From: Escherichia coli
Lineage (GTDB): Bacteria > Pseudomonadota > Gammaproteobacteria > Enterobacterales > Enterobacteriaceae
Strand: one strand, 5' to 3'
Length of the DNA stretch: 64,000 bases
Assembly (NCBI RefSeq): GCF_003018235.1
Contig: NZ_CP027437.1
In this document: positions 1-64,000 of the stretch, piece after piece
Layout of the letters: every line of letters begins with the position of its first letter
Position numbering within the stretch: position 1 is the stretch's first letter
The notes under the pieces: generated by a model
The model's input: only the letters and a program-made list of their open reading frames with translations
Databases searched by the model: none
What the model was told of the DNA's origin: nothing
Position numbers and translations under genes: made by a program

Positions 1-2
1 CT

Positions 3-65
3 GATAAGGCGCTGGAGTATCTGAAGCAGAACGGACTGATAAGCGTGGAGGATATTTTACGATGA
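3..65 (+). CDS. C-terminal end of an upstream prophage ORF (partial, ...DKALEYLKQNGLISVEDILR*)
   Basis: Frame open from window edge to TGA at 63-65; protein-like composition; identity unknown. Confidence 0.3.
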   Translation, partial: DKALEYLKQNGLISVEDILR

Positions 66-149
66 CCTGGCCTGAAGCATTCACCACGGCAGGAATTGCG
101 ATGGCGGTGGCACTGGTTGTGTATTCTATTTGTCGTTGGGGGTAAACAC

Positions 150-401
150 ATGTTCTCTCTGATTCAGCGTGGTCAGCGGTATGTTGATGCAGCTGGTTAT
201 CCTGTGGAGATTTGTTTTTGTTCTGCTGAGAAAGTGGTGTATCGCCGCCAGGACAATCAGACCCGTTCTGCAAGTATTGTTGACTTTAATCAGAATTTTG
301 AACGTCTGGATTATCACGAATATATACGGATTAAATCAGATATGGAGCAGACAGAACATCTGCGGAAATTAAGACGATTACACAAAAGAGGTGGGGAATA
401 A
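150..401 (+). CDS. hypothetical prophage protein (83 aa)
   Basis: ORF-track frame 96..401 (TTG); first ATG at 150; no recognisable motif. Confidence 0.35.
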   Translation: MFSLIQRGQRYVDAAGYPVEICFCSAEKVVYRRQDNQTRSASIVDFNQNFERLDYHEYIRIKSDMEQTEHLRKLRRLHKRGGE

Positions 402-864
402 CCACGGATAAAGAGAACTAAATTTCGTCAGAATTAACAGGAAATAACTGGAACGAAAAATACACCGCTTACGCGGCGGGGTTTCTGCAACCTTAAAACA
501 GGGTAAGAGAAATGGCAGAGATGATGAACAATAAACTCTTCATAACCAGTCTCTTTAAGTTGACTGGCCGGGAGTAACGACCAGTGGCAATACAAAAAAA
601 CCGCTTGCCAGCGTTTGTCTGGTCGGGTTACATTTCCCGTGCACCTCATAAAACGGGTGCCGGGATTCTCAACCCGCAGAAGAACAGAGCGCATAACCGC
701 GCCAGCGGTTTTTTTATGCGTGCCGTATCGTCACACCTTTTTCGCACACGAATTATGGCGGGGCGTACGGGGCCGACTTCGGTCGGGCCGGATCCTCTGT
801 TCTCCGGTGTTGAGAACCCCGTACGTCTCGCCACCCCGAGATTCTCAACTCTGGATGGTGAGTT

Positions 865-1125
865 ATGTCTATCACTGAACAGAGGTTACCCCTTATGGCA
901 AACCGTAAACAACAGCGCGCCCGCACTGAGCGTCGTCACATCCAGACCGAAATCAACCGCAGACTGTACCGGGCTATCACTGTCGCCAGAGTCATGTACT
1001 TCAATATGCTGTGTGATCAGGGATGCCAGATTGCACCTGATTACATTGCCTCCACGTTCAGTTACCTGGCAGACGATCTGCGGGATATGCAACGCCTGGT
1101 TAACGATCAGGCGCATAACCTGTAA
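865..1125 (+). CDS. hypothetical small basic protein upstream of replication gene
   Basis: ATG with GGTGAG RBS; Arg/Lys-rich N-terminus; 86 aa. Confidence 0.4.
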   Translation: MSITEQRLPLMANRKQQRARTERRHIQTEINRRLYRAITVARVMYFNMLCDQGCQIAPDYIASTFSYLADDLRDMQRLVNDQAHNL

Positions 1126-1203
1126 CGCACTTTTTCCTGAAATCATGAAACGGCACTCCGCTATCTGGCGGGGTGTCTGGCTGCCCGTTATCCGGGAGGA
1201 CAT

Positions 1204-3126
1204 ATGACCGTGTATTCAGCGGGAGGTCCGCGCATGCCTGAGCCGGAAGAAGAACAGGCATTCACTGAAGAGGTGAACAGCGCCTTTTCCGGGCTGCCTC
1301 GTTTTGTGTCTGTAAAGCTGGGGCGCAGGATCAGCAGCGCATGGCAGACAAAGGGTTTTGCCGGTGCACGGGAAAAATTTGCGCTGATGGTTCAGAAGGA
1401 TTTGCCGTTCATTACCGGGGTGAATAAACGTTATGCCATTAATCCGGATGAATTACCGGGGTGGCTGTTTGGTGGGCTGGCATCTGATCAGGCATACGGT
1501 GCGGTTCATTCCATGACCTGGCGATTTAATGCCATGGTGGATGGTGACGACGGGGATGCGCATTTACTGGCTCAGGATCTGTCCGTGTTTCTTATTGCTG
1601 AAATGCAGCACCTGAGTGTTCTTCTTGCGGATGAAGATGCGGATGCGGCGGCAGATGCCATTTATGCCATGGTTGCCGGGCTTGTTGAGCATTTCCGGAT
1701 GGAGCCACCGGACTGGAAGCGTTTTATTGGCAGAAAGCTGACACTGGAGCAACTGACTGTTGCCATCAGCCGGATGCTGAGTGTTCGCTGGTGGCAGGGA
1801 AAACTCAGGGCATTCTCCCGTCGCTGGCGTGAACATCTGCTTATAGCTATGGGTGTCGTTCGTCGGCAGTCTTCACCGCACTGCAGTTATGAATGGGTGC
1901 AGAGGTGGCTGGCGGGGCGTAAGCACGGTCGAAGGCTGATGGCGGAAACGGACGTTGAGGATGAAGAAACAGGAGAAAGATTTTCACTTCTCGATTTGGT
2001 TGACAGCAGCATTTCAGATGCGGAGAAACGCCGCGCAGAGCTGATGACCAGGGTTAAGGGGCTGGAAGATTTAGCCCGTTTTGAAGGTGTGGCGCAGGAG
2101 CAGGGGTATATCGGGCTTTTTTTCACGATGACCGCGCCATCAAAATATCATGCCTGGCTGGAGACAGGATATCGCAATCGTCGTTATAACGGCGCAAGCC
2201 CGAAAGACACACAAAATTATTTCTCCGGACTCTGGCGTCAGATCAGTGCAACGCTGAGGCGCAGGGGGATCGGGATTTTTGGATTAAGAAGTGCCGAACC
2301 GCATCATGACGGAACGCCGCACTGGCATGGTGTTCTCTATGTGCATCAGGAGCATGCTGCCGCCTTACAGGACATTCTTGAGTATTACGCCAACCGCGAT
2401 GATGACGCGGGAAAAACGCCCATCCGCAAAGCAGGAAGAAAATCCCACCTGGAAATAAAACCGGTTCTTGATGATCTGGGGAGTGCCTCTGCCTATATCG
2501 CCAAGCATATTGGAATGAATCTTGACGGTTGTGCGCCAGGCGGAATGAATCATGAAACGGGCCATACACTGGTGGTCACTGCCCGCCACGCCTCGGCGTG
2601 GGCGTCATTATGGGGGATCAAGCAGTTTCAGTTTATAGGCAGCACACCGGTAAGTGTATGGCGTGAGCTGCGTCGCTTTAACAATCAGGCTCATGCTGAC
2701 CGGATAAGCCCGGCGCTGGGTGAGTTACACCGTGCAGCCAGTGAGGGTGACTGGAAAACCTATACCAGGCTGCAGGGTGGACCGTTTGTGGCACGAAGAG
2801 ATCTGGTCCTTCGCACATGGTATCAGCGTTCGGAGGAGCCGGATGAGTGTGGGCTACACACCAGTGCGATCAAAGGTGTTTATATGCCGGGGCGTGATAC
2901 GCCACCGGTAGTGACGCGTTCACGTAACTGGAGGATCACCCGGAACGTTACAACAGGCGCTCTCAATGTTAACCGGGGGTCTGCTTTAACGCCCTGGACT
3001 TGTGTCAATAACTGCATTTCGGGCAGAAAACGACCAGATGGTCATCCTCCGGATCCAGGTATAAGGATCCCTGTTCAACTGGAACTGAACTTCGGGGAAG
3101 AGAATAAAGGGAAAAGTGAGCAGTAA
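1204..3126 (+). CDS. phage replication initiation endonuclease, HUH rolling-circle type (P2/186 gpA-like)
   Basis: 640-aa ORF with GGGAGGA RBS; HUH motif set FFTMTAP, PHWHGVLYV and YIAKHIG in canonical order. Confidence 0.7.
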   Translation: MTVYSAGGPRMPEPEEEQAFTEEVNSAFSGLPRFVSVKLGRRISSAWQTKGFAGAREKFALMVQKDLPFITGVNKRYAINPDELPGWLFGGLASDQAYGAVHSMTWRFNAMVDGDDGDAHLLAQDLSVFLIAEMQHLSVLLADEDADAAADAIYAMVAGLVEHFRMEPPDWKRFIGRKLTLEQLTVAISRMLSVRWWQGKLRAFSRRWREHLLIAMGVVRRQSSPHCSYEWVQRWLAGRKHGRRLMAETDVEDEETGERFSLLDLVDSSISDAEKRRAELMTRVKGLEDLARFEGVAQEQGYIGLFFTMTAPSKYHAWLETGYRNRRYNGASPKDTQNYFSGLWRQISATLRRRGIGIFGLRSAEPHHDGTPHWHGVLYVHQEHAAALQDILEYYANRDDDAGKTPIRKAGRKSHLEIKPVLDDLGSASAYIAKHIGMNLDGCAPGGMNHETGHTLVVTARHASAWASLWGIKQFQFIGSTPVSVWRELRRFNNQAHADRISPALGELHRAASEGDWKTYTRLQGGPFVARRDLVLRTWYQRSEEPDECGLHTSAIKGVYMPGRDTPPVVTRSRNWRITRNVTTGALNVNRGSALTPWTCVNNCISGRKRPDGHPPDPGIRIPVQLELNFGEENKGKSEQ

Positions 3127-3253
3127 ATTTTCCGGTTAAGTCAGCGGAAGAAACTGGACTTGTCCGGAGAATAAAAATACCGGTTTTACCTGGGCATGGT
3201 TTTATATACAGTGTCGCTGTATGGCGACAGTTAAGTGAAAAATGAGGTGGAAC

Positions 3254-3523
3254 ATGAGAGGACTGGAGCTTGAACGAATGACGCCGGAAAAAATGCATGC
3301 AATTGGTATGGAGTTCATCAGGAGATCTGAGGCCATGACGCAGGCGGGGATGACAAAAGACGCTGTCAGAAAAAATCTGCTTCCGGCGATACAGCGCCTG
3401 AACCGTGCAAAACATGAGCTTCAGATGGTGGTTGATCAGATGATCGATAAGGCAGCAGAGCTGGAAAAGTATAGCAGTGCGCTTGAAAAAATCATTCAGG
3501 ATATTGTGGGCACTGAGCAGTAA
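3254..3523 (+). CDS. hypothetical helical prophage protein (89 aa)
   Basis: ATG preceded by GAGGTGG RBS; first gene of a tightly spaced three-gene cassette. Confidence 0.4.
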   Translation: MRGLELERMTPEKMHAIGMEFIRRSEAMTQAGMTKDAVRKNLLPAIQRLNRAKHELQMVVDQMIDKAAELEKYSSALEKIIQDIVGTEQ

Positions 3524-3533
3524 GAGGTGGGGT

Positions 3534-4613
3534 ATGCAGGCGATCCTGACGGTATTCCCGCAGCGTAATGCCGGGATAACACTGATGAAAACAGGTAATC
3601 TGACAGCGCGGTTCAGGGACGGGCAGAGAATAATGATAAGGGATGTTCCGTCTGTGATGGCTGGGATGCCATCAGGAGAAATTCCGTCATCAGGACAGAG
3701 GCTGGCGGAAGAGGAAGGACTGACGGCTTTCTTTGCTGACGGAAGGGTAATAAAGCGTGCTGGTGGCAGTGATGCCATGGCGCGTTGGGTGAGCAGGATT
3801 GCAGGCTGCCAGTGTGAGAATGGTGATCACGTGGAGAACATGACAACAGCGCGGACAATGCAGGGAGAGGCGCTTCGGTTATGCCATGCCTGTGATAATC
3901 ATCATTATATGAAAGGATATCGGGCGCTGGCAGATGTGGCAGCCAGAAATCGTGCAGAATGGCTGATGGATTATATCAGGATGAGTCTGGGGCTGGGGGA
4001 AGATCATCAGGTGACCATTCCTGAGTTGTTTTGCTGGGCAGTGCTGAATGATGTGGCAGATGCTGTTCCGGTTATGATCGTAAGGCGTATCAGACAATTG
4101 CCGGAAGAGGAAAAGCTGAGCGGCACGATGAAAGAAGCAGATATTAATCCCTGGCAGACATCAGCAGGCACAGTGGTGAAGAAACTGGCAGATAATGCGA
4201 AGAGCGTTAATGTGTGCAATGTGCGGGTCAGACATGCAGTACGCCAGGAAGAACACAAAGAAATGGAAAAACCGGTGCTGAAACTTGTTGCAGACAGTGA
4301 TCCGGCTGCGGGCTATATGAGGAAGCCCAGAATGCAGCGGCTGTCTCTGCCGGGTTATACCTCGTGGGTGAAGCGTCAGCGATGCTGTGGATGCGGGAAA
4401 CCTGCAGATGATCCGCATCACATCACCGGGCACGGTTTTGGTGGTGCAGGGATAAAAGCCAGTGATTTGTTTGTGATCCCGCTGTGTCGGCAATGTCATC
4501 AGGAATTACACAATGACAGCAAGGCATGGGAGGAGAAAAACGGCAGTCAGTTGCTGTGGGTGATAAGGACGCTGGACAGGGCAGCGGGCATTGGCGCTTT
4601 AGTTGGGGGGTAA
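3534..4613 (+). CDS. Cys/His-rich prophage protein, resembles YdfU/DUF968 family (from memory)
   Basis: ATG with AGAGGTGGGG RBS; C-terminal CCGCGKPADDPHHITGHGFGG...IPLCRQCHQELHN zinc-binding-like cluster and internal CQCENGDH...CHACDNHHY cluster; size about 359 aa. Confidence 0.4.
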   Translation: MQAILTVFPQRNAGITLMKTGNLTARFRDGQRIMIRDVPSVMAGMPSGEIPSSGQRLAEEEGLTAFFADGRVIKRAGGSDAMARWVSRIAGCQCENGDHVENMTTARTMQGEALRLCHACDNHHYMKGYRALADVAARNRAEWLMDYIRMSLGLGEDHQVTIPELFCWAVLNDVADAVPVMIVRRIRQLPEEEKLSGTMKEADINPWQTSAGTVVKKLADNAKSVNVCNVRVRHAVRQEEHKEMEKPVLKLVADSDPAAGYMRKPRMQRLSLPGYTSWVKRQRCCGCGKPADDPHHITGHGFGGAGIKASDLFVIPLCRQCHQELHNDSKAWEEKNGSQLLWVIRTLDRAAGIGALVGG

Positions 4614-4614
4614 C

Positions 4615-5319
4615 ATGACACCGCAACAGATGGTATGGGCGAGAGAGCAGGTTATTTTTGCACTGAATCCACCGGATAAACGTCAGAAGGGGCAACTGGA
4701 GGCATTTGGTGATTTTGCCAGGTCAGACACCAGGCGTTACGGGAGGCAGAGAAACAGGACACTGAACATTGATGGCCGGTGGTATTGTCAGGATGGTGAT
4801 CCGGTACATGCTGCGGCAACAGCCTGTTATGCAATACAACCGGATATGATCACCAGGGAAGCGTTCAGAACGGCACAACTGAGGAGGAGGATTTATTGTC
4901 TGGAGGATTATCATCGGGCCTGGGTGTTATTCAGTTACAGCTTGCAGAAAAAACGAATACACCATCTTCTGGTCAGTGAGTACATCTGGATGAGGATGTT
5001 CGAGCGGTTGCAGGGGAAACGGGTTACGGACAGGATGACAGGAAATCTGATTGAAATAGCGAGGATGGCTGCATGGAATGCTGCAGTGACAGCCGGTGGG
5101 ATTGTTGCAGGTAAGGTTCTGATTGCTCCTTCATGTGCGGCGCAGATTGCAGGTGTAAAACCAAACACATGGAGTCAGCATTACAAGGCTCACTGGTGTT
5201 TTATGCATGAAGTATGCGATGAACTGGATCATGAGGCGCTGGTGACCATTACAGGAATAAAAAATCACCAAAAAAACGGCGAAAAATATAAATTTGCTAA
5301 AGTGAATATTTTAAGGTAG
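4615..5319 (+). CDS. hypothetical protein, candidate Q-type late antiterminator (by position and size only)
   Basis: Start 1 nt after upstream stop; 234 aa; followed immediately by promoter-like hexamers and a strong intrinsic terminator, as for Q/PR-prime/tR-prime. Confidence 0.3.
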   Translation: MTPQQMVWAREQVIFALNPPDKRQKGQLEAFGDFARSDTRRYGRQRNRTLNIDGRWYCQDGDPVHAAATACYAIQPDMITREAFRTAQLRRRIYCLEDYHRAWVLFSYSLQKKRIHHLLVSEYIWMRMFERLQGKRVTDRMTGNLIEIARMAAWNAAVTAGGIVAGKVLIAPSCAAQIAGVKPNTWSQHYKAHWCFMHEVCDELDHEALVTITGIKNHQKNGEKYKFAKVNILR

Positions 5320-5322
5320 ATT
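5294..5322 (+). promoter_or_regulatory. candidate sigma70 promoter (possible PR-prime analogue): TTGCTA, 17-nt spacer, TAGATT
   Basis: Hexamers read directly at 5294-5299 and 5317-5322, at the 3-prime end of the candidate Q gene. Confidence 0.25.
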
Positions 5323-5363
5323 TGAGGCAAATTTGATAGTCTGCCGTATTTGTAAGCAGAGCA

Positions 5364-5390
5364 TAAACCCGCATATTGCGGGTTTTTTTA
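5364..5390 (+). terminator. intrinsic terminator (AACCCGCA-TATT-TGCGGGTT plus T7)
   Basis: Perfect GC-rich hairpin followed by TTTTTTT. Confidence 0.65.
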
Positions 5391-5513
5391 TGCCCGAAAT
5401 TTTCCCTCAGCGCAATAAATACGCTGGTGGTTGTGAGTACCGGTCTTTCAGCTTGCTGGCTTTTTCGACAAGAGTTATTGGTATGCCACGTTAACCGGAC
5501 AGGGGGAAAAGAC

Positions 5514-5711
5514 ATGCTGAAACAGCAGGATATGACAGAAACCGCCAGGGTGGTGTTTAATGAATTAAGCATTACCGAACCGGCGACCGTCGGGGAAATA
5601 GCGCAGAATACCTGCCTTTCACGTGAACGCTGCCAGTTAATACTGACTCAGCTTGTTATGGCGGGTCTGGCTGACTATCAGTTCGGTTGTTACAGACGCC
5701 TTCAGCAATGA
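5514..5711 (+). CDS. small winged-helix-like DNA-binding protein (65 aa)
   Basis: ATG with AGGGGGAAAAG RBS; helix-turn-helix-like segment VGEIAQNTCLSRERCQLILTQLVMAGL. Confidence 0.45.
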   Translation: MLKQQDMTETARVVFNELSITEPATVGEIAQNTCLSRERCQLILTQLVMAGLADYQFGCYRRLQQ

Positions 5712-5862
5712 AGGCATTCTTTTATTGTGAAGATGGGCGACTGGTTAGGTGTTACAGCACCCAACCAGTCATTCGCTCATGCTTGAAGGTCACAAGCGAA
5801 CCCAGGCCCACCGCTTTTGCACAAAAGCCCGGAGAGCCTACCGGAGATGAGTTTGTTGATCT

Positions 5863-6930
5863 ATGACGCATGTTGTAAAAATATCAGAAAGTGAACTGGT
5901 CAATGCTGACTGCCTGGAATTTATACACACGTTGCCAGATGACAGTATTGACCTGATCGTTACCGATCCACCGTACTTTAAAGTGAAACCCAATGGCTGG
6001 GATAACCAGTGGAAGGGTGATGAAGATTACCTGAAGTGGCTGGATCAGTGTCTTGCGCAGTTCTGGCGGGTGCTGAAACCTGCCGGAAGTCTTTACCTGT
6101 TCTGTGGCCATCGCCTGGCATCTGACATCGAAATCATGATGCGTGAACGCTTTAATGTGCTGAACCATATTATCTGGGCGAAGCCGTCCGGACGCTGGAA
6201 CGGATGCAACAAGGAAAGCCTGAGGGCGTATTTCCCGGCCACAGAGCGCATTCTGTTCGCGGAACACTATCTGGAGCCGTATCGCCCGAAAGATGATGGT
6301 TATGAGGCGAAGGGCAGGGCACTGAAACAGCATGTGATGGCACCGCTGATTTCTTACTTTCGTGATGCGCGTGCCGCCCTTGGGATAACGGCAAAACAGA
6401 TTGCTGATGTCACAGGAAAGAAAAACATGGTGTCGCACTGGTTCAGTGCCAGTCAGTGGCAGCTGCCGAACGAAAGCGATTATCTGAAATTACAGGCGCT
6501 GTTTGCCCGGGTGGCAGAAGAGAAGCATCAGCGCGGAGAACTGGAAAAGCCACACCACCAGCTGGTGGTAACGTATACCTCACTGAACCGGCAGTATGCG
6601 GAGTTGCTGAGTGAATACAAAAATCTGCGCCGGTATTTTGGCGTGACGGCGCGGGTCCCGTACACCGATGTGTGGACGCACAAGCCGGTCCAGTTTTACC
6701 CGGGTAAACACCCCTGTGAAAAACCGGCGGAGATGCTGCGGCAGATAATTTGTGCGAGCAGCCGTCCTGGTGACATGGTGGCGGATTTCTTTATGGGGTC
6801 GGGCTCAACCATAAAAGCCGCTATGGCGCTGGGGCGTCGTGCAATTGGTGTTGAACTGGAAGAGGAACGTTTTGCGCAGACCGTGAAAGAGATTAGTCAT
6901 ATCCTGACAGGCTCAATTGATGACGGATAA
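5863..6930 (+). CDS. orphan DNA amino-methyltransferase (N6-adenine/N4-cytosine, beta-class motif order)
   Basis: TDPPYF (motif IV) near N-terminus and FFMGSGST (motif I) near C-terminus; no adjacent restriction endonuclease. Confidence 0.8.
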   Translation: MTHVVKISESELVNADCLEFIHTLPDDSIDLIVTDPPYFKVKPNGWDNQWKGDEDYLKWLDQCLAQFWRVLKPAGSLYLFCGHRLASDIEIMMRERFNVLNHIIWAKPSGRWNGCNKESLRAYFPATERILFAEHYLEPYRPKDDGYEAKGRALKQHVMAPLISYFRDARAALGITAKQIADVTGKKNMVSHWFSASQWQLPNESDYLKLQALFARVAEEKHQRGELEKPHHQLVVTYTSLNRQYAELLSEYKNLRRYFGVTARVPYTDVWTHKPVQFYPGKHPCEKPAEMLRQIICASSRPGDMVADFFMGSGSTIKAAMALGRRAIGVELEEERFAQTVKEISHILTGSIDDG

Positions 6931-7380
6931 GGATGGATAAAGACATGGTCAGTTCAGGATGCGAAGCAAGTAAACAGATAAGGCTATAAAAAAAACTGAC
7001 AGTAGAAAAATAGCTTTTTCCCAGGTATTCATGAACACAATCTCTTAAAAGCGCCCGCTGATACCAGCGGGCAATACATACTGGCATTGATGTTAAGTTT
7101 ACAGGTTTCATTTATCGTATCGTGCGACACGACGTTGTTATGTTAATAAGTGTGATTTTTGATGTGAAATGTTTGTTGCGTGTTTTTTGATGGGTTTCTC
7201 ATTTTTCAGGCATCATCTCGTCACTGATGTGCAGCACAGCGATGAGGTGCTACTACTTCCACGGAGCGGATTTTGTCTTTTTTGTGGGTGGTAAAAATCT
7301 CCTTATAGCAGGATGTGATAATTATTTATCAGTATAATCTTATGAGATTGACGCGATTTCTCCGGATTTGTTAGAAGATC

Positions 7381-7420
7381 ATGCATGGTGAATCCACCTC
7401 AGCGGTGGGTCATAATGACC
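7381..7420 (+). repeat. about 40-bp conserved motif, copy 1 (GCATGGTGAATCC-hairpin-CATAATGAC)
   Basis: 33 of 40 identical to copy 2 at 7940-7979. Confidence 0.5.
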
Positions 7421-7456
7421 GCCTGTTCGCCGGTTCAATCCCTGCGGGGGCCACCA
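7404..7456 (+). pseudogene. degenerate tRNA: ileX/ileZ-like 3-prime half (CAT anticodon, T-arm, GGGGGCC-A-CCA) lacking a pairing 5-prime acceptor strand
   Basis: 3-prime half aligns closely to E. coli ileX recalled from memory; no 5-prime sequence can pair with the acceptor 3-prime strand. Confidence 0.4.
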
Positions 7457-7457
7457 T

Positions 7458-7534
7458 GCGCCGTTAGCTCAGCTGGACAGAGCAATTGCCTTCTAAGCAA
7501 TCGGTCACTGGTTCGAATCCAGTATGGCGCACCA
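7458..7534 (+). tRNA. tRNA-Arg (anticodon TCT, reads AGA)
   Basis: Cloverleaf folded by hand: 7-bp acceptor stem, perfect 5-bp anticodon stem ATTGC/GCAAT, loop CTTCTAA, T-loop TTCGAAT, encoded CCA. Confidence 0.85.
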
Positions 7535-7535
7535 T

Positions 7536-7610
7536 GCGGTCATCGTATAATGGCTATTACCTCGGCCTTCCAGGCTGATGATGCGGGTTCGATTCCAGCT
7601 GGCCGCTCCA
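7536..7610 (+). tRNA. tRNA-Gly (anticodon TCC), glyT-like with one T-stem mismatch
   Basis: 75 nt, near-identical to E. coli glyT recalled from memory; anticodon loop CTTCCAG; acceptor stem with one G-U; T-stem GCGGG/CCAGC has a G-A mismatch. Confidence 0.7.
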
Positions 7611-7630
7611 TAGAGGATTATGGGGACTGT

Positions 7631-7768
7631 ATGTTGAGTATTTTTCTGCGTTACCTTTCATCGGTAAAAATAAACACACAACAACTATTTATGCTGGCAT
7701 TAGCAATGATAGTTATTGGTTTTCTCGGAACTTGTTTATTTATTTACTATATTTTTGTCGATAATTAA
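7631..7768 (+). CDS. small hydrophobic peptide ORF (45 aa, MLSIFLRYLSSVKINTQQLFMLALAMIVIGFLGTCLFIYYIFVDN)
   Basis: ATG ORF in AT-rich spacer after tRNAs; one predicted TM helix; weak RBS. Confidence 0.25.
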   Translation: MLSIFLRYLSSVKINTQQLFMLALAMIVIGFLGTCLFIYYIFVDN

Positions 7769-7939
7769 TATTTTTAGTATTTAGCCAGAGTGGCCCAAAC
7801 AGAAAATAAAGTTACTGTGAAACAGGGGGGCCTAATAAAAATAATCACCACTAAATTCGGGGCTTTAAAAATGCTAAGAACATCACATTTCATTATGCCG
7901 GGTACTGGAGAATAACATGATGTTTTGTTAAAAATGATT

Positions 7940-7979
7940 TTGCATGGTGAATCCCCCTGTGCGGCGGGGCATAATGACA
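7940..7979 (+). repeat. about 40-bp conserved motif, copy 2
   Basis: See copy 1; a partial inverted copy (GGTCATTGCAG...CACCATGCAG) lies at about 8021-8064. Confidence 0.5.
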
Positions 7980-8321
7980 GATGTTTGGTTGCGTATTGTA
8001 TAGGCAAGTTGCGGATTCTGTCTGGTCATTGCAGAATTCACCGGGAGGCACCCGGCACCATGCAGATAATTGTTTTGTGGATGATAATACCAGCCCCTCT
8101 CCGGAGGGGCTTTCTTATGGGCGAAAAAAAGCCCGGGGAGCCGGGCAATAGCATGAGATATACGTTTTTATAGACGTACAGATTTTAATCAGAATTTATG
8201 GGGCTGCGCAACTGCGTGGCCTTTTTTGTTTTGTGGGCTAAGGTTTTCCCCTTTGATTCGCCATGTGGCTGAACCTGTAGCCCGCCACTGTTCAGACGCA
8301 ATCCCGGCAAGGGGAGGAATA

Positions 8322-10349
8322 ATGGCATTTAAACACTACGATCTGGTCTCTGCCAGCAGCGGTGATGAACTGCAAAAGAAACTGACAGAAAAAATAAATG
8401 AAGGGTGGCAGCCATACGGTTCGCCGCTTGTTTCGTATGACGATAACGGGATGAAAATTATTCAGGCCATTGCAGCAGAGGGTGATGTCAGGATCCCGGT
8501 TGAAACGCCTGATGATGGTGGTGATTCACCGGTCACAATGACCTCCGGTGCACCTGATTATTATTATGTTGTTGTGCTTGCCGGACAGTCCAACGGCATG
8601 GCCTACGGTGAGGGGCTTCCGTTACCGGACTCTTATGACCGCCCGGACCCGCGCATTAAACAGCTGGCACGCCGCAGTACAGTGACGCCGGGTGGGGACG
8701 CCTGTGCATACAATGATGTGATTCCGGCTGACCATTGTCTGCATGATGTACAGGATATGAGCGGTGTTAATCATCCGAAAGCGGACCTGAATAAGGGGCA
8801 GTATGGCTGTGTCAGTCAGGGGCTGCATATTGCCAAAAAACTGCTGTCGTATATCCCGCAGAATGCAGGGATACTTCTGGTGCCCTGCTGCCGTGGTGGT
8901 TCTGCATTCACCACCGGGGCTGACGGCACATTCAGTGAGGTCACCGGCGCATCCGCTGACGCTGCACGCTGGGGTGCCGGTAAACCCCTGTATCAGGACA
9001 TGGTCAGCCGGACAAAAGCGGCGCTGGCCAAGAACCCGAAAAACAGGCTGCTGGCGGTGGTATGGATGCAGGGCGAGGCAGACCTTGCGTCAGGCAGTCA
9101 GCAGCATAACGGGTTATTCACGGCCATGGTTCAGCAGTTCCGGACTGACCTGTCCTCACTTGCTGCGCAGTGCGTGAGTGGCAATGCTGCCACGGTGCCG
9201 TGGATTTGTGGTGATACCACGTATTACTGGAAGGCCACTTATGGCACACAGTATGAAGCCATTTATGGAGCCTATAAGAATCTGTCCGCACAGAATATTT
9301 TCTTTGTACCGTTCCTGACAGATGAAAACGGCGCAAACACGCCAACGAACCAGCCAGCGGAAGACCCGGATATTGTGGCTGTGGGGTATTACGGTGCGGC
9401 ATCACGAACACAGGCGAACTGGACGACAGCGCAACGTGACAGCCATTTCAGCACCTGGGCGCGTCGCGGCATCATTTCTGACCGCCTTGCGTCAGCTATT
9501 CTGGTGCACGCGGGACGTACGTCAGGTTTCATTACCGGTGAAGTTTCTTCTCCGGACACTGCATCCGGTGACGGTGGTTCGTCCACTGATGCGGGTACGG
9601 ATGCGGGGACCGGCACTTCCGGAACAGGAAGTGATGACGCTACCGGAACGACACCAGCCACCGCTGCCATTATTCTGAGTGCAGACGGAGGGGATGTTTC
9701 GGCACAGGGCTGGACGGTGGAAGGCACCACGGTGACCACCACGGCAAACACGGTGACTTCATCGGGTGAGGCGCTGGCGCAGAATGTGCTGAGTGTTCCG
9801 AAACAGAGCGGGGCAGCATGGAAGCTTGTTCATACCACCACAGATGAGCCAGCGGAACTGCTGAACAATGGCGGTGAGTTCCTGTGTCGTTTCCGTATCA
9901 CGGATACTGCCATTGCTGAGGGGCGTTATGCCTTTGGTCTTTACTGGCTTCCGGACGCACAGAAGATACCAGCCGGTGCGACATTCAATAAAACAGGAAG
10001 CGGGATGTCCCCGTCCATGCTCAACTTCTATGTCCAGACGGATGGCAGCAACATAAACCTGTTATCACACTGCAGTACGAAGAGTGCAGGGAATCTGAAG
10101 ATTGGCTCATTCGGTGCATTTAACAATGAATGGCATACCTTCCGTCTTCGCTACCATGGTGGCAATACGGCAAGAGCAACGGTGACGCTGGACAGTCAGG
10201 TGGTGGGAGATATAACGCTGTTATGTGCGCCGTCAGCGGCCAGTGCCGGTGACACTCTGTCGATGATAAGTATCACATCGGGTGATACATACAGTATTGA
10301 AGTGGAAAGCCTGAGTGTGACGGTGAACGGGGCTGCGGCAGCGGCGTGA
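8322..10349 (+). CDS. prophage sialate O-acetylesterase-like protein (NanS-p-like) with long C-terminal Thr/Gly-rich domain
   Basis: GGGGAGGAATA RBS then ATG; SASA-type catalytic motif VLAGQSNGMAYGEG; N-terminal region resembling DUF1737; position equivalent to the esterase gene downstream of stx in Stx phages. Confidence 0.6.
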   Translation: MAFKHYDLVSASSGDELQKKLTEKINEGWQPYGSPLVSYDDNGMKIIQAIAAEGDVRIPVETPDDGGDSPVTMTSGAPDYYYVVVLAGQSNGMAYGEGLPLPDSYDRPDPRIKQLARRSTVTPGGDACAYNDVIPADHCLHDVQDMSGVNHPKADLNKGQYGCVSQGLHIAKKLLSYIPQNAGILLVPCCRGGSAFTTGADGTFSEVTGASADAARWGAGKPLYQDMVSRTKAALAKNPKNRLLAVVWMQGEADLASGSQQHNGLFTAMVQQFRTDLSSLAAQCVSGNAATVPWICGDTTYYWKATYGTQYEAIYGAYKNLSAQNIFFVPFLTDENGANTPTNQPAEDPDIVAVGYYGAASRTQANWTTAQRDSHFSTWARRGIISDRLASAILVHAGRTSGFITGEVSSPDTASGDGGSSTDAGTDAGTGTSGTGSDDATGTTPATAAIILSADGGDVSAQGWTVEGTTVTTTANTVTSSGEALAQNVLSVPKQSGAAWKLVHTTTDEPAELLNNGGEFLCRFRITDTAIAEGRYAFGLYWLPDAQKIPAGATFNKTGSGMSPSMLNFYVQTDGSNINLLSHCSTKSAGNLKIGSFGAFNNEWHTFRLRYHGGNTARATVTLDSQVVGDITLLCAPSAASAGDTLSMISITSGDTYSIEVESLSVTVNGAAAAA

Positions 10350-10481
10350 GGATAAAAAAAGCTGCCGTGGAAAGTGTCCTGAACCGGCAGCAAGGTCAAA
10401 TGATGGATATACCAATAAGGTTTAATAGGCGCAGATATTTCTAACCGGAAGGCACTTAACGGTCAATAATGGAGGTTGGTA

Positions 10482-10667
10482 ATGACATTTATACAACTGA
10501 TACTGCTATATTTCTGCACGGTGGTCTGTGCGTTATATCTGGTGAGCGGTGGCTATAAAGCCATCAGAAATTATGTCCGCCGAAAAATTGATGATGCAGC
10601 GGCTGAGAAGCTCAGCAGAACAACACAGGCTGCCTCATCCCCGAACGAACCAACCCTTCCACAGTAA
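10482..10667 (+). CDS. small single-pass membrane protein (61 aa)
   Basis: GGAGG RBS 6 nt upstream of ATG; N-terminal hydrophobic helix. Confidence 0.45.
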   Translation: MTFIQLILLYFCTVVCALYLVSGGYKAIRNYVRRKIDDAAAEKLSRTTQAASSPNEPTLPQ

Positions 10668-10689
10668 CGTCTCTCAGCGGGAAAATACC

Positions 10690-11025
10690 ATGACAGAACT
10701 GAACAAACTGGTCACTGCAGATGCAGTGAAGGCCGCACTGCGCTCTGAAGAAGTGCGGGGAAAACTGAAGGAAACCATCCGCAAAACGTTTGAGGCACAG
10801 ATTGATGCGGATGTGGAAGCGGTGCTGGATGAGCTTATCGGGCCTGCGGAAGCTCAGCCGGGAGCACCGGCCGGAGAGGATGCGCAGGCGGATGACACGT
10901 CAGCGGAAAACGGTGCGGCACAACCGGAACCTGAATCAGGAACCGAAGCTCAACCGGACGCTGCTTCCGGAACAGGAACGCAACCGGAGGGTACCCCGGA
11001 GCCGGAACCGGCGACGTTGCTGTAA
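10690..11025 (+). CDS. acidic low-complexity protein (112 aa)
   Basis: ATG in frame of ORF 10549..11025; C-terminal E/P/A/G/T-rich tail. Confidence 0.4.
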
Positions 11026-11102
11026 CACCTCATACTCAGGCCACCAGCATACAGCGGTGGCCTTTTGTTATCGTGCGCTTCCGGAGAACGGGAGACGGGG
11101 AT

Positions 11103-11318
11103 ATGTACCAGATGGAAAAAATCACAACAGGGGTGTCATACACCACGTCAGCGGCGGGAACGGGATACTGGTTACTGCAGCTGCTGGACAGGGTCTCCCC
11201 GTCCCAGTGGGCGGCGATAGGCGTGCTGGGGAGTCTGCTGTTTGGTCTGCTGACGTACCTGACGAACCTGTATTTTAAAATCAGAGAGGACCGTCGTAAG
11301 GCGGCGCGGGGAGAATAA
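11103..11318 (+). CDS. holin, phage-21 S-type (pinholin-like) with dual-start motif MYQM
   Basis: Near-identity to S21 C-terminal region ([14 protein letters not shown]...[22 protein letters not shown], from memory); two TM segments. Confidence 0.8.
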
Positions 11319-11321
11319 ATA

Positions 11322-11953
11322 ATGAACCATGAAGAAATGAATCAGCGCTTCAGTCGCCTGGAAAATGAAATTGCCGGACTGAATAAAAAACTGTCGGCGC
11401 TGGTGACTTCTGAAGATGAAAAAAAAAACGCCGCGATGAACAGGAGGCGGCGTTTTATGATTATTGCATCAAAGTTGCCCGCAGGACCTTTGCGAATTTT
11501 TTGCAGGAAAAGCTATCACCGACCACATCGTCAGAAAAGTACTCCATTACGGTTGAAAGTGCCGGAGAGGAAGGCAATAAACGTTATTTTATTGCGTCTG
11601 CACCGGATAAAGACGAGGAACCCCGTCGGCCTTTCAGGGTTTCCTATGAAGAGGGGGAGTTCGTCGTTTATGAGAACGGAAAACCTGTCCGGGCATCGCA
11701 TCATCACTGCCTGAAAATTATTGATCTCGCTATTGGATGCCTGAAAGACGAAAACACCAGGGTTATGAAACGCATTGGCCGTTGCATGGGGTATCTGCAG
11801 GTGGCGGCAGAGATTGAAGCACTTGACAGTGGTGCTGACAGGGATACAGCGGTGCGGGAGTTCCTTCTTCGTGATTTCAATACCACGCCCTTTAAAAAAG
11901 TGCCTTATGACTGGATCCAGCCGGGCCTGACTTATCTCAAAGGGCGTATATGA
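11322..11953 (+). CDS. hypothetical gene between holin and endolysin, split into two frames at an A10 tract (11419-11428); fused product about 210 aa if -1 shift
   Basis: Frame 0 ORF 11322.. is protein-like for about 33 codons then junk-like; frame -1 is protein-like from the A-run to 11953 but has no ATG start; A10 tract followed by 7-bp-stem hairpin ACGCCGC...GCGGCGT. Confidence 0.35.
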
Positions 11954-11995
11954 GTTGGCATGTTATCTGTGGCCGATAAATCCTGATAAATATCC

Positions 11996-12529
11996 ATGAA
12001 CGCAAAAATCAGATACGGCCTGTCGGCTGCCGTTCTGGCGCTGATTGCCGCAGGGGCTTCTGCGCCAGAAATCCTTGACCAGTTTCTGAATGAAAAAGAA
12101 GGTAATCACACCACGGCATACCGTGATGGTGCGGGTATCTGGACCATCTGCCGTGGTGCCATTCTGGTGGACGGTAAGCCTGTTGTTCCCGGCATGAAGT
12201 TGTCGAGGGAAAAATGCGACCAGGTTAACGCCATCGAACGTGACAGGGCGCTGGCATGGGTGGAGAAAAACATCAAAGTGCCGCTGACCGAACCGCAGAA
12301 AGCGGGGATTGCGTCATTCTGCCCGTACAACATCGGTCCTTCGAAATGCTTCACCTCAACGTTTTACCGGAGACTGAACGCCGGAGACCGTAAGGGGGCA
12401 TGTGCTGAAATCCGTCGGTGGATATATGACGGTGGCAGGGACTGCCGTATCCGCTCAAACAACTGCTACGGTCAGGTATCCCGGCGTGACCAGGAGAGTG
12501 CGCTGGCGTGCTGGGGTATCGACAGATAA
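11996..12529 (+). CDS. SAR endolysin (lysozyme, phage-21 R-type)
   Basis: N-terminal signal-anchor-release helix LSAAVLALIAAGASA followed by lysozyme catalytic region EGNHTTAYRDGAGIWTICRG. Confidence 0.8.
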   Translation: MNAKIRYGLSAAVLALIAAGASAPEILDQFLNEKEGNHTTAYRDGAGIWTICRGAILVDGKPVVPGMKLSREKCDQVNAIERDRALAWVEKNIKVPLTEPQKAGIASFCPYNIGPSKCFTSTFYRRLNAGDRKGACAEIRRWIYDGGRDCRIRSNNCYGQVSRRDQESALACWGIDR

Positions 12530-12619
12530 GCAGAATATTTTGCTGAAAAATGAGATTTTCCCACGCGTCCGGAAAACACAAAATCCTTCATAAAGGTATT
12601 TCAGTAGTGAATAAAAGTA

Positions 12620-12660
12620 AAAACCCCGATTGCGCTAACAGTCGGGGTTTTGTGTTTCTG
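12620..12660. terminator. bidirectional intrinsic terminator-like hairpin (AAAACCCCGA...TCGGGGTTTT)
   Basis: GC stem flanked by A-run and T-run. Confidence 0.5.
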
Positions 12661-12749
12661 ACCTTGAATAAGGCAAGGGAGAAATTATCAGGTAGGGAGG
12701 TGCTTTCCCTGTGAGGAAGTATAAAAGATTCTTTCTGAGGTTGTCCATT

Positions 12750-12863
12750 ATGAAAGGCATTGAAGTGGAGACGCCAGCCAGTCTGGATTTAACAAGAGCA
12801 GCAGCCTTTGCCATTCGTATTGTGGCAATTGCCATACTGGTCTGGGCAATCCGCTGGTGGTGA
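12750..12863 (+). CDS. small hydrophobic ORF (37 aa) overlapping the Rz start
   Basis: ATG ORF ending TGGTGATATG where Rz starts; one TM-like helix; weak RBS. Confidence 0.2.
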
Positions 12864-12864
12864 T

Positions 12865-13332
12865 ATGAACCGTGTTCTGTATGTGTTGATTATTGTCCTG
12901 CTGGTGGCCTGCGGTGCGCTGTGGCTGGCAACAGACCATTACCGCGATAATGCCATCACTTACAAAGCGCAGCGCGATAAAAAAGTCAGAGAACTGAAGC
13001 TGGCTGACGCCACCATTACTGACATGCAGCAGCGCCAGCGTGATGTTGCTGCACTCGATGCAAAATACACAAAGGAGTTAGCCGATGCGAGAGCTGAAAA
13101 TGAAACTCTGCGCGCTGATGTTGCTGCTGGTCGTAAGCGCCTGCGTGTCAACGCCACCTGTGTGTCCGCCACAGACAAAGCCACCGGCACCGCCCGCGTG
13201 GGTAATGCTGCCCGCCCCAGACTGGCAGACGCCGCTCAACGGTATTATTTCACCCTCAGAGAGCGGCTGATGACGATGCAGAAGCAACTGGAAGGGGCAC
13301 AGGAATATATCAGGACGCAATGCGTGAAATAG
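12865..13332 (+). CDS. i-spanin Rz
   Basis: N-terminal TM helix then coiled-coil periplasmic domain; embedded Rz1 frame. Confidence 0.7.
13100..13270 (+). CDS. o-spanin Rz1 (lipoprotein embedded in Rz in +1 frame)
   Basis: Lipobox LLVVSAC and Pro-rich mature region, fully inside Rz. Confidence 0.65.
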
Positions 13333-13759
13333 GTTTTCTCAGTGCGTTGTATCGTCGCCGTATTCCCGCATTAACAGAGACCGCAGCCCGACGGGGAGAC
13401 TCCTCTGCGCGAGTGTGCGGGAATAATCAGAAACGATGCACACCGGGTTTTGCCGCGTAAACAGGACGCGGACTGCACCCACATGGTCGCCTGTCCGGTG
13501 CGATGGTGGAAGAAACCGGAACACTCAGTACTCACCTGGAATAAAAAAAGCCGCAGGTGGTATGCGGCATAAAATGGCACGAATTAGTGGATGTTTCTTT
13601 TTTCGTTTGTATTTTTATCTGATTTCCTGAGGTGTAATCAATTCGAAAAATACGTGAGAACAGAGCGTGTATTTTCGACCTTTTTTTGCTGGAAGAAACC
13701 TGATGTAAACACAATTGATAATTATTATCATTTGTGGGGTCCTCCTGGCGGGGTTGGCC

Positions 13760-13795
13760 TGTCCACGGGGCGGGTCGGCGCGGAAAAAGGCGCAT
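13760..13795. other. candidate cos site (cosN-like ACGGGGCGGGTCGGCGCGG)
   Basis: Resembles lambda cosN region ACGGGGCGGCGACCTCGCGG recalled from memory; lies between lysis genes and terminase as in lambda. Confidence 0.4.
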
Positions 13796-13970
13796 TTTTG
13801 TGATTTTATCGTCATCATCATCATGTGTTTAACGTATTGATTTTAAGTGAATTCATCCTGAAAAGATGATGATTGTGGTTAATTTTTGTTCGACATCTTT
13901 GTGTGGCGCTGTTTCTTTACAAAAAAAACAGAGTCACTTCTGTTTTGCGGTATTTGTGGAGGAGGAATAA

Positions 13971-14447
13971 ATGGACGGCGAGCTGAAAAATATGAAGTTC
14001 AATATTAATCAACTGGCATTCCTTTCAGGCCTGCACCGGCAGACTGTTGCCGCCAGAATGGCGGATGTTCCTCTTGCGCCAGGCAGTAATGAAAAGAAAA
14101 AACTTTATCTCCTGACGGATTTGATTAGTTCGTTACTGGAAAAACCACCCTCTTCCGAAGATGAGGAGATGGATCCACACGATCGCAAGGCATGGTATCA
14201 GTCCGAGCGCGAGCGCCTTAAATTTCAGCATGAAACTGTTCAGCTTGTGCCCGTCAGTGATGTCAGGCGGTCGTTTTCCGTCGTGGTGAAAGCCATTGTG
14301 CAGATACTGGAAACCTGGCCTGACAGGCTGGAAAGGGACAGGGGGTGGACTGCATCACAACTGAACGAAGTGCAGATCGTTGTTGATGAGATCCGTGACA
14401 CGCTGGAAAAGGCAGTGATTGCCTGCTGTGATGAGGCCGATATGTGA
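13971..14447 (+). CDS. terminase small subunit (Nu1-like)
   Basis: GGAGGAATAA RBS then ATG; N-terminal HTH like lambda Nu1; overlaps large subunit start. Confidence 0.7.
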   Translation: MDGELKNMKFNINQLAFLSGLHRQTVAARMADVPLAPGSNEKKKLYLLTDLISSLLEKPPSSEDEEMDPHDRKAWYQSERERLKFQHETVQLVPVSDVRRSFSVVVKAIVQILETWPDRLERDRGWTASQLNEVQIVVDEIRDTLEKAVIACCDEADM

Positions 14448-16567
14448 ATCAGGTGAACGAGAGCCACAGCCGCGCATCAGATATCTGGCGCGAAGTGGCC
14501 TCACTGTTTCGCCCACCAGGCCGGTTACCTGTGGCGGAAGCCATCAGGCGTTACATGCGGGTACCACGGGGAGCCAATACTTCCGGTCCGTGGGAGTCAT
14601 CGCTGACGCCCTACATGATTGACCCCATTAATACATTATCAGCCCGTGAATATGACGCGGTGGTGTTTGTGGGACCGGCGCGAACCGGGAAAACCGAAGG
14701 GCTGATTGATGGCTGGATTGTGTATGGCATTATCTGCGATCCGGCGGATATGCTGGTGGTGCAGATGACCGAAACAAAGGCGCGGGAGCATTCCAGAACG
14801 CGTCTTTCCAGGACATTTCGTCACAGTCCGGAGGTCAGTAAACGCCTCAGCCCTTCCCGTAATGACAACAACGTCCACGATAAAATGTTTCTTGACGGCT
14901 CCTTTCTGAAAATTGGCTGGCCGTCGATCACCGTATTTTCCTCCTCAGATTACCGCCGGGTGGCGCTGACGGACTATGACCGTTTTCCTGAGAACGTCGA
15001 CGGTGAAGGGGATGCCTTCACGCTGGCATCAAAGCGTACCACCACCTTTATGTCCTCAGGGATGACCCTGGTCGAAAGTTCACCCGGGCGGGATATCACC
15101 GACACCAAATGGCGATGTGGTGGTGCACATGAGGCTCCGCCAACAACGGGGATCCTGTCGCTGTATAACCGGGGAGACCGCCGCCGGTGGTACTGGCCGT
15201 GTCCGCACTGCGGGGAATATTTTCAGCCGGTGATGGATAACATGACCGGTTACCGTAATAACCCAGATTTTGTGGCTGCGGGTCAGGCTGCCCGTCTGAT
15301 GTGTCCGCACTGTCGCGGGCTGATTGCTCCGGAACAGAAACGCGAACTGAATAACAGGGGGATCTGGCTGCGGGAAGGTGAACGGGCGGCGGCGGACGGC
15401 AGCATCACCGGAACGCCACGAAATTCCAGGATTGCGTCATTCTGGATGGAGGGTCCGGCTGCGGCGTTTCAGACCTGGGAACAACTGATTTTTAAGCTGC
15501 TGGCGGCAGAAGAAGAGTATGAGCGAACCGGCAGTGAAGAGACCCTGAAAGCGGTGGTGAATACCGATATCGGACGGCCTTATCTGCCCCGTTCAGCCAC
15601 GGAACAGCGTAAAAGTGAACTGCTTGAACAGCGTGCTGAGCCGGTTCCCCGGCGGTGTGTGCCGGATGGGGTGCGCTTCATTGAGGCAACGGTTGACGTA
15701 CAGGGCGGTAAAAACCGCCGGTTTGTGGTGCAGATCACCGGATATGGAGAGCAGGGGGAACGCTGGATTGTTGATCGCTACAACATCCGGCAATCACTGC
15801 GATGCAGTCCCGGTGGTGAGAGCCTGCCGGTTGATCCGGCGGCCTATCCGGAAGACTGGGAACTGTTGCTGACAGATGTGTTTCACAAAACCTGGCCGCT
15901 GGCGTCTGATCCGGATGTGCATATGCGGCTCATGGCGATGGCCGTGGATACGGGCGGTGAAGCCGGGGTGACGGATAACGCCTATCGTTTCTGGCGGCAG
16001 TGCCGCCGGGAAGGGCTGGGTAACCGGGTGTTTCTGTTCAAGGGGGATGGTCTTCGTCGCGACAGACTGATTAACCGGACATTCCCGGATAACACCGGCA
16101 GAAGCGCCCGCCGGGCCAGGGCGAGCGGTGACGTTGCCCTGTGGCTGGTACAGACCGATGCGTTTAAGGACCGGGTGAATAATGCGCTGTGGCGTGACAC
16201 ACCGGGGCCGAACTATATCCACTTTCCTGACTGGCTGGGACGGTGGTTTTTCGATGAGCTGACCTATGAGGAGCGCGGCAGTGACGGAAAATGGCGAAAA
16301 CCGGGCAGAGGCGCTAACGAAGCGTTTGACCTGCTGGTCTATGCGGATGCGCTTGCCGTTCTGCATGGCTACGAGAAGATACGCTGGCCGTCTGCACCGG
16401 ACTGGGCGCAGCGGGAAACATGGCTTGTCGGTCCGGAGGAGCGTTCAGGGCTGACAACATCACGGGCGCTGCCGGAAAGGAAAGAAAAACGCCGTCGCAG
16501 GCAGGAAAAACTGCGCGCAGAGCGGGCAGAGGATAATCCGTGGATAACATCAGGAGGCTGGTTGTGA
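14444..16567 (+). CDS. terminase large subunit (lambda gpA-like)
   Basis: Walker A VVFVGPARTGKTEG; zinc-binding CPHCGE...CPHCRG as in lambda A; 707 aa; GTG start overlapping upstream stop. Confidence 0.9.
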   Translation: MNQVNESHSRASDIWREVASLFRPPGRLPVAEAIRRYMRVPRGANTSGPWESSLTPYMIDPINTLSAREYDAVVFVGPARTGKTEGLIDGWIVYGIICDPADMLVVQMTETKAREHSRTRLSRTFRHSPEVSKRLSPSRNDNNVHDKMFLDGSFLKIGWPSITVFSSSDYRRVALTDYDRFPENVDGEGDAFTLASKRTTTFMSSGMTLVESSPGRDITDTKWRCGGAHEAPPTTGILSLYNRGDRRRWYWPCPHCGEYFQPVMDNMTGYRNNPDFVAAGQAARLMCPHCRGLIAPEQKRELNNRGIWLREGERAAADGSITGTPRNSRIASFWMEGPAAAFQTWEQLIFKLLAAEEEYERTGSEETLKAVVNTDIGRPYLPRSATEQRKSELLEQRAEPVPRRCVPDGVRFIEATVDVQGGKNRRFVVQITGYGEQGERWIVDRYNIRQSLRCSPGGESLPVDPAAYPEDWELLLTDVFHKTWPLASDPDVHMRLMAMAVDTGGEAGVTDNAYRFWRQCRREGLGNRVFLFKGDGLRRDRLINRTFPDNTGRSARRARASGDVALWLVQTDAFKDRVNNALWRDTPGPNYIHFPDWLGRWFFDELTYEERGSDGKWRKPGRGANEAFDLLVYADALAVLHGYEKIRWPSAPDWAQRETWLVGPEERSGLTTSRALPERKEKRRRRQEKLRAERAEDNPWITSGGWL

Positions 16568-16587
16568 GTATTGATGATGTCAGGAAC

Positions 16588-16776
16588 ATGATACAGCGGT
16601 ACCGCGATGCGGAAATGGCGGTACTGGAAGGAAAATCCGTCACATTTAACGGGCAGCAACTGACGCTGGAAAGTCTGTCCCAGATCCGCGCCGGTCGGCA
16701 GGAGTGGGAGCGAAGACTTACGGCGATGGAGAACCGCAGACGGGGGAGTCCGGGGTTTAAACTGGTGAGGTTCTGA
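16588..16776 (+). CDS. head-tail joining protein (gpW-like)
   Basis: C-terminal RRRGSPGF resembles lambda W end; start uncertain (GTG 16564 or ATG 16588). Confidence 0.55.
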   Translation: MIQRYRDAEMAVLEGKSVTFNGQQLTLESLSQIRAGRQEWERRLTAMENRRRGSPGFKLVRF

Positions 16777-18278
16777 TGGCGATTAGTGATGATGTGATTG
16801 GTTTTTTCTCGCCCGGCTGGAAAGCGGCGCGATTACGCTCAAGGGCGTTAATTATGGCCTATGAGGCCGTGAAACCCACCCGCACGCACAAAGCCCGGCG
16901 GGAAAACCGTTCTGCCGATCAGCTCAGTAAATACGGTGCGGTTTCCCTGCGCGAGCAGGCCCGCTTTCTGGATATCAATCATGACCTGGTGATAGGCGTG
17001 TTTGACAAGCTGGAGGAGCGGGTGATTGGCGCCAGGGGGATCACCGTTGAACCTCATCCGGTGCTGAAAAACGGGAAGATTGCGGCGGAGCTGGCAGCGG
17101 ATATCCGGCGGCTGTGGGCGGAATGGTCTGTCAGTCCGGATGTGACCGGACAGTACACCCGTCCCATGCTTGAACGTCTGCTGCTGCGCACCTGGCTGCG
17201 GGACGGGGAAGTGTTTGCGCAGATGGTCAGTGGTGCGGCAGGCGGTCTTAAGCGGTCTGCCGGTGTGCCTTTCTGGCTTGAGGCGATGGAGCCGGATTTT
17301 GTGCCCATGCGCAGTGATGAATCTGCCGGACTGAATCAGGGCGTTTTTCTGGATGAGTGGGGCAGGCCGAAAAAATATCTGGTTTACAAAAATTATCCGG
17401 TTTCCGGGATACAGAGTGATACCAAAGAGATCGCCGCAGACAATATGGTGCACCTGAAGTTCACCCGTCGCCTGCACCAGACGCGTGGCACATCCATGCT
17501 GTCAGGGGTGCTGATGCGGATCAGTGCGCTTAAGGAATATGAAGACGCCGAGCTGACTTCGGCACGTGTTGCGGCGGCGCTGGGGCTGTATATCCGTAAA
17601 GGGGACGGACAGGACTATGAAGATCCGGGGGTGAAAGACAACGAACGTGAAGTGCATATCACCCCGGGCATTATCTATGACGATTTGCGCAAGGGTGAGG
17701 ATATCGGCATGGTCAAATCAGACCGTCCGAATCCCAATCTTGAGAATTTTCGTAACGGCCAGCTGCGTGCGGTGGCGGCAGGCAGTCGTCTGAGCTTTTC
17801 CAGTGCGGCGCGCAACTACAACGGCACCTACAGTGCCCAGCGGCAGGAGCTGGTGGAGTCCACCGATGGTTATTTTATCCTTCAGGACTGCTTTATTGGC
17901 GCGGTAACCCGTCCGGTATACCGGGCATGGCTGAATATGGCGGTTGCGGCAGGTCTGCTGAAAATCCCGACTGGCCTGGATATGAAGACGTTATATAACG
18001 CGACGTATTCCGGTCCGGTGATGCCGTGGATTGACCCGGTTAAGGAAGCTGAAGCCTGGCGGATACAGATCAGGGGTGGTGCCGCGACGGAATCCGACTG
18101 GATCCGCGCAAGCGGGCGCAACCCGGATGAGGTCAAACGTCGCCGTAAGGCTGAAACTGATGAAAACCGCAGGCTGGGGCTGGTCTTTGATACTGACCCC
18201 GTCAACGACAAAGGAGGCAACAGTGCCGGAACTGAACAACAGCGTCAGCAGGCCACCGACAGCCAGCATGAAGAATAA
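16776..18278 (+). CDS. portal protein (lambda gpB-like)
   Basis: 500-aa ORF directly after W with ATGA overlap; lambda-like head gene order. Confidence 0.8.
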   Translation: MAISDDVIGFFSPGWKAARLRSRALIMAYEAVKPTRTHKARRENRSADQLSKYGAVSLREQARFLDINHDLVIGVFDKLEERVIGARGITVEPHPVLKNGKIAAELAADIRRLWAEWSVSPDVTGQYTRPMLERLLLRTWLRDGEVFAQMVSGAAGGLKRSAGVPFWLEAMEPDFVPMRSDESAGLNQGVFLDEWGRPKKYLVYKNYPVSGIQSDTKEIAADNMVHLKFTRRLHQTRGTSMLSGVLMRISALKEYEDAELTSARVAAALGLYIRKGDGQDYEDPGVKDNEREVHITPGIIYDDLRKGEDIGMVKSDRPNPNLENFRNGQLRAVAAGSRLSFSSAARNYNGTYSAQRQELVESTDGYFILQDCFIGAVTRPVYRAWLNMAVAAGLLKIPTGLDMKTLYNATYSGPVMPWIDPVKEAEAWRIQIRGGAATESDWIRASGRNPDEVKRRRKAETDENRRLGLVFDTDPVNDKGGNSAGTEQQRQQATDSQHEE

Positions 18279-20238
18279 ATCCTGGTTCAGGATGCAGGCG
18301 GGTGGTCAGGGTGAGGCGGATATTTATATTTATGACGAGATTGGTTTCTGGGGGGTTACGGCGAAGCAGTTTATCAGTGATCTGAATGCGCTTGGCGACA
18401 TCACCCACATTAATCTCCATATCAATTCACCGGGTGGCGAGGTCTTTGAAGGCATCGCCATTTTTAATACCCTCAGAAATCACGGTGCAGGCATTACCGT
18501 GTATGTGGACGGGGTTGCCGCGTCGATGGCATCCCTGATTGCGATGGCCGGTGACACGGTCATTATGCCGGAAAATGCCTTCATGATGATCCATAAGCCC
18601 TGGGGGATCAGCGGTGGTGACGCGGAGAAAATGCGCACTTATGCCGATCGCCTCGACAAACTTGAGTCGGTTATGGTGCCGGTATATGCGCAGAAAACCG
18701 GGAAAACCACCGATGAAATTGCTGCCATGCTGGCGGATGAGACCTGGATGTCCGGTGCGGAATGTCTGGCACACGGATTTGCAGACCAGGTGACGCCAGC
18801 CGTTAAGGCAATGGCATGTATTCAGTCAAAACGTACAGAGGAATTTAAAAAGATGCCGGAATCCATCAGAAATATGATCACACAACCGTCTGACCGTACC
18901 CCGCGTGAGGCGACCACCACACAGGCAGTCACAGAACCCGCCCCGGCACCGGCAGCGCCAGATGAGGAGACCATCCGGGCCAGTGTACTGGCGGAGCAGA
19001 AGGCCCGTATGTCAGGCATTAACGATCTGTTTGCCATGTTTGGTGGTCGTTATCAGGCACTTCATGCGCAGTGTGTGGCCGATCCCGGCTGCTCGCTGGA
19101 GATGGCCCGAGAGCGTCTGCTGAATGAAATGGGTAAGGAGTCCTCGCCGACTAACAAAACCACACCGGCACATATTTATGCCGGAAACGGTAATTTTGTG
19201 GGTGACGGGATCCGTCAGGCGCTGATGGCCCGCGCCGGATTTGAGACTACGGAGAAGGATAATGCCTATAACGGGATGACCCTGCGTGAATGCGCCCGCA
19301 TGTCACTGACGGAGCGGGGGATCGGGGTGGCCAGTTACAACCCCATGCAGATGGTGGGGCTGGCGCTGACGCACAGCACCTCGGATTTTGGCAATATCCT
19401 GCTGGATGTGTCGAATAAGGGACTGATTCAGGGCTGGGAGGAATCAGAGGAAACCTTCCAGAAATGGACCCGCAAAGGTCGCCTGTCTGACTTCAAAACG
19501 GCATACCGTGTGGGGATGGGGGGCTTTGGTTCACTGCGTCAGGTGCGCGAAGGGGCAGAGTACAAGTACATCACCACCTCAGACCGCAGGGAAACCATCG
19601 CGCTGGCGACCTACGGGGAAATTTTCTCCATCACCCGTCAGGCCATTATCAATGATGACCTGAATATGCTGGTGGATGTCCCGATGAAGATGGGGCGTGC
19701 CGCGAAGGCAACGATTGGTGACCTGGTGTATGACGTGCTGACAAAAAATCCGAAACTGTCAGACGGCAAGGCGCTGTTCCATGCCGATCACCAGAATATT
19801 GCCACCGGCGGGATCTCCGTTTCCGGTCTGGATGCGGCACGTCAGATGATGCGTCTGCAGAAGGAGGGGAATCGTGCACTGAATATCCGTCCGGCCTTCA
19901 TGCTGGTACCGGTGGCGCTGGAGACGGTGGCAAACCAGACCATCAAATCGGCCAGTGTGAAAGGGGCGGATGCGAATGCCGGTGTCATTAACCCGATTCA
20001 GAACTTTGCCGAAGTGATTGCGGAAGCGCGTCTTGATGCGGCAGATCCGAAAACCTGGTATCTGGCGGCGGCACAGGGGACCGATACGATAGAAGTGGCC
20101 TGGCTGGATGGTGTGGACACGCCGTATATTGATCAGCAGGAAGGCTTCACCACTGACGGTATCGCCACAAAAATCCGTATTGATGCCGGTGTGGCACCGC
20201 TTGACTGGCGCGGACTGGTACGATCATCTGCTGCCTGA
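18268..20238 (+). CDS. prohead protease (ClpP/S14 family) fused to major capsid protein
   Basis: N-terminal ClpP-like region INSPGGEVFEGIAIFNTLRNH...ASMASLIAMAGD; about 450 aa C-terminal extension in capsid position. Confidence 0.7.
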   Translation: MKNKSWFRMQAGGQGEADIYIYDEIGFWGVTAKQFISDLNALGDITHINLHINSPGGEVFEGIAIFNTLRNHGAGITVYVDGVAASMASLIAMAGDTVIMPENAFMMIHKPWGISGGDAEKMRTYADRLDKLESVMVPVYAQKTGKTTDEIAAMLADETWMSGAECLAHGFADQVTPAVKAMACIQSKRTEEFKKMPESIRNMITQPSDRTPREATTTQAVTEPAPAPAAPDEETIRASVLAEQKARMSGINDLFAMFGGRYQALHAQCVADPGCSLEMARERLLNEMGKESSPTNKTTPAHIYAGNGNFVGDGIRQALMARAGFETTEKDNAYNGMTLRECARMSLTERGIGVASYNPMQMVGLALTHSTSDFGNILLDVSNKGLIQGWEESEETFQKWTRKGRLSDFKTAYRVGMGGFGSLRQVREGAEYKYITTSDRRETIALATYGEIFSITRQAIINDDLNMLVDVPMKMGRAAKATIGDLVYDVLTKNPKLSDGKALFHADHQNIATGGISVSGLDAARQMMRLQKEGNRALNIRPAFMLVPVALETVANQTIKSASVKGADANAGVINPIQNFAEVIAEARLDAADPKTWYLAAAQGTDTIEVAWLDGVDTPYIDQQEGFTTDGIATKIRIDAGVAPLDWRGLVRSSAA

Positions 20239-20325
20239 TAACCGGCCCGACACAATCACTGCCCGTAAGGGCTTTTTTTATGCCTGAAAACAGCCCCGCC
20301 GGGGGCTGTCCGGAGATACAGCATT

Positions 20326-20652
20326 ATGGCGAAAAATTTTGTACAGGACGGCACCACCATTGAACTGGTGAATGCCGGGGATCAGACCATTCTGAGCGGT
20401 GCCGCTGTGGTGGTCGGCAGCATGGTGGCGGTGGCCATTACCGATATTCCTGCCGGGGAAACCGGTGACGGGTTCGCAGAAGGCGTGTTCCTGCTGCCAA
20501 AACAGTCAGTTGATGATATTCCGCAGGGGACGGTGGTTTATCTGAAGGATGGCCTTGTGCAGCCTGCGGCGGATGGTGCAGTGGCGGCAGGGGTGGCATG
20601 GGAACATGCGACGGCAGGCAGCGACACAGTGGCGGTCAGAATCAATGCCTGA
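20326..20652 (+). CDS. small head-associated protein (DUF2190-like, from memory)
   Basis: 108 aa Gly/Ala/Val-rich ORF after capsid gene; GGAGA RBS. Confidence 0.45.
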   Translation: MAKNFVQDGTTIELVNAGDQTILSGAAVVVGSMVAVAITDIPAGETGDGFAEGVFLLPKQSVDDIPQGTVVYLKDGLVQPAADGAVAAGVAWEHATAGSDTVAVRINA

Positions 20653-20926
20653 TTTGCTTTCACGGATGTGCCGCCATATGGATCTGGCGACGGTGCGCAT
20701 GATGGGAAAAACGGCGGAGATTAACGGCGTCAGTTATGACGTGATACCGGAGTATGAGTCCGCTGATATGGGGGCGCTTTCCGGCAGTCAGTTGTCACTG
20801 GTGGTGTTTTCAGCGCAGTACCGGCCTGCCCGCGATGATGTGGTTGTGTTTGACGGTCGCTCACTGGTGGTGACCCGTTATGACACTTACAACGGTAAAC
20901 CCCGGATTTTTGTCGAACAGGAGTAA
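20645..20926 (+). CDS. head-tail adaptor/head completion protein (93 aa)
   Basis: Position between capsid and tail genes; ATG in ORF 20549 frame. Confidence 0.4.
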   Translation: MPDLLSRMCRHMDLATVRMMGKTAEINGVSYDVIPEYESADMGALSGSQLSLVVFSAQYRPARDDVVVFDGRSLVVTRYDTYNGKPRIFVEQE

Positions 20927-20928
20927 GT

Positions 20929-21552
20929 ATGGCGATAAAAGGTCTGGCGCAGGCCATGAAAAATCTGGATGCCATTGATCGCCGTGCCGTTCCCCGTGCT
21001 GCTGCCACGACGCTTAACCGTGTGGCGGCGTCCGTTATTGCGAAAACAGCCTCTTCGGTTGCCCGGGAGCTGGCGGTCCCACGACGTCTTATCCGTGAGC
21101 GTATCCGCCTGCAACAGGCCAGCGCAGACAGGGTTTATGCGAAGGTCATCATCAACACCGGTAATCTGCCCGCCATAAAACTGGGGACGGCCAGCGTGCG
21201 GCTTTCCCGCAGAAAGCGGCGAAAGAAAGGCGAGCGATCGGTCACGAAAGGCGGTGGCAGCGTGCTGATTGTCGGGAAACGGCGGATCCCGAATGCCTTT
21301 ATTACCCGGCTGGAAAATGGCCGGTGGCATGTGATGCAGCGTATGCCGTGGGCGTCGTCGTCAACCGGTGTTGACCGTAAGGGCAGGCCTGCGCGTTATC
21401 GTCTGCCGATTGATGTGGTGAAAATCCCGACGGTAAAACCGCTGACAGAAACCTTTGAGCGTGAACGTGAGCGAATGTACCGGGAGAAATTACCGGAACA
21501 GATGATGAAAGCCATGACGCAGCAGTTGCGTCTGGTCATGAAACGAAAATGA
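20929..21552 (+). CDS. tail completion protein (gpZ-like)
   Basis: Position and size; AGGAG RBS. Confidence 0.5.
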   Translation: MAIKGLAQAMKNLDAIDRRAVPRAAATTLNRVAASVIAKTASSVARELAVPRRLIRERIRLQQASADRVYAKVIINTGNLPAIKLGTASVRLSRRKRRKKGERSVTKGGGSVLIVGKRRIPNAFITRLENGRWHVMQRMPWASSSTGVDRKGRPARYRLPIDVVKIPTVKPLTETFERERERMYREKLPEQMMKAMTQQLRLVMKRK

Positions 21553-21563
21553 CAGGGGGTGGC

Positions 21564-21962
21564 ATGAAACACCGTGAGATACGGGCGGCAATACTGTCTG
21601 CCCTGAAGGCAAATATTGCTGAGCGGGTGACCTGGTTTGACGGGCGACCTGTTTTTATTGACGAGCAGGAGCTTCCGGCAGTGGCGGTCTACCTGACTGA
21701 CGCGTCAGCGGCTGACGAGTTTGTGGATGAGGATACCTGGGAGGCGGTACTGCATGTCGAAGTGTTTCTCAGGGCAAAAGAGACGGACTCCGTACTGGAT
21801 ACATGGATGGAAGAAAAAATTTTTCCGGCGCTGGAAGGCGTTCCCGGTCTCAGTGCACTGCTGCTGAAAATGAATCTTCAGGGGTACGACTACAGCCGTG
21901 ATGATGAATTCATGATGTGGGGATCGGCAGATCTCCGGTGGAACATTACCTACGAAATGTGA
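21564..21962 (+). CDS. minor tail protein (gpU-like, tail terminator)
   Basis: Position immediately before major tail gene; 132 aa; AGGGGG RBS. Confidence 0.55.
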
Positions 21963-21969
21963 GGACGAT

Positions 21970-22728
21970 ATGTCAACACCTAATCCTCTTGAGCCGGTAA
22001 AAGGCTCCGGCACCACACTCTGGCTTTATTCCGGAAATGGTGATGCTTATGCAAATCCACTGTCTGATGATGACTGGACGCGACTGGCAAAAATCAAGGA
22101 ACTGACGCCGGGCGATATGACGGCAGAATCCTATGACGATAACTACCTGGATGATGAGGATGCCGACTGGGTTTCCACCGGGCAGGGACAGAAATCGGCG
22201 GGTGATACCAGTTTCACCCTGGCCTGGAAGCCCGGTGAGGCAGGCCAGCAGGCGCTGTTGCGGTGGTTTGATGAGGGCGATACCCGTGCCTATAAAATCC
22301 GTTTTCCCAATGGCACGGTCGATGTGTTCCGTGGCTGGGTGAGCAGTATTGGCAAGGCCGTCACCGCAAAAGAAGTGATCACCCGTACGATAAAAGTCAC
22401 CAATATTGGTCGTCCGTCGCTGGCGGAAGACAGCGGAACCATCACGCCGGTGACGGGGATCACCGTCACACCGGCCACGGCTTCTGTTGAGGCGGGGAAA
22501 ACGGTGGAACTGACGGTGGCCGTTCAGCCGGATACGGCATCGGACAAAACCTTCCGGGTGTCATCTGACCACAACAATGTGGCGACGGTGACCGTGAAGG
22601 ATAACGTCATCACGGTGAAAGGGGTGGCAAAAGGTACCGCGCTTATCCCGGTCATGAGTAATGGTGGCGCTTTCGCTGCCGTGGCCACCGTAACGGTCAC
22701 AACACCTGCAGCACAGCCTGCCACTTAA
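21970..22728 (+). CDS. major tail protein (gpV-like) with C-terminal Ig-like domain
   Basis: 252 aa, lambda V-like; C-terminal Big_2-like segment. Confidence 0.75.
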
Positions 22729-22746
22729 TTTTCCGGGAGTGAATTC

Positions 22747-23163
22747 ATGTTTCTGAAAACGGAACCGTTTGAATATAACGGGCAGACTGTCACGCTCAGC
22801 GAACTGTCCGCCCTGCAGCGCCTCGAGTATCTGGCCTGGGTGAAGGAGAAGGAAGAACAGCGGGGGGAGGGTGTCAGTGAACAGCAGGCGCTCACTGACA
22901 TCATCAGCGAAGGTGCCCTGCTGGTGGCCATGTCGCTCTGGCATCACCATGAGCTGAACGGAGCGTCATCCTCACTGCGTGAAGAGACGGACAGGCTCAT
23001 GCAGGAAGTCCTGACCTCCTGGCCGGTGGAAGCCATCGCCGCAGGCCGGAACGTGGTGGCACGTCTGAGTGGTATGTCGGCTCCGGCAGGTGAAAAATCC
23101 CCCGCTCAGGGGGGTAAAACAGACGAACCGGTAACGGCAAAAAAGCGTACGAAGGGGAGCTGA
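22747..23163 (+). CDS. tail assembly chaperone G
   Basis: 138 aa, lambda G position; ends ...VTAKKRTKGS. Confidence 0.7.
   Translation: MFLKTEPFEYNGQTVTLSELSALQRLEYLAWVKEKEEQRGEGVSEQQALTDIISEGALLVAMSLWHHHELNGASSSLREETDRLMQEVLTSWPVEAIAAGRNVVARLSGMSAPAGEKSPAQGGKTDEPVTAKKRTKGS
23139..23145 (+). other. programmed -1 ribosomal frameshift slippery heptamer A_AAA_AAG giving the G-T fusion
   Basis: Heptamer in G frame 7 codons before stop; -1 frame stays open to 23471. Confidence 0.6.
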
Positions 23164-23460
23164 TTTTTGCCCTGCAACTGGCGCGCGAGATGGGCCGTCC
23201 TGACTGGCGTGCCATGCTGGCCGGGATGTCATCAACCGAGTATTCCGACTGGCGTCATTTTTACCGCACGCATTATTTTCAGGATGCACAACTGGATATG
23301 CATTTTGCCGGGCTGACGTATGCCGTACTCAGCCTGTTTTTTGCCGATCCTGATATGAGTCCGTCTGATTTCAGCCTGCTGAACCGGCGTGGTGCTGAAG
23401 AAGAGCCTGAAGATGATGTGCTGATGTCGGTATCAGAAGGTATAGCAGGAGGTGTCCGCT

Positions 23461-26058
23461 ATGGCGGGTAACTTTGCAGATCTGACAGCAATTCTGACCC
23501 TGGATTCCACCCGCTTTTCTGAAGAAATGGGGCGGGTGAAAAAAGAGCTTGGCGAAACCAGCTCACTGGCAGACACGATGTCAGGCAAGGTCAGCCAGTC
23601 CCTGAATAAATCCGCAGAGGCCATTGAGCAGAGTCTGAGCCGTCAGGCGCTGGCCGCACAGAAAGCGGGGATTTCCGTCGGGCAGTATAAAGCCGCCATG
23701 CGTATGCTGCCTGCACAGTTCACGGATGTCGCCACGCAGCTTGCAGGCGGGCAAAGTCCGTGGCTGATCATGCTGCAACAGGGGGGCCAGGTGAAGGACT
23801 CCTTTGGCGGGATAATCCCTATGTTCAGGAGCCTTGCCGGTGCTGTCACCCTGCCGATGGCCGGGCTCACCTCGCTGGCGGTGGCGACAGGTGCGCTGGT
23901 GTATGCCTGGTACAAGGGTGATACCGTCCTGTCTGAATTTAATAAAACGCTGGTTCTTTCCGGTAATCAGTCGGGACTGACGGCAGATCGTATGTTGTCC
24001 CTGACCAGAGCCGGGCAGGCGGCAGGGCTGACGTTTAACCAGACCAGTGAGGCACTGACGGCGCTGGTGAATGCCGGTGTGCGTGGTGGTGAGCAGTTTG
24101 AAGCCATCAGCCAGAGTGTGGCACGTTTCTCCGCCGCATCGGGTGTGGAGGTGGACAAGGTTGCTGAAGCCTTCGGGAAGCTGACCACCGACCCGACGTC
24201 GGGGCTGACGGCGATGGCGCACCAGTTCCATAACGTGACGGCGGAGCAGATTGCGTATGTTGCTCAGTTGCAGCGTTCCGGCGATGAAGCCGGGGCATTG
24301 CAGGCGGCGAACGAGGCCGCAACGAAAGGGTTTGATGACCAGACCCGCCGCCTGAAAGAAAACATGGGGACACTGGAGACCTGGGCAGACAGGACAGCAC
24401 GGGCATTCAAATCCATGTGGGATGCGGTGCTGGATATTGGTCGTCCTGATACCGCGCAGGAGATGCTGATTAAGGCAGAGGCCGCGTTTAAGAAAGCGGA
24501 CGATATCTGGAATCTGCGCAAGGATGATTATTTTGTTAACGATGAAGCGCGGGCGCGTTACTGGGATGATCGTGAAAAGGCCCGTCTTGCGCTTGAAGCC
24601 GCCAGAAAGAAGGCAGAACAGCAGAGTCAACAGGACAAAAATGCGCAGCAGCAGAGCGATACCGAAGCGTCACGGCTGAAATATACCGAAGAGGCGCAGA
24701 AGGCTTACGAACGGCTGCAGACGCCGCTGGAAAAATACACCGCCCGTCAGGAGGAGCTGAATAAAGCCCTGAAGGCCGGGAAAATCCTGCAGGCGGACTA
24801 CAACACGCTGATGGCGGCGGCGAAAAAGGACTATGAGTCGACGCTGAAAAAGCCGAAACAGTCAGGCGTGAAAGTGTCAGCAGGCGATCGTCAGGAGGAC
24901 AACACCCGTACAGCGCTGCTGGCGCTGCAGACTGAGCTGCGGACACTTCAGGCCCACGCCGGGGCGAATGAAAAAATCAGCCAGCAGCGTCGGGAACTGT
25001 GGAAGGCGGAAAGTCAGTATGCGGTACTGGCGGAGGCGGCACAACGTCGCCAGTTATCCGCACAGGAGAAATCCCTGCTGGCGCATAAAGACGAGACGCT
25101 GGAGTACAGACGCCAGCTGGCTGACCTGGGCGACAAGGTTGAATACCAGAAACGGCTGAACGAGCTGGCAGACCAGGCGGAGAAATTTGCACAGCAGCAG
25201 CGGGCAAAACAGGCTGCCATCAGTGCAAAAGGCAGGGGGCTGACTGACAGGCAGGCGCAGCGGGAGTCAGAAGAGCAGCGGTTGCGCGAGGTGTATGGTG
25301 ATAATCCGCAGGCGCTGGTGAAGGCAACAGGTGCGCTGAAACAGACATGGGCTTCGGAAGACCAGCTGAATGGCAGCTGGATGGCCGGGCTTCAGTCGGG
25401 CTGGAGCCAGTGGGCTGAGAGTGCGATGGACAGTTTTTCGCAGGTGAAAAGTGTGTCCATGCAGACCTTTGACGGGATTGCGCAGAATATGGCAGCAATG
25501 CTGACCGGCAGTGAACAGAACTGGCGCAGCTTCACCCGTTCGGTGTTGTCGATGCTGACAGAAATTCTGCTGAAGCAGGCCATGGCCGGAATGGTCGGAA
25601 GTGCGATCAGTGCCATTGGCAGCGCTTTCGGCGGTGGTGCGTCGGCTTCAGCCGGTACGGCCATTCAGGCTGCGGCGGCGAACTTCCATTTTGCGACCGG
25701 AGGATTTACGGGCACGGGTGGCAAATATGAGCCTGCGGGGATTGTTCACCGCGGGGAGTTTGTCTTCACGAAGGAGGCAACCAGCCGGATTGGTGTCGGT
25801 AACCTGTACCGCCTGATGCGGGGCTATGCGGAAGGTGGTTATGTGGGCGGTGCCGGAAGTCCGGCGCAGATGCGGCGGGCGGAAGGTATCCGGTTTGAGC
25901 AGAACAACAGCGTGGTGATTCAGAACGACGGTACCAACGGGCAGGCGGGACCGCAACTGATGAAGGCGGTGTATGACATGGCCCGCAAAGGGGCGCAGGA
26001 TGAGATTCAGGCGCAGATGCGTGATGGCGGCGTATTTTCCGGAGGAGGTGGACGATGA
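23461..26058 (+). CDS. tail tape measure protein (lambda gpH-like)
   Basis: Near-colinear match to lambda H recalled from memory; AGGAGG RBS. Confidence 0.9.
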   Translation: MAGNFADLTAILTLDSTRFSEEMGRVKKELGETSSLADTMSGKVSQSLNKSAEAIEQSLSRQALAAQKAGISVGQYKAAMRMLPAQFTDVATQLAGGQSPWLIMLQQGGQVKDSFGGIIPMFRSLAGAVTLPMAGLTSLAVATGALVYAWYKGDTVLSEFNKTLVLSGNQSGLTADRMLSLTRAGQAAGLTFNQTSEALTALVNAGVRGGEQFEAISQSVARFSAASGVEVDKVAEAFGKLTTDPTSGLTAMAHQFHNVTAEQIAYVAQLQRSGDEAGALQAANEAATKGFDDQTRRLKENMGTLETWADRTARAFKSMWDAVLDIGRPDTAQEMLIKAEAAFKKADDIWNLRKDDYFVNDEARARYWDDREKARLALEAARKKAEQQSQQDKNAQQQSDTEASRLKYTEEAQKAYERLQTPLEKYTARQEELNKALKAGKILQADYNTLMAAAKKDYESTLKKPKQSGVKVSAGDRQEDNTRTALLALQTELRTLQAHAGANEKISQQRRELWKAESQYAVLAEAAQRRQLSAQEKSLLAHKDETLEYRRQLADLGDKVEYQKRLNELADQAEKFAQQQRAKQAAISAKGRGLTDRQAQRESEEQRLREVYGDNPQALVKATGALKQTWASEDQLNGSWMAGLQSGWSQWAESAMDSFSQVKSVSMQTFDGIAQNMAAMLTGSEQNWRSFTRSVLSMLTEILLKQAMAGMVGSAISAIGSAFGGGASASAGTAIQAAAANFHFATGGFTGTGGKYEPAGIVHRGEFVFTKEATSRIGVGNLYRLMRGYAEGGYVGGAGSPAQMRRAEGIRFEQNNSVVIQNDGTNGQAGPQLMKAVYDMARKGAQDEIQAQMRDGGVFSGGGGR

Positions 26059-26384
26059 AAACCTTCCGCTGGAAAGTGAAGCCGGATATGGAGGTCAGTT
26101 CGCAGCCATCGGTACGGGAGGTGCGCTTTGGTGATGGTTATTCCCAGCGTGCGCCTGCCGGGCTGAATGCCGACCTGAAAACGTACAGCGTGACGCTTTC
26201 TGTCTCCCGGGAGGAGGCCCGGTATCTGGAAGCATTCCTGGCAGAGCACGGAGGCTGGAAGGCGTTTCTGTGGACGCCGCCTTATGGTTACAGGCAGATA
26301 AAGGTGACCTGCGCCAGGTGGTCATCCCGGGTGGGAATGCTGCGAGTGGAATTCAGCGCGGAGTTTAAACAGGTGGTGAACTGA
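26055..26384 (+). CDS. minor tail protein M
   Basis: 109 aa as in lambda M; GGAGGAGG RBS; ATGA overlap with H. Confidence 0.8.
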   Translation: MKTFRWKVKPDMEVSSQPSVREVRFGDGYSQRAPAGLNADLKTYSVTLSVSREEARYLEAFLAEHGGWKAFLWTPPYGYRQIKVTCARWSSRVGMLRVEFSAEFKQVVN

Positions 26385-27082
26385 TGCAGGAAATTCACGA
26401 AGAGAGCCTGAACGAGTCGGTAAAATCAGAGCAGTCAGCCCGCGTGGTGCTGTGGGAAATCGACCTGACAGCGGTCGGTGGTGAACGGTATTTTTTCTGT
26501 AATGAGCTGAATGAAAAAGGGGAGCCTGTGACCTGGCAGGGCAGGGAGTATCAGGCATACCCGATTGACGGCAGCGGTTTTGAGATGAACGGAAAGGGCA
26601 GCAGTGCCCGCCCGTCACTGACGGTGTCCAATCTTTTCGGGCTGGTCACCGGCATGGCGGAGGACCTGCAGAGCCTGGTGGGGGCCACAGTGGTCCGCCG
26701 CCGGGTGTATGCCCGTTTTCTGGATGCGGTGAATTTTGTGGCGGGAAATCCGGAGGCTGACCCGGAGCAGGAGCTGACGGACCGCTGGGTGGTGGAGCAG
26801 ATGTCAGAGCTCACAGCCATGAAGGCCTCGTTTGTGCTGGCGACACCGACGGAGACGGACGGGGCGCTGTTTCCCGGTCGCATCATGCTGGCGAACACCT
26901 GCACCTGGGATTACCGGGGGGAGGAGTGCGGTTATGACGGTCCGGCAGTCGCAGATGAATATGACCAGCCCACATCTGATATCGCGAAGGACAAGTGCAG
27001 TAAATGCCTGCGCGGGTGTGAGCTGCGCGGGAATGTGGCAAACGGCGGTTTTTTCCTTTCCATCAATAAGCTTTCGCAGTGA
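26384..27082 (+). CDS. minor tail protein L
   Basis: 232 aa as in lambda L; C-terminal Cys cluster CTWDYRGEECGY...CSKCLRGC. Confidence 0.8.
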   Translation: MQEIHEESLNESVKSEQSARVVLWEIDLTAVGGERYFFCNELNEKGEPVTWQGREYQAYPIDGSGFEMNGKGSSARPSLTVSNLFGLVTGMAEDLQSLVGATVVRRRVYARFLDAVNFVAGNPEADPEQELTDRWVVEQMSELTAMKASFVLATPTETDGALFPGRIMLANTCTWDYRGEECGYDGPAVADEYDQPTSDIAKDKCSKCLRGCELRGNVANGGFFLSINKLSQ

Positions 27083-27831
27083 TTATCATGAAACAGACAG
27101 AATCAGACATTCTGGCGCATGCCCGGCGGTGTGCGCCAGCGGAGTCGTGCGGCTTCGTGATAACCACGCCGGAGGGTGAACGGTACCAGCCGTGTGTGAA
27201 TATTTCCGCAGAGCCGGAGGCGTATTTTCGTATTGCTCCGGAAGACTGGCTGCGGGCGAAGATGTCGGGGGAGATTGTGGCGCTGGTCCACAGTCATCCC
27301 GGCGGCCTGGCCTGGCTGAGTGAGGCAGACCGGCGTCTGCAGATAAAAAGCGCACTGTCCTGGTGGCTGGTCTGCCGGGGAGACATTCATAAATTCCGCT
27401 GTGTTCCACACCTGACCGGGCGGCGTTTTGAGCACGGGGTGACGGACTGTTACACGCTGTTCCGGGATGCATACCATCTGGCGGGGATTGAGATGCCGGA
27501 TTTTCACCGCGAGGATGAGTGGTGGCGAAACGGTCAGAACCTGTACCTGGACAATATGGAGGCAACGGGCTTTTACCGGGTGCCCCTGTCCTCTGCACAG
27601 GCGGGCGATATTCTGCTGTGCTGCTTTGGTTCATCGGTACCGAACCATGCCGCGGTTTACTGTGGCAACGGCGAGCTGCTTCACCATATACCTGAACAAC
27701 TGAGTAAACGGGAGAGGTATTCCGAAAAATGGCAACGACGAACGCATTCAGTCTGGCGTCACCGCCACTGGCACGCATCTGCCTTCACGGGGATTTACAA
27801 CGATTTGGCCGCCGCATCAGCCTGTATGTGA
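27079..27831 (+). CDS. tail tip assembly protein K (JAB/MPN plus NlpC/P60-like)
   Basis: VALVHSHPGG JAB/MPN motif; overlaps L and I; start GTG 27079 or ATG 27088. Confidence 0.7.
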   Translation: MIIMKQTESDILAHARRCAPAESCGFVITTPEGERYQPCVNISAEPEAYFRIAPEDWLRAKMSGEIVALVHSHPGGLAWLSEADRRLQIKSALSWWLVCRGDIHKFRCVPHLTGRRFEHGVTDCYTLFRDAYHLAGIEMPDFHREDEWWRNGQNLYLDNMEATGFYRVPLSSAQAGDILLCCFGSSVPNHAAVYCGNGELLHHIPEQLSKRERYSEKWQRRTHSVWRHRHWHASAFTGIYNDLAAASACM

Positions 27832-28373
27832 ACACGGCAGCGGAGGCCATCCGTGCCCTGTCGTTACAGGTGCCCGGTTTTCGCCGTCAGATGAACGAAG
27901 GCTGGTACCGGGTGCGTATTGCCGGTGAGGATACCTCGCCGGAACAGATAATGACACGACTGCATGAGCCGTTGAGCCACGGGGATATCATTCATCTGAT
28001 CCCCCGGACCGAAGGTGCCAAAAGCGGTGGTGTTTTTCAGGCGGTGCTGGGAGCTGCACTGGTTGTTGCCTCCATCTGGATGCCGGGTATCGGTATTGCT
28101 GCCAGCAACATTATGTTTTCCATGGGGGCAGCAATGGCGCTGGGGGGTGTCGCACAACTGCTGGCCCCGAAGGCAAAGACGCCGGAGTACAGAAGCACGG
28201 ATAACGGTAAACAGAACACGTATTTCTCCTCACTGGACAACATGATTGCCCAGGGCAACCCGATGCCGGTGCCTTATGGTGAGATGCTGGTGGGTTCACG
28301 ACGGATATCCCAGGACATCAGCACCCGGGATGAAGGCGGTGACGGAAAAGTGGTGGTTATCGGTCGGGGGTGA
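27729..28373 (+). CDS. tail assembly protein I
   Basis: Strong match to lambda I recalled from memory (ARICLHGDLQRFGRRI, GAKSGGVFQ, DNGKQNTYFSSLDNM). Confidence 0.85.
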   Translation: MATTNAFSLASPPLARICLHGDLQRFGRRISLYVNTAAEAIRALSLQVPGFRRQMNEGWYRVRIAGEDTSPEQIMTRLHEPLSHGDIIHLIPRTEGAKSGGVFQAVLGAALVVASIWMPGIGIAASNIMFSMGAAMALGGVAQLLAPKAKTPEYRSTDNGKQNTYFSSLDNMIAQGNPMPVPYGEMLVGSRRISQDISTRDEGGDGKVVVIGRG

Positions 28374-28618
28374 GAATAAAAAAATACCCACAGTGTTGGC
28401 CAGGCTGTGGGGAATACGATGAAAAACCATGTGAAGGAGTTATTTTTATGTACGGTGAAACTGTAACGCTGTGCAATTATCAGCGCCACAGGTATTTTGC
28501 AGAAATGTGAAGAAATTCAGAATTTTTATTCAGTCAGTCAACAGACAGGCACCCCACGGGGTGCCTGTTGTTTTTGGGTATAAACAGATTCAGGCATCAG
28601 GCTGGACAGGGGGACAGA

Positions 28619-31600
28619 GTGGGTAAAGGTGGTGGTAAGGCGCACACGCCGGTTGAGGCGAAAGATAACCTGAAATCCACGCAGATGATGAGCGTGATTG
28701 ACGCGATTGGCGAAGGCCCGGTGGAAGGTCCGGTTAACGGTCTGCAGAGTATTCTGGTGAACAAAACCCCGCTGACGGACACGGACGGCAATCCCGTGAT
28801 ACACGGTGTGACAGCCGTCTGGCGTGCCGGGGAGCAGGAGCAGACACCGCCGGAAGGCTTTGAGTCCTCCGGGGCGGAAACCGCGCTGGGTGTGGAAGTC
28901 ACGAAGGCAAAGCCGGTGACGCGCACCATCACATCAGCGAACATTGACCGTCTGCGGGTGACCTTCGGGGTGCAGTCACTGGTGGAGACCACCTCACAGG
29001 GTGACCGTAATCCTTCTTCAGTCCGCCTGCTGATTCAGGTGCAGCGTAACGGCAACTGGGTGACGGAGAAGGATATCACCATTAACGGCAAGACCACCTC
29101 GCAGTACCTGGCGTCGGTGATAATCGGTAACCTGCCTCCCCGCCCCTTTAACATCCGGATGGTCAGGGAAACGGCGGACAGCACCACGGACCAGCTGCAG
29201 AACAGGACGCTGTGGTCGTCATACACCGAAATCATCGATGTGAAACAGGGTTACCCGAACACGGCCATTGTGGGGCTGCAGGTGGATGCGGAGCAGTTCG
29301 GCGGCCAGCAGATGACGGTGAACTACCATATCCGCGGTCGCATCATCCAGGTGCCGTCAAACTATGACCCGGAAAAACGCACATACAGCGGTATCTGGGA
29401 CGGGAGTCTCAAACCGGCATACAGCAACAACCCGGCCTGGTGCCTGTGGGACATGCTGACGCACCCGCGCTACGGGATGGGAAAACGCCTGGGGGCAGCG
29501 GATGTGGACAAGTGGGCACTGTATGCCATCGGACAGTACTGTGACCAGCGTGTTCCGGACGGCTTCGGAGGGACAGAGCCGCGGATGACGTTTAATGCGT
29601 ACCTGTCACAGCAGCGTAAGGCGTGGGACGTTCTCAGTGATTTCTGCTCGGCAATGCGCTGTATGCCGGTATGGAACGGCCAGACGCTGACGTTCGTTCA
29701 GGACCGCCCGTCGGATGTGGTGTGGCCGTACACCAACAGCGATGTGGTGGCGGATGATAACGGCGTGGGGTTCCGCTACAGCTTCAGCGCCCTGAAGGAC
29801 CGGCACACGGCGGTGGAGGTGAACTGGACCGACCCGCAGAACGGCTGGCAGACCTCCACAGAGCTGGTTGAGGACCCGGAAGCGATACTGCGCTACGGGC
29901 GCAATCTGCTGAAGATGGATGCGTTCGGCTGTACCAGCCGCGGTCAGGCCCACCGTGCCGGACTGTGGGTGATAAAGACCGAACTGCTGGAAACACAGAC
30001 GGTGGATTTCACACTCGGGTCACAGGGGCTGCGCCACACGCCGGGTGACATCATTGAAATCTGTGATAACGACTATGCCGGGACCATGACCGGCGGGCGC
30101 ATTCTGTCCGTTGACGCTGGCAGCCGGACCCTGACGCTGGACCGTGAGGTGACGCTTCCGGAAACCGGCACATCCACGGTGAACCTGATTAACGGCAGCG
30201 GTAAGCCGGTAAGTGTGGACATCACCGCACAACCGGCCCCTGACCGGATACAGGTCAGCGCCCTGCCAGATGGCGTGGAGACATACGGTGTGTGGGGACT
30301 GAAAATACCCGGTCTTCGCCGTCGCCTGTTCCGCTGTGTGTCCATCCGGGAAAACACGGACGGCACCTTTGCCATCACGGCGGTGCAGCATGTGCCGGAG
30401 AAGGAAGCCATTGTGGATAACGGGGCCACCTTTGAGCCGCTGTCCGGTTCGCTGAACAGTGTCACACCTCCTGCCGTGCAGCACCTCACGGTGGCGGTGA
30501 GTGCGTCTGACGGCCAGTATCTGGCGCAGGCGAAATGGGACACGCCACGGGTGGTGAAGGGCGTGCGCTTCAGTCTTCGCCTGACCAGCGGAAGCGGAGA
30601 AGACAGCCGTCTGGTGACCACTGCCATCACCGCAGACACGGAGCACCGTTTCAGTGGCCTGCCGCTCGGGGAATACACCCTGACCGTGAGAGCGATAAAC
30701 AGTTACGGCCAGCAGGGGGAGCCTGCCGGTACCACGTTCCGGATTGACGCCCCGGCAGCGCCTGTAACCATTGAACTGATACCGGGATATTTTCAGATAA
30801 CGGCGGTCCCGAAACTGGCCATTTATGACCCGACGGTGCAGTTTGAGTTCTGGCTCTCGGAAAAGCAGATTGCGGATGTTCGTCAGGTTGAAACCACCGC
30901 CCGTTATCTTGGTACGGCGCTGTACTGGAGTACCGCCAGTAATATCAGGCCGGGGTATGATTATTATTTTTATATCCGCAGCGTCAACCTGGTGGGCAAA
31001 TCGGCATTCGTGGAGGCCGTCGGCCGGGCCAGCGATGATGCGGAAGGTTACCTGGATTTTTACAAAGGGCTGATTAATAAAACACATCTCGGTAAAGAGC
31101 TGCTGGAAAACGCTGAACTGACGGAGGATAACGCCAGTAAGCTGGAGCAGTTCTCGAAAGAGTGGAAGGACGCGAACGATAAATGGAATGCCATGTGGGG
31201 CGTCAGAATTGAGCAGACCGAAGACGGTAAGCATTATGTTGCCGGGCTTGGTCTCAGCATGGAGGATACGGAAGAAGGCAAGCTGAGCCAGTTTCTGGTT
31301 GCCGCCAGCCGTATTGCGTTTATTGACCCGGCAAACGGGAATGAAACGCCGATGTTTGTGGCGCAGGACGGGCAGATATTCATGAACGACGTGTTCCTGA
31401 AACGCCTGACGGCTCCCACCATTACCAGCGGCGGAAATCCACCGGTATTTTCCCTGACACCGGACGGAAAGCTGACTGCCAGAAATGCGGATATCAGCGG
31501 CAGTATCACCGCCAGTTCGGGTACGCTCAACAATGTGACGATAAACCAGGACTGTGTGATTAAGGGCAATTTATCCGCGGCACAGATAACCGGAGATATT

Positions 31601-31915
31601 GCGAAGACGTATGTGCTTAACGGGAACAGTGTGTATATCCCTGCTCAGGTATTTACCATGAATCTGGTGATGCTGGGCGGTGCCGGACACCTGTACTTTA
31701 ACGGTAACGAGCAGACACCGGTTTCCTCTGCGATCCTTTCGAGGATGCAGACAGACAGTGTCTGGAGCGGCGGAAGTCCGGGGCATGGTGGCGGCAGTTA
31801 CAGACCTGTTTACAGCACAATCTGGATCAAGGTGTTCAGGCTTAATGCGGGGACACCCGTGACGGTGTCGGTTTCAGACAATGCCGTGACGGTTATCTGG
31901 ATGTCGAAGGCGTAA
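28619..31915 (+). CDS. central tail fibre / host specificity protein J with divergent C-terminal receptor-binding region
   Basis: GTG start giving [11 protein letters not shown]; near-colinear to lambda J for about 980 aa; last about 110 aa unrelated to lambda J. Confidence 0.9.
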
Positions 31916-32001
31916 ATTTGTTAACTCGTTGAAATATTTATAACCCCGGTACGGGCACCAGAAATGGTGCCTTTTTTATTGCAGAAAAGCGAGAGGTCAT
32001 T

Positions 32002-32601
32002 ATGCGTAAATTATGTGCAGTTATTTTGTCTGCAGCTGTCTGGCTGGTTGCTGCTGTTGTGCCAGCGGGTGCCGCAGAGTATCAGTCCACACTGAGTGCC
32101 GGATATCTTCATGCCCGTTCCGGGATGTCCGGCAGTGATGATTCAGCCGGATTCAATGTGAAATACCGTTATGAATTAACGGACACACTGGGGATGGTGA
32201 CGTCATTCAGCTATGCAGGAGACAGGAATTGCCAGCTGACCCGTTACAGCGATACCCGCTGGCATGAGGATTCCGTGCGTAACCGCTGGTTCAGCGTGAT
32301 GGCGGGGCCGTCTGTGCGCGTGAATGAATGGTTCAGCGCGTATGCGATGGCGGGTGTTGCTTACAGCCGTGTGTCGACCTTCTCCGGGGATTATCTTCGC
32401 GTGACTGACAACAAGGGAAAAACGCACGATGTGCTGACCGGAAGTGATGACGGTCGCCACAGCAACACGTCACCGGCGTGGGGGGCTGGCGTGCAGTTTA
32501 ACCCGACCGAATCCGTGGCCATTGATATTGCTTATGAAGGCTCCGGCAGTGGTGACTGGCGCACTGACGGTTTCATTGTGGGTGTCGGTTATAAATTCTG
32601 A
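32002..32601 (+). CDS. lom: Lom-like outer membrane protein (Ail/Lom/PagC family)
   Basis: Signal peptide and beta-barrel pattern; position after J as in lambda. Confidence 0.8.
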   Translation: MRKLCAVILSAAVWLVAAVVPAGAAEYQSTLSAGYLHARSGMSGSDDSAGFNVKYRYELTDTLGMVTSFSYAGDRNCQLTRYSDTRWHEDSVRNRWFSVMAGPSVRVNEWFSAYAMAGVAYSRVSTFSGDYLRVTDNKGKTHDVLTGSDDGRHSNTSPAWGAGVQFNPTESVAIDIAYEGSGSGDWRTDGFIVGVGYKF

Positions 32602-32665
32602 TTAGCCAGGTGACACAGTGTTATGACAGCCCGCCGGTTCAGGCGGGCTTTTTTGTGGGGGGAAT

Positions 32666-33859
32666 ATGCCAGTACAGATTTCAGGTGTGCTGAAGGATGG
32701 TACAGGAAAACCGGTACCGGAGTGCACCATAGAGCTGAAAGCCGTGAGAACCAGTGAGACGGTGGTGGTCACCACGGTGGCGGAGTGTCAGCCGGGGGAA
32801 ACAGGCAGTTACAGCATGCAGGTTGAGCCGGGGCGTTATCGTGTGACCCTGTGCGTGGAAGGTCGCCAGCCAGCATATGCCGGAGAGATTGATGTCATGG
32901 CAGACGACAAACCGGGTACCCTGAATGCCTTTCTGCTCCGTGAAACGGATGCTGCGTATTACCCTGATGCACTGAAGAAACTGGAAGCGGCGGCGGATGA
33001 GGCTGTGCGCAGGGCGCGGGAAGCTGCTGAGAAAGCGGAAACTGCCGTGGGGCCACAGGGGCCAAAGGGAGATAAAGGCGAGAAGGGGGAGCAGGGGCCA
33101 AAGGGTGATAAGGGAGACACCGGTGCACAGGGGCCGAAGGGAGAAACCGGCGCTAAGGGTGACAAAGGTGATACAGGCCCCGCAGGTCCGAAAGGTGAGC
33201 GGGGCGACCCTGGCGGCCCACAGGGGCCAAAAGGGGATACGGGAGCCGCAGGTCCGGCAGGCCCACAGGGGCCGAAAGGGGATACCGGAGCCACAGGCCC
33301 GGCAGGCCCACAGGGACCAAAAGGAGATACCGGAGCCGCAGGTCCGGCAGGCCCACAGGGACCGAAAGGAGATACAGGAGCCACCGGTCCGGCAGGCCCA
33401 CAGGGACCGAAAGGAGATACGGGGGCCGCAGGCCCGGCAGGCCCACCGGGACCGAAAGGAGATACCGGAGCCACTGGTCCGGCAGGCCCACTGGGACCGA
33501 AAGGGGATACGGGAGCCACCGGTCCGGCAGGTCCGCAGGGGCCGAAAGGCGATACCGGAGCCACCGGTCCGGCAGGTCCGCAGGGTCCGGCGGGAAGTTC
33601 TGACAGCGGGTTGTTTGGCGTCGGTTCTTTTGTTCTTGCAGCGTATTACCCGACGAGTTACTCGGGGGACATGCCACCGGGCACAACTGTTGCCGGGTCA
33701 TCACTGTCTGCATGCTGCCTTTCGAATGGTACTCCCCTGATTGCGTCCGGTAATGTGGGGGAAACCCGTTTACCGGGGACGTGGCGTGCATGTGGTCCGT
33801 TAATATGGACATCTGCTGCGGGTATCAGACAGGCAGGATTATTTCAGCGCATATCATGA
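32666..33859 (+). CDS. side tail fibre protein (Stf-like) with collagen-like Gly-X-Y repeats
   Basis: N-terminus [17 protein letters not shown] matches lambda Stf N-terminus; about 160 aa of GPKGDTGA-type triplets. Confidence 0.75.
33040..33600 (+). repeat. tandem 45-bp (15-aa [15 protein letters not shown]) collagen-like repeats inside stf
   Basis: Repeated nucleotide unit read directly; generates spurious ORFs on both strands. Confidence 0.7.
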
Positions 33860-33869
33860 GGAGGTCAGG

Positions 33870-34475
33870 GTGGATAAGGGAAAAGAGATTCTTGCAGTAC
33901 GAAATGCCGGTTACAACGAATACGGCGGTATAAACTGTGAGGTGCAGTTTGAAGGCGCGGTGAATGAAAAAGGTGAAGCGTTATGGCTGCCATATACGGC
34001 AACGGAAACGGATAATACTGAACACGGAAAAGCATTATGGTCTGGTCTGACAGCAGGAAAGTACGGAGATGTGACCGCCTTTGCTGCCACGGAAGCTGTT
34101 CTTGAGGCGGCAAAATCGGTGAAAAGGGAGGAGATTAATCTCTGGCGGGACGTGCAGGAAAATATGGAATACGTGATGGAATTCAACGGAAGAAAATGGG
34201 ATTACGGCAAGAAGACATTGTCCAGGATAAGCACGACGCGCCTGATGGCGGAAAAAAACAGTCTTCCGGAAGGATTTGCGTGGACGGATGGTGAAAATAA
34301 TGTGGTGCCGGTGACGGCGGCGGAAGTTATCGCGCTGTCGGATGCGATAGAGAAGGCGATGTTTGCGAAGGGGGTGGAGATTAACACCAGACAGTTGCAG
34401 ATGAAAGCAGAGGTTGAGGCGCTGACAGAGCTGAAGTCCATCAGAAGTTATGTTGTTGGCTGGCCTGCCAGTTGA
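33870..34475 (+). CDS. hypothetical protein in tail-fibre-assembly position, not lambda Tfa-like
   Basis: GAGGAGG RBS then GTG; 201 aa; no similarity to lambda Tfa recalled. Confidence 0.4.
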   Translation: MDKGKEILAVRNAGYNEYGGINCEVQFEGAVNEKGEALWLPYTATETDNTEHGKALWSGLTAGKYGDVTAFAATEAVLEAAKSVKREEINLWRDVQENMEYVMEFNGRKWDYGKKTLSRISTTRLMAEKNSLPEGFAWTDGENNVVPVTAAEVIALSDAIEKAMFAKGVEINTRQLQMKAEVEALTELKSIRSYVVGWPAS

Positions 34476-35135
34476 ATAAAAAAAGCGGGGCCACCCCCGG
34501 GCCCCGACATAACGAAGTATCAGATGTTTATAATTATTAGCTTACTAACTGTGCCATATCAGAATACTGCAGGAAGTGATGTTGTTATCATTTTTGCAAG
34601 CAGGGCGTTTCTGGAGGGAATCGATTGGTGATGGAGTGTGCAATGATGAAGGGAATAAGCCTCTGCAAAACAAAAAAAGACTTTAACAAAATCAAGCTCG
34701 CTTAGTGGCGCATCTGCCCGTATCCGCACCAGTCGTCCGGAAAATGATTCAAACACCGGGCGGCAAAAGTATTACCAGTGTAGCAACCTGGAATGCGGCG
34801 TATGCTTCTCAACTCTGGCAGCTTTCCATAAATTCACATCGAAACACGCTTCCGGCGTTCACTCTTCAGAAGGTATCCCGTGGCATGAACTGCCAGCTTC
34901 ACACTGGTGAAACAATCAGATGACTTTTCCTTTACCTCAAATTAACAGGCAGAATTGCCGGAGTAACAAAAAAACGATAGATTACGCGCGGGTGCCTTTC
35001 GGCTGATGGTCGGAGGGAATACCCGAAGGCCAGATGTGGAAAGGCCCCGGAAAACACTTTTGTTTAACCGAGGCCCTAACCGTCTACCCTAAGCAAGTGA
35101 TAGGTTAGCGCCTCCCCGAAAAAGGAGCAAGCGCT

Positions 35136-35276
35136 ATGTCGCAAAAATCGCTGATCGCCATCACGCTCTGCGTGACAGCAACCCTCATCATCTGGATATT
35201 GCACGGTTCGCTGTGTGAGATACGGATGAGTTTCTGGGGAGCGGAGTTTGCGGCGTTCTTACAGTGTAAGCAGTAA
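35136..35276 (+). CDS. Hok/Gef-family type I toxin (46 aa)
   Basis: AAGGAG RBS; TM helix then SLCEIR...EFAAFLQCK matching Hok signature SLCEIRYRDGHREVAAF (from memory); structured flanking RNA. Confidence 0.6.
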   Translation: MSQKSLIAITLCVTATLIIWILHGSLCEIRMSFWGAEFAAFLQCKQ

Positions 35277-35417
35277 GGAGACCGCGACGGGGGAGTAATC
35301 CCCCGTCAATCGGTTGTCAGGGTAAGGTCGAAGTGGCACCCAAATTTAAATAGAGGCCCACCAGTAAGAGTAAGAGCGGTGGGCTTAGCACTTGTTTAAA
35401 TTTGAAAGGAATTCTTT

Positions 35418-35714
35418 ATGAGTGAAATGGTATTTTGTCGCGGCTGCGGCAAGGAAATACATAAAAATGCCATATCTTGCCCCAATTGTGGAGCACCTCA
35501 AAGAACAGCAAGTTCAAAAAGCAGGATTACAGCTGCACTACTGGCTTTCTTTTTTGGTGGTCTCGGTGCACACAAATTTTATTTAGGTAAAGTGGGACAA
35601 GGATTTCTTTATCTTATTTTTTGCTGGACATTCATTCCGGCAATCGTGGCTTTTATTGAGTTTATTATCTATCTATGCACCTCAGATGAAGATTTCGCCC
35701 GCAAATATGGCTGA
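35418..35714 (+). CDS. zinc-ribbon plus TM2-domain membrane protein (98 aa)
   Basis: CRGCG...CPNCG zinc ribbon; TM2-like motif FFFGGLGAHKFYLG and two TM helices. Confidence 0.6.
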   Translation: MSEMVFCRGCGKEIHKNAISCPNCGAPQRTASSKSRITAALLAFFFGGLGAHKFYLGKVGQGFLYLIFCWTFIPAIVAFIEFIIYLCTSDEDFARKYG

Positions 35715-35749
35715 CATCTAGCGGACGAATCAGAATGACAAACCCGCAA

Positions 35750-35780
35750 CCCGCAGCGTAAAAACTGCGGGTTTTCTTTT
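35750..35780 (+). terminator. intrinsic terminator after TM2-domain gene
   Basis: CCCGCAG...CTGCGGG hairpin followed by TTTTCTTTT. Confidence 0.6.
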
Positions 35781-35960
35781 GCTACCCATCACGAATGAGG
35801 GCACCATAAAGAAAGCCCACAGCATAGTGGTTGCGGGCTTTTTACATTCAAAGATGGACGTTTTATGGACATTGAAAGTTTAAATCCTTTAACTTTCAAC
35901 TGGTTGATGCTAATTTTAACGCACCCGAAGGCGCGTTGGCGATACACTCAATATAAAGGA

Positions 35961-36356
<396 letters not shown>

Positions 36357-36572
36357 TCAAAATGTGTGATGGAAATCTCATAATTTTGTCACTTTTTGTC
36401 AACGAATCTTTTTTGTGAGAAATCGCAGGAAGAGGTGTTTTTTTACTTGAGGAATATCTCAAAGCGAGCCATATTTGATGAGATCGATAGTGACTAAATC
36501 GCTTCAGTTTCACAACTAACAGAATAAAAAAACGGCAGCTCAAGGGCTGCCGTTTTGTGTTTCAGGTTTTTG

Positions 36573-37310
36573 TTATGTATTGCTGCTGTTTGCAGCGATG
36601 ATTTTCGCTACTTTTTCAGCTTGCGCATTCATCTGCATCTGACGGTATGCATTTTCCATCAGCGGCAGCGCATCACGCGTCGCCTGGGTATCCGGGTAGT
36701 CGCGCAACATGCCTTCTACGCGGTTAACGACGGCAACCCATGCACCACGTTCTGTATAGTACTCGGCAACGGAGTATTCATATTTCGCCAGACGATCTTT
36801 CAGGAATACCAGACGTTTGGTGGCATCGGTGGTGTACTGACTGTTCGGATAGCCGCGCACCAGTTTGGAAAAGTCACTAAACGCAGCTCGTGCATGTTGA
36901 GGATCGCGATCGCTACGGTCAACGCCAAAGAACCCTTGCAGCGCACTGTCATCGAGCGCCATATTGGTCAGGCCACGCATGTACATGACATAATCGATAT
37001 TCGGATGGGTCGGGTTAAGGCGAATAAAACGATCGATGGCAGCCTGTGCTAACGGCAAATCGGCGTTTTTATAGTAGGCGTAGATGAGATCCAGCTGCAC
37101 CTGCTGCGAATATGGACCAAACGGATAGCGATTATCTAACGCTTCCAGTTGCGTTATTGCCTGTCTCCAGTTACCGTCCTGCAGCTTTTGTTGTGCAGTC
37201 GCGTAAATTTCATTTGGCGGATTATCAGGTACTTCTTCCTTTGACCCCGAGCAACCCGCCAAAAACAGGCTTAGTGTGGCGGCTGCCACCAGATATTTCA
37301 TGCGCGTCAT
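36573..37310 (-). CDS. bamD: outer membrane protein assembly factor BamD
   Basis: 245 aa, lipoprotein signal LAGCSG, TPR-like; K-12 synteny. Confidence 0.95.
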
Positions 37311-37444
37311 GACGTTTTGACTTTCCTCAAAATGTAATACGGGAGATTCTCTGTTCCTGCTCCCGGTTAAGACCAGCTACAATAGCACACTATATTAAAC
37401 GGCAAAGCCGTAAAACCCCAACGATAAACGAAGAAGCAGTATAT

Positions 37445-38425
37445 ATGGCACAACGAGTACAGCTCACTGCAACGGTGTCCGAAAACCAACTCGGTCAACG
37501 CTTAGATCAGGCTTTGGCCGAAATGTTCCCGGATTATTCACGTTCGCGGATAAAAGAATGGATCCTCGACCAGCGCGTGCTGGTTAACGGCAAAGTTTGT
37601 GATAAGCCGAAAGAAAAAGTATTGGGTGGCGAGCAGGTTGCCATCAACGCAGAGATTGAAGAAGAAGCGCGTTTTGAACCGCAGGATATCCCGCTGGATA
37701 TCGTCTATGAAGATGAAGACATCATCGTCATTAATAAACCGCGCGACCTGGTGGTTCATCCTGGCGCGGGTAACCCGGATGGCACGGTACTGAATGCGTT
37801 GCTTCATTACTATCCGCCCATTGCCGATGTACCGCGTGCGGGCATCGTCCATCGTCTGGATAAAGACACCACTGGCCTGATGGTTGTGGCAAAAACCGTT
37901 CCGGCTCAGACGCGTTTAGTCGAATCTTTGCAACGGCGTGAAATTACTCGTGAGTATGAAGCGGTGGCAATTGGTCATATGACCGCTGGCGGTACAGTAG
38001 ATGAACCAATCAGCCGCCACCCGACCAAACGTACTCACATGGCGGTACATCCCATGGGCAAACCGGCGGTCACTCACTATCGCATCATGGAACACTTCCG
38101 TGTGCACACGCGTCTGCGGTTGCGTCTGGAAACCGGACGTACGCACCAGATCCGCGTGCATATGGCCCATATCACTCATCCGCTGGTGGGCGATCCGGTT
38201 TATGGTGGCCGTCCGCGTCCGCCAAAAGGTGCTTCGGAAGCGTTTATCTCCACGCTGCGTAAGTTTGACCGCCAGGCGCTTCATGCAACCATGTTGCGTC
38301 TTTATCACCCAATCTCCGGCATCGAAATGGAATGGCATGCGCCTATTCCACAAGATATGGTGGAGCTGATTGAGGTGATGCGCGCCGATTTCGAAGAGCA
38401 TAAGGATGAAGTGGACTGGTTATGA
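37445..38425 (+). CDS. rluD: 23S rRNA pseudouridine synthase RluD
   Basis: 326 aa; S4 domain and RluA-family catalytic motif HRLDKDTTGL. Confidence 0.95.
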   Translation: MAQRVQLTATVSENQLGQRLDQALAEMFPDYSRSRIKEWILDQRVLVNGKVCDKPKEKVLGGEQVAINAEIEEEARFEPQDIPLDIVYEDEDIIVINKPRDLVVHPGAGNPDGTVLNALLHYYPPIADVPRAGIVHRLDKDTTGLMVVAKTVPAQTRLVESLQRREITREYEAVAIGHMTAGGTVDEPISRHPTKRTHMAVHPMGKPAVTHYRIMEHFRVHTRLRLRLETGRTHQIRVHMAHITHPLVGDPVYGGRPRPPKGASEAFISTLRKFDRQALHATMLRLYHPISGIEMEWHAPIPQDMVELIEVMRADFEEHKDEVDWL

Positions 38426-39153
38426 GTAAGCTGATTGTCCCGCAGTGGCCGCTGCCAAAAGGTGTTGCGGCCTGTAGCTCCACTCGTATCGGCGGCGTGA
38501 GCTTGCCCCCGTATGACTCGCTCAACCTCGGTGCTCATTGTGGCGATAACCCGGATCACGTTGAGGAGAATCGTAAGCGACTTTTTGCTGCGGGCAATTT
38601 GCCTTCAAAACCGGTCTGGCTTGAGCAGGTACACGGCAAAGATGTGCTTAAGCTTACTGGCGAACCTTATGCCTCAAAACGAGCAGATGCCTCTTATAGC
38701 AACACGCCGGGCACGGTTTGCGCAGTGATGACTGCCGACTGCCTCCCCGTGCTGTTTTGCAATCGAGCGGGAACGGAAGTCGCCGCCGCTCATGCTGGCT
38801 GGCGTGGACTGTGCTCAGGCGTGCTGGAAGAGACGGTTTCCTGTTTTGCTGATAATCCGGAAAATATTCTCGCCTGGTTAGGGCCGGCAATTGGTCCACG
38901 CGCGTTTGAAGTGGGGGCGGAGGTTCGCGAGGCGTTTATGGCAGTAGACGCCAAAGCGAGTACAGCTTTCATTCAGCATGGTGATAAGTATCTGGCGGAT
39001 ATTTATCTCCTTGCCCGGCAGCGTCTGGCGAACGTCGGTGTCGAACAAATTTTCGGCGGTGACCGTTGTACATATACGGAAAATGAGACTTTCTTCTCTT
39101 ATCGTCGCGACAAGACCACCGGTCGTATGGCAAGTTTCATTTGGCTGATATAA
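38422..39153 (+). CDS. yfiH: YfiH/PgeF family protein
   Basis: 243 aa; synteny between rluD and clpB. Confidence 0.9.
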   Translation: MSKLIVPQWPLPKGVAACSSTRIGGVSLPPYDSLNLGAHCGDNPDHVEENRKRLFAAGNLPSKPVWLEQVHGKDVLKLTGEPYASKRADASYSNTPGTVCAVMTADCLPVLFCNRAGTEVAAAHAGWRGLCSGVLEETVSCFADNPENILAWLGPAIGPRAFEVGAEVREAFMAVDAKASTAFIQHGDKYLADIYLLARQRLANVGVEQIFGGDRCTYTENETFFSYRRDKTTGRMASFIWLI

Positions 39154-39214
39154 CCTAAAGAATCAAGACGATCCGGTACGCGTGATTTTCTTTTCACATT
39201 AATCTGGTCAATAA

Positions 39215-39243
39215 CCTTGAATAATTGAGGGATGACCTCATTT
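39215..39243 (+). promoter_or_regulatory. sigma32 heat-shock promoter of clpB (CCTTGAA, 14-nt spacer, CCTCATTT)
   Basis: Match to sigma32 consensus CTTGAAA / CCCCATNT. Confidence 0.6.
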
Positions 39244-39282
39244 AATCTCCAGTAGCAACTTTGATCCGTTATGGGAGGAGTT

Positions 39283-41856
39283 ATGCGTCTGGATCGTCTT
39301 ACTAATAAATTCCAGCTTGCTCTTGCCGATGCCCAATCACTTGCACTCGGGCACGACAACCAATTCATCGAACCACTTCATTTAATGAGCGCCCTGCTGA
39401 ATCAGGAAGGGGGTTCGGTTAGTCCTTTATTAACATCCGCTGGCATAAATGCTGGCCAGTTGCGCACAGATATCAATCAGGCATTAAATCGTTTACCGCA
39501 GGTTGAAGGTACTGGTGGTGATGTCCAGCCATCACAGGATCTGGTGCGCGTTCTTAATCTTTGCGACAAGCTGGCGCAAAAACGTGGTGATAACTTTATC
39601 TCGTCAGAACTGTTCGTTCTGGCGGCACTTGAGTCTCGCGGCACGCTGGCCGACATCCTGAAAGCAGCAGGGGCGACCACCGCCAACATTACTCAAGCGA
39701 TTGAACAAATGCGTGGAGGTGAAAGCGTGAACGATCAAGGTGCTGAAGACCAACGTCAGGCTTTGAAAAAATATACCATCGACCTTACCGAACGAGCCGA
39801 ACAGGGCAAACTCGATCCGGTGATTGGTCGTGATGAAGAAATTCGCCGTACCATTCAGGTGCTGCAACGTCGTACTAAAAATAACCCAGTACTGATTGGT
39901 GAACCCGGCGTCGGTAAAACTGCCATCGTTGAAGGTCTGGCGCAGCGTATTATCAACGGCGAAGTGCCGGAAGGGTTGAAAGGCCGCCGCGTACTGGCGC
40001 TGGATATGGGCGCGCTGGTGGCTGGGGCGAAATATCGCGGTGAGTTTGAAGAACGTTTAAAAGGCGTGCTTAACGATCTTGCCAAACAGGAAGGCAACGT
40101 CATCCTGTTTATCGACGAATTACATACCATGGTCGGCGCGGGTAAAGCCGATGGCGCAATGGACGCCGGAAACATGCTGAAACCGGCGCTGGCGCGTGGT
40201 GAATTGCACTGCGTAGGTGCCACGACGCTTGACGAATATCGCCAGTACATCGAAAAAGATGCTGCGCTGGAACGTCGTTTCCAGAAAGTGTTTGTTGCCG
40301 AGCCTTCTGTTGAAGATACCATTGCGATTCTGCGTGGCCTGAAAGAACGTTACGAATTGCACCACCATGTGCAAATTACTGACCCGGCAATTGTTGCAGC
40401 GGCGACGTTGTCTCATCGCTACATTGCTGACCGTCAGCTGCCGGATAAAGCCATCGACCTGATCGATGAAGCAGCATCCAGCATTCGTATGCAGATCGAC
40501 TCAAAACCAGAAGAACTCGACCGACTCGATCGTCGTATCATCCAGCTTAAACTGGAACAACAGGCGTTAATGAAAGAGTCTGATGAAGCCAGTAAAAAAC
40601 GCCTGGATATGCTCAACGAAGAACTGAGCGACAAAGAACGTCAGTACTCCGAGTTAGAAGAAGAGTGGAAAGCAGAGAAAGCATCGCTTTCTGGTACACA
40701 GACCATTAAAGCGGAACTGGAACAGGCGAAAATCGCTATTGAACAGGCTCGCCGTGTGGGTGACCTGGCGCGGATGTCTGAACTGCAATACGGCAAAATC
40801 CCGGAACTGGAAAAGCAACTGGAAGCCGCAACGCAGCTCGAAGGCAAAACTATGCGTCTGTTGCGTAATAAAGTGACCGATGCCGAAATTGCTGAAGTGC
40901 TGGCGCGTTGGACGGGGATTCCGGTTTCTCGCATGATGGAAAGCGAGCGCGAAAAACTGCTGCGTATGGAGCAAGAGCTGCACCATCGCGTTATTGGTCA
41001 GAACGAAGCGGTTGATGCGGTATCTAACGCTATTCGTCGTAGCCGTGCGGGGCTGGCGGATCCAAATCGCCCGATTGGTTCATTCCTGTTCCTCGGCCCA
41101 ACGGGTGTGGGGAAAACTGAGCTTTGTAAGGCGCTGGCGAACTTTATGTTTGATAGCGACGAGGCGATGGTCCGTATCGATATGTCCGAGTTTATGGAGA
41201 AACACTCGGTGTCTCGTCTGGTTGGTGCGCCTCCGGGATATGTCGGTTATGAAGAAGGTGGCTACCTGACCGAAGCGGTGCGTCGTCGTCCGTATTCCGT
41301 CATCCTGCTGGATGAAGTGGAAAAAGCGCATCCGGATGTCTTCAACATTCTGTTGCAGGTACTGGATGATGGGCGTCTGACTGACGGGCAGGGGAGAACG
41401 GTCGACTTCCGTAATACGGTTGTCATTATGACCTCTAACCTCGGTTCCGATTTGATTCAGGAACGCTTCGGTGAACTGGATTATGCGCACATGAAAGAGC
41501 TGGTGCTCGGTGTGGTAAGCCATAACTTCCGTCCGGAATTCATTAACCGTATCGATGAAGTGGTGGTCTTCCATCCGCTGGGTGAACAGCACATTGCGTC
41601 GATTGCGCAGATTCAGTTGAAACGTCTGTACAAACGTCTGGAAGAACGTGGTTATGAAATCCACATTTCTGACGAGGCGCTGAAACTGCTGAGCGAGAAC
41701 GGTTACGATCCGGTCTATGGTGCACGTCCTCTGAAACGTGCTATCCAGCAGCAGATCGAAAACCCGCTGGCACAGCAAATACTGTCTGGTGAATTGGTTC
41801 CGGGTAAAGTTATTCGCCTGGAAGTTAATGAAGACCGGATTGTCGCCGTCCAGTAA
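39283..41856 (+). CDS. clpB: chaperone ClpB; internal GTG at 39727 for the short isoform
   Basis: 857 aa with two AAA+ modules ([16 protein letters not shown]); internal GTG with GGAGGTGA RBS. Confidence 0.97.
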
Positions 41857-41862
41857 TGATAA

Positions 41863-41890
41863 AACGAGCCCTTCGGGGCTCGTTTTTGTC
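41863..41890 (+). terminator. intrinsic terminator after clpB
   Basis: ACGAGCCC-TTCG-GGGCTCGT hairpin plus TTTTT. Confidence 0.7.
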
Positions 41891-41970
41891 TATAAATTAG
41901 ACGGAAAAGACTATGCTTAAGATGTTTTGCCTGAAAAATGAGCGAACGATAAAGTTTTTATATTTTTTGC

Positions 41971-41998
41971 TTGTCAGGCCGGAATAACTCCCTATAAT
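41971..41998 (+). promoter_or_regulatory. rRNA operon promoter P1 (TTGTCA, 16 nt, TATAAT) with upstream AT-rich UP element
   Basis: Hexamers read directly; classical rrn P1. Confidence 0.8.
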
Positions 41999-42088
41999 GC
42001 GCCACCACTGACACGGAACAACGGCAAACACGCCGCCGGGTCAGCGGGGTTCTCCTGAGAATCTCAACAGAGTCAAGCAAGAAAATGC

Positions 42089-42116
42089 TTGACTCTGTAG
42101 CGGGAAAGCGTATTAT
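42089..42116 (+). promoter_or_regulatory. rRNA operon promoter P2 (TTGACT, 16 nt, TATTAT)
   Basis: Hexamers read directly. Confidence 0.8.
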
Positions 42117-42153
42117 GCACACCCCGCGCCGCTGAGAAAAAGCGAGGCGGCAC

Positions 42154-42166
42154 TGCTCTTTAACAA
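42154..42166 (+). promoter_or_regulatory. rrn leader boxA antitermination element (TGCTCTTTAACAA)
   Basis: Exact boxA consensus; second boxA-like TGCTCTTTAAAAA in 16S-23S spacer near 44076. Confidence 0.75.
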
Positions 42167-42297
42167 TTTATCAGACAATCTGTGTGGGCACTCGAAGATA
42201 CGGATTCTTAACGTCGCAAGACGAAAAATGAATACCAAGTCTCAAGAGTGAACACGTAATTCATTACGAAGTTTAATTCTTTGAGCATCAAACTTTT

Positions 42298-43839
<1,542 letters not shown>

Positions 43840-43924
43840 CCTTAAAGAACTGTGCTTTGCAGTGCTCACACAGATTGTCTGATGAAAAGTGAAAAGCAAG
43901 GCGTCTTGCGAAGCAGACTGATAC

Positions 43925-44000
43925 GTCCCCTTCGTCTAGAGGCCCAGGACACCGCCCTTTCACGGCGGTAACAGGGGTTCGAATCCCCTAGGGGACGCCA
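43925..44000 (+). tRNA. gltW: tRNA-Glu (anticodon TTC) in 16S-23S spacer
   Basis: Exact E. coli tRNA-Glu sequence GTCCCCTTCGTCTAGAGGCCCAGGACACCGCCCTTTCACGGCGGTAACAGGGGTTCGAATCCCCTAGGGGACGCCA. Confidence 0.98.
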
Positions 44001-44203
44001 CTTGCTGGTTTGTGAGTGAAAGTCACCTGCCTTAATATCTCAAAACTCATCTTCGGGTGACGTTTGAGATATTTGCTCTTTAAAAATCTGGATCAAGCTG
44101 AAAATTGAAACACTGAACAACGAAAGTTGTTCGTGAGTCTCTCAAATTTTCGCAACACGATGATGAATCGAAAGAAACATCTTCGGGTTGTGAGGTTAAG
44201 CGA

Positions 44204-47097
<2,894 letters not shown>

Positions 47098-47189
47098 ACA
47101 ACGCCGAAGCTGTTTTGGCGGATGAGAGAAGATTTTCAGCCTGATACAGATTAAATCAGAACGCAGAAGCGGTCTGATGAAACAGAATT

Positions 47190-47309
47190 TGCCTGGCGGC
47201 CTTAGCGCGGTGGTCCCACCTGACCCCATGCCGAACTCAGAAGTGAAACGCCGTAGCGCCGATGGTAGTGTGGGGTCTCCCCATGCGAGAGTAGGGAACT
47301 GCCAGGCAT
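47190..47309 (+). rRNA. rrfG: 5S ribosomal RNA
   Basis: 120 nt TGCCTGGCGGC...GCCAGGCAT. Confidence 0.97.
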
Positions 47310-47323
47310 CAAATTAAGCAGAA

Positions 47324-47350
47324 GGCCATCCTGACGGATGGCTTTTTTGC
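47324..47350 (+). terminator. rRNA operon terminator
   Basis: GGCCATC-CTGACG-GATGGCC hairpin plus TTTTT. Confidence 0.75.
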
Positions 47351-47631
47351 ATTGGCGCAGAAAAAATGCCGGATGCGACGCTGGCGCGTCTTATACTCCC
47401 ACATAAGCTAGATTCAGCAGCGAATACGGCTTCCCAAACTTGCCCACCTCCATACGTGTCCTCCTTACCAGAAATTTATCCTTAAGCTCCTCAATAACCA
47501 TTTTCCTGCTAACTAAATTCATGGTTAAGGTTGCATAATGATGCGCAACAAATGTATAACATTTTCTTTACCAAAAAAATAAACAACAGCGACCGACAAA
47601 AGCATCGGATTACGGCAGGAGATATAATGGC

Positions 47632-48930
47632 ATGGCTGAAAGTACTGTAACGGCAGACAGCAAACTGACAAGTAGTGATACTCGTCGCCGCATTTGGGCA
47701 ATTGTGGGGGCCTCTTCAGGTAATCTGGTCGAGTGGTTCGATTTCTATGTCTACTCGTTCTGTTCACTCTACTTCGCCCACATCTTCTTCCCTTCCGGGA
47801 ACACGACGACTCAACTACTGCAAACAGCAGGTGTTTTTGCTGCGGGATTTCTGATGCGCCCGATAGGCGGTTGGCTATTTGGCCGCATAGCCGATAAACA
47901 TGGTCGCAAAAAATCGATGCTGTTATCGGTGTGTATGATGTGTTTCGGCTCACTGGTTATCGCCTGTTTGCCAGGCTACGAAACAATCGGTACCTGGGCT
48001 CCGGCATTATTGCTTCTTGCTCGTTTATTCCAGGGATTATCCGTTGGCGGAGAATATGGCACCAGCGCCACCTATATGAGTGAAGTTGCCGTTGAAGGGC
48101 GCAAAGGTTTTTACGCATCATTTCAGTATGTGACGTTGATCGGCGGGCAATTGCTAGCTCTACTGGTTGTCGTGGTTTTACAACACACCATGGAAGACGC
48201 TGCACTCAGAGAGTGGGGATGGCGTATTCCTTTCGCGTTAGGAGCTGTGTTAGCTGTTGTGGCGTTGTGGTTACGTCGTCAGTTAGATGAAACTTCACAA
48301 CAAGAAACACGCGCTTTAAAAGAAGCTGGATCTCTGAAAGGATTATGGCGCAATCGCCGTGCATTCATCATGGTTCTCGGTTTTACCGCTGCGGGCTCCC
48401 TTTGTTTCTATACCTTCACCACTTATATGCAGAAGTATCTGGTAAATACTGCGGGAATGCATGCCAACGTGGCGAGTGGCATTATGACTGCCGCATTGTT
48501 TGTATTCATGCTTATTCAACCACTTATTGGCGCGCTGTCGGATAAGATTGGTCGTCGTACCTCAATGTTATGTTTCGGTTCGCTGGCAACCATTTTTACC
48601 GTTCCTATTCTCTCAGCATTGCAGAACGTTTCTTCGCCTTATGCCGCTTTTGGTCTGGTGATGTGCGCCCTGCTGATAGTGAGTTTTTATACTTCAATCA
48701 GTGGAATACTGAAGGCTGAGATGTTCCCGGCACAGGTTCGCGCATTAGGCGTTGGTCTGTCATATGCGGTCGCCAATGCTATATTTGGTGGCTCAGCAGA
48801 GTATGTAGCGTTGTCGCTGAAATCAATAGGAATGGAAACAGCCTTCTTCTGGTATGTGACCTTGATGGCCGTGGTGGCGTTTCTGGTTTCTTTGATGCTA
48901 CATCGCAAAGGGAAGGGGATGCGCCTTTAA
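47632..48930 (+). CDS. kgtP: alpha-ketoglutarate permease (MFS)
   Basis: 432 aa matching E. coli KgtP ([39 protein letters not shown]...). Confidence 0.95.
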
Positions 48931-49271
48931 TTATGCGCCAACTGCCAGACGGTATAGCCAGTAGTTGCACCGGCGACATCCCAGGTAAAATCTTTCCAGC
49001 TCCAGCCGCTCCCCTCGGGGCGGCTATCCCAAAGTTCTTTTGACGCGCCCAGCCCAACAGAGAACATCAGCCCGAAAGTGGCACTGCGATCTCGACTCAT
49101 CCCCTGATGCTGTGCATATTCATTTCCGGCGGCGGAAAGCATCGCCGAGGCGATAAAGTGTTGAGCTTTATCCTGCCCGCTCCAGCTATCGTTAGCCATA
49201 TGGCTGCATCCAGAAAGTAACAATAGCGAACAGACAAAAAGAATACGCAAAACGTGGCCTCCAAAAAACAA
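48927..49271 (-). CDS. yfiM: lipoprotein YfiM
   Basis: Lipobox LLLSGCS; synteny; start codon uncertain (TTG in ORF track). Confidence 0.8.
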
Positions 49272-49295
49272 ACCCCGTACAGGACGGGGTTGTGA

Positions 49296-50651
49296 TTACA
49301 GGATGCGGCTAATTAATCGGTCGATGCGGATACGGCGCAAACGACGGATGAGTTTACGAACCTTCACCGGATAATCGGCAATACTTTGCAGATCGCGATA
49401 GTGCTTAACGATGGTGGTATGCTCGCGGATCAGCTCCAGTTCTTTCTCTCGCTGTGGCGCAAGCTCCAGTTGCGGATCGTGGATCAAAATGGCGTTTTCC
49501 AGATCCAGACGCCAGGCGCGCGGGTTCAGGTTATTACCAGTGATCAACATCCACTTATCATCAACCCACATCCCTTTCAGGTGATAGGTGTTGTCGTCAT
49601 CTTTCCATAACCGAACCACTAACTGGTCAGTGTTGACGTAATACTGTAAACGGCTCAGGAAACGACGCAGATTGATCTCATAGAGATAAGGCAATGCGCC
49701 AATTATCTTGAAAGGTTCATCTTCCGGAATGTAGAAGTCATTCGCGGTTTTATCACCAACAATAATTTCGACCTTTTTCCCTTCGCGCAGCAACTGGATG
49801 ATATTGCGCACAAGGATTGCTGGCAGGTTGAAGTATGGCGTACAGATGGTTAGTTTCTGCTCGGCACAAGGCATAAGGTGGAAAATGGTCTTGTTTAACA
49901 GACTCGATTTCCCCAGTCCCACTAGCGGCGTTACGGAAAGCTGATCGTTGTCGGCATCGCCCTGGAAATGATAAGCGGCATCACGCAGCTCCTGGCGGAA
50001 CAGACGAATATCGTTCTTGATTTCCGGGCTTTTTGGCCGATTAACATCATCCAGACGATTAACGCCGCGGCCATTCATAATATTCTGTGTAACCCATTCA
50101 AACATAATGTCTGACATCTTACGGTTACGGATCAGATGATAACGGTCGTAGCGATATTTATCGTGCTGATGCAGGTAAACATCGTTCAGGCTGGCACCGC
50201 TATAAAGTACGCTATCGTCGATGATAAAGCCTTTAAAGTGCAGAACACCAAGGGCTTCACGGGTATTGATTGGAACGCCATAAACCGGAACATCTACGCC
50301 CGGATTTTCCTGCGCCATGCGGCAGTACCAGTCAGCGTTAGTGTTAGATGCCGCAGCGCCAATGCGTCCACGTTGTGCACGATGCCAGTCGACCAGCACC
50401 CGCACATCCAGTTCCGGACGCTGCCTTTTAGCCTCATACAACGCGTTCAGAATGCCTTTGCCACCGTCATCCTGTTCGAGATACAGGGCGACAATGCAAA
50501 TGCGCTGCTTCGCGCTGGCTATTTTTTCCAGCAGCGTCTCCCGGAAGTCGGCGGGAGCGTAAAAGAAATCGACATCATCAACTGATTGAGAAATCTTGGG
50601 TAGTTGGGCAAGGTGTTGTTGATGTTTATTACGCTTAAATTTTGACAACAT
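49296..50651 (-). CDS. pssA: CDP-diacylglycerol-serine O-phosphatidyltransferase
   Basis: 451 aa matching E. coli PssA (MLSKFKRNKHQQHLAQLPKISQSVDDVDFFYAPADF...). Confidence 0.95.
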   Translation of the reverse strand: MLSKFKRNKHQQHLAQLPKISQSVDDVDFFYAPADFRETLLEKIASAKQRICIVALYLEQDDGGKGILNALYEAKRQRPELDVRVLVDWHRAQRGRIGAAASNTNADWYCRMAQENPGVDVPVYGVPINTREALGVLHFKGFIIDDSVLYSGASLNDVYLHQHDKYRYDRYHLIRNRKMSDIMFEWVTQNIMNGRGVNRLDDVNRPKSPEIKNDIRLFRQELRDAAYHFQGDADNDQLSVTPLVGLGKSSLLNKTIFHLMPCAEQKLTICTPYFNLPAILVRNIIQLLREGKKVEIIVGDKTANDFYIPEDEPFKIIGALPYLYEINLRRFLSRLQYYVNTDQLVVRLWKDDDNTYHLKGMWVDDKWMLITGNNLNPRAWRLDLENAILIHDPQLELAPQREKELELIREHTTIVKHYRDLQSIADYPVKVRKLIRRLRRIRIDRLISRIL

Positions 50652-50764
50652 CACAGTGCATTTCTTCTCTGTTCATTGAAGGGTCCTCTGTGCAATGCAG
50701 ACGACATAAGCGGGCAATAATAACACCAGTCCCGATTAAGTGGTCAACATTTCCAGTACCTTAC

Positions 50765-53425
50765 TCATGATTCCTCGCGCTGGGCAAGATTTAGCGTAAG
50801 CCCAACGATCCCCTCTTCGAGCTGGATATCAACGTTAAACCCGAGCTTGCGGGCCAGCGCCACCATGCCACGATTGTTTGGCATCGTAATACCATTCAGA
50901 CGTTGTAGTCCGTGATCTCGCGTATAGGTAATCAACTTTTCCATTAAGCGTCGACCTAAGCCTAACCCTTTGAGATCCGAGCGAACCAGCACGGCAAATT
51001 CGGCATCGATGTTATCAGGGTCGGAGATCGCACGCGTGACGCCGAGGATCTCTTCCGTTTGTTCAATACGTCGTACTGCTACAAACGCCATTTCCCGATC
51101 GTAGTCGATCTGCGTCATGTTGGCTAAATCTTCATGGGTAAATTCGTTGATCTCGCTAAAGTAGCGGTAATAAAGATCTTCTTTGGTGACTCGCGAAATG
51201 AATTGCTGAAGTTGTGGCTCATCTTCTGGCAAAATCGGGCGGAACAAGCAGCGTTCACCGTTTTTCAATTCTACCCATTCTTCCAGCTGATGCGGATAAG
51301 GGCGCACTGCCAGCCGACTCTCGTTATCGCCTTCAAACGGCGCGATATCCAGCGTGACATCCAGCGCGGTAAATTCACTGCCAGAAGCCAGCAAAGGATG
51401 AATATCCAGACGCTGAATTTCCGGGCAATCGACAATCAAGTTAGAAACCTGCACCAGAAGCTGGCTCAAGCCTGCAACATCTAATGGGCGTAGCGCACTG
51501 CGCGCACGAATCTTTTTACTTTTGATCCCCTGAATAACCAGATAGCGGGCCAGGTTCATGTTCAGCGGCGGTAGTGCGACGACGGCTTGATCTTCAGGAC
51601 GCCACTCCACACCGCCTTCGCCCAGCATGATCAACGGCCCGAAAACCGGATCGTGCTCAACCACAACCCGCAACTCCTGAGCGCCAGCACGGTTAGCCAT
51701 ACTTTGCACCAACAGGCCGTGGATCCGCGCCTGCGGCCAGGCCATTTTTACGCGATCGAAAATAGCGTTTGCCGCTTGCTGGACTTCATTAGCTGTACGC
51801 AGGTAGAGCATTACGCCCTGAACTTCCGATTTATGTGGAATATCCGGCGAACGCAATTTCAGCGCCACCGGATAACCAATCTGTTCGGCAATATGCACCG
51901 CTTCGGTGCTATCGCTGGCAATCCAGGTGGGGAGCGTGTTCATGCCATACGCTTGCAGGATGGGCTGAACTTCATGGGTATCGAGCGACGTAGCCCCTTC
52001 GGCAATCGCCTGTTGCAACAGAAGATGTGCTTCTGCGGTATTGGAGGTCAGATTGCTGGGCAACGCCGGCGTTTCGCGTAGTTGCTTCTGATTACGTCGG
52101 TACTCCACCATATGCATAAAAGCAGTGATGGTTCCTTCCGGCGTGCGATAGGTCGGCAGCCCGGCTTCACTGAATAATCGTCGTGCCTCTTGAGAGGAGT
52201 GCTCGCCGCACCAGTTCGTCAGCAGAGAAACATACTTGCTGCGGGGATGATGCTTTACCGCTTCAATTAATACTTGCGCGCTTTCTGTTGCGGGAGCAGC
52301 GGCGCTGGGCGAATGAATAACCATCAGCGCATCAAAATCCTGGCTGTGGAGCAGAATGTCCAGCGTTTTGACATAATGCTCGCTGCTGGCGTCATCGCGT
52401 AGATCGAGCGGGTTAGAGACTGCCACATGTTCTGGCAGTGCATCGCGCAGTTTCTGGCAGGTTTCTTCGCTTAGTGTTGCCAGCTTGCCATTGCGTGACC
52501 ATAAGGCATCCAGCGCCAGCGCGGCAGGCGCAGCACCGTTGCTGATAATCATCAACCGGTCGCCACGCAGCGGGCGCATATGGCTAAGGGTTTCTACCGC
52601 CGAAAACAGTTCGTGGGTGTCCTGTACCCGCAACAAACCGGCACGCTGAATAGCCGCATCCCACGCCGGATCCATTCCTGCCGTGGTGTTCAACAGACGT
52701 TGAGCCGCCGGGCTACGTCCGCTTTTAATCACCAGAATCGGTTTATTGCGAGAGGCACTACGGGCCGCCGAAACAAAGCGTCGCGCGTCGCTTAACTGTT
52801 CGAGATAGAGCAGGATGGCGCTGGTTTTACTGTCGCGCGCCAGATAGTCGAGCAATTCATCAACGTCGATATCCAGGCTGTCGCCGAGCGCAATAAAGTA
52901 GGAAAAGCCCATCTCACGCTGTTGCGCCCAGTCGAGGATGGTATTGGAGACGGCAGCCGATTGCGAAATAAACGCCAGCTTGCCGCGTTTAATCGGCACA
53001 GGTGAAAAGCTGGCATTTAGACCTTGCCAGGGAGCCAGTAAACCCAGACTGTTTGGTCCTAGCAGGCGCATGTTATGGCGCAGGGCGCAGGCGCGGAGAT
53101 CTTCGTGTTGCGATGCCGGGGCGGAAAGAATAATGCAGGTTTTACAGCCTTTCTCGCCGAGCTCTTCCAGAAGAGCAAGATTACGGCTGGCATTGGTACA
53201 TAAAACCGCAAGGTCGGGTGTAAAGGGCAAGCTGGCAATATCCGGCCAGGCCAACACACCCAACACCGCTTTCCAGGCAGGCGTCACCGGGAGTACCGGT
53301 CCGTTAAAGCCTCCCGCCAGCAGGTTACGCATCATCAGGTAACCTGCGCGATTGGGTTTCATCGATGCGCCAATTACCGCAATCGATTTTGGTCGCAGTA
53401 GTGCTTCCAGTCCTCGCTGACTCAT
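50765..53425 (-). CDS. patZ: protein lysine acetyltransferase PatZ/Pka
   Basis: 886 aa; N-terminal CoA-binding/acyl-CoA synthetase-like region and C-terminal GNAT domain. Confidence 0.95.
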   Translation of the reverse strand: MSQRGLEALLRPKSIAVIGASMKPNRAGYLMMRNLLAGGFNGPVLPVTPAWKAVLGVLAWPDIASLPFTPDLAVLCTNASRNLALLEELGEKGCKTCIILSAPASQHEDLRACALRHNMRLLGPNSLGLLAPWQGLNASFSPVPIKRGKLAFISQSAAVSNTILDWAQQREMGFSYFIALGDSLDIDVDELLDYLARDSKTSAILLYLEQLSDARRFVSAARSASRNKPILVIKSGRSPAAQRLLNTTAGMDPAWDAAIQRAGLLRVQDTHELFSAVETLSHMRPLRGDRLMIISNGAAPAALALDALWSRNGKLATLSEETCQKLRDALPEHVAVSNPLDLRDDASSEHYVKTLDILLHSQDFDALMVIHSPSAAAPATESAQVLIEAVKHHPRSKYVSLLTNWCGEHSSQEARRLFSEAGLPTYRTPEGTITAFMHMVEYRRNQKQLRETPALPSNLTSNTAEAHLLLQQAIAEGATSLDTHEVQPILQAYGMNTLPTWIASDSTEAVHIAEQIGYPVALKLRSPDIPHKSEVQGVMLYLRTANEVQQAANAIFDRVKMAWPQARIHGLLVQSMANRAGAQELRVVVEHDPVFGPLIMLGEGGVEWRPEDQAVVALPPLNMNLARYLVIQGIKSKKIRARSALRPLDVAGLSQLLVQVSNLIVDCPEIQRLDIHPLLASGSEFTALDVTLDIAPFEGDNESRLAVRPYPHQLEEWVELKNGERCLFRPILPEDEPQLQQFISRVTKEDLYYRYFSEINEFTHEDLANMTQIDYDREMAFVAVRRIEQTEEILGVTRAISDPDNIDAEFAVLVRSDLKGLGLGRRLMEKLITYTRDHGLQRLNGITMPNNRGMVALARKLGFNVDIQLEEGIVGLTLNLAQREES

Positions 53426-53456
53426 ACCGGTCTCCCGCAGAAGTGACCGAATGATT

Positions 53457-54155
53457 TTAAACGCTTTCTAACTGTTCTGCTGTGATGCTACCCAGATGTT
53501 GCGTTTTTCCTGCCAGATAGCGTGTTTTAAAGCGGGTAAAATGCTCGCCTAACCCTGCCGCCGCCCCGGTATCGCCGGCCATATCTAACAGTGCGATGGC
53601 TACCTCGGCAGTACAATATTGGCCTTCAGCCTGGGCTTCACGCAGGCGATAGGCAGAAAGCCGGGAAAGATCGACGGAAATGACGGGAAGATTATCCAGA
53701 TACGGACTTTTACGAAACATCTTGCGAGCTTCAGGCCAGGTACCATCGAGCATGATAAATAGCGGAGGCTTACCGGCAGGTGGTGTGAAGATCACTTCCC
53801 GTTGCTCATCAGCATATGAGGCGGGAAAGACCACCATTGGCTGATAGTCCGGGTTTTGTACCAGATCCAGCAAATCTAGCGAGGGTTCGGTACGCGACCA
53901 TTGAAACGCAACGGTATCAGGCAAAATATCAGCAATCAGACGCCCGGTATTACTGGGCTTCATTGGCTCGGTGTCGAACATCAGCAAACAGAAGCGACTT
54001 TTTGCTTGTGCTGGGGTAATTGTCGAACAGAGACATAATTTCTCTGGCAAAAGACAGCGTTGGCAGCGACGAACGCGATTACCGCGGGCAAGAAAAGGAC
54101 GTGTTGCGCGCGCAATACGCTCGGCGCGTAACTGGAGAACAGCGTTTTCGGTCAT
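53457..54155 (-). CDS. yfiP: DTW-domain tRNA-uridine aminocarboxypropyltransferase YfiP
   Basis: 232 aa from MTENAVLQLRAE; Cys cluster and DTW-like motif FIMLDGTWPEA. Confidence 0.9.
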   Translation of the reverse strand: MTENAVLQLRAERIARATRPFLARGNRVRRCQRCLLPEKLCLCSTITPAQAKSRFCLLMFDTEPMKPSNTGRLIADILPDTVAFQWSRTEPSLDLLDLVQNPDYQPMVVFPASYADEQREVIFTPPAGKPPLFIMLDGTWPEARKMFRKSPYLDNLPVISVDLSRLSAYRLREAQAEGQYCTAEVAIALLDMAGDTGAAAGLGEHFTRFKTRYLAGKTQHLGSITAEQLESV

Positions 54156-54223
54156 AAGAGAGCGTCGAAAAAACGCCATTGTCGCAGAGGAGAAAACGGG
54201 GCACAAGATGCGCCCCGGTAAGA

Positions 54224-54643
54224 TTAAAGAGATTCGTTCAGCCAGCTATCAAACGGCGCTTTCGGTACTGCGCCATTAAGCATGTCGACAACCTGACCGT
54301 TTTTGAAAATCATGATCGTCGGTATACTACGAATTCCAAAGCGACTGCTCAATTCACGTTCAGCTTCGGTATTCACTTTCACAAAGCGCACTTTACCGCT
54401 ACGCTCTTGCGCGACATCTTCAAAAATTGGTGCGAAATTACGGCAGGGGCCGCACCACGGTGCCCAGAAGTCGATCACCACAGGTAGATCATCTTTCAGC
54501 AATTTGTCGAGCGTTTCACCGGTCGCATTAATCACCTCTCCGTCAAACAAGTCGTGACCGCAGCGTCCGCATTTTGCCGCATCTTCGATCCGATCGTCGG
54601 GAATGCGATTGATGGCCTGACAATGGGTACAAACGGTATTCAT
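54224..54643 (-). CDS. trxC: thioredoxin 2
   Basis: 139 aa; N-terminal zinc-binding CxxC pairs and WCGPC active site. Confidence 0.97.
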
Positions 54644-54849
54644 AACTAACCTCGGGATGAGTAAGGAGACTTATCGGCAACGACGCCGGTATGTTTCTAA
54701 TATGTTACATATTATCGGGGACATTGTTCCAGACAACAATCTGTTTTATTCAATAGGTATGATAGTCGCAGGCTTTGGTACGAAATCATGGCGAACCGCG
54801 CGGACTTCGGGTAATCTGCGCGCTTCGCGCAGCGCTGGTGGAGAAAAGC

Positions 54850-55887
54850 ATGAACGATGAAATGAAAGGTAAAAGCGGCAAGGTCAAAGTGATGTATGTC
54901 CGCAGTGATGATGATTCTGATAAACGTACCCACAACCCGCGTACCGGGAAAGGGGGCGGGCGTCCAGGAAAATCTCGTGCTGACGGTGGCCGTCGCCCCG
55001 CCCGCGATGACAAACAGAGTCACCCCCGTGACCGCAAGTGGGAAGATTCGCCGTGGCGCACGGTTTCCCGCGCGCCGGGTGATGAGACGCCGGAAAAGGC
55101 CGATCACGGTGGCATCAGTGGTAAAAGTTTTATTGATCCGGAAGTTTTGCGTCGTCAACGTGCGGAAGAAACCCGCGTCTACGGCGAAAACGCCTGTCAG
55201 GCACTGTTCCAGAGCCGTCCGGAAGCGATTGTTCGCGCCTGGTTTATCCAGAGTGTAACGCCGCGTTTTAAAGAAGCCTTGCGCTGGATGGCAGCAAACC
55301 GCAAAGCGTACCATGTGGTAGATGAAGCGGAACTGACAAAAGCGTCAGGCACGGAACATCACGGCGGCGTTTGCTTCCTGATCAAAAAGCGTAATGGTAC
55401 AACCGTGCAGCAGTGGGTAAGCCAGGCAGGCGCGCAGGATTGTGTACTGGCGCTGGAAAACGAATCTAACCCGCATAACCTGGGCGGCATGATGCGTAGC
55501 TGTGCGCACTTCGGCGTGAAAGGTGTTGTGGTGCAGGATGCAGCACTGCTGGAGTCTGGGGCGGCTATCCGTACCGCAGAAGGCGGCGCAGAGCACGTTC
55601 AGCCGATTACTGGCGACAACATTGTTAACGTGCTGGATGATTTCCGTCAGGCGGGTTACACCGTAGTGACAACTTCCAGCGAGCAGGGGAAACCGCTGTT
55701 CAAAACCAGCCTGCCAGCGAAAATGGTACTGGTGCTGGGTCAGGAATATGAAGGGTTACCGGATGCCGCACGCGATCCGAACGATCTGCGCGTGAAGATT
55801 GACGGTACGGGCAACGTTGCCGGGCTGAATATCTCTGTTGCAACCGGCGTTTTGCTTGGTGAATGGTGGCGTCAGAATAAAGCCTGA
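54850..55887 (+). CDS. yfiF: SpoU-family RNA methyltransferase YfiF
   Basis: 345 aa from [12 protein letters not shown]; basic N-terminus, SpoU/TrmH-like C-terminus. Confidence 0.9.
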
Positions 55888-55934
55888 TAAATCAGCCGGG
55901 TGGCAACTCTGCCATCCGGCATTTTCCCGCAAAT

Positions 55935-56624
55935 TTACTCACTCTCTGCCGGTAATACTGGCATCCAGTCAATCGGCGTCTCGCCATGTTGTTCCAGCCA
56001 CTGATTTGCCAGCACAAAATGGTTACAGCCAAAGAATCCACGATGCGCAGAAAGCGGTGACGGATGCGGTGCTTTCAGTACGTGATGGCGTTGCTTATCT
56101 ATAATCGCCCCTTTCTTTTGCGCATGCGATCCCCACAACAAAAACACCACGCCTTCGCGATGCTGGTTAATCAGGCTGATGACTTTATCAGTAAACGTCT
56201 CCCAACCGAGGCTGGCATGGGAATGCGCCTGACCTGCGCGAACCGTCAACACAGTATTGAGTAGCAGAACGCCCTGACGCGCCCAGCTTTCAAGATAACC
56301 ATGATTAGGGCGGGTGAAACCGGGAATAGTATTTTCCAGCTCTTTATACATATTCAGCAGTGACGGCGGTGTCGCAATGCCGGGGCGAACGGAAAATGCC
56401 AGACCATGCGCCTGTCCCGGTCCGTGATAAGGATCCTGGCCGAGAATCACCACTTTAACGTCACCCAACTCGGTAAAGCGGAACGCGTTAAAGACATCTT
56501 TTTGTGGTGGATAGATAGTGACGCCGGACTGCCGCTCGCTGGCGACGGTCTGTAGGGTATTAAGAAAATAGGGTTGTTGCTTCTCTTCAGCCAGCACGTC
56601 ATGCCAGGTTAATTCGTTTGCCAT
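55935..56624 (-). CDS. ung: uracil-DNA glycosylase
   Basis: 229 aa; motifs GQDPYH and HPSPLS. Confidence 0.97.
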
Positions 56625-56927
56625 CTCGCTCTCCCGCGAATCTTCAATCCGCCTAGCTTAACTGCTTCTTTCTACAGAACAAAATCATGCTCATTTTTTA
56701 GACTTAAACGAGTGCAAAAAATGTAAATTGGTAAAATTTCACACCTGCATAAGTTGATGTAAAACAATAAAATCCATTTGCGACCATGCTTGATGTGTGG
56801 TTTTTATTGATTTAAATCAAAGATTCAAGGGTGTTTGAGGAGTATATATACACTCAAGCAACAATGGTTTTACCAATTGGCCGCGACAGGCTGAACAAAT
56901 CAAATAATTTTGCCGGGGAGGCATCAC

Positions 56928-57311
56928 ATGATTACAGGTATCCAGATTACTAAAGCCGCTAACGACGATCTGCTGAACTCTTTCTGGCTGCTGGACAGCG
57001 AAAAAGGCGAAGCGCGTTGCATCGTTGCGAAAGCAGGTTTTGCAGAAGACGAAGTGGTTGCAGTAAGCAAACTGGGTGACATTGAGTACCGTGAAGTTCC
57101 AGTAGAAGTGAAACCAGAAGTTCGCGTTGAAGGTGGTCAACACCTGAACGTAAACGTTCTGCGTCGTGAAACTCTGGAAGATGCAGTTAAGCATCCGGAA
57201 AAATATCCGCAGCTGACCATCCGTGTATCCGGTTATGCAGTTCGCTTTAACTCTCTGACTCCGGAACAGCAGCGCGACGTTATCGCTCGTACCTTTACTG
57301 AAAGCCTGTAA
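56928..57311 (+). CDS. grcA: autonomous glycyl radical cofactor GrcA
   Basis: 127 aa; C-terminal glycyl-radical motif RVSGYAV. Confidence 0.97.
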
Positions 57312-57365
57312 GGCTTAAGTAGCAAGTTACTAAGCGGAAGAGGGCGACCTCTTCCGCTTTTTTCA

Positions 57366-57953
57366 TTAATAGAAAATGCGTACCGCGCAATAGACCAGCA
57401 GCAGCGCGAGCACGATATTTAACTGGCGACCATACTGGCGAAACAATCGCTGAAACAGGTGCCCCGCCAGCGCCCAGCACACATTGCCAAACGTCCCAAT
57501 CATCGCCAGCAAAACGCTGACGCCAATTACCCAGCTTAGCGCCTGCGTTTGCGGCAGGACAAACGTCGACAGTGCTGTAATGCCATACAAAATGATTTTG
57601 ACGTTCACAAACTGCAAAGCAAAGCTGGCCCAAAAACTGATTGGTTTTGTCTGAAGCCCATCTTCCTTTGTTGGACTGGTAGCGATTTTCCACGCCAGCC
57701 AGACAATATATGCCGCCCCCGCCCAACTCAACAGATGCACTGCTACCGGGTCGATAACAGCCAGTGAAAACGAAATGCCCGCGCATAGCAACATGACGAT
57801 TAAAAATCCCAGACTCATCCCTGCCAGCACGCGAGTACTCTGACGAAATCCGTGCGTTGTGGCTGAGCTAAGGGCGAGAATATTGTTCGGTCCTGGCGTC
57901 ATGGCGGTAATCAGGGTGTAAGTCCAAAAAGCACTTAAAAGGGTCGGTGTCAC
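57366..57953 (-). CDS. eamB: cysteine/O-acetylserine exporter EamB (LysE family)
   Basis: 195 aa, multi-TM; synteny. Confidence 0.93.
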   Translation of the reverse strand: MTPTLLSAFWTYTLITAMTPGPNNILALSSATTHGFRQSTRVLAGMSLGFLIVMLLCAGISFSLAVIDPVAVHLLSWAGAAYIVWLAWKIATSPTKEDGLQTKPISFWASFALQFVNVKIILYGITALSTFVLPQTQALSWVIGVSVLLAMIGTFGNVCWALAGHLFQRLFRQYGRQLNIVLALLLVYCAVRIFY

Positions 57954-58055
57954 TTGTTATCTCCTCTGTTTTGGTAGACAGTACCCGACACGGAATATTT
58001 AAAAAAATGAATGTTTTTACATTCTAAATTCGATATTTTCGATAGGTTTGGGGTT

Positions 58056-58937
58056 ATGGATCTGCGCCGTTTTATTACGCTTAAAACCGTGGTGGAAGAG
58101 GGTTCCTTTTTGCGAGCTTCGCAAAAATTGTGCTGCACACAATCGACGGTGACTTTTCATATTCAGCAGCTTGAGCAGGAGTTCTCAGTACAGTTATTTG
58201 AGAAAATTGGTCGACGAATGTGCCTTACCCGCGAAGGAAAAAAGCTGCTGCCGCACATTTATGAACTTACCCGAGTGATGGATACCCTTCGTGAGGCTGC
58301 CAAAAAAGAGTCGGATCCGGACGGGGAACTACGCGTTGTTTCAGGCGAAACGTTGCTTTCTTACCGAATGCCGCAGGTGTTGCAGCGTTTTCGGCAACGC
58401 GCACCAAAAGTGCGTTTATCGTTGCAGTCTCTGAACTGTTACGTGATCCGTGATGCGCTACTGAATGATGAGGCTGATGTCGGCGTCTTTTACCGCGTAG
58501 GGAATGATGATGCTCTAAACCGACGAGAATTGGGTGAGCAATCGCTGGTGCTGGTAGCTTCACCGCAAATTGCAGATGTCGATTTTACTGAGCCGGGAAG
58601 ACATAACGCCTGTAGCTTTATTATCAACGAACCGCAATGTGTATTCCGGCAGATATTTGAGAGCACGCTGCGCCAGCGGCGGATCACGGTGGAAAACACC
58701 ATTGAGCTGTTAAGCATTGAAAGTATCAAACGTTGTGTCGCGGCGAATATCGGGGTCAGCTACCTGCCGCGCTTTGCGGTAGCAAAAGAATTGGCGAGCG
58801 GCGAGTTAATCGAATTGCCTTTTGGCGAACAGTCGCAGACGATTACAGCAATGTGCGCACACCATGCTGGAAAAGCGGTTAGCCCGGCGATGCACACTTT
58901 TATTCAGTGTGTTGAAGAGTGTTTTTTGCCGGGATAA
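58056..58937 (+). CDS. yfiE: LysR-family transcriptional regulator YfiE
   Basis: 293 aa from MDLRRFITLKTVVEEGSFLRAS (LysR HTH). Confidence 0.92.
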   Translation: MDLRRFITLKTVVEEGSFLRASQKLCCTQSTVTFHIQQLEQEFSVQLFEKIGRRMCLTREGKKLLPHIYELTRVMDTLREAAKKESDPDGELRVVSGETLLSYRMPQVLQRFRQRAPKVRLSLQSLNCYVIRDALLNDEADVGVFYRVGNDDALNRRELGEQSLVLVASPQIADVDFTEPGRHNACSFIINEPQCVFRQIFESTLRQRRITVENTIELLSIESIKRCVAANIGVSYLPRFAVAKELASGELIELPFGEQSQTITAMCAHHAGKAVSPAMHTFIQCVEECFLPG

Positions 58938-58969
58938 AAATAATGCCGGGCTTAAACCCGGCATTGAGA

Positions 58970-60304
58970 TTACTCTTCTGTCGTTTGCGGTGGCACGCCC
59001 GTTCCGCTCGGTTTACGGCGCTTACCAATATTTTTGGTGTCGCGATGGCGTTTTTTCACCCGCGGCTTCTCTTTCTCTTTAGCTTTTTTCTTCTCGGCGC
59101 GTTTTGCCAGTACTTTCTTCGATGGCTTGCCGGTTTGCTTCTCGCTTGGCGCACGCGTTTTCGGGCGTAACTCATCAATTACACGAGCTTTAATTGGCTC
59201 TTCAATATAGCGACCAACTTTGCCCAGCAGCAGATGGTCATGGGCTTCTACCAGCGAAATTGCGGTGCCTTTACGACCGGCGCGCGCGGTACGTCCGATA
59301 CGGTGCAAATAAGTATCACCACTGCGCGGCATATCGAAGTTAAAGACGTGGCTGACATCAGGAATGTCGATACCGCGTGCAGCAACATCGGTGGCAACCA
59401 GTACGTTTACGCGGCCTTCGGTCAAACGCTTGATCGCTTCGTTACGCTTGCCTTGTACCATCTCACCTTCGAGATAGCAGTTGTTGATGCCCGCTTCGCG
59501 CAGCCAGTTTGCCAGCTCATGCACACGCTCACGCTTACGCACAAACACAATTGAGCGGGTCGCTTCCGGCTGTTTTAACAGATGCACCAGCAATGCGGTT
59601 TTATGTTCCAGGTCATCGGCGCGGTAATACCACTGATGAATTTTTTTGCGCTCACGGGTGGACGGATTGGCAGAAACCTCCACCGGATCTTCCAGCAGAC
59701 GCTCGGCAAAGTCTTGAATCGCATCGCCTTCCAGAGTTGCCGAAAAGAGCAGGGTCTGTTTACGCCAGCGCGTTTCGCCAGCAATATGTTCGATATCCTG
59801 AGCGAAGCCCATATCCAGCATACGGTCTGCTTCGTCGAGGATCAGCGTTTCAACCGCGCGGCAATCGAAGTTCTCTTCTTTTATGTATTGCAGCAGACGT
59901 CCGGTCGTGGCGACCACGATGTCCTGATTTTCGCTGAACACTTCCGCGTGGTTCATATAGGCTACGCCGCCGGTGATGGTGGCAATATCCAGATGCGTAT
60001 GTTTCGCCAGTTCGCGGGCATGATCGGCTACCTGCATCGCCAGCTCGCGAGTTGGGGTGAGGATCAAAATACGCGGCGGACCGGATTTCTTACGTGGGAA
60101 ATCGAGCAGGTGCTGCAACGCTGGCAGCAGATACGCCGCCGTTTTACCGGTGCCTGTCGGCGCAGAACCGAGTACATCACGGCCATCGAGCGCAGGCGGA
60201 ATGGCGGCAGCCTGAATGGCGGTCGGGCGAGTGAAACCTTTATCCTGGAGGGCTTCCAGCAGGCTTTCGTCGAGTTCAAGTTCGGAAAAAGTCGTTACAG
60301 TCAT
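58970..60304 (-). CDS. srmB: ATP-dependent RNA helicase SrmB (DEAD-box)
   Basis: 444 aa; motifs [25 protein letters not shown]. Confidence 0.97.
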
Positions 60305-60435
60305 GTTCTACCTCTGTGTGGGGCGCTGATTATAGACGTTACGGCTGCAATCTTCATCTGTTTGTATGGATATCGCTTCTCGGGTATTGTTCTCACCCGG
60401 TGCTATCGCCGTTTTTCCTGCAAGGTTTTATTTTC

Positions 60436-62789
<2,354 letters not shown>

Positions 62790-63077
62790 TTAATTTACTA
62801 AACACGGTTTGGTCAGCATAGCATCATGTTGTGCGATTAAACACCTGCTATTTTAATATTTGTTACAGTGGCTAAACACGCTGACGCAGGGCGGCGAGAA
62901 AAAGAGAAGTTACTGGCTGGTGGAGGATTAGGTGGTGAAATAAAAAGGCCGTTGGGTTACTCTTCAGGCAGTTAAATGGGCATTTCTACACAGATAATGC
63001 GATGTTCAGATTCTGTAGACTTATAATGATAGATAATGATCCGTCTACAGCATGACAAACAAAAACAGATGCGTTAC

Positions 63078-63105
63078 GGAACTTTACAAAAACGAGACAC
63101 TCTAA
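63078..63105 (+). promoter_or_regulatory. sigmaE-dependent rpoE promoter (GGAACTT, 16 nt, TCTAA)
   Basis: Exact match to sigmaE consensus hexamers and spacing. Confidence 0.8.
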
Positions 63106-63187
63106 CCCTTTGCTTGCTCAAATTGCAGCTAATGGAGTGGCGTTTCGATAGCGCGTGGAAATTTGGTTTGGGGAGACTTTACCTCGG

Positions 63188-63763
63188 ATGAGCGAGCAGT
63201 TAACGGACCAGGTCCTGGTTGAACGGGTCCAGAAGGGAGATCAGAAAGCCTTTAACTTACTGGTAGTGCGCTATCAGCATAAAGTGGCGAGTCTGGTTTC
63301 CCGCTATGTGCCGTCGGGTGATGTTCCCGATGTGGTACAAGAAGCTTTTATTAAAGCCTATCGTGCGCTGGATTCGTTCCGGGGAGATAGCGCTTTTTAT
63401 ACATGGCTGTATCGGATTGCTGTAAATACAGCGAAAAATTACCTGGTTGCTCAGGGGCGTCGTCCACCTTCCAGTGATGTGGATGCCATTGAAGCTGAAA
63501 ACTTCGAAAGTGGCGGCGCGTTGAAAGAAATTTCGAACCCTGAGAACTTAATGTTGTCAGAAGAACTGAGACAGATAGTTTTCCGAACTATTGAGTCCCT
63601 CCCGGAAGATTTACGCATGGCAATAACCTTGCGGGAGCTGGATGGCCTGAGCTATGAAGAGATAGCCGCTATCATGGATTGTCCGGTAGGTACGGTGCGT
63701 TCACGTATCTTCCGAGCGAGGGAAGCTATTGATAACAAAGTTCAACCGCTTATCAGGCGTTGA
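63188..63763 (+). CDS. rpoE: RNA polymerase sigma factor sigmaE
   Basis: 191 aa from MSEQLTDQVLVERVQKGDQKAFNLLV. Confidence 0.98.
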   Translation: MSEQLTDQVLVERVQKGDQKAFNLLVVRYQHKVASLVSRYVPSGDVPDVVQEAFIKAYRALDSFRGDSAFYTWLYRIAVNTAKNYLVAQGRRPPSSDVDAIEAENFESGGALKEISNPENLMLSEELRQIVFRTIESLPEDLRMAITLRELDGLSYEEIAAIMDCPVGTVRSRIFRAREAIDNKVQPLIRR

Positions 63764-63795
63764 CGATAGCGGGATACTGGATAAGGGTATTAGGC

Positions 63796-64000
63796 ATGCA
63801 GAAAGAACAACTTTCCGCTTTAATGGATGGCGAAACGCTGGATAGTGAGCTGCTTAACGAACTGGCTCATAACCCAGAAATGCAGAAAACCTGGGAAAGC
63901 TATCACTTAATCCGTGACTCAATGCGGGGTGATACTCCCGAGGTGCTCCATTTCGATATCTCTTCACGCGTGATGGCCGCCATTGAAGAAGAGCCAGTAC
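63796..64000 (+). CDS. rseA: anti-sigmaE factor RseA (5-prime partial, runs off window)
   Basis: MQKEQLSALMDGETLDSELLNELAHNPEMQKTWESYHLIRDSMRGD matches RseA N-terminus. Confidence 0.95.
   Translation, partial: MQKEQLSALMDGETLDSELLNELAHNPEMQKTWESYHLIRDSMRGDTPEVLHFDISSRVMAAIEEEPV

Follow-up and report, generated by a model that had tools for sequence, protein, structure and literature searches.

The interval between the holin and endolysin genes of a lambdoid prophage in the window, by which we mean the whole 64,000-nt stretch of Escherichia coli DNA that was analysed, holds one gene and not two. This gene, an accessory gene of about 209 codons assigned to PHROG 1085, has most probably been broken by a recent slipped-strand expansion of a run of adenines, and is not an instance of programmed recoding. 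The late operon of the prophage is the region that holds the holin, the disputed gene, the endolysin, Rz/Rz1 and the terminase genes, which follow Rz/Rz1. Its features up to Rz/Rz1 were located as follows.

11103 to 11318, plus strand: class II (phage 21 S-type) pinholin of 71 aa with dual starts, Met1 and Met4 (phrog_9876, E 8e-40; phrog_20 holin, E 2.5e-33)
11322 to 11426, plus strand: 5′ part of the broken gene, read in the 0 frame (codons 1–35), coiled-coil N-terminus (100% match to repaired residues 1–35; aligns with intact relatives)
11322 to 11714, plus strand: literal 0-frame ORF of 130 aa, residues 36–130 out of frame
11419 to 11428, plus strand: A10 homopolymer, two longer than the ancestral in-frame A8, the frameshift site
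11425 to 11456, plus strand: hairpin AAAACGCCGC / GCGGCGUUUU with a 12-nt loop, in coding sequence (KRRDEQEAAF); −16.3 kcal/mol, z −3.0
11429 to 11953, plus strand: 3′ part of the broken gene, read in the −1 frame, with residues 36–209 (99.4% tblastn match in frame 2; phrog_1085, E 2.5e-78)
11996 to 12529, plus strand: SAR-type endolysin (R21-like lysozyme) of 177 aa (phrog_7 endolysin, E 1.3e-61; exact protein named lysozyme)
12868 to 13332, plus strand: Rz i-spanin (phrog_13 Rz-like spanin, E 1.2e-71)
13085 to 13270, plus strand: Rz1 lipoprotein ORF embedded in Rz, 61 aa, lipobox LVVSAC

The positions given in the preliminary description for the A10 tract (11419–11428), the holin stop (11318) and the endolysin start (11996) were confirmed directly in the sequence, and the interval of about 680 bp that it had reported measured 677 bp from the holin stop (TAA, 11316–11318) to the endolysin ATG. 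On 962 contigs the exact holin protein bears the name class II holin, and PF04971 is recorded on the identical holin gene in relatives. Upstream, the window carries in order a Q-like antiterminator, a DNA methyltransferase, tRNA-Arg and tRNA-Gly (7458–7610), an NanS-p-type SASA esterase that begins about 600 bp later (8226–10349; phrog_143), and small DUF1378-like and DUF826-like ORFs. The slot held here by the esterase after tRNA-Arg and tRNA-Gly is that of stxAB in Stx phages, and there is no room for stx at this place, so that the prophage is related to those of Stx type but is stx-negative. Ahead of the holin, the DUF826-like ORF (10690–11025; phrog_311) has an acidic, low-complexity C-terminal tail of about 55 aa that is rich in Pro, Glu, Ala and Gly and ends ...PEPEPATLL; the relatives of 81–101 aa are without this tail. 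The prophage adjoins tRNA-Glu (43925–44000) and an rrn operon. For the chromosomal flank (window 44001–64000: rRNA operon, kgtP, pssA, patZ ... rpoE) the nearest matches, at 99.1%, were porcine ETEC and E. coli of the O139:H1 edema-disease type. On the minus strand, in the interval that separates the endolysin from Rz, 12616–12691 gave a sub-threshold match to the P22 sar antisense RNA (RF00262), which scored 31 bits where the gathering score is 43, with E 0.0002 in a 401-nt search. This match is preceded on the same strand by a sigma-70-like promoter (10/12, 12747–12718) and ends in a 13-bp terminator-like hairpin (12620–12651) that could act in both directions, and it may represent a small antisense RNA gene or the remnant of an ant/immI-type module.

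The ATG of the disputed gene (11322) lies 4 nt past the holin stop and is preceded at 8–9 nt by a GGAG. From this ATG, about 33 protein-like codons followed by junk had been read in the 0 frame, in agreement with our comparison, in which 35 codons matched relatives and the remainder had no homologue. At the tract the 0 frame reads GAA GAT GAA AAA AAA AAC GCC (...SEDEKKNAAMN). The −1 frame, rightly described as carrying the rest of the gene to 11953, has a TGA at 11417–11419, after which it stays open from 11420 until the TGA at 11951–11953, reading KKKRRDEQEAAFYDYC...LTYLKGRI, with no other stop or frameshift inside the 3′ segment; the remark that it had no ATG needed amending, as internal starts such as TTG 11501 are present. 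When the repaired protein was searched by tblastn, residues 1–35 were found in the 0 frame and residues 33–209 in the −1 frame. Two separate genes were ruled out, since residues 36–130 of the 0-frame ORF are without homologues except for the tails of other frameshifted alleles (P0079), and the exact 130-aa product was not found in a collection of 15 billion proteins. Nor did the idea of two unrelated degraded halves survive the comparison, in which relatives encode both as a single ORF of 185, 209 or 213 aa. The 130-aa and 150-aa ORFs call for annotation as a single frameshifted gene; neither a pair of hypothetical proteins nor a recoding site is the right label. The A10 tract is the sole homopolymer of at least 9 bases in the window, where base composition predicts about 0.04 A-runs of 10 or more.

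A profile search with the fused translation, which the preliminary description had proposed, matched phrog_1085 (E 2.5e-78), with residues 78–209 aligned on profile positions 161–296 of 296. By sequence, the disputed gene is assigned to PHROG 1085, a common uncharacterised E. coli prophage family that is already catalogued. The existence of short PHROG families that cover only the N- or the C-terminus of the protein suggests that fragmented annotation of this gene is common. By megablast, 11300–12000 had matches in 368 of 5426 complete E. coli genomes, in every case beside a class II holin or lysozyme, and K-12 Qin has ydfR at this place, so that an insert between S and R is not the unusual feature for which it had been taken. 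The holin-gene-lysozyme order is also found in L001–L005, L087, L213 and K-12 Qin, and relatives carry at the same position an uninterrupted ORF of 213 aa (L002, L004 and L005), 185 aa (L003) or 209 aa (L001). Intact proteins of 185, 209 and 213 aa occur on hundreds of contigs; the intact 209-aa alleles are found on 314, 65 and 45 contigs, and each frameshifted allele on 1–6.

Scanning IMG/VR with the pattern CTGAAGATG-N(5-14)-CGCCGCGATGA returned 120 stretches, 115 of which were copies of this gene family. Their tracts were distributed as follows.

A8: 85 copies, in frame
CAAACAAA (interrupted): 11 copies, in frame
AAAACAAA (interrupted): 11 copies, in frame
CAAAAAAA (CA7): 4 copies, in frame
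A7: 4 copies, frameshifted

The junction was in frame in 111 of the 115 copies and a tract of 9 or more A was found in none of them. In 22 copies the tract is interrupted by C and unable to slip, yet the full protein is encoded. The insert and its tract length, a comparison suggested at the outset, thus proved common and mostly A8 (85/115). Frameshifted alleles were rare and scattered, with A7 in at least four backgrounds, A9 in two and A10 only in the window. A HMMER search over 1.84 billion representative proteins returned only 39 relatives, several of them N-terminal stubs that stop at the tract, of which ...EDEKKTPR* corresponds to A9 and ...EDEKNAAM... to A7. Because the A7 allele P0099 is present in three independent assemblies (one NCBI genome and two from SRA runs), real inherited frameshifts arise at this tract, which has undergone repeated mutation in nature.

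Several further observations concern the family. The closest complete-genome relative, L001 (NZ_CP076709.1, 1523–2129), is flagged 'frameshifted' by RefSeq/PGAP, yet it has A8 and translates as a single uninterrupted 209-aa ORF; we rejected the flag as misleading, its apparent source being an indel-rich comparison against the 213-aa subfamily. A clade of 12 relatives in IMG/VR (L007–L017 and L039) combines the in-frame interrupted tract AAAACAAA with a different C-terminus (...DFNTPPLRKSLMTGSSRG*). The change lies about 60 nt before the stop, at the equivalent of window positions ~11886–11900 (CCCTTTAAAAAAG), and has the look of a second frameshift, located in short T/A runs close to the 3′ end, in which case the family would break at more than one homopolymer. 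In cluster look-ups one and the same longest contig was given for four proteins, namely the 150-aa ORF of the window, its endolysin, the intact 209-aa paralogue P0003 (A8) and a different 150-aa fragment, P0099 (A7; EC2021H102_23090), which suggests that the source chromosome holds this gene in three lambdoid prophages and that two of these copies are frameshifted at the A tract.

Compared with its closest RefSeq relative (96.4% identity), the junction of the window differs only by two extra A's. The gene is intact, with A8, in L215 (SRA run SRR31147225), which shares 99.0% identity with the window over 1046 bp. The 1753-bp contig L216 (SRA run SRR16763804) aligns to window 10307–12060 with 0 mismatches and a single gap, and its tract is A9. 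The frame is kept by tracts of A8, A11 or A14; the earlier statement that A9 or A12 would give an uninterrupted ORF was arithmetically wrong, and the A9 allele gives a 38-aa stub followed by a 178-aa ORF. Tract length is thus polymorphic among very close relatives (A8 in L215, A9 in L216 and A10 in the window), where one of the longer counts may be a technical error; the A9 of L216 against the A10 of the window means that either one count is wrong or the tract varies. Because A9 and A10 both put this background out of frame, the disruption is with high probability real, and it is the exact count, 9 or 10, that is uncertain. It is improbable that the split is an assembly or sequencing artefact, a homopolymer miscall of a true A8 (or A11) in a cell where the gene is intact. 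Homopolymers are where errors classically occur, the A10 allele has been seen in a single assembly and on a single contig, the sole other sequence of the same background reads A9, and the IMG/VR A7 copy L147 has a second homopolymer deletion that suggests read errors in that record. However, an artefact would need both counts for the background to be wrong, and another lineage shows inherited frameshifts at the tract in its three independent assemblies. A further argument against it is the 20-kb chromosomal stretch of the window, which is free of homopolymer frameshifts in genes when compared with the 99.1%-identical genome; the two 1-nt differences in kgtP are faults of that genome, whose own copy is marked as frameshifted, and the kgtP ORF of the window is intact. 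Of the readings first offered for the tract, a homopolymer length change or pseudogene agrees with the closest relatives, which have A8 and one uninterrupted 209-aa ORF. The frameshift appears to be recent, because the rest of the gene is undecayed and the 99%-identical relative is intact.

The other reading offered at the outset, a programmed −1 frameshift or slippage site, was not borne out, with 111 of 115 IMG/VR copies in frame and the hairpin carried by in-frame relatives as well. The hairpin does overlap the end of the tract, as had been described, but its stem ends at 11453 (11456 with A-U pairs) and not at 11455. Its core is formed by CGCCGC (11429–11434) and GCGGCG (11447–11452), and A-U pairs lengthen it to 10 bp over 11425–11456. 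In the folding control, 2 of 200 shuffles folded as well, and an Rfam search over 10900–12900, which includes the hairpin, found no family at threshold. Because the search pattern fixed the 5′ arm, only the 3′ arm was informative in our survey of 113 copies, in which it read GCGGCG in 49, GCTGCG in 47 and GCAGCG in 17. A central mismatch of the 6-bp core with no compensating change was therefore present in 64 of the 113 copies (57%), its cause being a synonymous change of an Ala codon from GCG to GCT or GCA. Since intact relatives also carry the hairpin, it is most plausibly a side effect of the codons CGC CGC ... GCG GCG (RR...AA) and not a recoding signal. We consider it unlikely that the hairpin and its flanking A and U runs form an intrinsic terminator inside the gene, which would stop Q-less transcription before the endolysin and of which the A-run would be a part. 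In favour of a terminator, the GC-rich stem is followed by UUUUAUGAUU, the upstream A-run and downstream U-run give the shape of a bidirectional terminator, and the stem of relative L002 reaches 12 bp with an 8-nt loop (−23.7 kcal/mol, z −4.8). Yet the terminator scan did not flag the site, because its loop is 12 nt here, the U-run is just 4 long (UUUU) and is broken in the AAAACAAA clade, the stem core is mismatched in 57% of relatives, and the frameshift would be left unexplained. The hairpin may still terminate transcription weakly within the gene.

Under programmed recoding, the normal route to a 210-aa protein would be either a −1 shift of the ribosome on A_AAA_AAA or A_AAA_AAC, with the hairpin as stimulator, or transcriptional slippage of a programmed kind; this we regard as extremely improbable. 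Both heptamers are in the right frame (11420–11426 and 11423–11429; codons AAA AAA AAC), the nearby hairpin has a z of −3.0, the tract has at least 9 A, and the A7 and A10 alleles both put the downstream part in the −1 frame. Against this, the split is not conserved, for of the 111 in-frame copies 22 cannot slip, and the A9 allele in an identical background needs the opposite shift. Known frameshift stimulators sit about 5–9 nt downstream of the heptamer, whereas here the GC stem starts at 11429, 0–2 nt past the heptamer or overlapping it, and the A-U extension starts at 11425, inside the heptamer. With this spacing and with uncompensated stem mismatches and no covariation in more than half of the copies, the hairpin fails as a frameshift stimulator. 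Moreover, the 0-frame product has no defined short stop, and 95 junk codons follow. The run itself would suit transcriptional slippage, with A10 at the junction and a 1-nt change (A11) that restores the frame, and yet a long tract with split ORFs conserved across orthologues was not found, the tracts in IMG/VR being A8, A7 or interrupted. Unless the split is conserved, a hairpin beside a slippery run gives no evidence for programmed frameshifting, a question that about 115 relatives settle here.

A hypermutable on/off switch, in which the A-run is kept as a contingency tract and prophage populations toggle the accessory protein, is very unlikely too. It is favoured by the four lengths found in nature (A7, A8, A9 and A10), by the occurrence of A8, A9 and A10 within backgrounds that are at least 99% identical, by the position of the tract early in the gene (codons 33–35), and by the pure A8 that most alleles keep although AAG codons would give the same peptide. 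However, off alleles are rare, 4 of 115 in IMG/VR (about 3.5%) and 1–6 contigs each against hundreds for intact alleles; 26 of the 115 copies are intact with a CA7 (4) or a C-interrupted (22) tract, so that a long pure run is not needed; and A8 is short for a phase-variable tract. We give little more credence to a hypermutable dimmer, in which A7, A8, A9 and A10 would toggle by replication slippage and polymerase stutter on the longer alleles would keep a low level of full-length protein. If it were true, lysogens would vary the dose of a late-operon accessory protein with relatives fused to the RNase E-binding domain of YdfR.

All in all, an ordinary slippage mutation accounts best for the window. 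Slipped-strand mispairing during DNA replication would have turned an in-frame A8 (GAA AAA AAA, E-K-K) into A9 or A10, and ribosomes that start at ATG 11322 would enter out-of-frame sequence after codon 35. RNA polymerase stutter on A10 would then leave a minority of transcripts with A11, which would restore the frame and give 210 aa with one extra Lys, or with A8, which would give the 209-aa protein. By analogy with other A-runs, some full-length 210-aa protein is probably still made in this way, and the A10 allele would be leaky and not null, a leakiness that we take to be incidental and not a matter of design.

The product is predicted from its sequence to be a cytoplasmic accessory protein of about 209 aa, encoded in the late operon of the prophage. 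In its repaired form it had no significant match in searches against Pfam, NCBIfam, PADLOC and PDB sequences. A holin-like or secreted lysis factor was ruled out, as the maximal Kyte-Doolittle hydropathy over 19 residues is 0.79 and there is neither a transmembrane segment nor a signal peptide. The AlphaFold2 model (mean pLDDT 65.7) has two long N-terminal helices (3–63), a low-confidence linker (58–99) and a C-terminal domain (100–208; pLDDT 70–85) made of a small beta-sheet and four helices; fold searches with this model returned nothing specific. The C-terminal domain has the conserved signature GR.M..LQ.AAEIE ... PP.K..W..PG..YL and recurs in phage proteins of 190–314 aa with other N-termini. 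Because many cassettes are without the gene and broken alleles persist, the gene appears dispensable for the holin-endolysin-spanin mechanism. In our literature search, no gene was described between S and R of Stx or lambdoid phages, and Stx-phage genomics papers made no mention of one.

Three known systems resemble parts of this arrangement. In the dnaX-type −1 frameshift, A_AAA_AAG is followed by a 6-nt spacer and then a stem-loop. The window shares with it a slippery heptamer of lysine codons followed by a GC-rich hairpin, and differs from it in the 0–2 nt spacer, in a split that is not conserved, in a stem without covariation and in lacking a defined 0-frame termination product. Closer to the preferred reading, an ordinary slippage mutation, is the behaviour of A-runs in transcription. 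Runs of 9 A are prone to slippage in many bacteria, where ORFs that they disrupt can be restored in the mRNA (PMC1088944), and the A11 run of Citrobacter rodentium tssM1 yields about 20–25% of +1 transcripts (PMC4256274). As in the disrupted ORFs with 9A/9T of the former study and in tssM1, two frames of an enterobacterial coding sequence are parted here by a run of 9 or more A, and, as in tssM1, one A added in the mRNA joins both. E. coli RNA polymerase stutters on 9–11 A, from which we infer that a minority of transcripts would give the full-length protein. The two cases differ in that tssM1 needs both products and is a functional arrangement, whereas the split in the window is confined to one lineage of a family whose norm is in frame, so that any rescue would be incidental.

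The third comparison is with ydfR (DUF1327), which in K-12 Qin (essQ-ydfR-rrrQ) occupies exactly this place, with a class II holin of 71 aa on one side and a lysozyme of 177 aa on the other. Long DUF1327 proteins of PHROG 1085 link the two, P0047 consisting of DUF1327 (E 7.7e-35) followed by the same coiled coil and C-terminal domain. In contrast with YdfR and P0047, the window protein has no DUF1327 and no Pfam or NCBIfam match. Residues 1–72 of YdfR are reported to bind RNase E's catalytic domain, and YdfR to co-purify with RNA (2026 study, PMC13232886); this RNase E-binding part is missing from the window protein. Because some relatives are fused to the RNase E-binding domain, the protein may conceivably act on host RNA metabolism late in infection, a weak lead that we hold with low confidence since the window protein itself is without DUF1327. 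In phage 21-type cassettes, an uncharacterised modular gene set (ydfR/DUF1327, the coiled coil with the C-terminal module, and fusions of both) is regularly found between holin and endolysin, and it is this YdfR-slot family, not the broken copy in the window, that merits experimental attention.

Follow-up and report, generated by a model that had tools for sequence, protein, structure and literature searches.

A putative portable late-operon cassette encoding a small membrane protein at the endolysin/spanin junction of a lambdoid prophage of Escherichia coli

The window (i.e., the whole stretch of DNA that was analysed, 64,000 nt in length) is a segment of the E. coli chromosome carrying a lambdoid prophage; patZ, which is 100% identical to that of an E. 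coli strain, is located in the same window at 50765-53425. The lysis cassettes of lambdoid and Stx phages are usually viewed as consisting of holin, endolysin and spanin. In this prophage, the holin is a P21 holin S homologue of the S21 type (11073-11318; Pfam P21 holin S, 3e-33), and a 630-bp insert lies between its gene and the R21-type lysozyme gene. The R21-type endolysin, which has a SAR-like N-terminus, is encoded on the + strand at 11996-12529 (Pfam Phage_lysozyme, 3e-25; ORF list). The i-spanin Rz follows on the + strand at 12865-13332 (Pfam Phage_lysis/Rz, 2.2e-49; ORF list), with the o-spanin Rz1 embedded in it at 13085-13270. The endolysin and Rz are the left and right neighbours of a spacer of 335 bp, referred to below as the R/Rz slot. 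The left arm of the slot (12530-12613, + strand) is conserved and non-coding according to alignments and spacer BLAST; it is common to Stx phages irrespective of the cargo behind it, and the similarity to ant-carrying phages stops at about 12613.

Behind the left arm there is a hairpin with an A-run and a T-run, which occupies 12616-12657 (stem 12620-12651), can be read on both strands and forms the left end of the cassette described below. It begins 91 nt past the endolysin stop (12529) and has the sequence AAAACCCCGATTG-CGCTAA-CAGTCGGGGTTTT, composed of 13 base pairs (6 of them G-C) and a 6-nt loop. It folds with -20.0 kcal/mol (z -4.57) on the + strand and -17.0 kcal/mol (z -4.07) on the - strand; its tails are UUUUGUGUUU and UUUUUACUUUU, respectively. 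Since A/T runs are present at both sides, the hairpin reads as an intrinsic terminator both ways; that is to say, a GC-rich stem-loop is directly followed by a U-tract on either strand. This agrees with the original prediction, in which a two-way terminator-like hairpin had been placed behind the endolysin. The hairpin is more than the end of the endolysin unit: it is part of the mobile cassette and travels with the ORF behind unrelated genes in other phages. The count of a terminator scan was not enriched (4 found, with 3.2 expected), yet the hairpin and the ORF recur jointly in hundreds of related loci, where the stem covaries and the ORF varies in the manner of codons. Across relatives, the hairpin always keeps the same base (CCCCG/CGGGG), and covariation is seen in its upper stem (UA<->CG); in distant environmental homologues, a usable U-tail past the hairpin exists on the minus strand only. 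An Rfam match of the hairpin to the rimP-leader is meaningless.

Further downstream, a short ORF encodes 37 hydrophobic amino acids from ATG 12750 to TGA 12861-12863. The Rz start codon (12865-12867) begins one base after this stop, the junction being TGG TGG TGA T ATG, which confirms the earlier description of a hydrophobic frame ending at the Rz start (stop 12863, ATG 12865). The same frame is open from GTG 12711, so that a protein of 50 aa is encoded on the + strand at 12711-12863. In PHROG, the 50-aa form is a member of the phrog_4493/phrog_1115 family by whole-protein profile match (phrog_4493 at 2.8e-24, residues 1-50 on profile positions 1-54 of 56; phrog_1115 at 2.1e-11), and the 37-aa form matches phrog_4493 at 1.1e-15; for both forms, scans of Pfam, NCBIfam and PADLOC gave no family. 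The close homologues comprise 49 cluster representatives, and each of the two largest clusters is found on at least about 1000 contigs. Their hosts are E. coli, Shigella, Salmonella, Citrobacter and Yersinia, and their names in databases are hypothetical or "putative transmembrane protein" throughout. Moreover, a relative is encoded on 278 viral stretches in IMG/VR, and at least 80% of a 601-nt R-spacer-Rz query is present in 665 of the 5426 complete E. coli genomes, with no genome closer than 93%. When 1.84 billion representatives were scanned in full with HMMER, 15 proteins matched at E <= 0.001.

The loci carrying the ORF were collapsed to 40 distinct sequences, that is, the window and 39 relatives. 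Their alignment splits into two clades (A and B), between which the ORF differs mostly at third codon positions. The pN/pS of the ORF is 0.046-0.119 with pS up to 0.79, and the replacements are all among I, L and V. Start, stop and frame are kept across clades, down to 36% identity. These comparisons show the ORF to be a real gene whose frame is under purifying selection, in line with the small accessory membrane peptide once proposed for the spacer; a non-coding spacer lacking a conserved frame in homologous phages, which would have spoken against that proposal, is not what is seen, because the frame is kept under such selection. On the other strand, an antisense ORF of 66 aa (12635-12835) was considered and rejected: its pN/pS is 0.16-0.25, its replacements are radical, its ends are unconserved and it crosses indels. 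The antisense frame shares the wobble positions of the sense frame, and therefore the periodicity alone cannot pick the strand.

The gene most likely starts at GTG 12711 and encodes 50 aa, because distant homologues keep the basic 13-residue extension at the protein level. The start is preceded by a second Shine-Dalgarno (SD) element, AGGGAGGT (12694-12701), which is also present in clade B and together with GTG 12711-12713 forms the initiation region of the long form (12694-12713, + strand). Of the 39 distinct relatives, 36 have G at position 12711, 2 have A and 1 has T, i.e., only the start codons GTG, ATG and TTG occur. Homologues of 36-59% identity retain the extension Y-K-R-x-x-L-R-L-S/T, with synonymous codon changes, and the diverged proteins P0080, P0081 and P0083 (36-48% identity) share the N-terminal motif (K)Y(K/R)K/R-x-F/I-x-LR-L/I/F-S/T/P-(x)-M. 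For example, the two clade C loci (L247 and L248) read GTG AAC TAT AAA CGA ATT TTG TTG AGG TTA ACT ATG; compared with the window, the changes AGA>CGA, CTG>TTG and TTG>TTA are synonymous, and F>I, F>L and S>T are conservative. The paralogue of the phrog_1115 type (60 aa, MEKYKRILLRLTMKNGLELKAP...), which is the commonest in the slot and matches both phrog_4493 and phrog_1115, has the same N-terminus, with an ATG right after the first SD.

There is also a likely second, internal start, consisting of the SD GAGG in Leu-Arg codons (12737-12740) and ATG 12750 (together 12737-12752, + strand). Of the 11 aligned homologues, 10 have the internal Met, the exception being P0077, and (T/C)TGAGG is located 8-12 nt upstream of it in all lineages examined but L170, which has TTGAGA. 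Since both ATG 12750 and GAGG are conserved, two starts are likely. The 37-aa ORF, which PGAP annotates, is probably the C-terminal part of the 50-aa gene or a second, internally initiated form; the ORF first described at that length is present, but it probably represents the short form, with the homologues favouring the start at 12711. Annotation pipelines are inconsistent in this respect, giving 37, 50 or 57 aa, and the comparative data favour the longer form. Upstream of both starts, a first SD-like element (AGGGAGAAAT) is followed by ATC at 12677-12689 on the + strand. In most relatives, an ATG or GTG after this first SD opens a mini-ORF, which in clade A is MGREVLSL with a stop overlapping the GTG start as GTGA. 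In most clade A relatives, initiation at the GTG could be coupled to translation of this mini-ORF; the start codon of the mini-ORF is lost in the window and in E. coli A8.

In the 50-aa protein, a basic N-terminal helix is joined by an acidic linker to a C-terminal transmembrane helix, the last residues of which are RWW. AlphaFold2, run on an alignment of 11 sequences, predicted one helix at residues 3-14 with low confidence and another at 25-49 confidently (pLDDT about 91), the acidic linker between them being disordered. The product is predicted to be a small single-pass inner-membrane protein, and since the extension contains five basic residues, the long form should be oriented N-in.

The hairpin and the ORF move as one portable cassette. 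From clade to clade, the homology extends from the A-run and hairpin to the stop codon. In clade A, the cassette is located behind the R21-type lysozyme and before Rz. In clade B, an M15-peptidase cassette and a 93-aa ORF precede it and a 60-aa phrog_7528 lipoprotein follows; in clade C, it is preceded by a phrog_126 holin and a phrog_873 endolysin and followed by a different Rz/Rz1 pair. The small gene stops one base ahead of the start of the next gene in each of the three clades. That is to say, the cassette fills the endolysin/spanin junction in at least two unrelated types of lysis cassette and follows the lysis genes in a third. The environmental homologues from metagenomes follow capsid genes (Phage_cap_E; GP7/Bbp16), directly behind a similar hairpin, and L170 contains three tandem units of hairpin and small membrane ORF.

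As for the slot itself, the endolysin and Rz had been taken to be usually contiguous. This is so in cassettes of the lambda/P22 type, but not in the R21-type lineage: among the 80 IMG/VR loci with the closest R21-type endolysins, 71 could be resolved, and cargo was present in 70 of these, with R and Rz contiguous in the remaining 1. The cargo was phrog_1115 with phrog_4906 (about 480 bp) in 23 loci, an ant-containing insert in 14, a degenerate 290-bp version in 11, phrog_6632 with 4906 and a truncated 4493 in 10, the type of the window in 6 and others in 6. By this census, an occupied slot is the rule in the R21-type endolysin lineage. The slot of VT2-Sakai holds ant and a 44-aa membrane ORF of phrog_4906. 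In PhiR55_1, R (780-1313) and Rz (1310-1777) overlap (GTGA), and compared with phages of this kind the spacer is indeed an insertion, as the indel first suggested would be, but it is not a random indel. The slot cargo rotates among uncharacterised small membrane-protein genes (phrog_4493/1115, 4906, 6632), and such genes are found on more than 1000 contigs of E. coli, Shigella and Salmonella, Shiga-toxin phages included. Databases already list these sequences, under the name of hypothetical proteins; the novelty lies in how the cassette and the slot are read.

Within the first codons of the long form, a promoter-like site faces the opposite way (12718-12747, minus strand): -35 TGGACA (12747-12742), an 18-nt spacer and -10 TATACT (12723-12718), matching the consensus at 10 of 12 positions, with a predicted start at about 12712. 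TGGACA-18-TATACT is the only good promoter-like site with a matching terminator in 3 kb. The RNA predicted from it is about 100 nt long (12610-12712, minus strand), ends at the hairpin and U-tract, covers both SDs and the GTG start in antisense, and folds at -29.1 kcal/mol (z -3.8). The site is identical in clade B, and a -10 of TATACT or TATAGT persists in clades A, B and C, the phrog_1115 type, L172 and L246. The block 12717-12749 has 4 variable sites out of 33, compared with 27 of the 37 wobble sites in the body of the ORF, so that its constraint appears to exceed what coding explains; this constraint could instead reflect the translation-initiation regions of the two starts. Consensus folding of the putative RNA found no shared structure past the terminator, and the 5' hairpins are clade-specific.

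The layout is similar to that of sar/Psar/ant in P22, where the order is also upstream gene stop, GC-rich hairpin ending a leftward RNA, SD, start codon and leftward -10 TATACT. The -10 lies 7 nt deep in the coding region of the long ORF in the window and 6 nt deep in ant of P22, and in both cases the RNA would run from the start codon across the SD, the promoter of the window being a predicted one. The sar RNA of P22 extends over 15021-15090 on the minus strand, as far as the arc-ant hairpin; P22 (GACTGTTACCGCAG), clade B (GACTGTTCCAGCAG) and the window (GACTGTTAGCGCAA) resemble one another in the loop and upper stem of the hairpin. However, the target here is a 50-aa membrane protein rather than an antirepressor, and on the 5' side the predicted RNA extends about 30 nt further than sar. 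Rfam sar RNA (RF00262) matches the minus strand at 12691-12616 with 31 bits (E 0.002), which is below the gathering score of 43, and Rfam gave no minus-strand sar match in the relatives L001-L007 and L246-L248; because of these two results, membership of the sar family was rejected and only the analogy of layout is kept. On the + strand only, distant homologues show weak ctRNA or sar matches in Rfam, among them a weak 25-bit sar match in L170. Taken together, the antisense RNA is a possibility to which somewhat less than an even chance is given. The known prophage sRNAs AsxR/AgvB (PMC4104026) and PasA-D (bioRxiv 10.64898/2026.05.13.724894) were considered as the RNA of the slot and rejected, since their loci lie ahead of the holin or within structural operons.

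The main reading, with a probability of about 0.5, is that the 335-bp spacer represents a portable late-operon cassette inserted at the endolysin/spanin junction, carrying a two-start membrane protein that acts as a lysis accessory and an antisense RNA. No + strand promoter was found between the hairpin and the ORF by promoter scan and inspection, either in the window or in the relative L002. Since a terminator is located upstream and such a promoter was not found, the small gene would be transcribed only within the Q-antiterminated late transcript reading through the hairpin; in the lysogen, read-through that is not antiterminated would stop at the hairpin. Because its stop lies one base before the Rz start, the gene would be expressed with the spanins and would probably be translationally coupled to them. 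Most likely, the protein acts late, as an accessory in disrupting the envelope. Transcription from the convergent promoter within the first codons would probably produce the antisense RNA of about 100 nt ending at the cassette hairpin; in the long form, the ribosome binding site would be masked by this RNA, much as that of ant is by the sar RNA of P22. The long and short forms could oppose each other like dual-start holin/antiholin pairs, tuning lysis timing or the energisation of the membrane.

A late-expressed accessory of lysis is the best guess for the protein, made from position only; the distant homologues are found in head-gene clusters rather than in lysis cassettes, which argues for a more general late function. 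The dual-start holin/antiholin systems (S107/S105 of lambda, S71/S68 of phage 21, gene 13 of P22) also have two in-frame starts, each with its own SD, in a gene for a membrane protein in the lysis cassette, and a longer product with extra N-terminal positive charge; the extension of the window, MRKYKRFFLRLSI, adds five basic residues. However, this extension has 13 residues compared with 2-3 in those holins, the protein has one transmembrane helix rather than two or three, and the gene lies downstream of the endolysin in a cassette that already has an S21-type holin. A holin makes a lethal lesion and is normally encoded upstream of the endolysin, so that by position, and with a P21 holin S homologue already in place, the protein does not qualify as one. 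In P2, lysA is a membrane-protein gene between the endolysin gene K and the spanin genes lysB/lysC and affects lysis timing. The likeness to it lies in the endolysin/spanin junction and is positional only: LysA is much larger, with several transmembrane segments. On the whole, the small gene is a real, ordinary-looking, uncharacterised accessory gene of a lysis cassette with an interesting regulatory architecture. Full-text searching of the literature found no paper on a gene between R and Rz, nor on the phrog_4493/1115 family. If the proteins tune lysis timing, burst size and toxin release would be affected; if the antisense unit is real, a riboregulator of the sar type would be added to the late operon.

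The most serious rival keeps the gene and omits the RNA. In this explanation, the hairpin is a read-through terminator of the late operon or a stem-loop stabilising mRNA, and the constrained block (here 12717-12757) is made up of the coding extension and the initiation region of the internal start, which sets the ratio of the two forms. It is consistent with the decay of the -35 in relatives (TAGTCA or TAGTTA), its poor conservation in clade C and the phrog_1115 type and its absence in the environmental L170-L172 and L246, with local + strand stems that sequester both SDs, with the sub-threshold Rfam score that is not reproduced on the minus strand in relatives, and with the stem-loops annotated behind highly expressed late genes in P22 and its relatives. 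However, the -10 is kept in L172 and L246 despite a different codon phase (AAA GTA TAC), the U-tail of the hairpin in distant homologues is usable on the minus strand only, and the 10/12 match is better than that of the proven Psar of P22, which the same scan did not report. It is judged plausible, although its odds are well short of even.

It is unlikely, in turn, that the phrog_4493/1115 proteins constitute a hitherto unrecognised regulator class of lysis cassettes, i.e., one-helix mini-proteins in two forms that time holin triggering or spanin action and are silenced outside late growth by a sar-like antisense RNA with the cassette hairpin as its terminator, or, equivalently, a domesticated type I toxin-like peptide used as lysis trigger. 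In such a class, the long form would be pinned N-in by its basic helix, and the short acidic form would be free to reorient or oligomerise.

A type I toxin-antitoxin-like module, in which the hydrophobic peptide is a membrane toxin and the antisense RNA its antitoxin, forming a selfish or abortive element of the late operon, is less probable again. Like the toxins Ldr, Hok, TisB and ZorO, the product is below 60 aa (50 or 37 aa) with a single hydrophobic helix, predicted to be transmembrane, and an aromatic or basic C-terminus. A cis-antisense RNA with its own terminator is predicted over the leader and ribosome binding site, the mini-ORF in the leader of most clade A relatives, with its stop overlapping the start (GTGA), resembles mok/hok, and the cassette occurs in unrelated contexts and in tandem copies in L170. 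In contrast to such toxins, the small gene has no independent promoter: none for a separately transcribed toxin mRNA was found between the hairpin and the ORF, and the terminator is located upstream of the gene. Moreover, the gene is always co-linear with the late operon in which it lies, it is probably coupled to the next gene, its stop lying one base before that gene's start in the three enterobacterial clades, and PADLOC gave no match.

Somewhat further down the scale of probability is a moron for lysogenic conversion or superinfection exclusion, whose protein or antisense RNA, expressed from the prophage, would protect the lysogen against related phages. As in lambdoid morons, extra DNA lies between genes that are adjacent in related phages (PhiR55_1 and 1 of the 71 loci) and the cargo is interchangeable; the slot resembles an insertion site for morons, its contents rotating and including ant and a DNA methylase. 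No repressor control is obvious at the putative minus-strand promoter, and a prophage antisense RNA within late genes is known to exclude superinfecting phage, namely STnc6030 of BTP1 (PMC7067206). However, in the classical moron of Juhala et al. (2000; cited in PMC4104026), a protein gene is preceded by its own promoter and followed by a terminator, whereas in the cassette the protein gene lacks a promoter of its own, the terminator is upstream and the sole promoter-like site points the opposite way; therefore, the self-contained transcription unit would be the antisense RNA. This RNA, which is only predicted, would act solely on phages with the same cassette. To sum up the comparisons, none of P22 sar/ant, dual-start holins, P2 lysA, type I toxins and morons fits as a family, and the late-operon cassette with a lysis accessory is retained as the preferred reading.

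That the spacer is non-coding, or an indel with a chance ORF, hardly deserves credence and is already refuted by the comparative sequence data: the absence of a Pfam, NCBIfam or PADLOC family and an antisense frame that is likewise open, with common wobble positions, would suit it, but the low pN/pS (0.05-0.12), the conservative replacements in the + frame as against radical ones in the antisense frame, the start, stop and frame conserved across clades to 36% identity, and the antisense ORF with unconserved ends and crossing indels all speak against it. A further ORF (12550-12714) spans the hairpin, and its stretch from the hairpin to the GTG differs by indels between clades.

The 85 nt directly 3′ of the endolysin stop codon (window 12530-12613) are kept in Stx and other lambdoid phages irrespective of which cargo comes next, and the homology of this region to phages carrying the antirepressor gene ant ends just 5′ of the hairpin. 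How much cargo the slot between endolysin and the spanin gene Rz takes is illustrated by locus L105 (IMGVR_UViG_2617271340_000014), where the slot, 1901 bp long, contains ant, ORFs of phrog_4906 and phrog_4493 (the latter truncated) and a gene whose product of about 255 aa (MNNNSAKPFLPWLGGKRRLAKHILPLF...) looks like a DNA adenine methylase.

The hairpin tops share the motif GCG(G/C)(C)TAAC, which is found in the window (12629-12643), in P22 (L008, 15031-15046), in the metagenomic loci L170, L171 and L172, and in L247, a locus with a phrog_126 holin and a phrog_873 endolysin. In L247 and in the second copy of L170 it is the − strand that carries this motif, in the other four (the window, P22, L171 and L172) the + strand, so that the hairpin element seems to occur in both orientations relative to the small gene. 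In the metagenomic phage L170, a 48-nt hairpin element is present three times in tandem 3′ of the capsid gene (2423-3403), its copies being 77-94% identical, with one or two small membrane ORFs behind each copy. Among these ORFs are a phrog_4493 homologue, a relative that has the N-terminal motif alone in common (MKKYSKGIFRM..GIEV), and a phrog_6632-like ORF with RWW at the end.

In the clade of loci with an M15-peptidase cassette (clade B), the small ORF is followed by a gene for a predicted lipoprotein of 60 aa (lipobox LLVGC; phrog_7528, an uncharacterised family), which is not an Rz homologue, and an Rz-like gene is absent from the annotation of this cassette. In L002, a member of this clade, the lipoprotein gene is at 2155-2337. 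In two further clade B loci, L066 and L077, a G-run stands where the + strand would have its T-run behind the hairpin, and only the minus strand keeps its T-run. Either a homopolymer error in the assembly or loss of the + strand terminator alone may account for this.

Between the holin and endolysin genes of the window, too, about 630 bp are inserted (11322-11953). This insert contains ORFs matching uncharacterised families, namely 11322-11459 (phrog_15975/36381) and 11501-11953 (phrog_1085), and a second A-run/GC-stem/T-run hairpin at 11425-11456 (AAAAAAAAACGCCGC...GCGGCGTTTT; −16 kcal/mol, z −4.5). In PhiR55_1, holin and endolysin flank a YdfR-family ORF.

The genes for tRNA-Arg(tct) and tRNA-Gly(tcc) are located upstream of the late region (window 7458-7610). 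The roughly 640 bp that follow Rz (13333-13970) have no long ORF, but a terminator-like site on the minus strand (13568-13550). In VT2-Sakai (L007), a weak Esr41-like Rfam match (1181-1257, minus strand; 30.9 bits, gathering score 102) is located upstream of the holin, the region to which the published anti-sRNAs and Pas sRNAs map (PMC4104026; bioRxiv 10.64898/2026.05.13.724894).

Follow-up and report, generated by a model that had tools for sequence, protein, structure and literature searches.

The region between positions 13737 and 13910 of the window, by which we mean the whole 64-kb stretch of E. coli DNA analysed, is very probably a lambda-type cos site of DUF1441-type specificity that belongs to a VT1-Sakai/Stx-phage-like lambdoid prophage of E. 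coli. As read from the sequence, its elements follow the lambda-type order cosQ-cosN-cosB, with a cosB that is not lambda-like in sequence. Natural cosN variation among lambda-like phages is already known from the Feiss laboratory, and the site is of this known kind. The features assigned to the region and to the neighbouring genes are given below, with slashes within motifs marking nick positions.

12808-13332: Rz-family lysis gene (Pfam Phage_lysis), closing the lysis cassette upstream of cos.
13716-13730: palindrome TGATAATTATTATCA, directly upstream of cosQ; the lambda counterpart at the equivalent spot is TGATAATCATTATCA.
13737-13743, + strand: cosQ heptamer GGGTCCT, the same as the lambda packaging-termination element.
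13766-13780, + strand: cosN, CG/GGGCGGGTCGG/CG, with the top-strand nick predicted after 13767.
Opposite 13778/13779 (11-nt model) or 13779/13780 (12-nt model): predicted bottom-strand nick.
13779-13811, + strand: conserved right flank and spacer CGCGGAAAAAGGCGCATTTTTGTGATTTTATCG, typical of cos sites linked to a DUF1441 TerS.
13812-13827, + strand: candidate R3, TCATCATCATCATGTG, bp 45-60 from the left nick; putative TerS site.
13830-13842, - strand: candidate I1 bend site with a perfect IHF core consensus, WATCAANNNNTTR (AATCAATACGTTA).
13860-13875, - strand: candidate R2, GAAAAGATGATGATTG on the + strand and CAATCATCATCTTTTC on the - strand, bp 93-108, inverted relative to R3.
13888-13903, + strand: candidate R1, GTTCGACATCTTTGTG, bp 121-136, inside the conserved block TTTTTGTTCGACATCTTT.
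13925-13946, + strand: hairpin AAAACAGAgtcactTCTGTTTT (inverted repeat I8), upstream of the terS ribosome-binding site.
13971-14447, + strand: TerS, DUF1441 / PHROG 141, with a predicted N-terminal MerR/Nu1-like winged helix-turn-helix.
14444-16567, + strand: TerL of the gpA family, with ATPase and endonuclease domains (GpA_ATPase, E = 3.7e-81; GpA_nuclease, E = 3.1e-84).
16776-18278: lambda-family portal, downstream of terS and terL.

An earlier note on this DNA had proposed a lambda-like cos with a variant cohesive-end sequence between 13600 and 13800, and this was borne out by ACGGGGCGGGTCGGCGCGG at 13765-13783 on the + strand, which reads ACG/GGGCGGGTCGG/CGCGG, and by the 68-nt cosQ-cosN stretch from the palindrome to CGCGG, in which 48 positions are identical to lambda (z = 6.3; score reached by none of 1000 shuffles). 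The composite pattern GGGTCCT-N18-28-ACGGGGCGG had one match in the window and none across 100 shuffles, the right flank CGCGGAAAAAGGCGCATTTTT had a single window match with 0 expected, and pattern scans of the 64-kb window found no second cos. The cosQ heptamer, highly conserved in lambda-like phages (Feiss 2015), did not vary among 26 distinct Sakai-clade sequences and stands 24 bp from the predicted top-strand nick, compared with 23 bp in lambda. All features of the VT1-Sakai-type (DUF1441) cos clade were present, namely the flank CGCGGAAAAARGCGCATTTTT, the TCATCATCAT repeats and a DUF1441 terS gene downstream. The flank and spacer CGCGGAAAAAGGCGCATTTTTGTGATTTTATCG were near-invariant in the Sakai clade, with one A/G-polymorphic column, and homologous in cdtI, LLS, Fels-1 and Cr-LKS3, and the palindrome was found in VT1-Sakai and in part in cdtI but was missing from LLS and mEp460_4F5. 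Promoter and terminator scans gave nothing above shuffles.

Downstream of cosN, three TCATCATCAT-type repeats are oriented + - +, and the IHF consensus separates the first from the second, which gives a complex-cosB layout. The perfect IHF consensus between candidates R3 and R2 is the single match in the 64-kb window, where about 2 are expected, and five of the seven window matches to an R-like motif, defined post hoc, fall within 191 bp. Candidate R2 was drawn from the inverted repeats I3/I5/I7 and from AAAAGATGATG, conserved in the clade; the R sites as a whole are putative assignments made from repeats and conservation. R3 occupies bp 50-65 in lambda and bp 48-60 in N15. The lambda R core (CGTTTCC / GGAAACG) does not occur in 13780-13970, and the candidate R sequences are not of the CGTTTCC(T/G)TTCT type. 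Alignment with lambda cos, which the earlier note had named as a check, thus upheld the likeness for cosQ-cosN and not for cosB, where the sequence between CGCGG and the terS start codon scored at chance level (z = 0.9; score reached by 182 of 1000 shuffles). The CGTCAT and CTGAAAAGA blocks that had been likened to lambda cosB do exist, at 13810-13815 and 13858-13866, but outside 13600-13800; the CTG of CTGAAAAGA varies among close relatives, and the likeness, judged from these comparisons, is due to chance or to non-conserved sequence. The CATCATCAT element is common to LLS and yong2, its equivalent spot being occupied by CATCACCAC in mEp460-like phages and by GGCGGCGGC in cdtI, and such differing cosB elements suggest several packaging specificities inside the DUF1441 family.

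The proteins encoded next to the site agree with the earlier suggestion that terminase specificity may differ from that of lambda, as the TerS is a DUF1441 protein without BLASTP similarity to Nu1 (E = 2.0) and the TerL is 24% identical to lambda gpA. DUF1441 was the sole Pfam match of TerS, named 'terminase small subunit' in PHROGs, and a PDB sequence search with it returned no matches. A 10-sequence DUF1441 profile aligned with Nu1 by hhalign colinearly and weakly from the N-terminal helix-turn-helix (probability 24%, E = 8e-4). In the AlphaFold model of TerS (mean pLDDT 77.6), the N-terminus forms a helix-turn-helix with short strands, and Foldseek found for this model weak MerR-type winged helix-turn-helix matches (E >= 0.1), including 6hn7_B from a study of PICI packaging redirection. 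The lambda (Nu1) terminase is predicted not to recognise the cosB of the window. The DNA site at 13737-13773 was much better conserved than its enzyme (14444-16567).

The Rz lysis gene precedes the site, and terS, terL, portal and a full head-tail module follow it, colinear with VT1-Sakai; this morphogenesis module was ~87% identical to those of VT1-Sakai and several Stx2a-converting phages. The window holds only part of the prophage, and the host flank rluD-yfiH-clpB was up to 99.5% identical to E. coli. A homologous cos/terS region was found in 1501 of 5426 complete E. coli genomes, and also in VT1-Sakai and Stx2a phages. In the listed matches to the E. coli genomes, the overlapped gene was annotated as a DUF1441 family protein, and in RefSeq the closest E. 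coli match has its genes named but no cos annotated. Genes for tRNA-Arg(tct) and tRNA-Gly(tcc) at 7458-7610 lie upstream of a 707-aa ORF (8226-10349) in the prophage late region, an arrangement that resembles Stx-phage late regions.

Upstream of the palindrome, a segment of ~180 bp (13518-13700) is missing from VT1-Sakai and Stx2a phages and is flanked by direct repeats GGAAGAAACC at 13508-13517 and 13691-13700. On the - strand it has a terminator-like hairpin (13568-13550) that includes a T-run, and an Rfam scan of 13200-14100 gave only a sub-threshold CyaR-like match, at 13543-13622 on the - strand (21 bits, where the gathering score is 47). The segment might be an inserted small sRNA gene, or have no significance.

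Other origins of the same sequence were weighed against that of a phage's own cos. Many O157-type lambdoid prophages are defective, and only part of this prophage lies within the window, with the ~180-bp insertion just upstream, so that the site might be a relic whose packaging use has been lost; we consider this improbable, as every subsite is intact and matches the clade consensus, the palindrome and cosQ are both left uninterrupted by the insertion, which sits upstream of them, and TerS, TerL and portal are full-length ORFs with their Pfam domains completely covered. A cos belonging to a PICI-like satellite that hijacks a helper terminase, and not to the phage itself, would be in keeping with the lambda-like cos sites carried by PICIs, and among 137 Sakai-type cos matches tallied from fetched IMG/VR loci about 50 had no DUF1441 terS after them and some contigs had two cos sites ~2.5 kb apart; nevertheless, the single cos of the window is followed directly by terS, terL, portal and the full VT1-Sakai-colinear head-tail module, which makes this origin highly improbable. 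A chance G+C-rich likeness without any packaging role has next to no probability: taken by itself, the 9-mer ACGGGGCGG has an expected count of 0.8 in the window, but the composite pattern, its position, its conservation and its homology to phage genome ends effectively refute coincidence.

Two direct-orientation Sakai-type cos sites ~2537 bp apart were seen in the IMG/VR loci L139, L146, L153, L162, L163, L167, L168, L177, L197, L198, L204 and L206, and three such sites in L056. Between the two sites of L153 lie genes for a protein of 75 aa and for one of 629 aa, the latter read by eye as a ClpP-like protease/major-capsid fusion, and the second cos of L153 is followed by a 93-aa ORF in place of terS. 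These terS-less or paired sites may represent cos-bearing satellites or a cos-flanked cassette.

The conserved nick contexts CG/ and /CG stand 11 bp apart in the window and not 12, and we put at about even the chance that the cohesive end is the 11-mer GGGCGGGTCGG rather than a 12-mer, as deduced from the flanking bases. [quoted passage not shown] 2015); the window fits this pattern because GGGCGG of the lambda end GGGCGGCGACCT is kept and differences begin at position 7. In the clade alignment, made of 26 distinct cos sequences linked to TerS proteins at least 93% identical, the stretches from cosQ to ACGGGGCG and from CGCGGAAAAA to the CAT repeats were essentially invariant, substitutions and 1-nt indels being restricted to the interval between the nick flanks. 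Among the 137 Sakai-type sites tallied from fetched IMG/VR loci, this interval was 10 or 11 bp in nearly all, 12 bp in three and 7 bp in one; the commonest form was the 10-bp GGGCGGGCGG, and the 11-bp forms included GGGCGGGCGGG, as in VT1-Sakai, and GGGCGGGTCGG, as in the window (11 sites). The cosQ spacer and the interval measured 23 + 12 bp in lambda, 24 + 11 bp in the window, 24 + 10 bp in the 10-bp type, 22 + 12 bp in cdtI and LLS, and 26 + 9 bp in Cr-LKS3, for which the split (total 35) uses the published 9-nt end and not the regex split. Spacer and interval offset each other, which keeps /CGCGG 33-35 bp from cosQ while the interval spans 9-12 bp. For the cyanophage Cr-LKS3, 9-nt 5' cohesive ends (GGGCTCGCG) with the same two bases flanking them on each side as in lambda have been reported; together with the compensating distances, this argues that the nicks are set by the flanking contexts, and thus favours an 11-nt end.

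The same cos could instead have a 12-nt end, either GGGCGGGTCGGC (left nick ACG/, right flank GC) or GGGGCGGGTCGG (right nick /CGCGG, left flank AC), if the TerL dimer holds its two nicks 12 bp apart. Ends of 12 bases are part of the definition of lambda-like phages, with cosN nicked by symmetrically placed protomers, and the lambda terminase nicks 12 bp apart; were that spacing fixed, an 11-bp interval would entail one non-canonical flank. By manual count, 44 bp separate ACG/ from TCATCATCATCATG in the window and likewise in LLS, so that placing the right nick by its distance from cosB would yield a 12-nt end, although the same distance is 43-46 bp in other relatives (also counted manually) and not strictly fixed; the spacing from ACG to R3 was accordingly set aside as a ruler for the right nick, not being decisive. 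The 11-nt interval keeps CG on both sides and has three symmetric pairs, whereas either 12-nt form, with one or two symmetric pairs, destroys one flanking CG, a dinucleotide described by Feiss as highly conserved. A fixed 12-nt end would also require a 2-nt shift in the 10-bp variants of near-identical phages, and, as Cr-LKS3 shows, a 9-nt end between the same flanks is within reach of a terminase of the DUF1441-type family. On balance we regard a 12-nt end as rather unlikely, yet deserving serious weight. Of the 12-nt end in the earlier note, the divergence from the lambda sequence stood, but the left-anchored 12-mer GGGCGGGTCGGC is unlikely because 11 bp separate the nick contexts, and phages with terminases of this family have intervals of anything from 9 to 12 bp.

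Extended to the clade, the 11-nt reading would give VT1-Sakai-type phages (TerS at least 93% identical) polymorphic non-canonical ends, mostly of 10 nt, of 11 nt here and rarely of 12 nt, a proposal that we hold tentatively, its chances falling a little short of even. Variation in cohesive-end length among lambda-like phages has already been reported, as citing papers describe the work of Vahanian et al. (2017), and end-length work here extends known variation rather than opening a new field. Literature searches with the exact motifs of the window, of VT1-Sakai and of the 10-bp variants, on both strands, found no phage paper, DUF1441 together with 'cohesive' gave nothing, and virion-end data for VT1-Sakai-type phages were not found. 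If the proposal is true, the nicks of gpA-family TerL proteins are set by the CG/GGG and /CGCGG contexts and not by a fixed 12-bp dimer geometry, and unequal, unmatched ends could limit the cyclisation of chimeric genomes among co-resident EHEC prophages. If the 10-, 11- and 12-bp intervals reflect real overhang differences, the clade is a natural series for studying two-nick positioning by gpA-type enzymes.

In the working of the site that we propose, the DUF1441 TerS would bind the TCATCATCAT-type repeats of cosB, that is R3, the inverted R2 and R1, and IHF would bend the DNA at 13830-13842; this would position the gpA-family TerL on cosN. The nicks made by TerL would fall after ACG (13767) in the top strand and beside CGCGG in the bottom strand, leaving 5' overhangs, a polarity suggested by analogy with the start of the cdtI record, the LLS annotation and the Cr-LKS3 report. 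Packaging would proceed rightwards, with the terS side first, and would end at the next cos, where cosQ would be needed. Binding sites, nick positions, overhang polarity and overhang length are all predictions for the cos of the window. Such a site shows where the genome ends lie and which way the DNA is packaged in a very common class of E. coli prophages, Stx1- and Stx2-converting phages among them; public annotation pipelines leave cos unannotated, and the practical value is small.

Compared with known systems, the window shares with lambda the cosQ heptamer, ACG/GGGCGG, the CGCGG flank, the position between Rz and the terminase genes and a gpA-family TerL, together with an apparent R3-I1-R2-R1 layout at similar distances (R3 at bp 50-65 in lambda and 45-60 in the window; terS ATG at bp 191 and 204, respectively), but lambda has a 12-bp CG-to-CG interval, a Nu1 TerS and a cosB unrelated in sequence. 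The cdtI and LLS phages have TerL proteins 71% identical to that of the window and share ACG/, /CGCGG and the GGC..TTTTT flank. With mEp213 they form a group with DUF1441 TerS proteins and 12-nt ends (GGGCGGGAGCGT / GGGCGGCGCGCT), a 12-bp interval and a 22-bp cosQ spacer, in contrast to 11 and 24 bp in the window. The cdtI record (AB285204) starts with GGGCGGGAGCGT/CGCGG, homologous to cosN of the window, and ends in CCACG; in this phage GGCGGCGGC replaces the CAT repeats. The LLS record (PQ299149) annotates a 12-nt 5' end, GGGCGGCGCGCT, at the homologous position, an end that its authors did not measure but deduced from how TerL grouped and from the mEp213 analysis by M. Feiss; LLS has the TCATCATCATCATG repeat in common with the window, and its inverted element is TTCGACATCTTG.

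Two further phages were set aside as comparisons. The start of mEp460_4F5 (LR595868; L007/L008), CCACGGGGCGGGAGCGCGG, was rejected as a mapped end, as it lacks 3 nt (CGT) of L111/cdtI (GGGCGGGAGCGTCGCGG); the termini of this record are probably an assembly artefact at the cohesive ends. Phage 2B8 shares only a segment upstream of cos and has Nu1/gpA, and was uninformative. In the Fels-1 prophage of Salmonella LT2 (L009, NC_010391; ~3520-3560), GGTACTC replaces the cosQ GGGTCCT, which is otherwise invariant among relatives and is kept in the closely similar locus L043, and cosQ of Fels-1 may be degenerate.

Cr-LKS3 resembles the window in its DUF1441-type TerS (32% identical), its gpA-type TerL (42%), its CG/ and /CGCGG flanks and a cosQ-like GGGTCCC at the same distance of 35 bp from the right nick, and differs in its very distant host, its 9-nt overhang and a short, unrelated cosB. 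VT1-Sakai and the Stx1/Stx2 EHEC prophages share with the window a colinear cos region of ~84-85% identity, a TerS 95.6% identical, the same cosQ spacing of 24 bp and the same cosB elements. They differ from it in cosN (GGGCGGGCGGG in VT1-Sakai, GGGCGGGTCGG in the window), in lacking the ~180 bp that the window has upstream of cosQ, and in the IHF match, perfect in the window (TTGAT) and TTGTT in most relatives.

Follow-up and report, generated by a model that had tools for sequence, protein, structure and literature searches.

A fused ClpP-like prohead protease and major capsid protein gene in an Escherichia coli prophage compared with Gifsy-2 and lambda

The tripartite capsid gene of the Salmonella phage Gifsy-2 (STM1034.3n, YP_001700678), whose product is laid out as a ClpP-like protease, a central segment and a capsid protein, has reportedly been described experimentally. 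Papers citing that work (Effantin et al., 2010, Virology 402:355) present the gene as a fusion of prohead protease and coat protein and give the Gifsy-2 capsid a trimeric cement protein at its 3-fold axes. In the late operon of phage lambda, the terminase, adaptor and portal genes are followed at the equivalent position by the separate head genes C (an S49 protease), Nu3 (the scaffold, nested in C), D (decoration) and E (capsid), and lambda likewise uses a separate small decoration protein. In HK97 a scaffold-like segment is fused N-terminal to the capsid protein (gp5) and removed by the phage protease. The HK97 protease (gp4) is itself the product of a separate gene and is of the herpesvirus-like S78/U35 type, not ClpP-like; the HK97 shell is stabilized by covalent cross-links and not by a decoration protein. 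Fusions of protease to capsid are also found in the Rhodobacter phage RcBaka and in the actinobacteriophage 'major capsid and protease fusion protein', a term used routinely when Arthrobacter and Microbacterium phage genomes are announced.

The DNA analyzed here (the window) is a stretch of 64,000 nucleotides from Escherichia coli (assembly GCF_003018235.1, contig NZ_CP027437.1). It very probably contains the head gene of a lambdoid prophage of the Gifsy-2, mEp460 and long-tailed Stx-phage type, encoding a 71-kDa polypeptide of four parts: a protease (Ser86, His109, Glu158), a linker, a scaffold-like segment and an HK97-fold capsid protein. The product aligns end to end with that of the Gifsy-2 tripartite gene (668 columns, 61% identity, 77% positives) and falls 40 aa short of the annotated length in Gifsy-2, where a different start was annotated and the linker is longer. 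The gene is genuine but unremarkable for a prophage head, with an architecture that is already known, and it carries little weight as a discovery: NCBIfam and PHROG both have families for the fusion, and the annotation of thousands of enterobacterial genomes already includes it. Coordinates of all features are collected in Table 1.

Table 1. Features of the packaging, head and tail region in window coordinates; percentages are identities to the phage named.
Feature	Coordinates	Strand	Evidence
Small terminase, DUF1441	13971-14447	+	Pfam, PHROG; 34.6% Gifsy-2
Large terminase, gpA family	14444-16567	+	Pfam, PHROG; 66.6% (67%) Gifsy-2, 23.7% lambda A
Head-tail adaptor, W-like position	16588-16776	+	PHROG 118; 56% Gifsy-2; start from PGAP annotation of a relative
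Portal protein	16776-18278	+	TIGR01539 portal_lambda, 439.6 bits; 63% Gifsy-2, 22.8% lambda B
Possible 15-codon N-terminal extension	18223-18267	+	In-frame GTG after AAGGAGG; 671-aa database versions
Fused prohead protease / scaffold-like / major capsid gene	18268-20238	+	ORF, NF045540, PHROG 133, Gifsy-2 identity
ClpP-like serine protease domain, aa 1-180	18268-18807	+	Pfam, fold, motifs
Low-complexity Pro/Ala/Thr-rich linker, disordered, aa 181-232	18808-18963	+	pLDDT, alignment
Three-helix scaffold-like segment, aa 233-289	18964-19134	+	AlphaFold2, PHROG
Disordered segment, aa 290-309	19135-19194	+	pLDDT <50 at residues 296-306
HK97-fold major capsid domain, aa about 310-656, 37.7 kDa	19195-20235	+	Capsid HMM match, HK97 fold
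Head decoration/cement protein, 108 aa	20326-20652	+	Phage_cement_2, PHROG 122; 52% Gifsy-2 STM1034
Head-completion/connector, STM1035 family, 93 aa	20645-20926	+	PF13856 'Gifsy-2', PHROG 153; 36% Gifsy-2 STM1035
Lambda-type tail module Z, U, V, G, T, H, M, L, K, I, J	20929-31606	+	50-86% lambda

One reading frame for protease and capsid protein

The initial annotation had described a single long ORF of 657 aa, with an N-terminal ClpP/S14-type protease and a capsid protein in the same frame. The ORF is indeed uninterrupted, with 1971 nt encoding 656 aa (71.2 kDa) followed by the stop codon at 20236-20238, which had been counted in the earlier length; the frame is open from 18031. Both domain assignments were likewise borne out, the first by HMM scan and fold and the second by a Phage_capsid_4 match and the HK97 fold. 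The whole protein scores 996.3 bits against NCBIfam NF045540 (ClpP-like prohead protease/major capsid protein fusion protein; cut-off 475), far beyond chance, with residues 17-654 aligned to positions 2-651 of a 652-position profile, and protease and HK97-fold capsid lie in one reading frame, as this family requires. PHROG 133 is matched over the full length with 1137 bits. NF045541 (scaf_prot_MCP2), in contrast, gives 421.5 bits, below its cut-off of 525, and is matched by residues 206-654 only; the protease part of that family is therefore different. RcBaka, at 34% identity, is similarly matched by residues 236-654.

A frameshift or sequencing error, raised at the outset as what could have joined separate protease and capsid genes, has practically no probability. 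Many phages do encode a ClpP-like protease alone, and most of the 1783 matching phage records stop after the first 200 or so residues. Against an artefact, 1936 complete E. coli genomes share the same uninterrupted fused frame (60-98% nucleotide identity), as do Gifsy-2, mEp460, Stx phages and a Pseudomonas phage (57% amino-acid identity), and the frame is conserved across >100 distinct 50%-identity clusters; most of the best 150 representatives, one per cluster, are 640-750 aa long and align without a break over residues about 3-654. The identical protein (P0001), seen on 24 contigs, already stands in NCBI and UniRef as a fusion protein, and curated full-length family models exist. Inside the gene the only other + strand ORF of at least 60 aa is one of 72 aa (18905-19123), so that nothing suggests a split gene.

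Of 5426 complete E. coli genomes, 2070 (about 38%) contain the gene, with a fusion-protein annotation on all matches listed. Comparison with the heads of Stx phages, which had been proposed as a check, showed that long-tailed Stx phages and VT1-Sakai carry the fusion gene. The E. coli lambdoid members of NF045540 and PHROG 133 (mEp460, CP-1639, VT1-Sakai and long-tailed Stx2a and Stx2d phages) share 77-98% nucleotide identity and the same synteny with the window, from which they show no substantive difference; the choice of start codon alone varies.

In the window the start codon is ambiguous among GTG 18223, ATG 18268 and ATG 18292. The coordinates used here begin at ATG 18268, the start also chosen by NCBI PGAP in the relative NZ_CP076709 (98.3% identical); from this start the fusion gene of the window overlaps the end of the portal gene by 11 nt, stop codon included. 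GTG 18223 is preceded by AAGGAGG (18211-18217) at 5-nt spacing and would give a product of 671 aa, and ATG 18292 one of 648 aa. Public databases contain 648-, 656- and 671-aa versions, P0002 being an example of the last.

Domain organization of the fusion protein

The AlphaFold2 model of the whole fusion protein (pLDDT 86) has clear domain boundaries. The N-terminal domain has the ClpP alpha/beta fold and matches Pfam CLP_protease at residues 31-176 (E=1.8e-36). Catalytic Ser86 (codon 18523-18525) lies in GVAASMAS, which aligns to the ClpP motif GxAASMG, and catalytic His109 (18592-18594) lies in MIHKPWG, which aligns to MIHQP; both are invariant in an alignment of 47 diverse homologues. The third catalytic column holds Glu158 (18739-18741), as opposed to the Asp of canonical ClpP, and among the homologues this column is E in 38, D in five and another residue in four. 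The adjoining Asp157 is not conserved among the 47. On the strength of this alignment the fusion family may use Ser-His-Glu instead of the canonical Ser-His-Asp.

Several sources name such proteins 'ATP-dependent Clp protease proteolytic subunit', and with the fold being that of ClpP one could read the protein as a cellular ClpP paralogue, a subunit of the ATP-dependent Clp protease with a C-terminal extension, that has no place in the virion. The chance of this is negligible: the protein scores 66.3 bits against the cellular equivalog TIGR00493 (cut-off 308.6) and is also far below the cut-offs of the other ClpP models, but passes the phage-specific domain model NF045542, and its gene sits between portal and decoration genes in a prophage late operon.

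Following the protease, the linker shows the lowest conservation and the most indels in the 47-sequence alignment, and its residues 210-227 have pLDDT <50 in the AlphaFold2 model. The scaffold-like segment is modelled as helices 233-256, 263-271 and 277-289 with pLDDT of about 90; Arg247 within it is invariant. Its only PHROG matches are to the central part of the fusion families PHROG 133, 4523 and 94. The segment is a putative scaffold or delta domain, which the protease would remove as in HK97. The disordered segment that follows (aa 290-309) is a putative zone of maturation cleavage that would free the capsid domain, its position being guessed from predicted disorder.

The C-terminal domain shares the HK97 fold and matches Pfam Phage_capsid_4 at residues 358-653 (E=5.2e-57), a core of 32.5 kDa; searched alone against the sequences of solved structures, the C-terminal half gives only weak, Mu gpT-like matches (E=5e-4 to 2e-3). 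Deposited names such as 'putative protease/scaffold protein', 'head maturation protease' and 'Clp protease ClpP' would fit a protein that is protease and scaffold only, with the capsid protein encoded elsewhere. This is highly improbable, given that the capsid family match covers the C-terminal 300 residues and that the portal-to-tail interval otherwise holds just the 108-aa decoration protein and the 93-aa connector; ORF and Pfam analysis found no other capsid-protein candidate between portal and tail genes. Rather, the older names 'Clp protease ClpP', 'protease/scaffold protein' and 'Nu3' conceal the fact that the gene codes for the major capsid protein.

Predicted head assembly

Processing, stoichiometry, scaffold role and decoration binding are all inferred here by homology to Gifsy-2 and the general HK97 pathway. 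About 415 copies of the fusion protein would form a T=7 procapsid on the portal, its interior holding the protease and scaffold parts. The tethered proteases would be activated at high local concentration and would remove everything N-terminal to the capsid domain, probably cutting in the disordered stretch around residues 290-310. The fragments would exit the shell, after which terminase would package the DNA; the shell would expand, and trimers of the separate 108-aa decoration protein would bind and stabilize it, as gpD does in lambda. By a rough volume estimate, the internal part (33.5 kDa) in 415 copies would occupy about one third of the procapsid (assumed inner radius 23 nm). The full complement of tethered protease would thus fit in the shell, and a second product is not required.

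Such a second product would arise if the locus, like lambda C/Nu3, contained a nested gene, with an internal start at Met196 (ATG 18853) yielding a 461-aa linker-scaffold-capsid protein without protease, so that protease would be sub-stoichiometric. Lambda offers the precedent, Nu3 being nested in frame inside C, and the window, mEp460 and Gifsy-2 all have an in-frame ATG at the equivalent position, preceded by GAGGA at a distance of 9-10 nt. However, the Met196 column is Met in just 6 of the 47 diverse family members, the spacing of GAGGA is long for a ribosome-binding site, and the conservation of GAGGA is not independent evidence because it comes from conserved Glu-Glu codons. Another internal start, Met248, has a weak Shine-Dalgarno-like motif, as Met196 does, but is missing in other homologues, and was rejected. 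Since Met248 is absent elsewhere and Met196 is found in so few members, a nested gene is considered unlikely; were it real, translation would set how much protease each procapsid receives, in place of a fixed one per capsid subunit.

Neighboring head genes and the joint with a lambda-type tail

The neighbors of the fusion gene have equivalents in the same order in Gifsy-2, and the packaging and head genes around it are 35-67% identical to their Gifsy-2 counterparts (Table 1); the order portal, fusion, decoration, connector is common to Gifsy-2, mEp460 and the E. coli relatives. The 108-aa decoration protein matches Pfam Phage_cement_2 (E=1.9e-19) and PHROG 122 'head decoration' (E=1.1e-36), and its AlphaFold2 model (pLDDT 92) has fold matches to the decoration proteins of phiCD508, phi29 gp8.5, Sf11, T1 and HFTV1; its overlap with the lambda gpD fold is no more than partial (TM about 0.4 over 59 aligned columns). 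Its gene, directly downstream of the fusion gene, is the functional counterpart of lambda D. The separate decoration protein is thus kept, and in this head lambda-like cementing goes together with a fused precursor that exceeds the HK97 arrangement. The 93-aa connector, which has no lambda match, is the last gene of the Gifsy-2-type block.

The initial annotation had set this head apart from that of lambda while regarding terminase, portal and tail as lambda-like, and direct comparison modifies that picture. Lambda C, Nu3, D, E, Fi and Fii have no BLASTP match at E<=0.01, which upholds the claimed absence of C, Nu3 and E homologues; protease, scaffold and capsid, separate in lambda as C, Nu3 and E, are here one gene, and the protease is ClpP/S14-like where lambda C is S49. 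For D, the absence of similarity stands, but a separate decoration gene replaces D functionally. Lambda proteins searched by tblastn match only at A and B (weakly) and from Z to J, and by BLAST neither the small terminase nor the W-like adaptor matches lambda, Nu1 and W included. Accordingly, the tail is lambda-like as claimed, whereas terminase and portal resemble lambda A and B at family level only.

The tail module, with Pfam matches to Minor_tail_Z, Phage_tail_U and Phage_TTP_12, begins 3 nt after the end of the Gifsy-2-type block, and its H is 83% identical to that of lambda and 25% to that of Gifsy-2. Module exchange had been claimed within the structural region and the mosaic is real, but because the whole packaging/head block is Gifsy-2-like and the tail lambda-like, the joint is placed at the head/tail boundary near 20926/20929 and not around the head gene. 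A Gifsy-2-type packaging/head block combined with a lambda-type tail block is textbook lambdoid mosaicism. Within the tail, the J homologue aligns to 999 of the 1132 residues of lambda J, and T is without the last 37 residues of lambda T. Judged from these sequences the prophage may be defective, and with J and T shortened the fusion gene may therefore never be used in the present host.

Between the fusion and decoration genes a consensus scan found no terminator, and the gap folds no better than shuffled sequence (z=-0.65). By eye, this gap shows two hairpins, one of 4 bp (GC) followed by T7 at 20261-20279 and one of 8 bp at 20290-20308.

The fused reading frame and its product

The initial annotation described a single 657-aa ORF, which is correct as to the single ORF but not as to its length, since 657 includes the stop codon: counted from ATG 18268, the gene has 1971 nt and encodes 656 residues, followed by its stop. 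The + strand reading frame is uninterrupted between 18031 and its stop codon (20236-20238), and the gene contains only one other + strand ORF of at least 60 aa (72 aa, 18905-19123); there is therefore no hint of two genes fused by error. ATG 18268, whose ribosome-binding site is weak and which overlaps with the stop of the portal gene, is also the PGAP start in the closest complete genome, that of E. coli O158:H23 CFIAFB20140388 (98.3% identical). Further in-frame starts are plausible at GTG 18223, located 5 nt after a strong AAGGAGG (18211-18217) and giving a product of 671 aa, and at ATG 18292 (648 aa). Versions of 648, 656 and 671 aa are all deposited in public databases, and the annotated start of the Gifsy-2 counterpart is likewise farther upstream.

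HMM scans with Pfam, NCBIfam and PHROG agree with the proposed joining of an N-terminal ClpP/S14 protease to a capsid protein in one ORF. In Pfam the matches are CLP_protease (residues 31-176, E=1.8e-36), Phage_capsid_4 (residues 358-653, E=5.2e-57) and, more weakly, Mu-like gpT; NCBIfam NF045540 is matched with 996 bits (cut-off 475), residues 17-654 falling on profile positions 2-651 of 652, and PHROG 133 is matched over the full length (1137 bits). The protein also passes the cut-off of the domain model NF045542 ("head maturation protease, ClpP-related"). Identity as a cellular ClpP was rejected, as all ClpP equivalogs score far under their cut-offs (e.g. TIGR00493, 66 vs 308.6 bits).

An AlphaFold2 model prepared from an alignment of 47 diverse homologues (mean pLDDT 86) comprises a confident alpha/beta domain (residues 1-180), a Pro/Ala/Thr-rich linker (181-232; pLDDT <50 at 210-227), three confident helices (233-289), a second disordered stretch (296-306) and a confident C-terminal domain (~310-656). 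Ser86 (GVAASMAS) and His109 (MIHKPWG), which align with the catalytic serine and histidine of ClpP, are invariant in 47/47 homologues; Glu158 stands at the position of the catalytic aspartate, where 43 of the 47 have an acidic residue.

Distribution and earlier descriptions

No frameshift or sequencing error separating protease from capsid was found; the frame is kept in 2070 of 5426 complete E. coli genomes, with a match spanning at least 80% of the gene in 1936 of these, and all E. coli genome matches listed are annotated as a fusion protein. At the nucleotide level 28 phage records match, including CP-1639, VT1-Sakai, mEp460 and several Stx2a and Stx2d phages. At the protein level, coverage of at least 80% is reached in 80 phage records, among them a Pseudomonas phage with 57% identity. 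Among 1.84 billion cluster representatives 8009 proteins reach E<=1e-30; the best 150 of these each come from a separate 50%-identity cluster, and most are 640-750 aa long and align over residues ~3-654 in one stretch. An identical 656-aa protein (24 contigs) is held under the fusion name in NCBI and UniRef. An artefactual fusion was rejected, given the same frame across E. coli genomes, phages and separate 50%-identity clusters.

The gene is already known, and is ordinary among E. coli lambdoid prophages; genome announcements of actinobacteriophages also use "major capsid and protease fusion protein" routinely in annotation. With STM1034.3n of the Salmonella phage Gifsy-2 the protein shares 61% identity along its entire length. 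In papers citing Effantin et al., the Gifsy-2 gene is given as one in which prohead protease and coat protein are fused, and the Gifsy-2 capsid as bearing a trimeric cement protein at its 3-fold axes. Effantin et al. are said to have described for Gifsy-2 an N-terminus resembling ClpP, a possibly scaffolding central region of ~200 residues and a C-terminal capsid protein, and reportedly used the HK97 capsid protein and gpD of lambda to model its T=7 shell.

In the closest relative (NZ_CP076709.1) the same fusion-protein accession occurs in two prophages, at ~1.167 Mb and 2.98 Mb (hits H1 and H78), and a third place matches the gene; the head module is duplicated inside one genome. In the Stx1 phage VT1-Sakai (AP000400.1, hit H20) the match is in two pieces with IS629 annotated within the matched span, and the head gene of this prophage appears disrupted.

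By homology, the 71-kDa precursor would form a T=7 procapsid by assembly on the portal, its 33.5-kDa protease-linker-helical part lying inside; 415 copies of this part would occupy ~1/3 of the shell volume, assuming an inner radius of 23 nm. The tethered proteases would then cut off all parts N-terminal to the capsid domain, probably within the disordered segment 290-310, and a ~33-38-kDa capsid protein would remain; DNA packaging by terminase, shell expansion and binding of decoration trimers would follow. A nested, protease-less product in the style of lambda C/Nu3, starting at Met196 (ATG 18853), is conceivable but improbable: GAGGA precedes this codon by 9-10 nt in the window, mEp460 and Gifsy-2 alike, but it derives from conserved Glu codons, and only 6/47 diverse homologues have Met in that column.

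The head/tail joint and the decoration gene

The region was compared gene by gene with lambda and with Gifsy-2 (see table). Judged by these identities, the packaging and head block is of Gifsy-2 type and the tail block of lambda type, and the mosaic joint lies at the head/tail boundary, not at a head-gene swap within a lambda-like region as initially proposed. Of the genes then called lambda-like, those of the tail are so (50-86%), but terminase and portal share only Pfam/TIGRFAM families with lambda.

Features of the window, with amino acid identity (%) to lambda and Gifsy-2 proteins
Feature	Position	Lambda	Gifsy-2
P2-type replication gene (Phage_GPA; replication endonuclease)	1204-3126
Q antiterminator, lambda-type	4603-5319
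DNA methylase	5863-6930
tRNA-Arg(TCT) and tRNA-Gly(TCC), downstream of Q	7458-7610
707-aa esterase-like gene: DUF1737, SASA (sialate O-acetylesterase-like), DUF6645	8226-10349
Packaging and head block	13971-20926
Small terminase		no match	35
Large terminase (A)		23.7	66.6
Adaptor		no match	56
Portal (B)		22.8	63
Fusion gene	18268-20238 (+)	no match	61
Decoration protein, 108 aa	20326-20652	no match	52
93-aa putative connector	20645-20926	no match	36
Tail block	from 20929
U		54	55
V		72	54
G		50	34
T	23148-23471	78	44
H	from 23461	83	25
M		84
L		79
K		86
I		61
J	28619-31606	77

A separate lambda D gene was initially considered missing. The 108-aa ORF matches Pfam Phage_cement_2 (DUF2190) and PHROG 122 "head decoration", and is named "capsid cement protein" in some NCBI records; its AlphaFold2 model (pLDDT 92) has an all-beta fold that matches the capsid decoration proteins of phiCD508, phi29 (gp8.5 base), Sf11, T1, HFTV1 and Pam3 with query TM 0.5-0.78. 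The window therefore encodes a functional counterpart of D, in a gene of its own. Lambda gpD and P21 SHP match the model only partially (59 columns, TM ~0.40-0.45), and the protein is possibly a remote structural relative of lambda D.

Two hairpins lie in the 87-nt gap that separates the fusion gene from the decoration gene: a short GC one with T7 behind it (20261-20279) and one of 8 bp (20290-20308). In mEp460 a rho-independent terminator is annotated at the equivalent spot; 20261-20308 may act as a partial terminator and so determine how much capsid protein is made relative to decoration protein. A consensus scan of the gap detected no terminator, and it folds no better than shuffled sequence.

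Public names of the 93-aa gene ('DNA breaking-rejoining protein' in PGAP, 'ATP-binding sugar transporter from pro-phage' for PF13856 and 'minor tail protein' for PHROG 153) are misleading; from position and size its product is most likely a head-completion or connector protein. In the tail block, the tail chaperone T lacks the C-terminal 37 residues of its lambda counterpart (alignment to residues 2-107 of 144), and the J homologue aligns to residues 1-999 of 1132 only. Both are flagged incomplete by PGAP in the closest relative, and the prophage tail may be defective.

Prophage surroundings

The prophage is a hybrid. In the window the P2-type replication endonuclease gene neighbours the lambda-type Q antiterminator and the DNA methylase, and the close relative has in addition an annotated P2-like integrase and Cox protein (locus L005, 2752-4715) and, at the far end, an ogr/Delta zinc-finger gene; P2-like early genes therefore drive a lambdoid late operon. 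In place and gene type, the tRNA pair and the 707-aa gene correspond to what adjoins stx in Stx phages; the ORFs scanned here included no stx gene. The lysis cassette follows the 707-aa gene, then the head and tail blocks; the rest of the window, from ~36 kb, is chromosomal E. coli sequence with raiA, clpB, an rRNA operon, pssA and patZ.

What the first reader, a model, noticed from the sequence alone, without database searches (positions are those of the whole stretch)
23139..23145. Conserved G-T programmed -1 frameshift site A_AAA_AAG
The slippery heptamer lies near the end of the G chaperone gene and the -1 frame continues into the T region, as in lambda. This is the same class of signal as the suspected recoding site in the holin-endolysin insert, which makes that one more plausible.
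Basis: established knowledge. Interest (0 to 1): 0.3.

Follow-up and report, generated by a model that had tools for sequence, protein, structure and literature searches.

The report
Lambda-type G-T tail chaperone frameshift site
This is the well-known ribosome "slip" signal that lambda-like phages use to make a small amount of a longer tail-assembly helper protein (G-T) alongside the short one (G); it is real, sits exactly where lambda's does, and is an ordinary, already described variant.

Summary
The heptamer AAAAAAG is at window 23139-23145. It lies in the correct register (A_AAA_AAG) of a 138-aa gpG homologue (22747-23163), 5 codons before its stop. The -1 frame is open from 23118 to 23471 and encodes a gpT homologue, so a slip would give a 241-aa G-T fusion. 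The gene order Z-U-V-G-T-H-M-L-K-I matches lambda.

The site is positionally homologous to the G_GGA_AAG site of lambda-type phage HK630. Of 86 related sequences, 74 carry G_GGA_AAG, 10 carry A_AAA_AAG and 2 (phi80, mEp213) carry G_GAA_AAG, all 5 codons before the G stop. Codon-position variability switches from the G frame to the T frame at the heptamer. No start codon precedes the conserved T-frame peptide.

Published assays give the two main heptamers equal efficiency in E. coli. A prophage "tail assembly chaperone" A_AAA_AAG cluster is already listed (Sharma et al. 2014). The bare motif is common in the window (24 copies), so the evidence is context and homology, not the motif.

Production of the fusion in this prophage is inferred, not shown. 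Verdict: confirmed, already known, low interest.

The parts
22747..23163 (+). Gene G: tail assembly chaperone gpG homologue, 138 aa, the zero-frame product
   Evidence: ORF. Pfam PF06894 Phage_TAC_2, E 1.3e-36, residues 1-114. About 63% identity of the G-T fusion to the G-T of lambda-type HK630. GGGAG Shine-Dalgarno-like sequence at 22734-22738, upstream of the ATG.
23139..23145 (+). Slippery heptamer A_AAA_AAG, the proposed -1 shift site with tRNA-Lys in both the P and A sites
   Evidence: Sequence and register. Positional homology to G_GGA_AAG of lambda-type HK630. 86 relatives carry a slippery or near-slippery sequence at the same place.
23118..23163 (+). G/T overlap window: the stretch in which both the G frame and the -1 (T) frame are open, so any shift must occur here
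   Evidence: The T frame is closed by TAA at 23115-23117 and the G stop is at 23161-23163. In some relatives the upstream T-frame stop lies only 9 nt before the heptamer (stop codon at indices 18-20, heptamer from index 30), which narrows the window further.
23145..23471 (+). T-frame segment of the G-T fusion, 108 codons; the fusion is 22747..23145 joined to 23145..23471, 241 aa
   Evidence: Translation. Pfam PF06223 Phage_tail_T, E 6.2e-15. The T-frame peptide AYEGELIFALQLARE upstream of the first ATG (23190) is conserved, and no ATG/GTG/TTG precedes it in that frame.
23419..23426 (+). Retained copy of the 8-bp direct repeat TGCTGATG, marking a 111-nt in-frame deletion in T (37 aa, one of two C-terminal repeats lost)
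   Evidence: Pairwise alignment with the 97%-identical E. coli SCU-111 locus L085, which has the full-length T. Protein alignment.
21970..22728 (+). Context: major tail tube protein gpV homologue with a C-terminal Big_2 domain
   Evidence: Pfam Phage_TTP_12, E 2.3e-68, and Big_2, E 4e-16.
23461..26058 (+). Context: tape measure protein gpH homologue. Its ATG overlaps the end of T, and its GGAGG ribosome-binding sequence lies inside the last T codons
   Evidence: Pfam TMP_2, E 4.4e-69, and Tape_meas_lam_C, E 3.1e-19. The start follows the PGAP annotation of the identical stretch. Sequence.

Best explanation
This is the programmed -1 ribosomal frameshift site of the G/G-T tail assembly chaperone pair of a lambda-like prophage in E. 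coli.

Most ribosomes translate G to its stop at 23161-23163 and release the 138-aa chaperone. A small fraction, probably a few percent by analogy with lambda, slip back one base. This happens when tRNA-Lys occupies the P site (AAA) and the A site (AAG) on A_AAA_AAG, and both tRNAs re-pair with AAA AAA. Translation then continues in the -1 frame from GCG (23145-23147) to 23471 and gives a 241-aa G-T fusion.

By analogy with lambda, the G part binds the tape measure protein and the T part recruits the major tail protein. A high G:G-T ratio is needed for correct tail assembly, and neither protein ends up in the virion.

Shown here: the sequence, register, open frames, protein homology, positional homology to the site of lambda-type HK630, and evolutionary constraint. 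Inferred: that the slip occurs in this prophage, its efficiency, and the function of the fusion.
For: (1) Register and frames.

(2) Protein identities and lambda gene order Z-U-V-G-T-H-M.

(3) Codon-for-codon correspondence. Lambda-type HK630 reads GCG GGA AAG TGT TCG ACG GTG AGC TGA and the window reads GCA AAA AAG CGT ACG AAG GGG AGC TGA.

(4) Of 86 related sequences, 74 have G_GGA_AAG, 10 have A_AAA_AAG and 2 have G_GAA_AAG. All are 5 codons before the G stop, while the flanking codons vary.

(5) Across 38 distinct sequences, pairwise variability by codon position follows the G frame upstream of the heptamer (0.32/0.24/0.50). It follows the T frame in the 18-nt overlap after it (0.03/0.15/0.27), where the G-frame third position is the least variable.

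(6) The T-frame peptide between the heptamer and the first ATG is conserved (G137 E138 L139 F141 A142 L143 L145 A146 R147 E148 invariant). In the window no ATG/GTG/TTG precedes it in that frame. In phi80 and mEp213 that Met is Phe.

(7) Literature. Lambda G-T is a -1 shift with a G:GT ratio of about 30:1; the G part binds gpH and the T part binds gpV (PMC5009743). The lambda site is GGGAAAG and the zero frame is kept about 96% of the time (PMC3296357). AAAAAAG and GGGAAAG have equal measured efficiency in E. coli: 0.291 vs 0.277% without a stimulator, 4.26 vs 3.80% with the IS911 stimulator, and 39.0 vs 43.0% with the IS3 stimulator. A prophage cluster 'A_AAA_AAG_25, ECs1801, tail assembly chaperone; [true]' is listed (PMC4066793 supplement).

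(8) No promoter-like site and no + strand terminator-like site lies between V and H, so G and T share one transcript.
Against: There is no direct evidence of the fusion protein for this prophage.

The T part carries a 111-nt deletion relative to its 97% relative. PGAP marks T as an incomplete pseudogene in the record that is identical over this stretch. The fusion may therefore be impaired, or the prophage defective.

The motif itself is common in the window: 24 copies against about 12 expected.

No stimulatory element was found. The downstream 100 nt fold no better than shuffles (z = -0.75). The one conserved hairpin starts 34 nt after the heptamer and shows almost no covariation. In Sharma's reporter context the unstimulated efficiency is only about 0.3%. 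The few-percent figure therefore rests on the lambda analogy.
Confidence: 0.93

Rival explanations
1. Relic site. The heptamer and the open -1 frame are inherited from a functional ancestor, but this prophage is defective. G-T is then either not made in useful form or no longer matters. The signal would be real in kind but not currently functional.
For: T has lost 37 aa through a 111-nt deletion between 8-bp repeats. PGAP flags T, and also J, as incomplete in the closely related record. The ORF between holin and lysozyme is broken by an A-run expansion, which suggests some decay. No integrase is visible inside the window.
Against: The deletion is exactly in frame. The Pfam Phage_tail_T match remains essentially full length (profile positions 1-72 of 73). 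The H ribosome-binding sequence and start are preserved. A T with only one C-terminal repeat also occurs in a deposited Stx2a-converting phage genome (L086, G-T 252 aa). All tail genes Z to J are open ORFs in the window. The PGAP 'pseudogene' flag on T is what an annotation pipeline gives when it does not model the slippage.
Confidence: 0.1
2. T is made on its own from the internal ATG at 23190, as the separate 'T' CDS in database records implies. On this view the heptamer is incidental.
For: An ATG exists at 23190, and annotators start T there or nearby.
Against: The 15 T-frame codons upstream of that ATG are conserved as protein and evolve with T-frame periodicity right from the heptamer. 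The Met is replaced by Phe in phi80 and mEp213. No Shine-Dalgarno-like sequence sits at a proper distance before 23190. For lambda the literature describes T sequence only as part of the G-T fusion (PMC5009743).
Confidence: 0.03
3. The frame change is made by RNA polymerase slippage on the A6 run, adding one A to the mRNA, rather than by the ribosome.
For: One extra A in the run would put T in frame (direct reading of the sequence). Long A-runs are known slippage sites; this rests on general knowledge and was not tested here.
Against: Six A's is shorter than the runs of about 9 or more usually needed in E. coli (from memory, not tested). 74 of 86 relatives have GGGAAAG, with only three A's, at the same position. 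Polymerase slippage therefore cannot be the conserved mechanism.
Confidence: 0.03
4. Chance: a heptamer that happens to fall near the end of G.
For: The motif is common (24 in the window). About 0.07 in-register heptamers are expected in a 15-codon overlap.
Against: The position is identical to that of lambda-type HK630. It is conserved in 86 sequences with varying flanks. The codon periodicity switches at the site.
Confidence: 0.005

Closest known systems
Bacteriophage lambda G / G-T programmed -1 frameshift (Levin, Hendrix & Casjens 1993; Xu, Hendrix & Duda 2004, 2013, 2014; as cited in PMC5009743)
   Same: Homologous G and T proteins and the same gene order between V and H. The slip site is in the same codon register, 5 codons before the G stop. 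The same A-site codon AAG is read by tRNA-Lys. No convincing stimulatory structure is present. The conserved T-frame peptide ...GEL.FAL.LAREMGRPDW starts right after the site.
   Different: The P-site codon is AAA (Lys) instead of GGA (Gly), so the heptamer is A_AAA_AAG rather than G_GGA_AAG and the junction reads A-K-K|A-Y instead of A-G-K|V-F. T is 37-38 aa shorter because one of two C-terminal repeats is missing.
Prophage tail-assembly-chaperone cluster A_AAA_AAG_25 (ECs1801, E. coli O157 Sakai) in Sharma et al. 2014, Table S4 (PMC4066793)
   Same: The same heptamer in a prophage 'tail assembly chaperone' gene of E. coli, scored by those authors as a true frameshift case. A Stx2a-converting phage examined here (L086) carries A_AAA_AAG at the homologous position.
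   Different: I did not retrieve ECs1801 itself, so its sequence relationship to the window's G is inferred from the Stx-phage relatives and not measured.
phi80 / mEp213 / N15-type G-T site
   Same: Homologous G, T and overlap. The site is at the same distance from the G stop, and the A_AAG core is kept.
   Different: The heptamer there is the non-canonical G_GAA_AAG, where the P-site tRNA-Glu would re-pair with GGA through a G-U-type mismatch. It is one substitution from G_GGA_AAG and two from A_AAA_AAG.
dnaX and IS911/IS3-family A_AAA_AAG frameshift sites of E. coli
   Same: Identical heptamer, and the same tRNA-Lys double slip (PMC4066793).
   Different: Those sites have an upstream Shine-Dalgarno-like sequence and/or a downstream stem-loop or pseudoknot that raise efficiency to tens of percent. 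No such elements are evident here, in keeping with a low-level shift.

Membership tests
Lambda-type G/G-T tail assembly chaperone -1 programmed ribosomal frameshift | Two overlapping ORFs located between the major tail protein gene and the tape measure gene | tested here: met
   V 21970-22728, G 22747-23163, T frame 23118-23471, H 23461-26058.
Lambda-type G/G-T tail assembly chaperone -1 programmed ribosomal frameshift | The upstream ORF is a gpG-family chaperone | tested here: met
   Pfam PF06894 Phage_TAC_2, E 1.3e-36, 125.6 bits against a cut-off of 27.
Lambda-type G/G-T tail assembly chaperone -1 programmed ribosomal frameshift | The downstream ORF is in the -1 frame relative to G and is a gpT homologue | tested here: met
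   Frame arithmetic. Pfam PF06223 Phage_tail_T, E 6.2e-15, 55.8 bits against a cut-off of 25.9.
Lambda-type G/G-T tail assembly chaperone -1 programmed ribosomal frameshift | An X_XXY_YYZ slippery heptamer in zero-frame register inside the overlap | tested here: met
   A_AAA_AAG at 23139-23145. It is the only fully usable in-register heptamer: a second one (GGGGGGT, 23109) lies at the upstream edge and runs straight into the TAA at 23115, leaving 0 codons in the -1 frame.
Lambda-type G/G-T tail assembly chaperone -1 programmed ribosomal frameshift | The site is positionally homologous to the experimentally mapped lambda site | tested here: met
   Same codon position and both 5 codons before the stop, compared with lambda-type HK630. 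The site is given as GGGAAAG for lambda in PMC3296357.
Lambda-type G/G-T tail assembly chaperone -1 programmed ribosomal frameshift | Evolutionary conservation of slipperiness, and of T-frame coding from the site onward without its own start codon | tested here: met
   86 relatives and 38 distinct contexts. Codon periodicity switches at the heptamer. No T-frame start lies upstream of 23190 in the window. Met is replaced by Phe in phi80 and mEp213.
Lambda-type G/G-T tail assembly chaperone -1 programmed ribosomal frameshift | A G-T fusion protein is produced at a low percentage of G | not testable with these tools
   Needs a western blot, mass spectrometry or a reporter assay. Published reporter values exist for the bare heptamer only.
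Lambda-type G/G-T tail assembly chaperone -1 programmed ribosomal frameshift | Both G and G-T are required, in a high G:G-T ratio, for tail assembly | not testable with these tools
   Known for lambda (PMC5009743, PMC3296357). Not testable for this prophage.
Stimulated A_AAA_AAG frameshift sites (dnaX / IS3 family type) | An upstream Shine-Dalgarno-like sequence about 10 nt before the heptamer, and/or a stable stem-loop or pseudoknot 5-9 nt after it | tested here: not met
   No SD-like sequence lies 10-14 nt upstream; the GGGGGG run is 24-29 nt upstream. The downstream fold has z = -0.75. The conserved hairpin starts 34 nt downstream with essentially no covariation. A weak 6-bp outer helix starting 8 nt downstream has one compensatory pair only.

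The most novel reading that the evidence does not exclude
In the A_AAA_AAG form both slipping tRNAs are tRNA-Lys(mnm5s2UUU), whereas in lambda's G_GGA_AAG only the A-site tRNA is. The G:G-T ratio of this lineage (this prophage and the Stx-phage relative examined here, L086) could therefore depend more steeply on the host's U34 thiolation state (the Tus/MnmA/IscS network of Maynard et al. 2012) than lambda's does. That would make tail assembly in these prophages a sharper read-out of host sulfur and tRNA-modification status. The recurrent GGG/AAA alternation, with G_GAA_AAG as a possible intermediate form in phi80-type phages, would then reflect tuning rather than neutral drift.
Probability: 0.12. 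Interest if true: 0.3.

Novelty: already known. Interest (0 to 1): 0.08.

Why it matters
The value is mainly for annotation. The stretch identical to the window in RefSeq NZ_CP076709.1 has T labelled as an incomplete pseudogene. Related records list G and T as two separate genes without ribosomal slippage. The correct product is a joined CDS, 22747..23145 plus 23145..23471. Recognising this avoids miscounting a pseudogene and helps in judging whether the prophage's tail module is intact. The finding adds no new biology. The mechanism, its conservation in long-tailed phages and this heptamer variant are all published.

Tried and rejected
(1) I mapped the whole window onto NZ_CP076709.1 by a fixed coordinate offset. 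This failed. Many CDSs of that record are not exact substrings of the window, and offsets of -73/0/+4 appear. The window therefore comes from a close relative and not from that record. The background statistics were restricted to the 17 genes that match exactly (2974 codons).

(2) The search for related loci with the single G-T protein returned only 8 loci. An alignment query was needed to obtain 80.

(3) I looked for a downstream stimulatory RNA. The single-sequence fold is not better than shuffles. The alignment fold finds a GC-rich hairpin, but it is too far downstream (34 nt), invariant, and confounded by strong protein conservation. I rejected it as evidence of a stimulator.

(4) I looked for an upstream Shine-Dalgarno-like stimulator at dnaX-like spacing and found none.

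(5) The Rfam scan found no family at the site. I know of no Rfam family for G-T, so this is uninformative.

(6) I considered that the T deletion or the PGAP pseudogene flag means the site is dead. I judged this unlikely but not excluded (rival 1).

(7) I considered transcriptional slippage and independent initiation of T. The comparative data reject both.

(8) Two of my scripts first failed through my own errors: a regex spacing error, and a regex that missed the GGGAAAG loci. Both were corrected. Locus files hold several records each, which caused an early file-not-found error.

Full report
**The observation.** Window 23139-23145 is AAAAAAG. The surrounding ORF, 22747-23163 on the + strand, encodes 138 aa. 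Base 23139 is a third codon position in it. The zero frame therefore reads GCA AAA AAG CGT ACG AAG GGG AGC TGA, which is the heptamer in the A_AAA_AAG register required for a tandem -1 slip, 5 sense codons before the stop. The -1 frame is closed by TAA at 23115-23117 and then stays open to the stop at 23469-23471. A slip at the heptamer followed by reading from GCG (23145) gives a 241-aa fusion.

**Chance.** The bare motif is not informative. It occurs 24 times in the window, where dinucleotide shuffles give 11.6 ± 3.1. In 2974 codons of window genes that I could place exactly, in-register X_XXY_YYZ heptamers occur 14 times, or 0.0047 per codon. About 0.07 would therefore be expected in the 15-codon G/T overlap. 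Of those 14, only this site (108 codons in the -1 frame against 5 left in the zero frame) and the trivial rseD/rpoE gene overlap lead into a -1 frame that outruns the zero-frame stop. The case rests on context and comparison.

**What surrounds it.** Pfam assigns the neighbouring ORFs as follows.

| Gene | Coordinates | Pfam family | E-value |
|---|---|---|---|
| gpZ | 20929-21552 | Minor_tail_Z | 4.8e-57 |
| gpU | 21549-21962 | Phage_tail_U | 1.2e-51 |
| gpV | 21970-22728 | Phage_TTP_12, plus Big_2 | 2.3e-68 |
| gpG | 22747-23163 | Phage_TAC_2 | 1.3e-36 |
| gpT | -1 frame, 23145-23471 | Phage_tail_T | 6.2e-15 |
| gpH | to 26058 | TMP_2 plus Tape_meas_lam_C | 4.4e-69 |
| gpM | 26055-26384 | Phage_min_tail | 1.2e-38 |

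This is the lambda tail gene order. The window holds a lambdoid prophage at roughly 1-36000, followed by E. coli chromosomal genes: raiA, bamD, clpB, an rrn operon, and on to rpoE. The 801 nt around the site are 100% identical to E. coli O158:H23 NZ_CP076709.1. The window as a whole is not that record. No promoter-like site and no + strand terminator-like site lies between V and H.

**Comparison with lambda-type phage.** In lambda-type phage HK630 the end of G reads GCG GGA AAG TGT TCG ACG GVG-equivalent GTG AGC TGA, that is GCG GGA AAG TGT TCG ACG GTG AGC TGA. The G_GGA_AAG site is in the same register and at the same distance from the stop as the window's A_AAA_AAG. GGGAAAG is the lambda slippery sequence given in PMC3296357. 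The fusion proteins align end to end at 63% identity. The T-frame peptide immediately after the site is strongly conserved (G137 E138 L139 F141 A142 L143 L145-R151... invariant).

**Comparative survey.** I collected 80 IMG/VR loci using a G-T alignment as query. To these I added HK630, E. coli SCU-111, a Stx2a-converting phage, mEp213 and phi80.

- All 86 sequences have a slippery or near-slippery sequence exactly 5 codons before the G stop.
- 74 carry G_GGA_AAG, 10 carry A_AAA_AAG, and 2 (phi80, mEp213) carry G_GAA_AAG.
- The flanking codons vary: GTT TCT, GTA ACG, ATC ACG, TAT TCC, CTT ACT or ACA TCA upstream, and TGT, TCT, CGT, CAT, CCT, TAT or CCC downstream.
- Across 38 distinct 115-nt contexts, mean pairwise variability by codon position follows the G frame upstream of the heptamer (0.32/0.24/0.50 for positions 1/2/3).
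- In the 18-nt overlap after the heptamer it follows the T frame (0.03/0.15/0.27). In G-frame terms the third position there is the least variable (0.03).

Selection therefore reads the T frame from the heptamer onward. In the window there is no ATG, GTG or TTG in the T frame between the upstream stop and the ATG at 23190. In phi80 and mEp213 that Met is Phe. The conserved peptide can therefore only be reached from G by a frame change at or next to the heptamer.

**Mechanism.** By homology and established knowledge, this is a tandem -1 slip of the P- and A-site tRNAs. Here both are tRNA-Lys (AAA, AAG -> AAA, AAA). Sharma et al. 2014 measured all 64 heptamers in E. coli (PMC4066793 Table S3).

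| Heptamer | No stimulator | IS911 stimulator | IS3 pseudoknot |
|---|---|---|---|
| AAAAAAG | 0.291% | 4.26% | 39.0% |
| GGGAAAG | 0.277% | 3.80% | 43.0% |

The two forms are functionally interchangeable and belong to the best class in E. coli. I found no stimulator. The 100 nt downstream fold no better than shuffles (z = -0.75). The only conserved hairpin starts 34 nt after the heptamer, is invariant rather than covarying, and lies in the LAREMGRPDWRAM coding stretch. No Shine-Dalgarno-like sequence lies at dnaX-like spacing upstream. This fits a low-level shift as in lambda, where the zero frame is kept about 96% of the time and the G:G-T ratio is about 30:1. It also fits the reported loss of phage yield when frameshifting rises (PMC3296357, PMC5009743). 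In lambda the G part binds the tape measure and the T part binds the major tail protein. I infer the same roles here.

**Rivals.**

- Independent initiation of T at 23190 is contradicted by the conserved upstream T-frame peptide, by the Met-to-Phe change in relatives, and by the lack of a ribosome-binding sequence.
- Transcriptional slippage on A6 cannot be the conserved mechanism, because most relatives have only AAA at the site.
- Chance is excluded by the comparative data.
- The one rival I cannot exclude is that the site is a relic in a decaying prophage. T has lost 111 nt (37 aa) between two copies of TGCTGATG relative to its 97%-identical relative, which keeps the same heptamer. PGAP calls T, and also J, incomplete in the related record.
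- Against the relic reading: the deletion is in frame, the Pfam T domain is retained, the H start and its ribosome-binding sequence are preserved, and the deletion merges two C-terminal repeats into one. A one-repeat T also occurs in a deposited Stx2a phage genome. The tail genes are open ORFs.

**Known or new.** The lambda G-T frameshift has been known since Levin et al. 1993. Its conservation across long-tailed phages was shown by Xu et al. 2004 (both cited in PMC5009743). The A_AAA_AAG spelling in E. coli prophage tail assembly chaperone genes is listed as a true case in Sharma et al. 2014, Table S4 (cluster A_AAA_AAG_25, ECs1801, 53 genes). The finding is therefore already known. Its practical value is annotation, because database records for this and related loci do not join G and T.

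The ORF between the holin and the lysozyme (start 11322) changes frame at an A10 run (11419-11428). Two close relatives have A8 and one continuous ~208-aa ORF. That is a 2-nt homopolymer expansion: a mutation, an assembly error, or at most a site for polymerase slippage. It is not a conserved heptamer signal. The G-T site says nothing about its plausibility.

**Verdict.** The finding is already known and of low interest.

Noticed in passing
window 23419-23426 (T gene): T carries a clean 111-nt in-frame deletion relative to the 97%-identical E. coli SCU-111 locus. It lies between two copies of the 8-bp direct repeat TGCTGATG and fuses the two C-terminal 'DDV(M)LM..GxAGGVR(Y/F)G' repeats into one, so G-T is 241 aa rather than about 278. 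A one-repeat T also occurs in a Stx2a-converting phage (L086).
   Followed up: partly
L087 (mEp213) 1165-1207 and L088 (phi80) 1123-1207: At the position homologous to the slip site these phages have the non-canonical G_GAA_AAG (GCG GAA AAG), also 5 codons before the G stop. It is one substitution from G_GGA_AAG and two from A_AAA_AAG, and it keeps the A_AAG core. It could be an evolutionary intermediate between the two canonical forms.
   Followed up: partly
window 11322-11953, A-run at 11419-11428: The ORF between the class II holin and the lysozyme is split by an A10 run. Two relatives in NZ_CP076709.1 (L089 and the copy in L083) have A8 and a single uninterrupted ~208-aa ORF, although PGAP still labels those copies 'frameshifted'. 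The window's state looks like a 2-nt homopolymer expansion, not a conserved recoding signal.
   Followed up: partly
NZ_CP076709.1 locus L001 3491-3769 (= window 23190-23468) and other records: Database annotation does not model the slippage. PGAP calls T an 'incomplete' pseudogene in the identical stretch. Other records list G and T as separate CDSs that start at an internal ATG.
   Followed up: yes
window 28374-28618: A non-coding gap of about 245 nt lies between the end of gene I (28373) and the GTG start of J (28619, ...[21 protein letters not shown]). In lambda J follows I almost directly (from memory). PGAP flags J as incomplete at its C-terminus in the related record, although the window ORF runs to 31915.
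   Followed up: no
window 641-838, 7458-7607, 7912-8122: Rfam hits in the prophage early and late-regulatory regions: isrK (641-715) and C4 antisense RNA (751-838), two tRNAs (7458-7531, 7536-7607; Arg and Gly in the related record), and STnc100 (7912-8122). A large DUF6645 ORF follows, upstream of the lysis genes. From memory, this is the position occupied by stx and nanS-p in Stx phages.
   Followed up: no
window 63167-63173: An in-register TTTGGGG lies in the rseD leader-peptide gene, and the -1 frame there is rpoE itself. This simply reflects the known rseD/rpoE overlap and not a recoding candidate.
   Followed up: no
window 18031-20238: The head module encodes a ClpP-like prohead protease fused to the major capsid protein in a single ORF (annotated as such in the related record). 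Together with the 'replication endonuclease' and ogr/Delta-like genes elsewhere in the prophage, this shows the element is a mosaic and not a lambda clone.
   Followed up: no
window 23179-23214: A GC-rich hairpin (CTGGCGCGCGAG...CTGGCGTGCCA) is predicted in all relatives, 34 nt downstream of the heptamer. It is invariant, with only G-C/G-U one-sided changes, and it overlaps the most conserved T peptide. Structure and protein constraint therefore cannot be separated.
   Followed up: partly

What the first reader, a model, noticed from the sequence alone, without database searches (positions are those of the whole stretch)
33870..34475. Gene in the tail-fibre-assembly position is unlike lambda Tfa
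The 201-aa product after stf has no resemblance to the lambda Tfa sequence I recall, yet has a strong RBS and GTG start right after stf. It may be a distinct fibre chaperone or an unrelated cargo protein.
Basis: inference. Interest (0 to 1): 0.3.

Follow-up and report, generated by a model that had tools for sequence, protein, structure and literature searches.

The report
DUF4376-type tail fibre chaperone gene
The gene after the prophage's collagen-like side tail fibre is a real gene unrelated to lambda Tfa; it belongs to DUF4376, a second and already described family of tail-fibre assembly chaperones, so it is an ordinary but under-annotated phage gene.

Summary
Window 33870..34475 (+) is a 201-aa ORF with a GTG start, 5 nt after a GGAGG and 10 nt after the stf stop. 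It shows no detectable similarity to lambda Tfa or Mu U.

It is not an orphan. It hits Pfam DUF4376 (PF14301, 55.7 bits, cut-off 25) and PHROG 1141. Its C-terminal domain is homologous (hhalign 96.8%) to Alteromonas phage V22 gp27, which has been shown experimentally to be a tail-fibre chaperone.

Homologues lie directly downstream of fibre genes in lambdoid, P2/Mu-like and rV5-like phages. dN/dS is about 0.12.

The protein has two modules:
- The N-terminal β domain (about residues 1-74) co-varies with an ~85-aa fibre tip that ends ...GLFQRIS.
- The C-terminal helical DUF4376 domain (about residues 75-201) recombines independently.

Natural chimeras join lambda Tfa residues 1-117 to a DUF4376 domain and sit behind lambda-Stf-type fibres. 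The DUF4376 domain therefore takes the place of Tfa's C-terminal part.

Best reading (about 0.75): a trans-acting chaperone that docks on the Stf tip and helps it trimerise. The cargo reading is rejected. Novelty: a new member of a known kind. Interest is low to moderate.

The parts
32666..33859 (+). stf-like side tail fibre gene (397 aa). It has an N-terminal tail-attachment domain, a collagen-like Gly-X-Y shaft and a C-terminal tip.
   Evidence: PF08400 on residues 1-127 (1.4e-41) and Collagen PF01391; PHROG 366 'tail fiber protein'; annotated as 'prophage tail fiber N-terminal domain-containing protein' in NZ_CP076709.
33593..33856 (+). C-terminal tip of Stf (about residues 310-397), ending ...PGTWRAC...AGLFQRIS. 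This is the proposed docking site of the chaperone.
   Evidence: 50 of 55 unique fibre/chaperone pairs with a query-type N domain have a fibre ending [LIF][FLY]xR[IV..]x, against 0 of 7 pairs with another N domain. There is no Pfam domain and no PDB sequence relative. The tip is predicted to be β-rich, with the last strand formed by AGLFQRIS (moderate confidence).
33860..33864 (+). Shine-Dalgarno GGAGG, 5 nt before the GTG start and directly after the stf stop codon.
   Evidence: Read directly from the sequence; the same arrangement is seen in L008.
33870..34475 (+). DUF4376-family tail fibre chaperone gene (201 aa plus stop).
   Evidence: PF14301 7.5e-15; PHROG 1141 4.7e-78 over the full length; 83 close relatives and 825 clusters at 50% identity; dN/dS about 0.12; AF2 model with pLDDT 96.5.
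33870..34091 (+). N-terminal variable domain (about residues 1-74), with three β-strands and one helix. It is the proposed fibre-tip-binding module.
   Evidence: AF2 model: strands 7-15, 21-31 and 37-44, helix 51-61. Co-varies with the fibre tip: r 0.87, partial 0.79 given the C domain. Replaced by other N-terminal parts in most family members.
34092..34472 (+). C-terminal conserved DUF4376 domain (about residues 75-201): a long helix, a β-hairpin, a helix, a small hairpin, a long helix, then ...Y.VGWP. It is the proposed oligomerisation/assembly module.
   Evidence: Pfam match on residues 81-187; AF2 helices 75-97, 114-128 and 150-184; 52% identical to residues 116-239 of the lambda-Tfa-N::DUF4376 chimera; hhalign 96.8% to V22 gp27 over residues 73-196.
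34486..34506 (-). GC-rich stem-loop just after the ORF. Its T-run is on the minus strand, so it looks like a terminator for leftward transcription; on the plus strand it is preceded by an A-run.
   Evidence: Terminator scan. Its function was not tested.

Best explanation
The ORF encodes a trans-acting (intermolecular) tail-fibre assembly chaperone of the DUF4376 family. It serves the collagen-like side tail fibre encoded immediately upstream. It is probably co-transcribed with stf and translated from its own strong RBS. The proposed mechanism has two parts. The variable N-terminal β domain (about residues 1-74) docks on the ~85-residue C-terminal tip of Stf, which ends ...GLFQRIS. The conserved C-terminal helical DUF4376 domain (about residues 75-201) self-associates, probably as a trimer, and brings three Stf C-termini into register, so that the tip folds and the Gly-X-Y shaft zips up from the C-terminal end. 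What is shown here: family membership, synteny, the two-module architecture, co-variation of the N domain with the fibre tip, and natural replacement of the Tfa C-terminal part by DUF4376. What is inferred: binding, trimerisation, the direction of folding, and whether the protein is released (as V22 gp27 is) or stays on the fibre.
For: 1. Pfam DUF4376 scores 55.7 bits against a cut-off of 25, and PHROG 1141 matches over the full length.
2. The C domain is homologous to V22 gp27 (hhalign 96.8%, E 2e-10). gp27 is required for functional gp26 fibre (PMC7289586). A DUF4376 gene is likewise required for the Campylobacter CJIE1 H-fibre (PMC7882524).
3. Homologues lie directly after a fibre gene, with gaps of -41 to +33 nt, in lambdoid prophages (P-EibA ORF-191A), Rac-SA53, the myovirus phiP27, the rV5-like phage Av-05 and about 70 IMG/VR loci. 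phiP27 carries both a fibre/Caudo_TAP pair (L54/L55) and a fibre/DUF4376 pair (L56/L57).
4. Fibre-tip identity tracks N-domain identity: r 0.87, partial 0.79 given the C domain, p 0.0005. In 42 locus pairs the C domains are >80% identical while the N domains are <40% identical and the tips only 19-29% identical. The tip motif is present in 50 of 55 pairs with a query-type N domain and 0 of 7 others.
5. Natural chimeras (L038:3135-3866, L043, L086) are 62% identical to lambda Tfa 1-117 (E 4e-53) and 52% identical to this ORF's residues 76-199 (E 6e-48). They follow fibres ending VKNIAFNYIVRLA. Other chimeras carry different Caudo_TAP N-terminal parts.
6. The AF2 model (pLDDT 96.5) shows an N-terminal β module plus a C-terminal helical module. 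This matches the architecture described for TfaMu and Pam3 gp25: a variable N domain binds the fibre and a conserved helical C domain trimerises (PMC9608196).
7. Purifying selection: dN/dS 0.11-0.13.
Confidence: 0.75

Rival explanations
1. The protein is a structural distal component of the fibre, either a tip adhesin or a permanent cap like T2/S16 gp38 or Mu Tfa. In this reading it stays on the virion and contributes to receptor recognition, rather than acting only as a folding helper that is released.
For: PHROG 1141 and several GenBank records call relatives 'tail fiber protein'. TfaMu and Ur-lambda Tfa remain on virions (PMC9608196). The A5/V22 study proposes transient fibre 'caps' (PMC10579305). 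The N domain is variable between phages.
Against: V22 gp27 did not co-elute with its mature fibre (PMC7289586). N-domain variation tracks the fibre tip rather than varying independently of it, which suggests the N domain contacts the fibre. dN/dS of 0.11-0.13 shows no sign of diversifying selection. The database labels are automatic, not experimental. This rival overlaps the best explanation, because a retained chaperone would still be a chaperone.
Confidence: 0.18
2. The gene is unrelated cargo (a moron), for example a lysogenic-conversion or defence gene, that merely sits at the end of the late operon where lambda-like phages collect such genes.
For: The region downstream of stf/tfa in lambdoid prophages is a known cargo site. 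Here a Hok/Gef-like ORF, a TM2-domain ORF and an ogr/Delta remnant follow. P-EibA carries eib genes just downstream of the homologue.
Against: There is a 10-nt gap with an RBS abutting the stf stop codon, and no convincing promoter or terminator lies between the two genes. The gene is always paired with a fibre gene in unrelated phage types, including inside structural modules. It co-varies with the fibre tip. Chimeras with Tfa N domains exist. There is no PADLOC hit. The predicted protein has a soluble α/β fold.
Confidence: 0.03
3. DUF4376 is simply a highly diverged form of the Caudo_TAP (lambda Tfa) C-terminal domain, so the gene is a very distant Tfa homologue and not a separate family.
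For: It has the same position, the same size and the same two-module logic. Chimeras place DUF4376 exactly where the Tfa C-terminal part sits. Both families end in a ...WP motif. One paper describes Mu U as containing DUF4376 (PMC7882524).
Against: Lambda Tfa and Mu U/U' give no PF14301 hit at E<=10, and this ORF gives no PF02413 hit. The profile-profile probability is 2.3%, although the Tfa alignment had only 11 sequences with little diversity. The DUF4376 domain is about 125 residues with two β-hairpins, whereas the Tfa C-terminal part is about 75 residues.
Confidence: 0.1

Closest known systems
Alteromonas phage V22 gp27 and A5 gp9 (DUF4376 tail fibre chaperones; PMC7289586, PMC10579305)
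   Same: Same Pfam domain at the C-terminus; homology confirmed (hhalign 96.8%). Similar size (195 vs 201 aa). The gene lies immediately downstream of the receptor-binding fibre gene. An N-terminal three-stranded β region is followed by a helical body.
   Different: Only about 19% identity, confined to the C domain. The N domains are unrelated and the partner fibres are different: V22 gp26 is not collagen-like and ends ...KITVNF. The hosts are a myovirus/schitovirus of a marine bacterium, not an E. coli lambdoid prophage. No experiment exists for the E. coli protein.
Lambda Tfa, Mu U (TfaMu) and P2 G: Caudo_TAP family PF02413
   Same: Same genomic position after stf, similar length, and the same logic of a fibre-specific N-terminal part joined to a generic C-terminal part. 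Natural chimeras show that the DUF4376 domain can replace the Tfa C-terminal part behind a lambda-type Stf.
   Different: No detectable sequence or profile similarity. The C-terminal module is longer and contains β-hairpins. It serves a different fibre tip (...GLFQRIS rather than ...NIAFNYIVRLA).
Cyanophage Pam3 gp25 (PDB 7YPX) tail fibre chaperone
   Same: [quoted passage not shown] The AF2 model here has the same two-part layout.
Intramolecular chaperone domains (Peptidase_S74) of T5 pb1 and K1F endosialidase
   Same: Gonzalez-Serrano et al. 2023 propose that DUF4376 chaperones resemble these helical-bundle-plus-hairpin 'tentacle' domains that cap the fibre's C-terminus. The model here also has helices and a protruding hairpin.
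P-EibA ORF-191A, phiP27 L57, Rac-SA53 'tail4' and Av-05 gp077
   Same: Full-length homologues (28-44% identity) in the same position after a fibre ending ...LF.RI..
   Different: They are annotated only as ORF, 'unknown' or 'tail fiber protein', and none has been studied. They pair with fibres that have different shafts.

Membership tests
DUF4376 (PF14301) tail-fibre chaperones (V22 gp27 type) | Pfam PF14301 match above the gathering threshold, located at the C-terminus of a small protein | tested here: met
   55.7 bits against a cut-off of 25, residues 81-187 of 201.
DUF4376 (PF14301) tail-fibre chaperones (V22 gp27 type) | Demonstrable homology to an experimentally validated member | tested here: met
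   Family profile A2 against V22 gp27: hhalign probability 96.8%, E 2e-10, covering query residues 73-196 and gp27 residues 78-189. Pairwise BLASTP is only marginal (E 0.001).
DUF4376 (PF14301) tail-fibre chaperones (V22 gp27 type) | Gene immediately downstream of the fibre / receptor-binding protein gene, on the same strand | tested here: met
   10-nt gap after stf. The same arrangement is seen in the loci that have a scorable upstream ORF and in V22.
DUF4376 (PF14301) tail-fibre chaperones (V22 gp27 type) | Co-expression required for a functional (trimeric, receptor-binding) fibre | not testable with these tools
   Needs a wet-lab co-expression assay. Shown only for V22 gp26/gp27 and the CJIE1 H-fibre (PMC7289586, PMC7882524).
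DUF4376 (PF14301) tail-fibre chaperones (V22 gp27 type) | Forms a complex with the fibre tip (3:3 heterohexamer in published AlphaFold-Multimer models) | tested here: inconclusive
   A single-chain fusion of tip, linker and ORF with a paired alignment gave pLDDT 79 and pTM 0.62, and contacts could not be inspected.
Caudo_TAP (PF02413; lambda Tfa, Mu U, P2 G) | Sequence or profile match to PF02413 | tested here: not met
   No hit at E<=1. BLASTP against lambda Tfa and Mu U finds nothing meaningful. hhalign probability 2.3%.
Caudo_TAP (PF02413; lambda Tfa, Mu U, P2 G) | Position after the fibre gene, with a fibre-specific N-terminal part and a conserved C-terminal part | tested here: met
   Synteny, co-variation and module exchange in chimeras. 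This shows the protein works like a Tfa; it does not show membership.
Intramolecular chaperone domain (Peptidase_S74; T5 pb1, K1F endosialidase) | Covalently attached C-terminal domain of the fibre, released by autoproteolysis | tested here: not met
   It is a separate ORF in a different frame, with its own RBS and start codon.
Intramolecular chaperone domain (Peptidase_S74; T5 pb1, K1F endosialidase) | Fold similarity to 4UW8 / 3GW6 | tested here: inconclusive
T4/T2 gp38-type fibre chaperone or adhesin | Sequence match to gp38 families | tested here: not met
   No such Pfam, PHROG or PDB hit.

The most novel reading that the evidence does not exclude
Tail-fibre chaperones may follow a two-part plug-and-play code. 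A fibre-tip-specific N-terminal adaptor is joined to one of at least two unrelated, interchangeable C-terminal assembly modules: the Caudo_TAP tail or DUF4376. The natural lambda-Tfa-N::DUF4376 chimeras, and the independent recombination of the DUF4376 domain relative to the [fibre tip + N domain] unit, are consistent with this. If so, the ...GLFQRIS tip and its N-domain partner would define a previously unnamed fibre-tip/adaptor pair. That pair would nucleate collagen-like phage fibres from the C-terminus, and cognate chaperones could be predicted or engineered for receptor-binding-protein swapping.
Probability: 0.3. Interest if true: 0.5.

Novelty: new member of a known kind. Interest (0 to 1): 0.25.

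Why it matters
This result has practical value for annotation and phage engineering. RefSeq calls this gene only 'DUF4376 domain-containing protein', and PHROGs calls the family 'tail fiber protein'. The evidence here supports annotating it as a tail-fibre assembly chaperone.

About 3% of complete E. coli genomes (167 of 5426) carry a homologue detectable at the DNA level. Fibre or receptor-binding-protein swaps with these collagen-like Stf proteins are therefore likely to need the cognate downstream gene.

The chimeras with lambda Tfa N domains give a direct, testable handle on which half of a fibre chaperone confers specificity and which half does the assembly work. The finding does not reveal a new kind of system.

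Tried and rejected
- Megablast of the ORF against the phage collection found no match. tblastn was needed to find phage relatives.
- NCBIfam gave no family for the ORF.
- PDB sequence searches with the single protein and with the family profile gave only chance hits.
- The Stf tip has no PDB sequence relative.
- BLASTP and hhalign against lambda Tfa / Mu U showed no relationship. The statement in PMC7882524 that Mu U carries DUF4376 is not supported by Pfam.
- Foldseek against the PDB found nothing significant.
- BFVD returned only other DUF4376 or uncharacterised phage proteins.
- The search for related loci with the deep alignment A2 failed because it had no conserved stretch. A1 worked.
- An AF2 run on a fused Stf-tip/linker/ORF chain was uninformative, because only pLDDT, pTM and secondary structure are returned.
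- PADLOC gave no hit, which argues against a defence-cargo reading.
- The minus-strand ORFs overlapping the gene (33865..34113, 33911..34186, 34202..34441) were judged spurious, given the purifying selection on the plus frame.

Full report
**Observation**

The window carries a lambdoid prophage whose late operon ends at about 35.8 kb, next to raiA-bamD-rluD. The gene order is J (28.6-31.9 kb), lom (32002..32601), then a 397-aa stf-like gene (32666..33859). The stf product has the prophage tail-fibre N-terminal domain PF08400, a long Gly-X-Y collagen-like shaft, and a C-terminal tip of about 85 residues with no Pfam match.

The ORF in question is 33870..34475 (+), 201 aa. The stf stop TGA is at 33857-33859, GGAGG at 33860-33864, and the GTG follows a 5-nt spacer. 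Relatives read ATG GTG GAT at this point; the window reads AGG GTG GAT, so the GTG is the start here. The full-length PHROG alignment agrees with this start.

The gene is identical in E. coli O158:H23 CFIAFB20140388. It is under purifying selection: dN/dS is 0.11-0.13 against relatives about 88% identical in protein.

**Is it unlike lambda Tfa?**

Yes, by every test available.
- BLASTP against lambda Tfa and Mu U gives only short chance segments.
- Lambda Tfa, Mu U and Mu U' hit Pfam Caudo_TAP (PF02413) at 1e-37 to 1e-43. They do not hit DUF4376 even at E<=10.
- The ORF does not hit PF02413 at E<=1.
- A 111-sequence profile of the ORF's family compared with an 11-sequence Tfa/U alignment gives an hhalign probability of 2.3%. 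The caveat is that the Tfa alignment has little diversity.

**What it is**

The ORF hits Pfam DUF4376 (PF14301; 55.7 bits, cut-off 25; residues 81-187) and PHROG 1141 over its full length (4.7e-78). NCBIfam has no model for it. RefSeq calls it 'DUF4376 domain-containing protein'.

The family is large:
- 83 close clusters, mostly from Escherichia, Salmonella, Citrobacter and Cronobacter.
- 825 clusters at 50% identity with E<=1e-3. The conserved part (profile positions about 75-199) always sits at the C-terminus of a small protein, and the N-terminal part varies.
- BFVD fold matches are almost all DUF4376 or unnamed proteins, from sipho-, podo- and myoviruses of many hosts.

Three papers link this domain to fibre assembly:
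- V22 gp27 is needed for functional gp26 fibre and does not co-elute with it (PMC7289586).
- A5 gp9 and V22 gp27 are modelled as trimeric caps on the fibre knob (PMC10579305).
- The Campylobacter CJIE1 H-fibre works only when the downstream DUF4376 gene is co-expressed (PMC7882524).

I fetched V22 gp27 and confirmed homology to the ORF's family. The hhalign probability is 96.8% (E 2e-10) across ORF residues 73-196. The N-terminal parts and the partner fibres are unrelated.

**Context elsewhere**

Full-length homologues sit directly after a fibre gene in several phages:
- P-EibA: ORF-191A after the 'ORF-401-like' fibre.
- Rac-SA53.
- The myovirus phiP27.
- The rV5-like phage Av-05.

phiP27 has two cassettes side by side: fibre L54 with a Tfa (L55), and fibre L56 with the DUF4376 protein L57. 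The two families therefore occupy equivalent slots.

Among 79 IMG/VR loci, every case with a scorable upstream ORF shows the DUF4376 gene -41 to +33 nt from the end of a fibre-like ORF.

**Two modules and what they track**

The AF2 model is very confident (pLDDT 96.5, pTM 0.83).
- The N-terminal unit has three β-strands (7-15, 21-31, 37-44) and a helix (51-61).
- The C-terminal unit has helix 75-97, hairpin 101-112, helix 114-128, a small hairpin 137-147, a long helix 150-184 and a short helix 188-192.

Four independent lines put the domain boundary at about residue 75: the Pfam match, the partial HMM matches, the chimeras described below, and the model.

Fibres paired with a query-type N domain almost all end in the motif ...G(T)W...[GT]LF[QRVM]R[IV]x. 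This holds for 50 of 55 unique pairs. The five exceptions are frameshifted or broken fibres. None of the 7 pairs with another N-terminal part has the motif.

Across 54 intact unique pairs:
- Identity of the last 80 fibre residues correlates with N-domain identity at r = 0.87.
- The partial correlation is 0.79 given the C domain (permutation p = 0.0005).
- The C domain adds little once the N domain is accounted for (partial 0.31).
- In 42 locus pairs the C domains are >80% identical but the N domains are <40% identical, and the tips are then only 19-29% identical.

Recombination thus moves [fibre tip + N domain] as a unit relative to the DUF4376 domain. The caveat is that the tip and the N domain are adjacent on the DNA. 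Linkage alone could therefore produce part of this signal.

**Natural chimeras**

L038:3135-3866 (244 aa), L043:1845-2591 and L086:4656-5381 are hybrid proteins.
- Residues 1-117 are 62% identical to lambda Tfa 1-117 (E 4e-53).
- Residues 116-239 are 52% identical to this ORF's residues 76-199 (E 6e-48).
- The Tfa C-terminal part (118-194) is absent. Pfam sees only Caudo_TAP profile positions 1-50 or 1-63 of 131, plus DUF4376.
- They follow fibres with the lambda Stf / T4 gp37-type tip ending VKNIAFNYIVRLA.

Other chimeras (L071, L073, L075, L085) combine different Caudo_TAP N-terminal parts with DUF4376, behind yet other fibre tips.

This is the strongest computational argument that the DUF4376 domain does the job of the conserved C-terminal part of Tfa proteins. 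It also indicates that fibre specificity lies in the N-terminal part. That is the organisation reported for TfaMu and Pam3 gp25 (PMC9608196; described likewise in PMC7882524).

**Mechanism**

Shown here:
- family membership;
- synteny;
- the two-module architecture;
- the N-domain/tip association;
- module exchange with Tfa.

Inferred:
- the N domain docks on the Stf tip, possibly by β-sheet augmentation, as in the published V22/A5 models;
- the conserved ...GLFQRIS end is predicted to be a β-strand, but only at moderate confidence;
- the C domain self-associates and brings three Stf C-termini into register, so that the tip folds and the collagen-like shaft zips up from the C-terminus.

Whether the protein is released or stays on the fibre as a cap or adhesin cannot be decided computationally.

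**Comparison with solved structures**

No solved structure is a convincing match.
- Foldseek finds nothing at E<=1e-3.
- TfaMu (5YVQ), Pam3 gp25 (7YPX), T5 pb1 (4UW8) and K1F (3GW6) are not in the top lists.

The published resemblance to intramolecular chaperone domains is therefore not reproduced here, although it is not excluded at lower scores.

**Rival readings**

- Retained distal structural protein or adhesin: about 0.18. It overlaps the chaperone reading.
- Unrelated cargo: about 0.03. Against it are the tight coupling to stf, universal pairing with fibre genes, co-variation with the tip, the chimeras and the absence of any PADLOC hit.
- Very diverged Tfa homologue: about 0.1. Profile tests are negative, but the Tfa alignment was shallow.

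**Verdict**

The gene belongs to an already described, experimentally anchored family. It is present in about 3% of complete E. coli genomes at DNA-detectable similarity (167 of 5426; 52 near full length).

It is a new member of a known kind, and overall interest is low to moderate. The Tfa-N::DUF4376 chimeras and the ...GLFQRIS tip/N-domain pairing are the most useful by-products.

Noticed in passing
L038:3135-3866, L043:1845-2591, L086:4656-5381 (also L071:4827-5531 and L085:4794-5381): Natural hybrid proteins join a lambda-Tfa-type or other Caudo_TAP N-terminal part to a DUF4376 C-terminal domain. Each lies behind the fibre type that matches its N-terminal part. Only 2 records in the phage collection hold most of the L038 chimera.
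   Followed up: partly
L026, L031-L034, L038, L043 (IMG/VR prophage contigs): These loci carry two DUF4376 genes within a few kb. In L038 and L043 these are two tandem fibre/chaperone cassettes, one with a ...LF.R.. tip and one with a lambda-Stf-type tip, which suggests dual fibre sets. In L026 and L031-L034 one of the two copies had no scorable upstream ORF.
   Followed up: no
window 32959..33812 (both strands); L011-L018 and L025: The collagen-repeat region of stf is open in several frames on both strands, giving ORFs of 201, 247 and 219 aa that are repeat artefacts. In many IMG/VR relatives the stf frame is shifted near its 3' end, ending ...YFSAYHRGGHGG instead of ...AGLFQRIS, and the stf frames differ in length. 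Sequencing error and real pseudogenisation were not distinguished.
   Followed up: partly
window 28568..31915 (J): J is an uninterrupted ORF in the window. Its likely start is the GTG at about 28619, 245 nt after gpI. RefSeq marks the near-identical copy in NZ_CP076709 as a pseudogene 'missing C-terminus'. The last ~100 residues differ from lambda J, so this looks like an alternative receptor-binding C-terminus rather than a truncation.
   Followed up: partly
window 34486..34506: A 7-bp GC stem-loop lies right after the ORF. Its T-run is on the minus strand and an A-run precedes it on the plus strand, so it looks like a terminator for leftward transcription. No canonical plus-strand terminator follows the stf/chaperone pair, whereas plus-strand terminators follow J (31953-31972) and lom (32628-32649).
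   Followed up: no
window 34722..34910, 35136..35276, 35418..35714: Three small features lie between the chaperone gene and the prophage end. The first is an ogr/Delta-like zinc-finger remnant with no canonical start codon, annotated in RefSeq. The second is a 46-aa Hok/Gef-like ORF. The third is a 98-aa ORF with a TM2 domain and an N-terminal zinc-ribbon-like CxxC...CxxC motif. These are probably cargo or remnants.
   Followed up: partly
L006 (phiP27) 459-4067: phiP27 carries two adjacent fibre/chaperone pairs of different chaperone families: L54 with L55 (annotated tail fiber assembly protein, aligned with the Tfa/U set in A3) and L56 with L57 (DUF4376). This is a natural side-by-side comparison system.
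   Followed up: no
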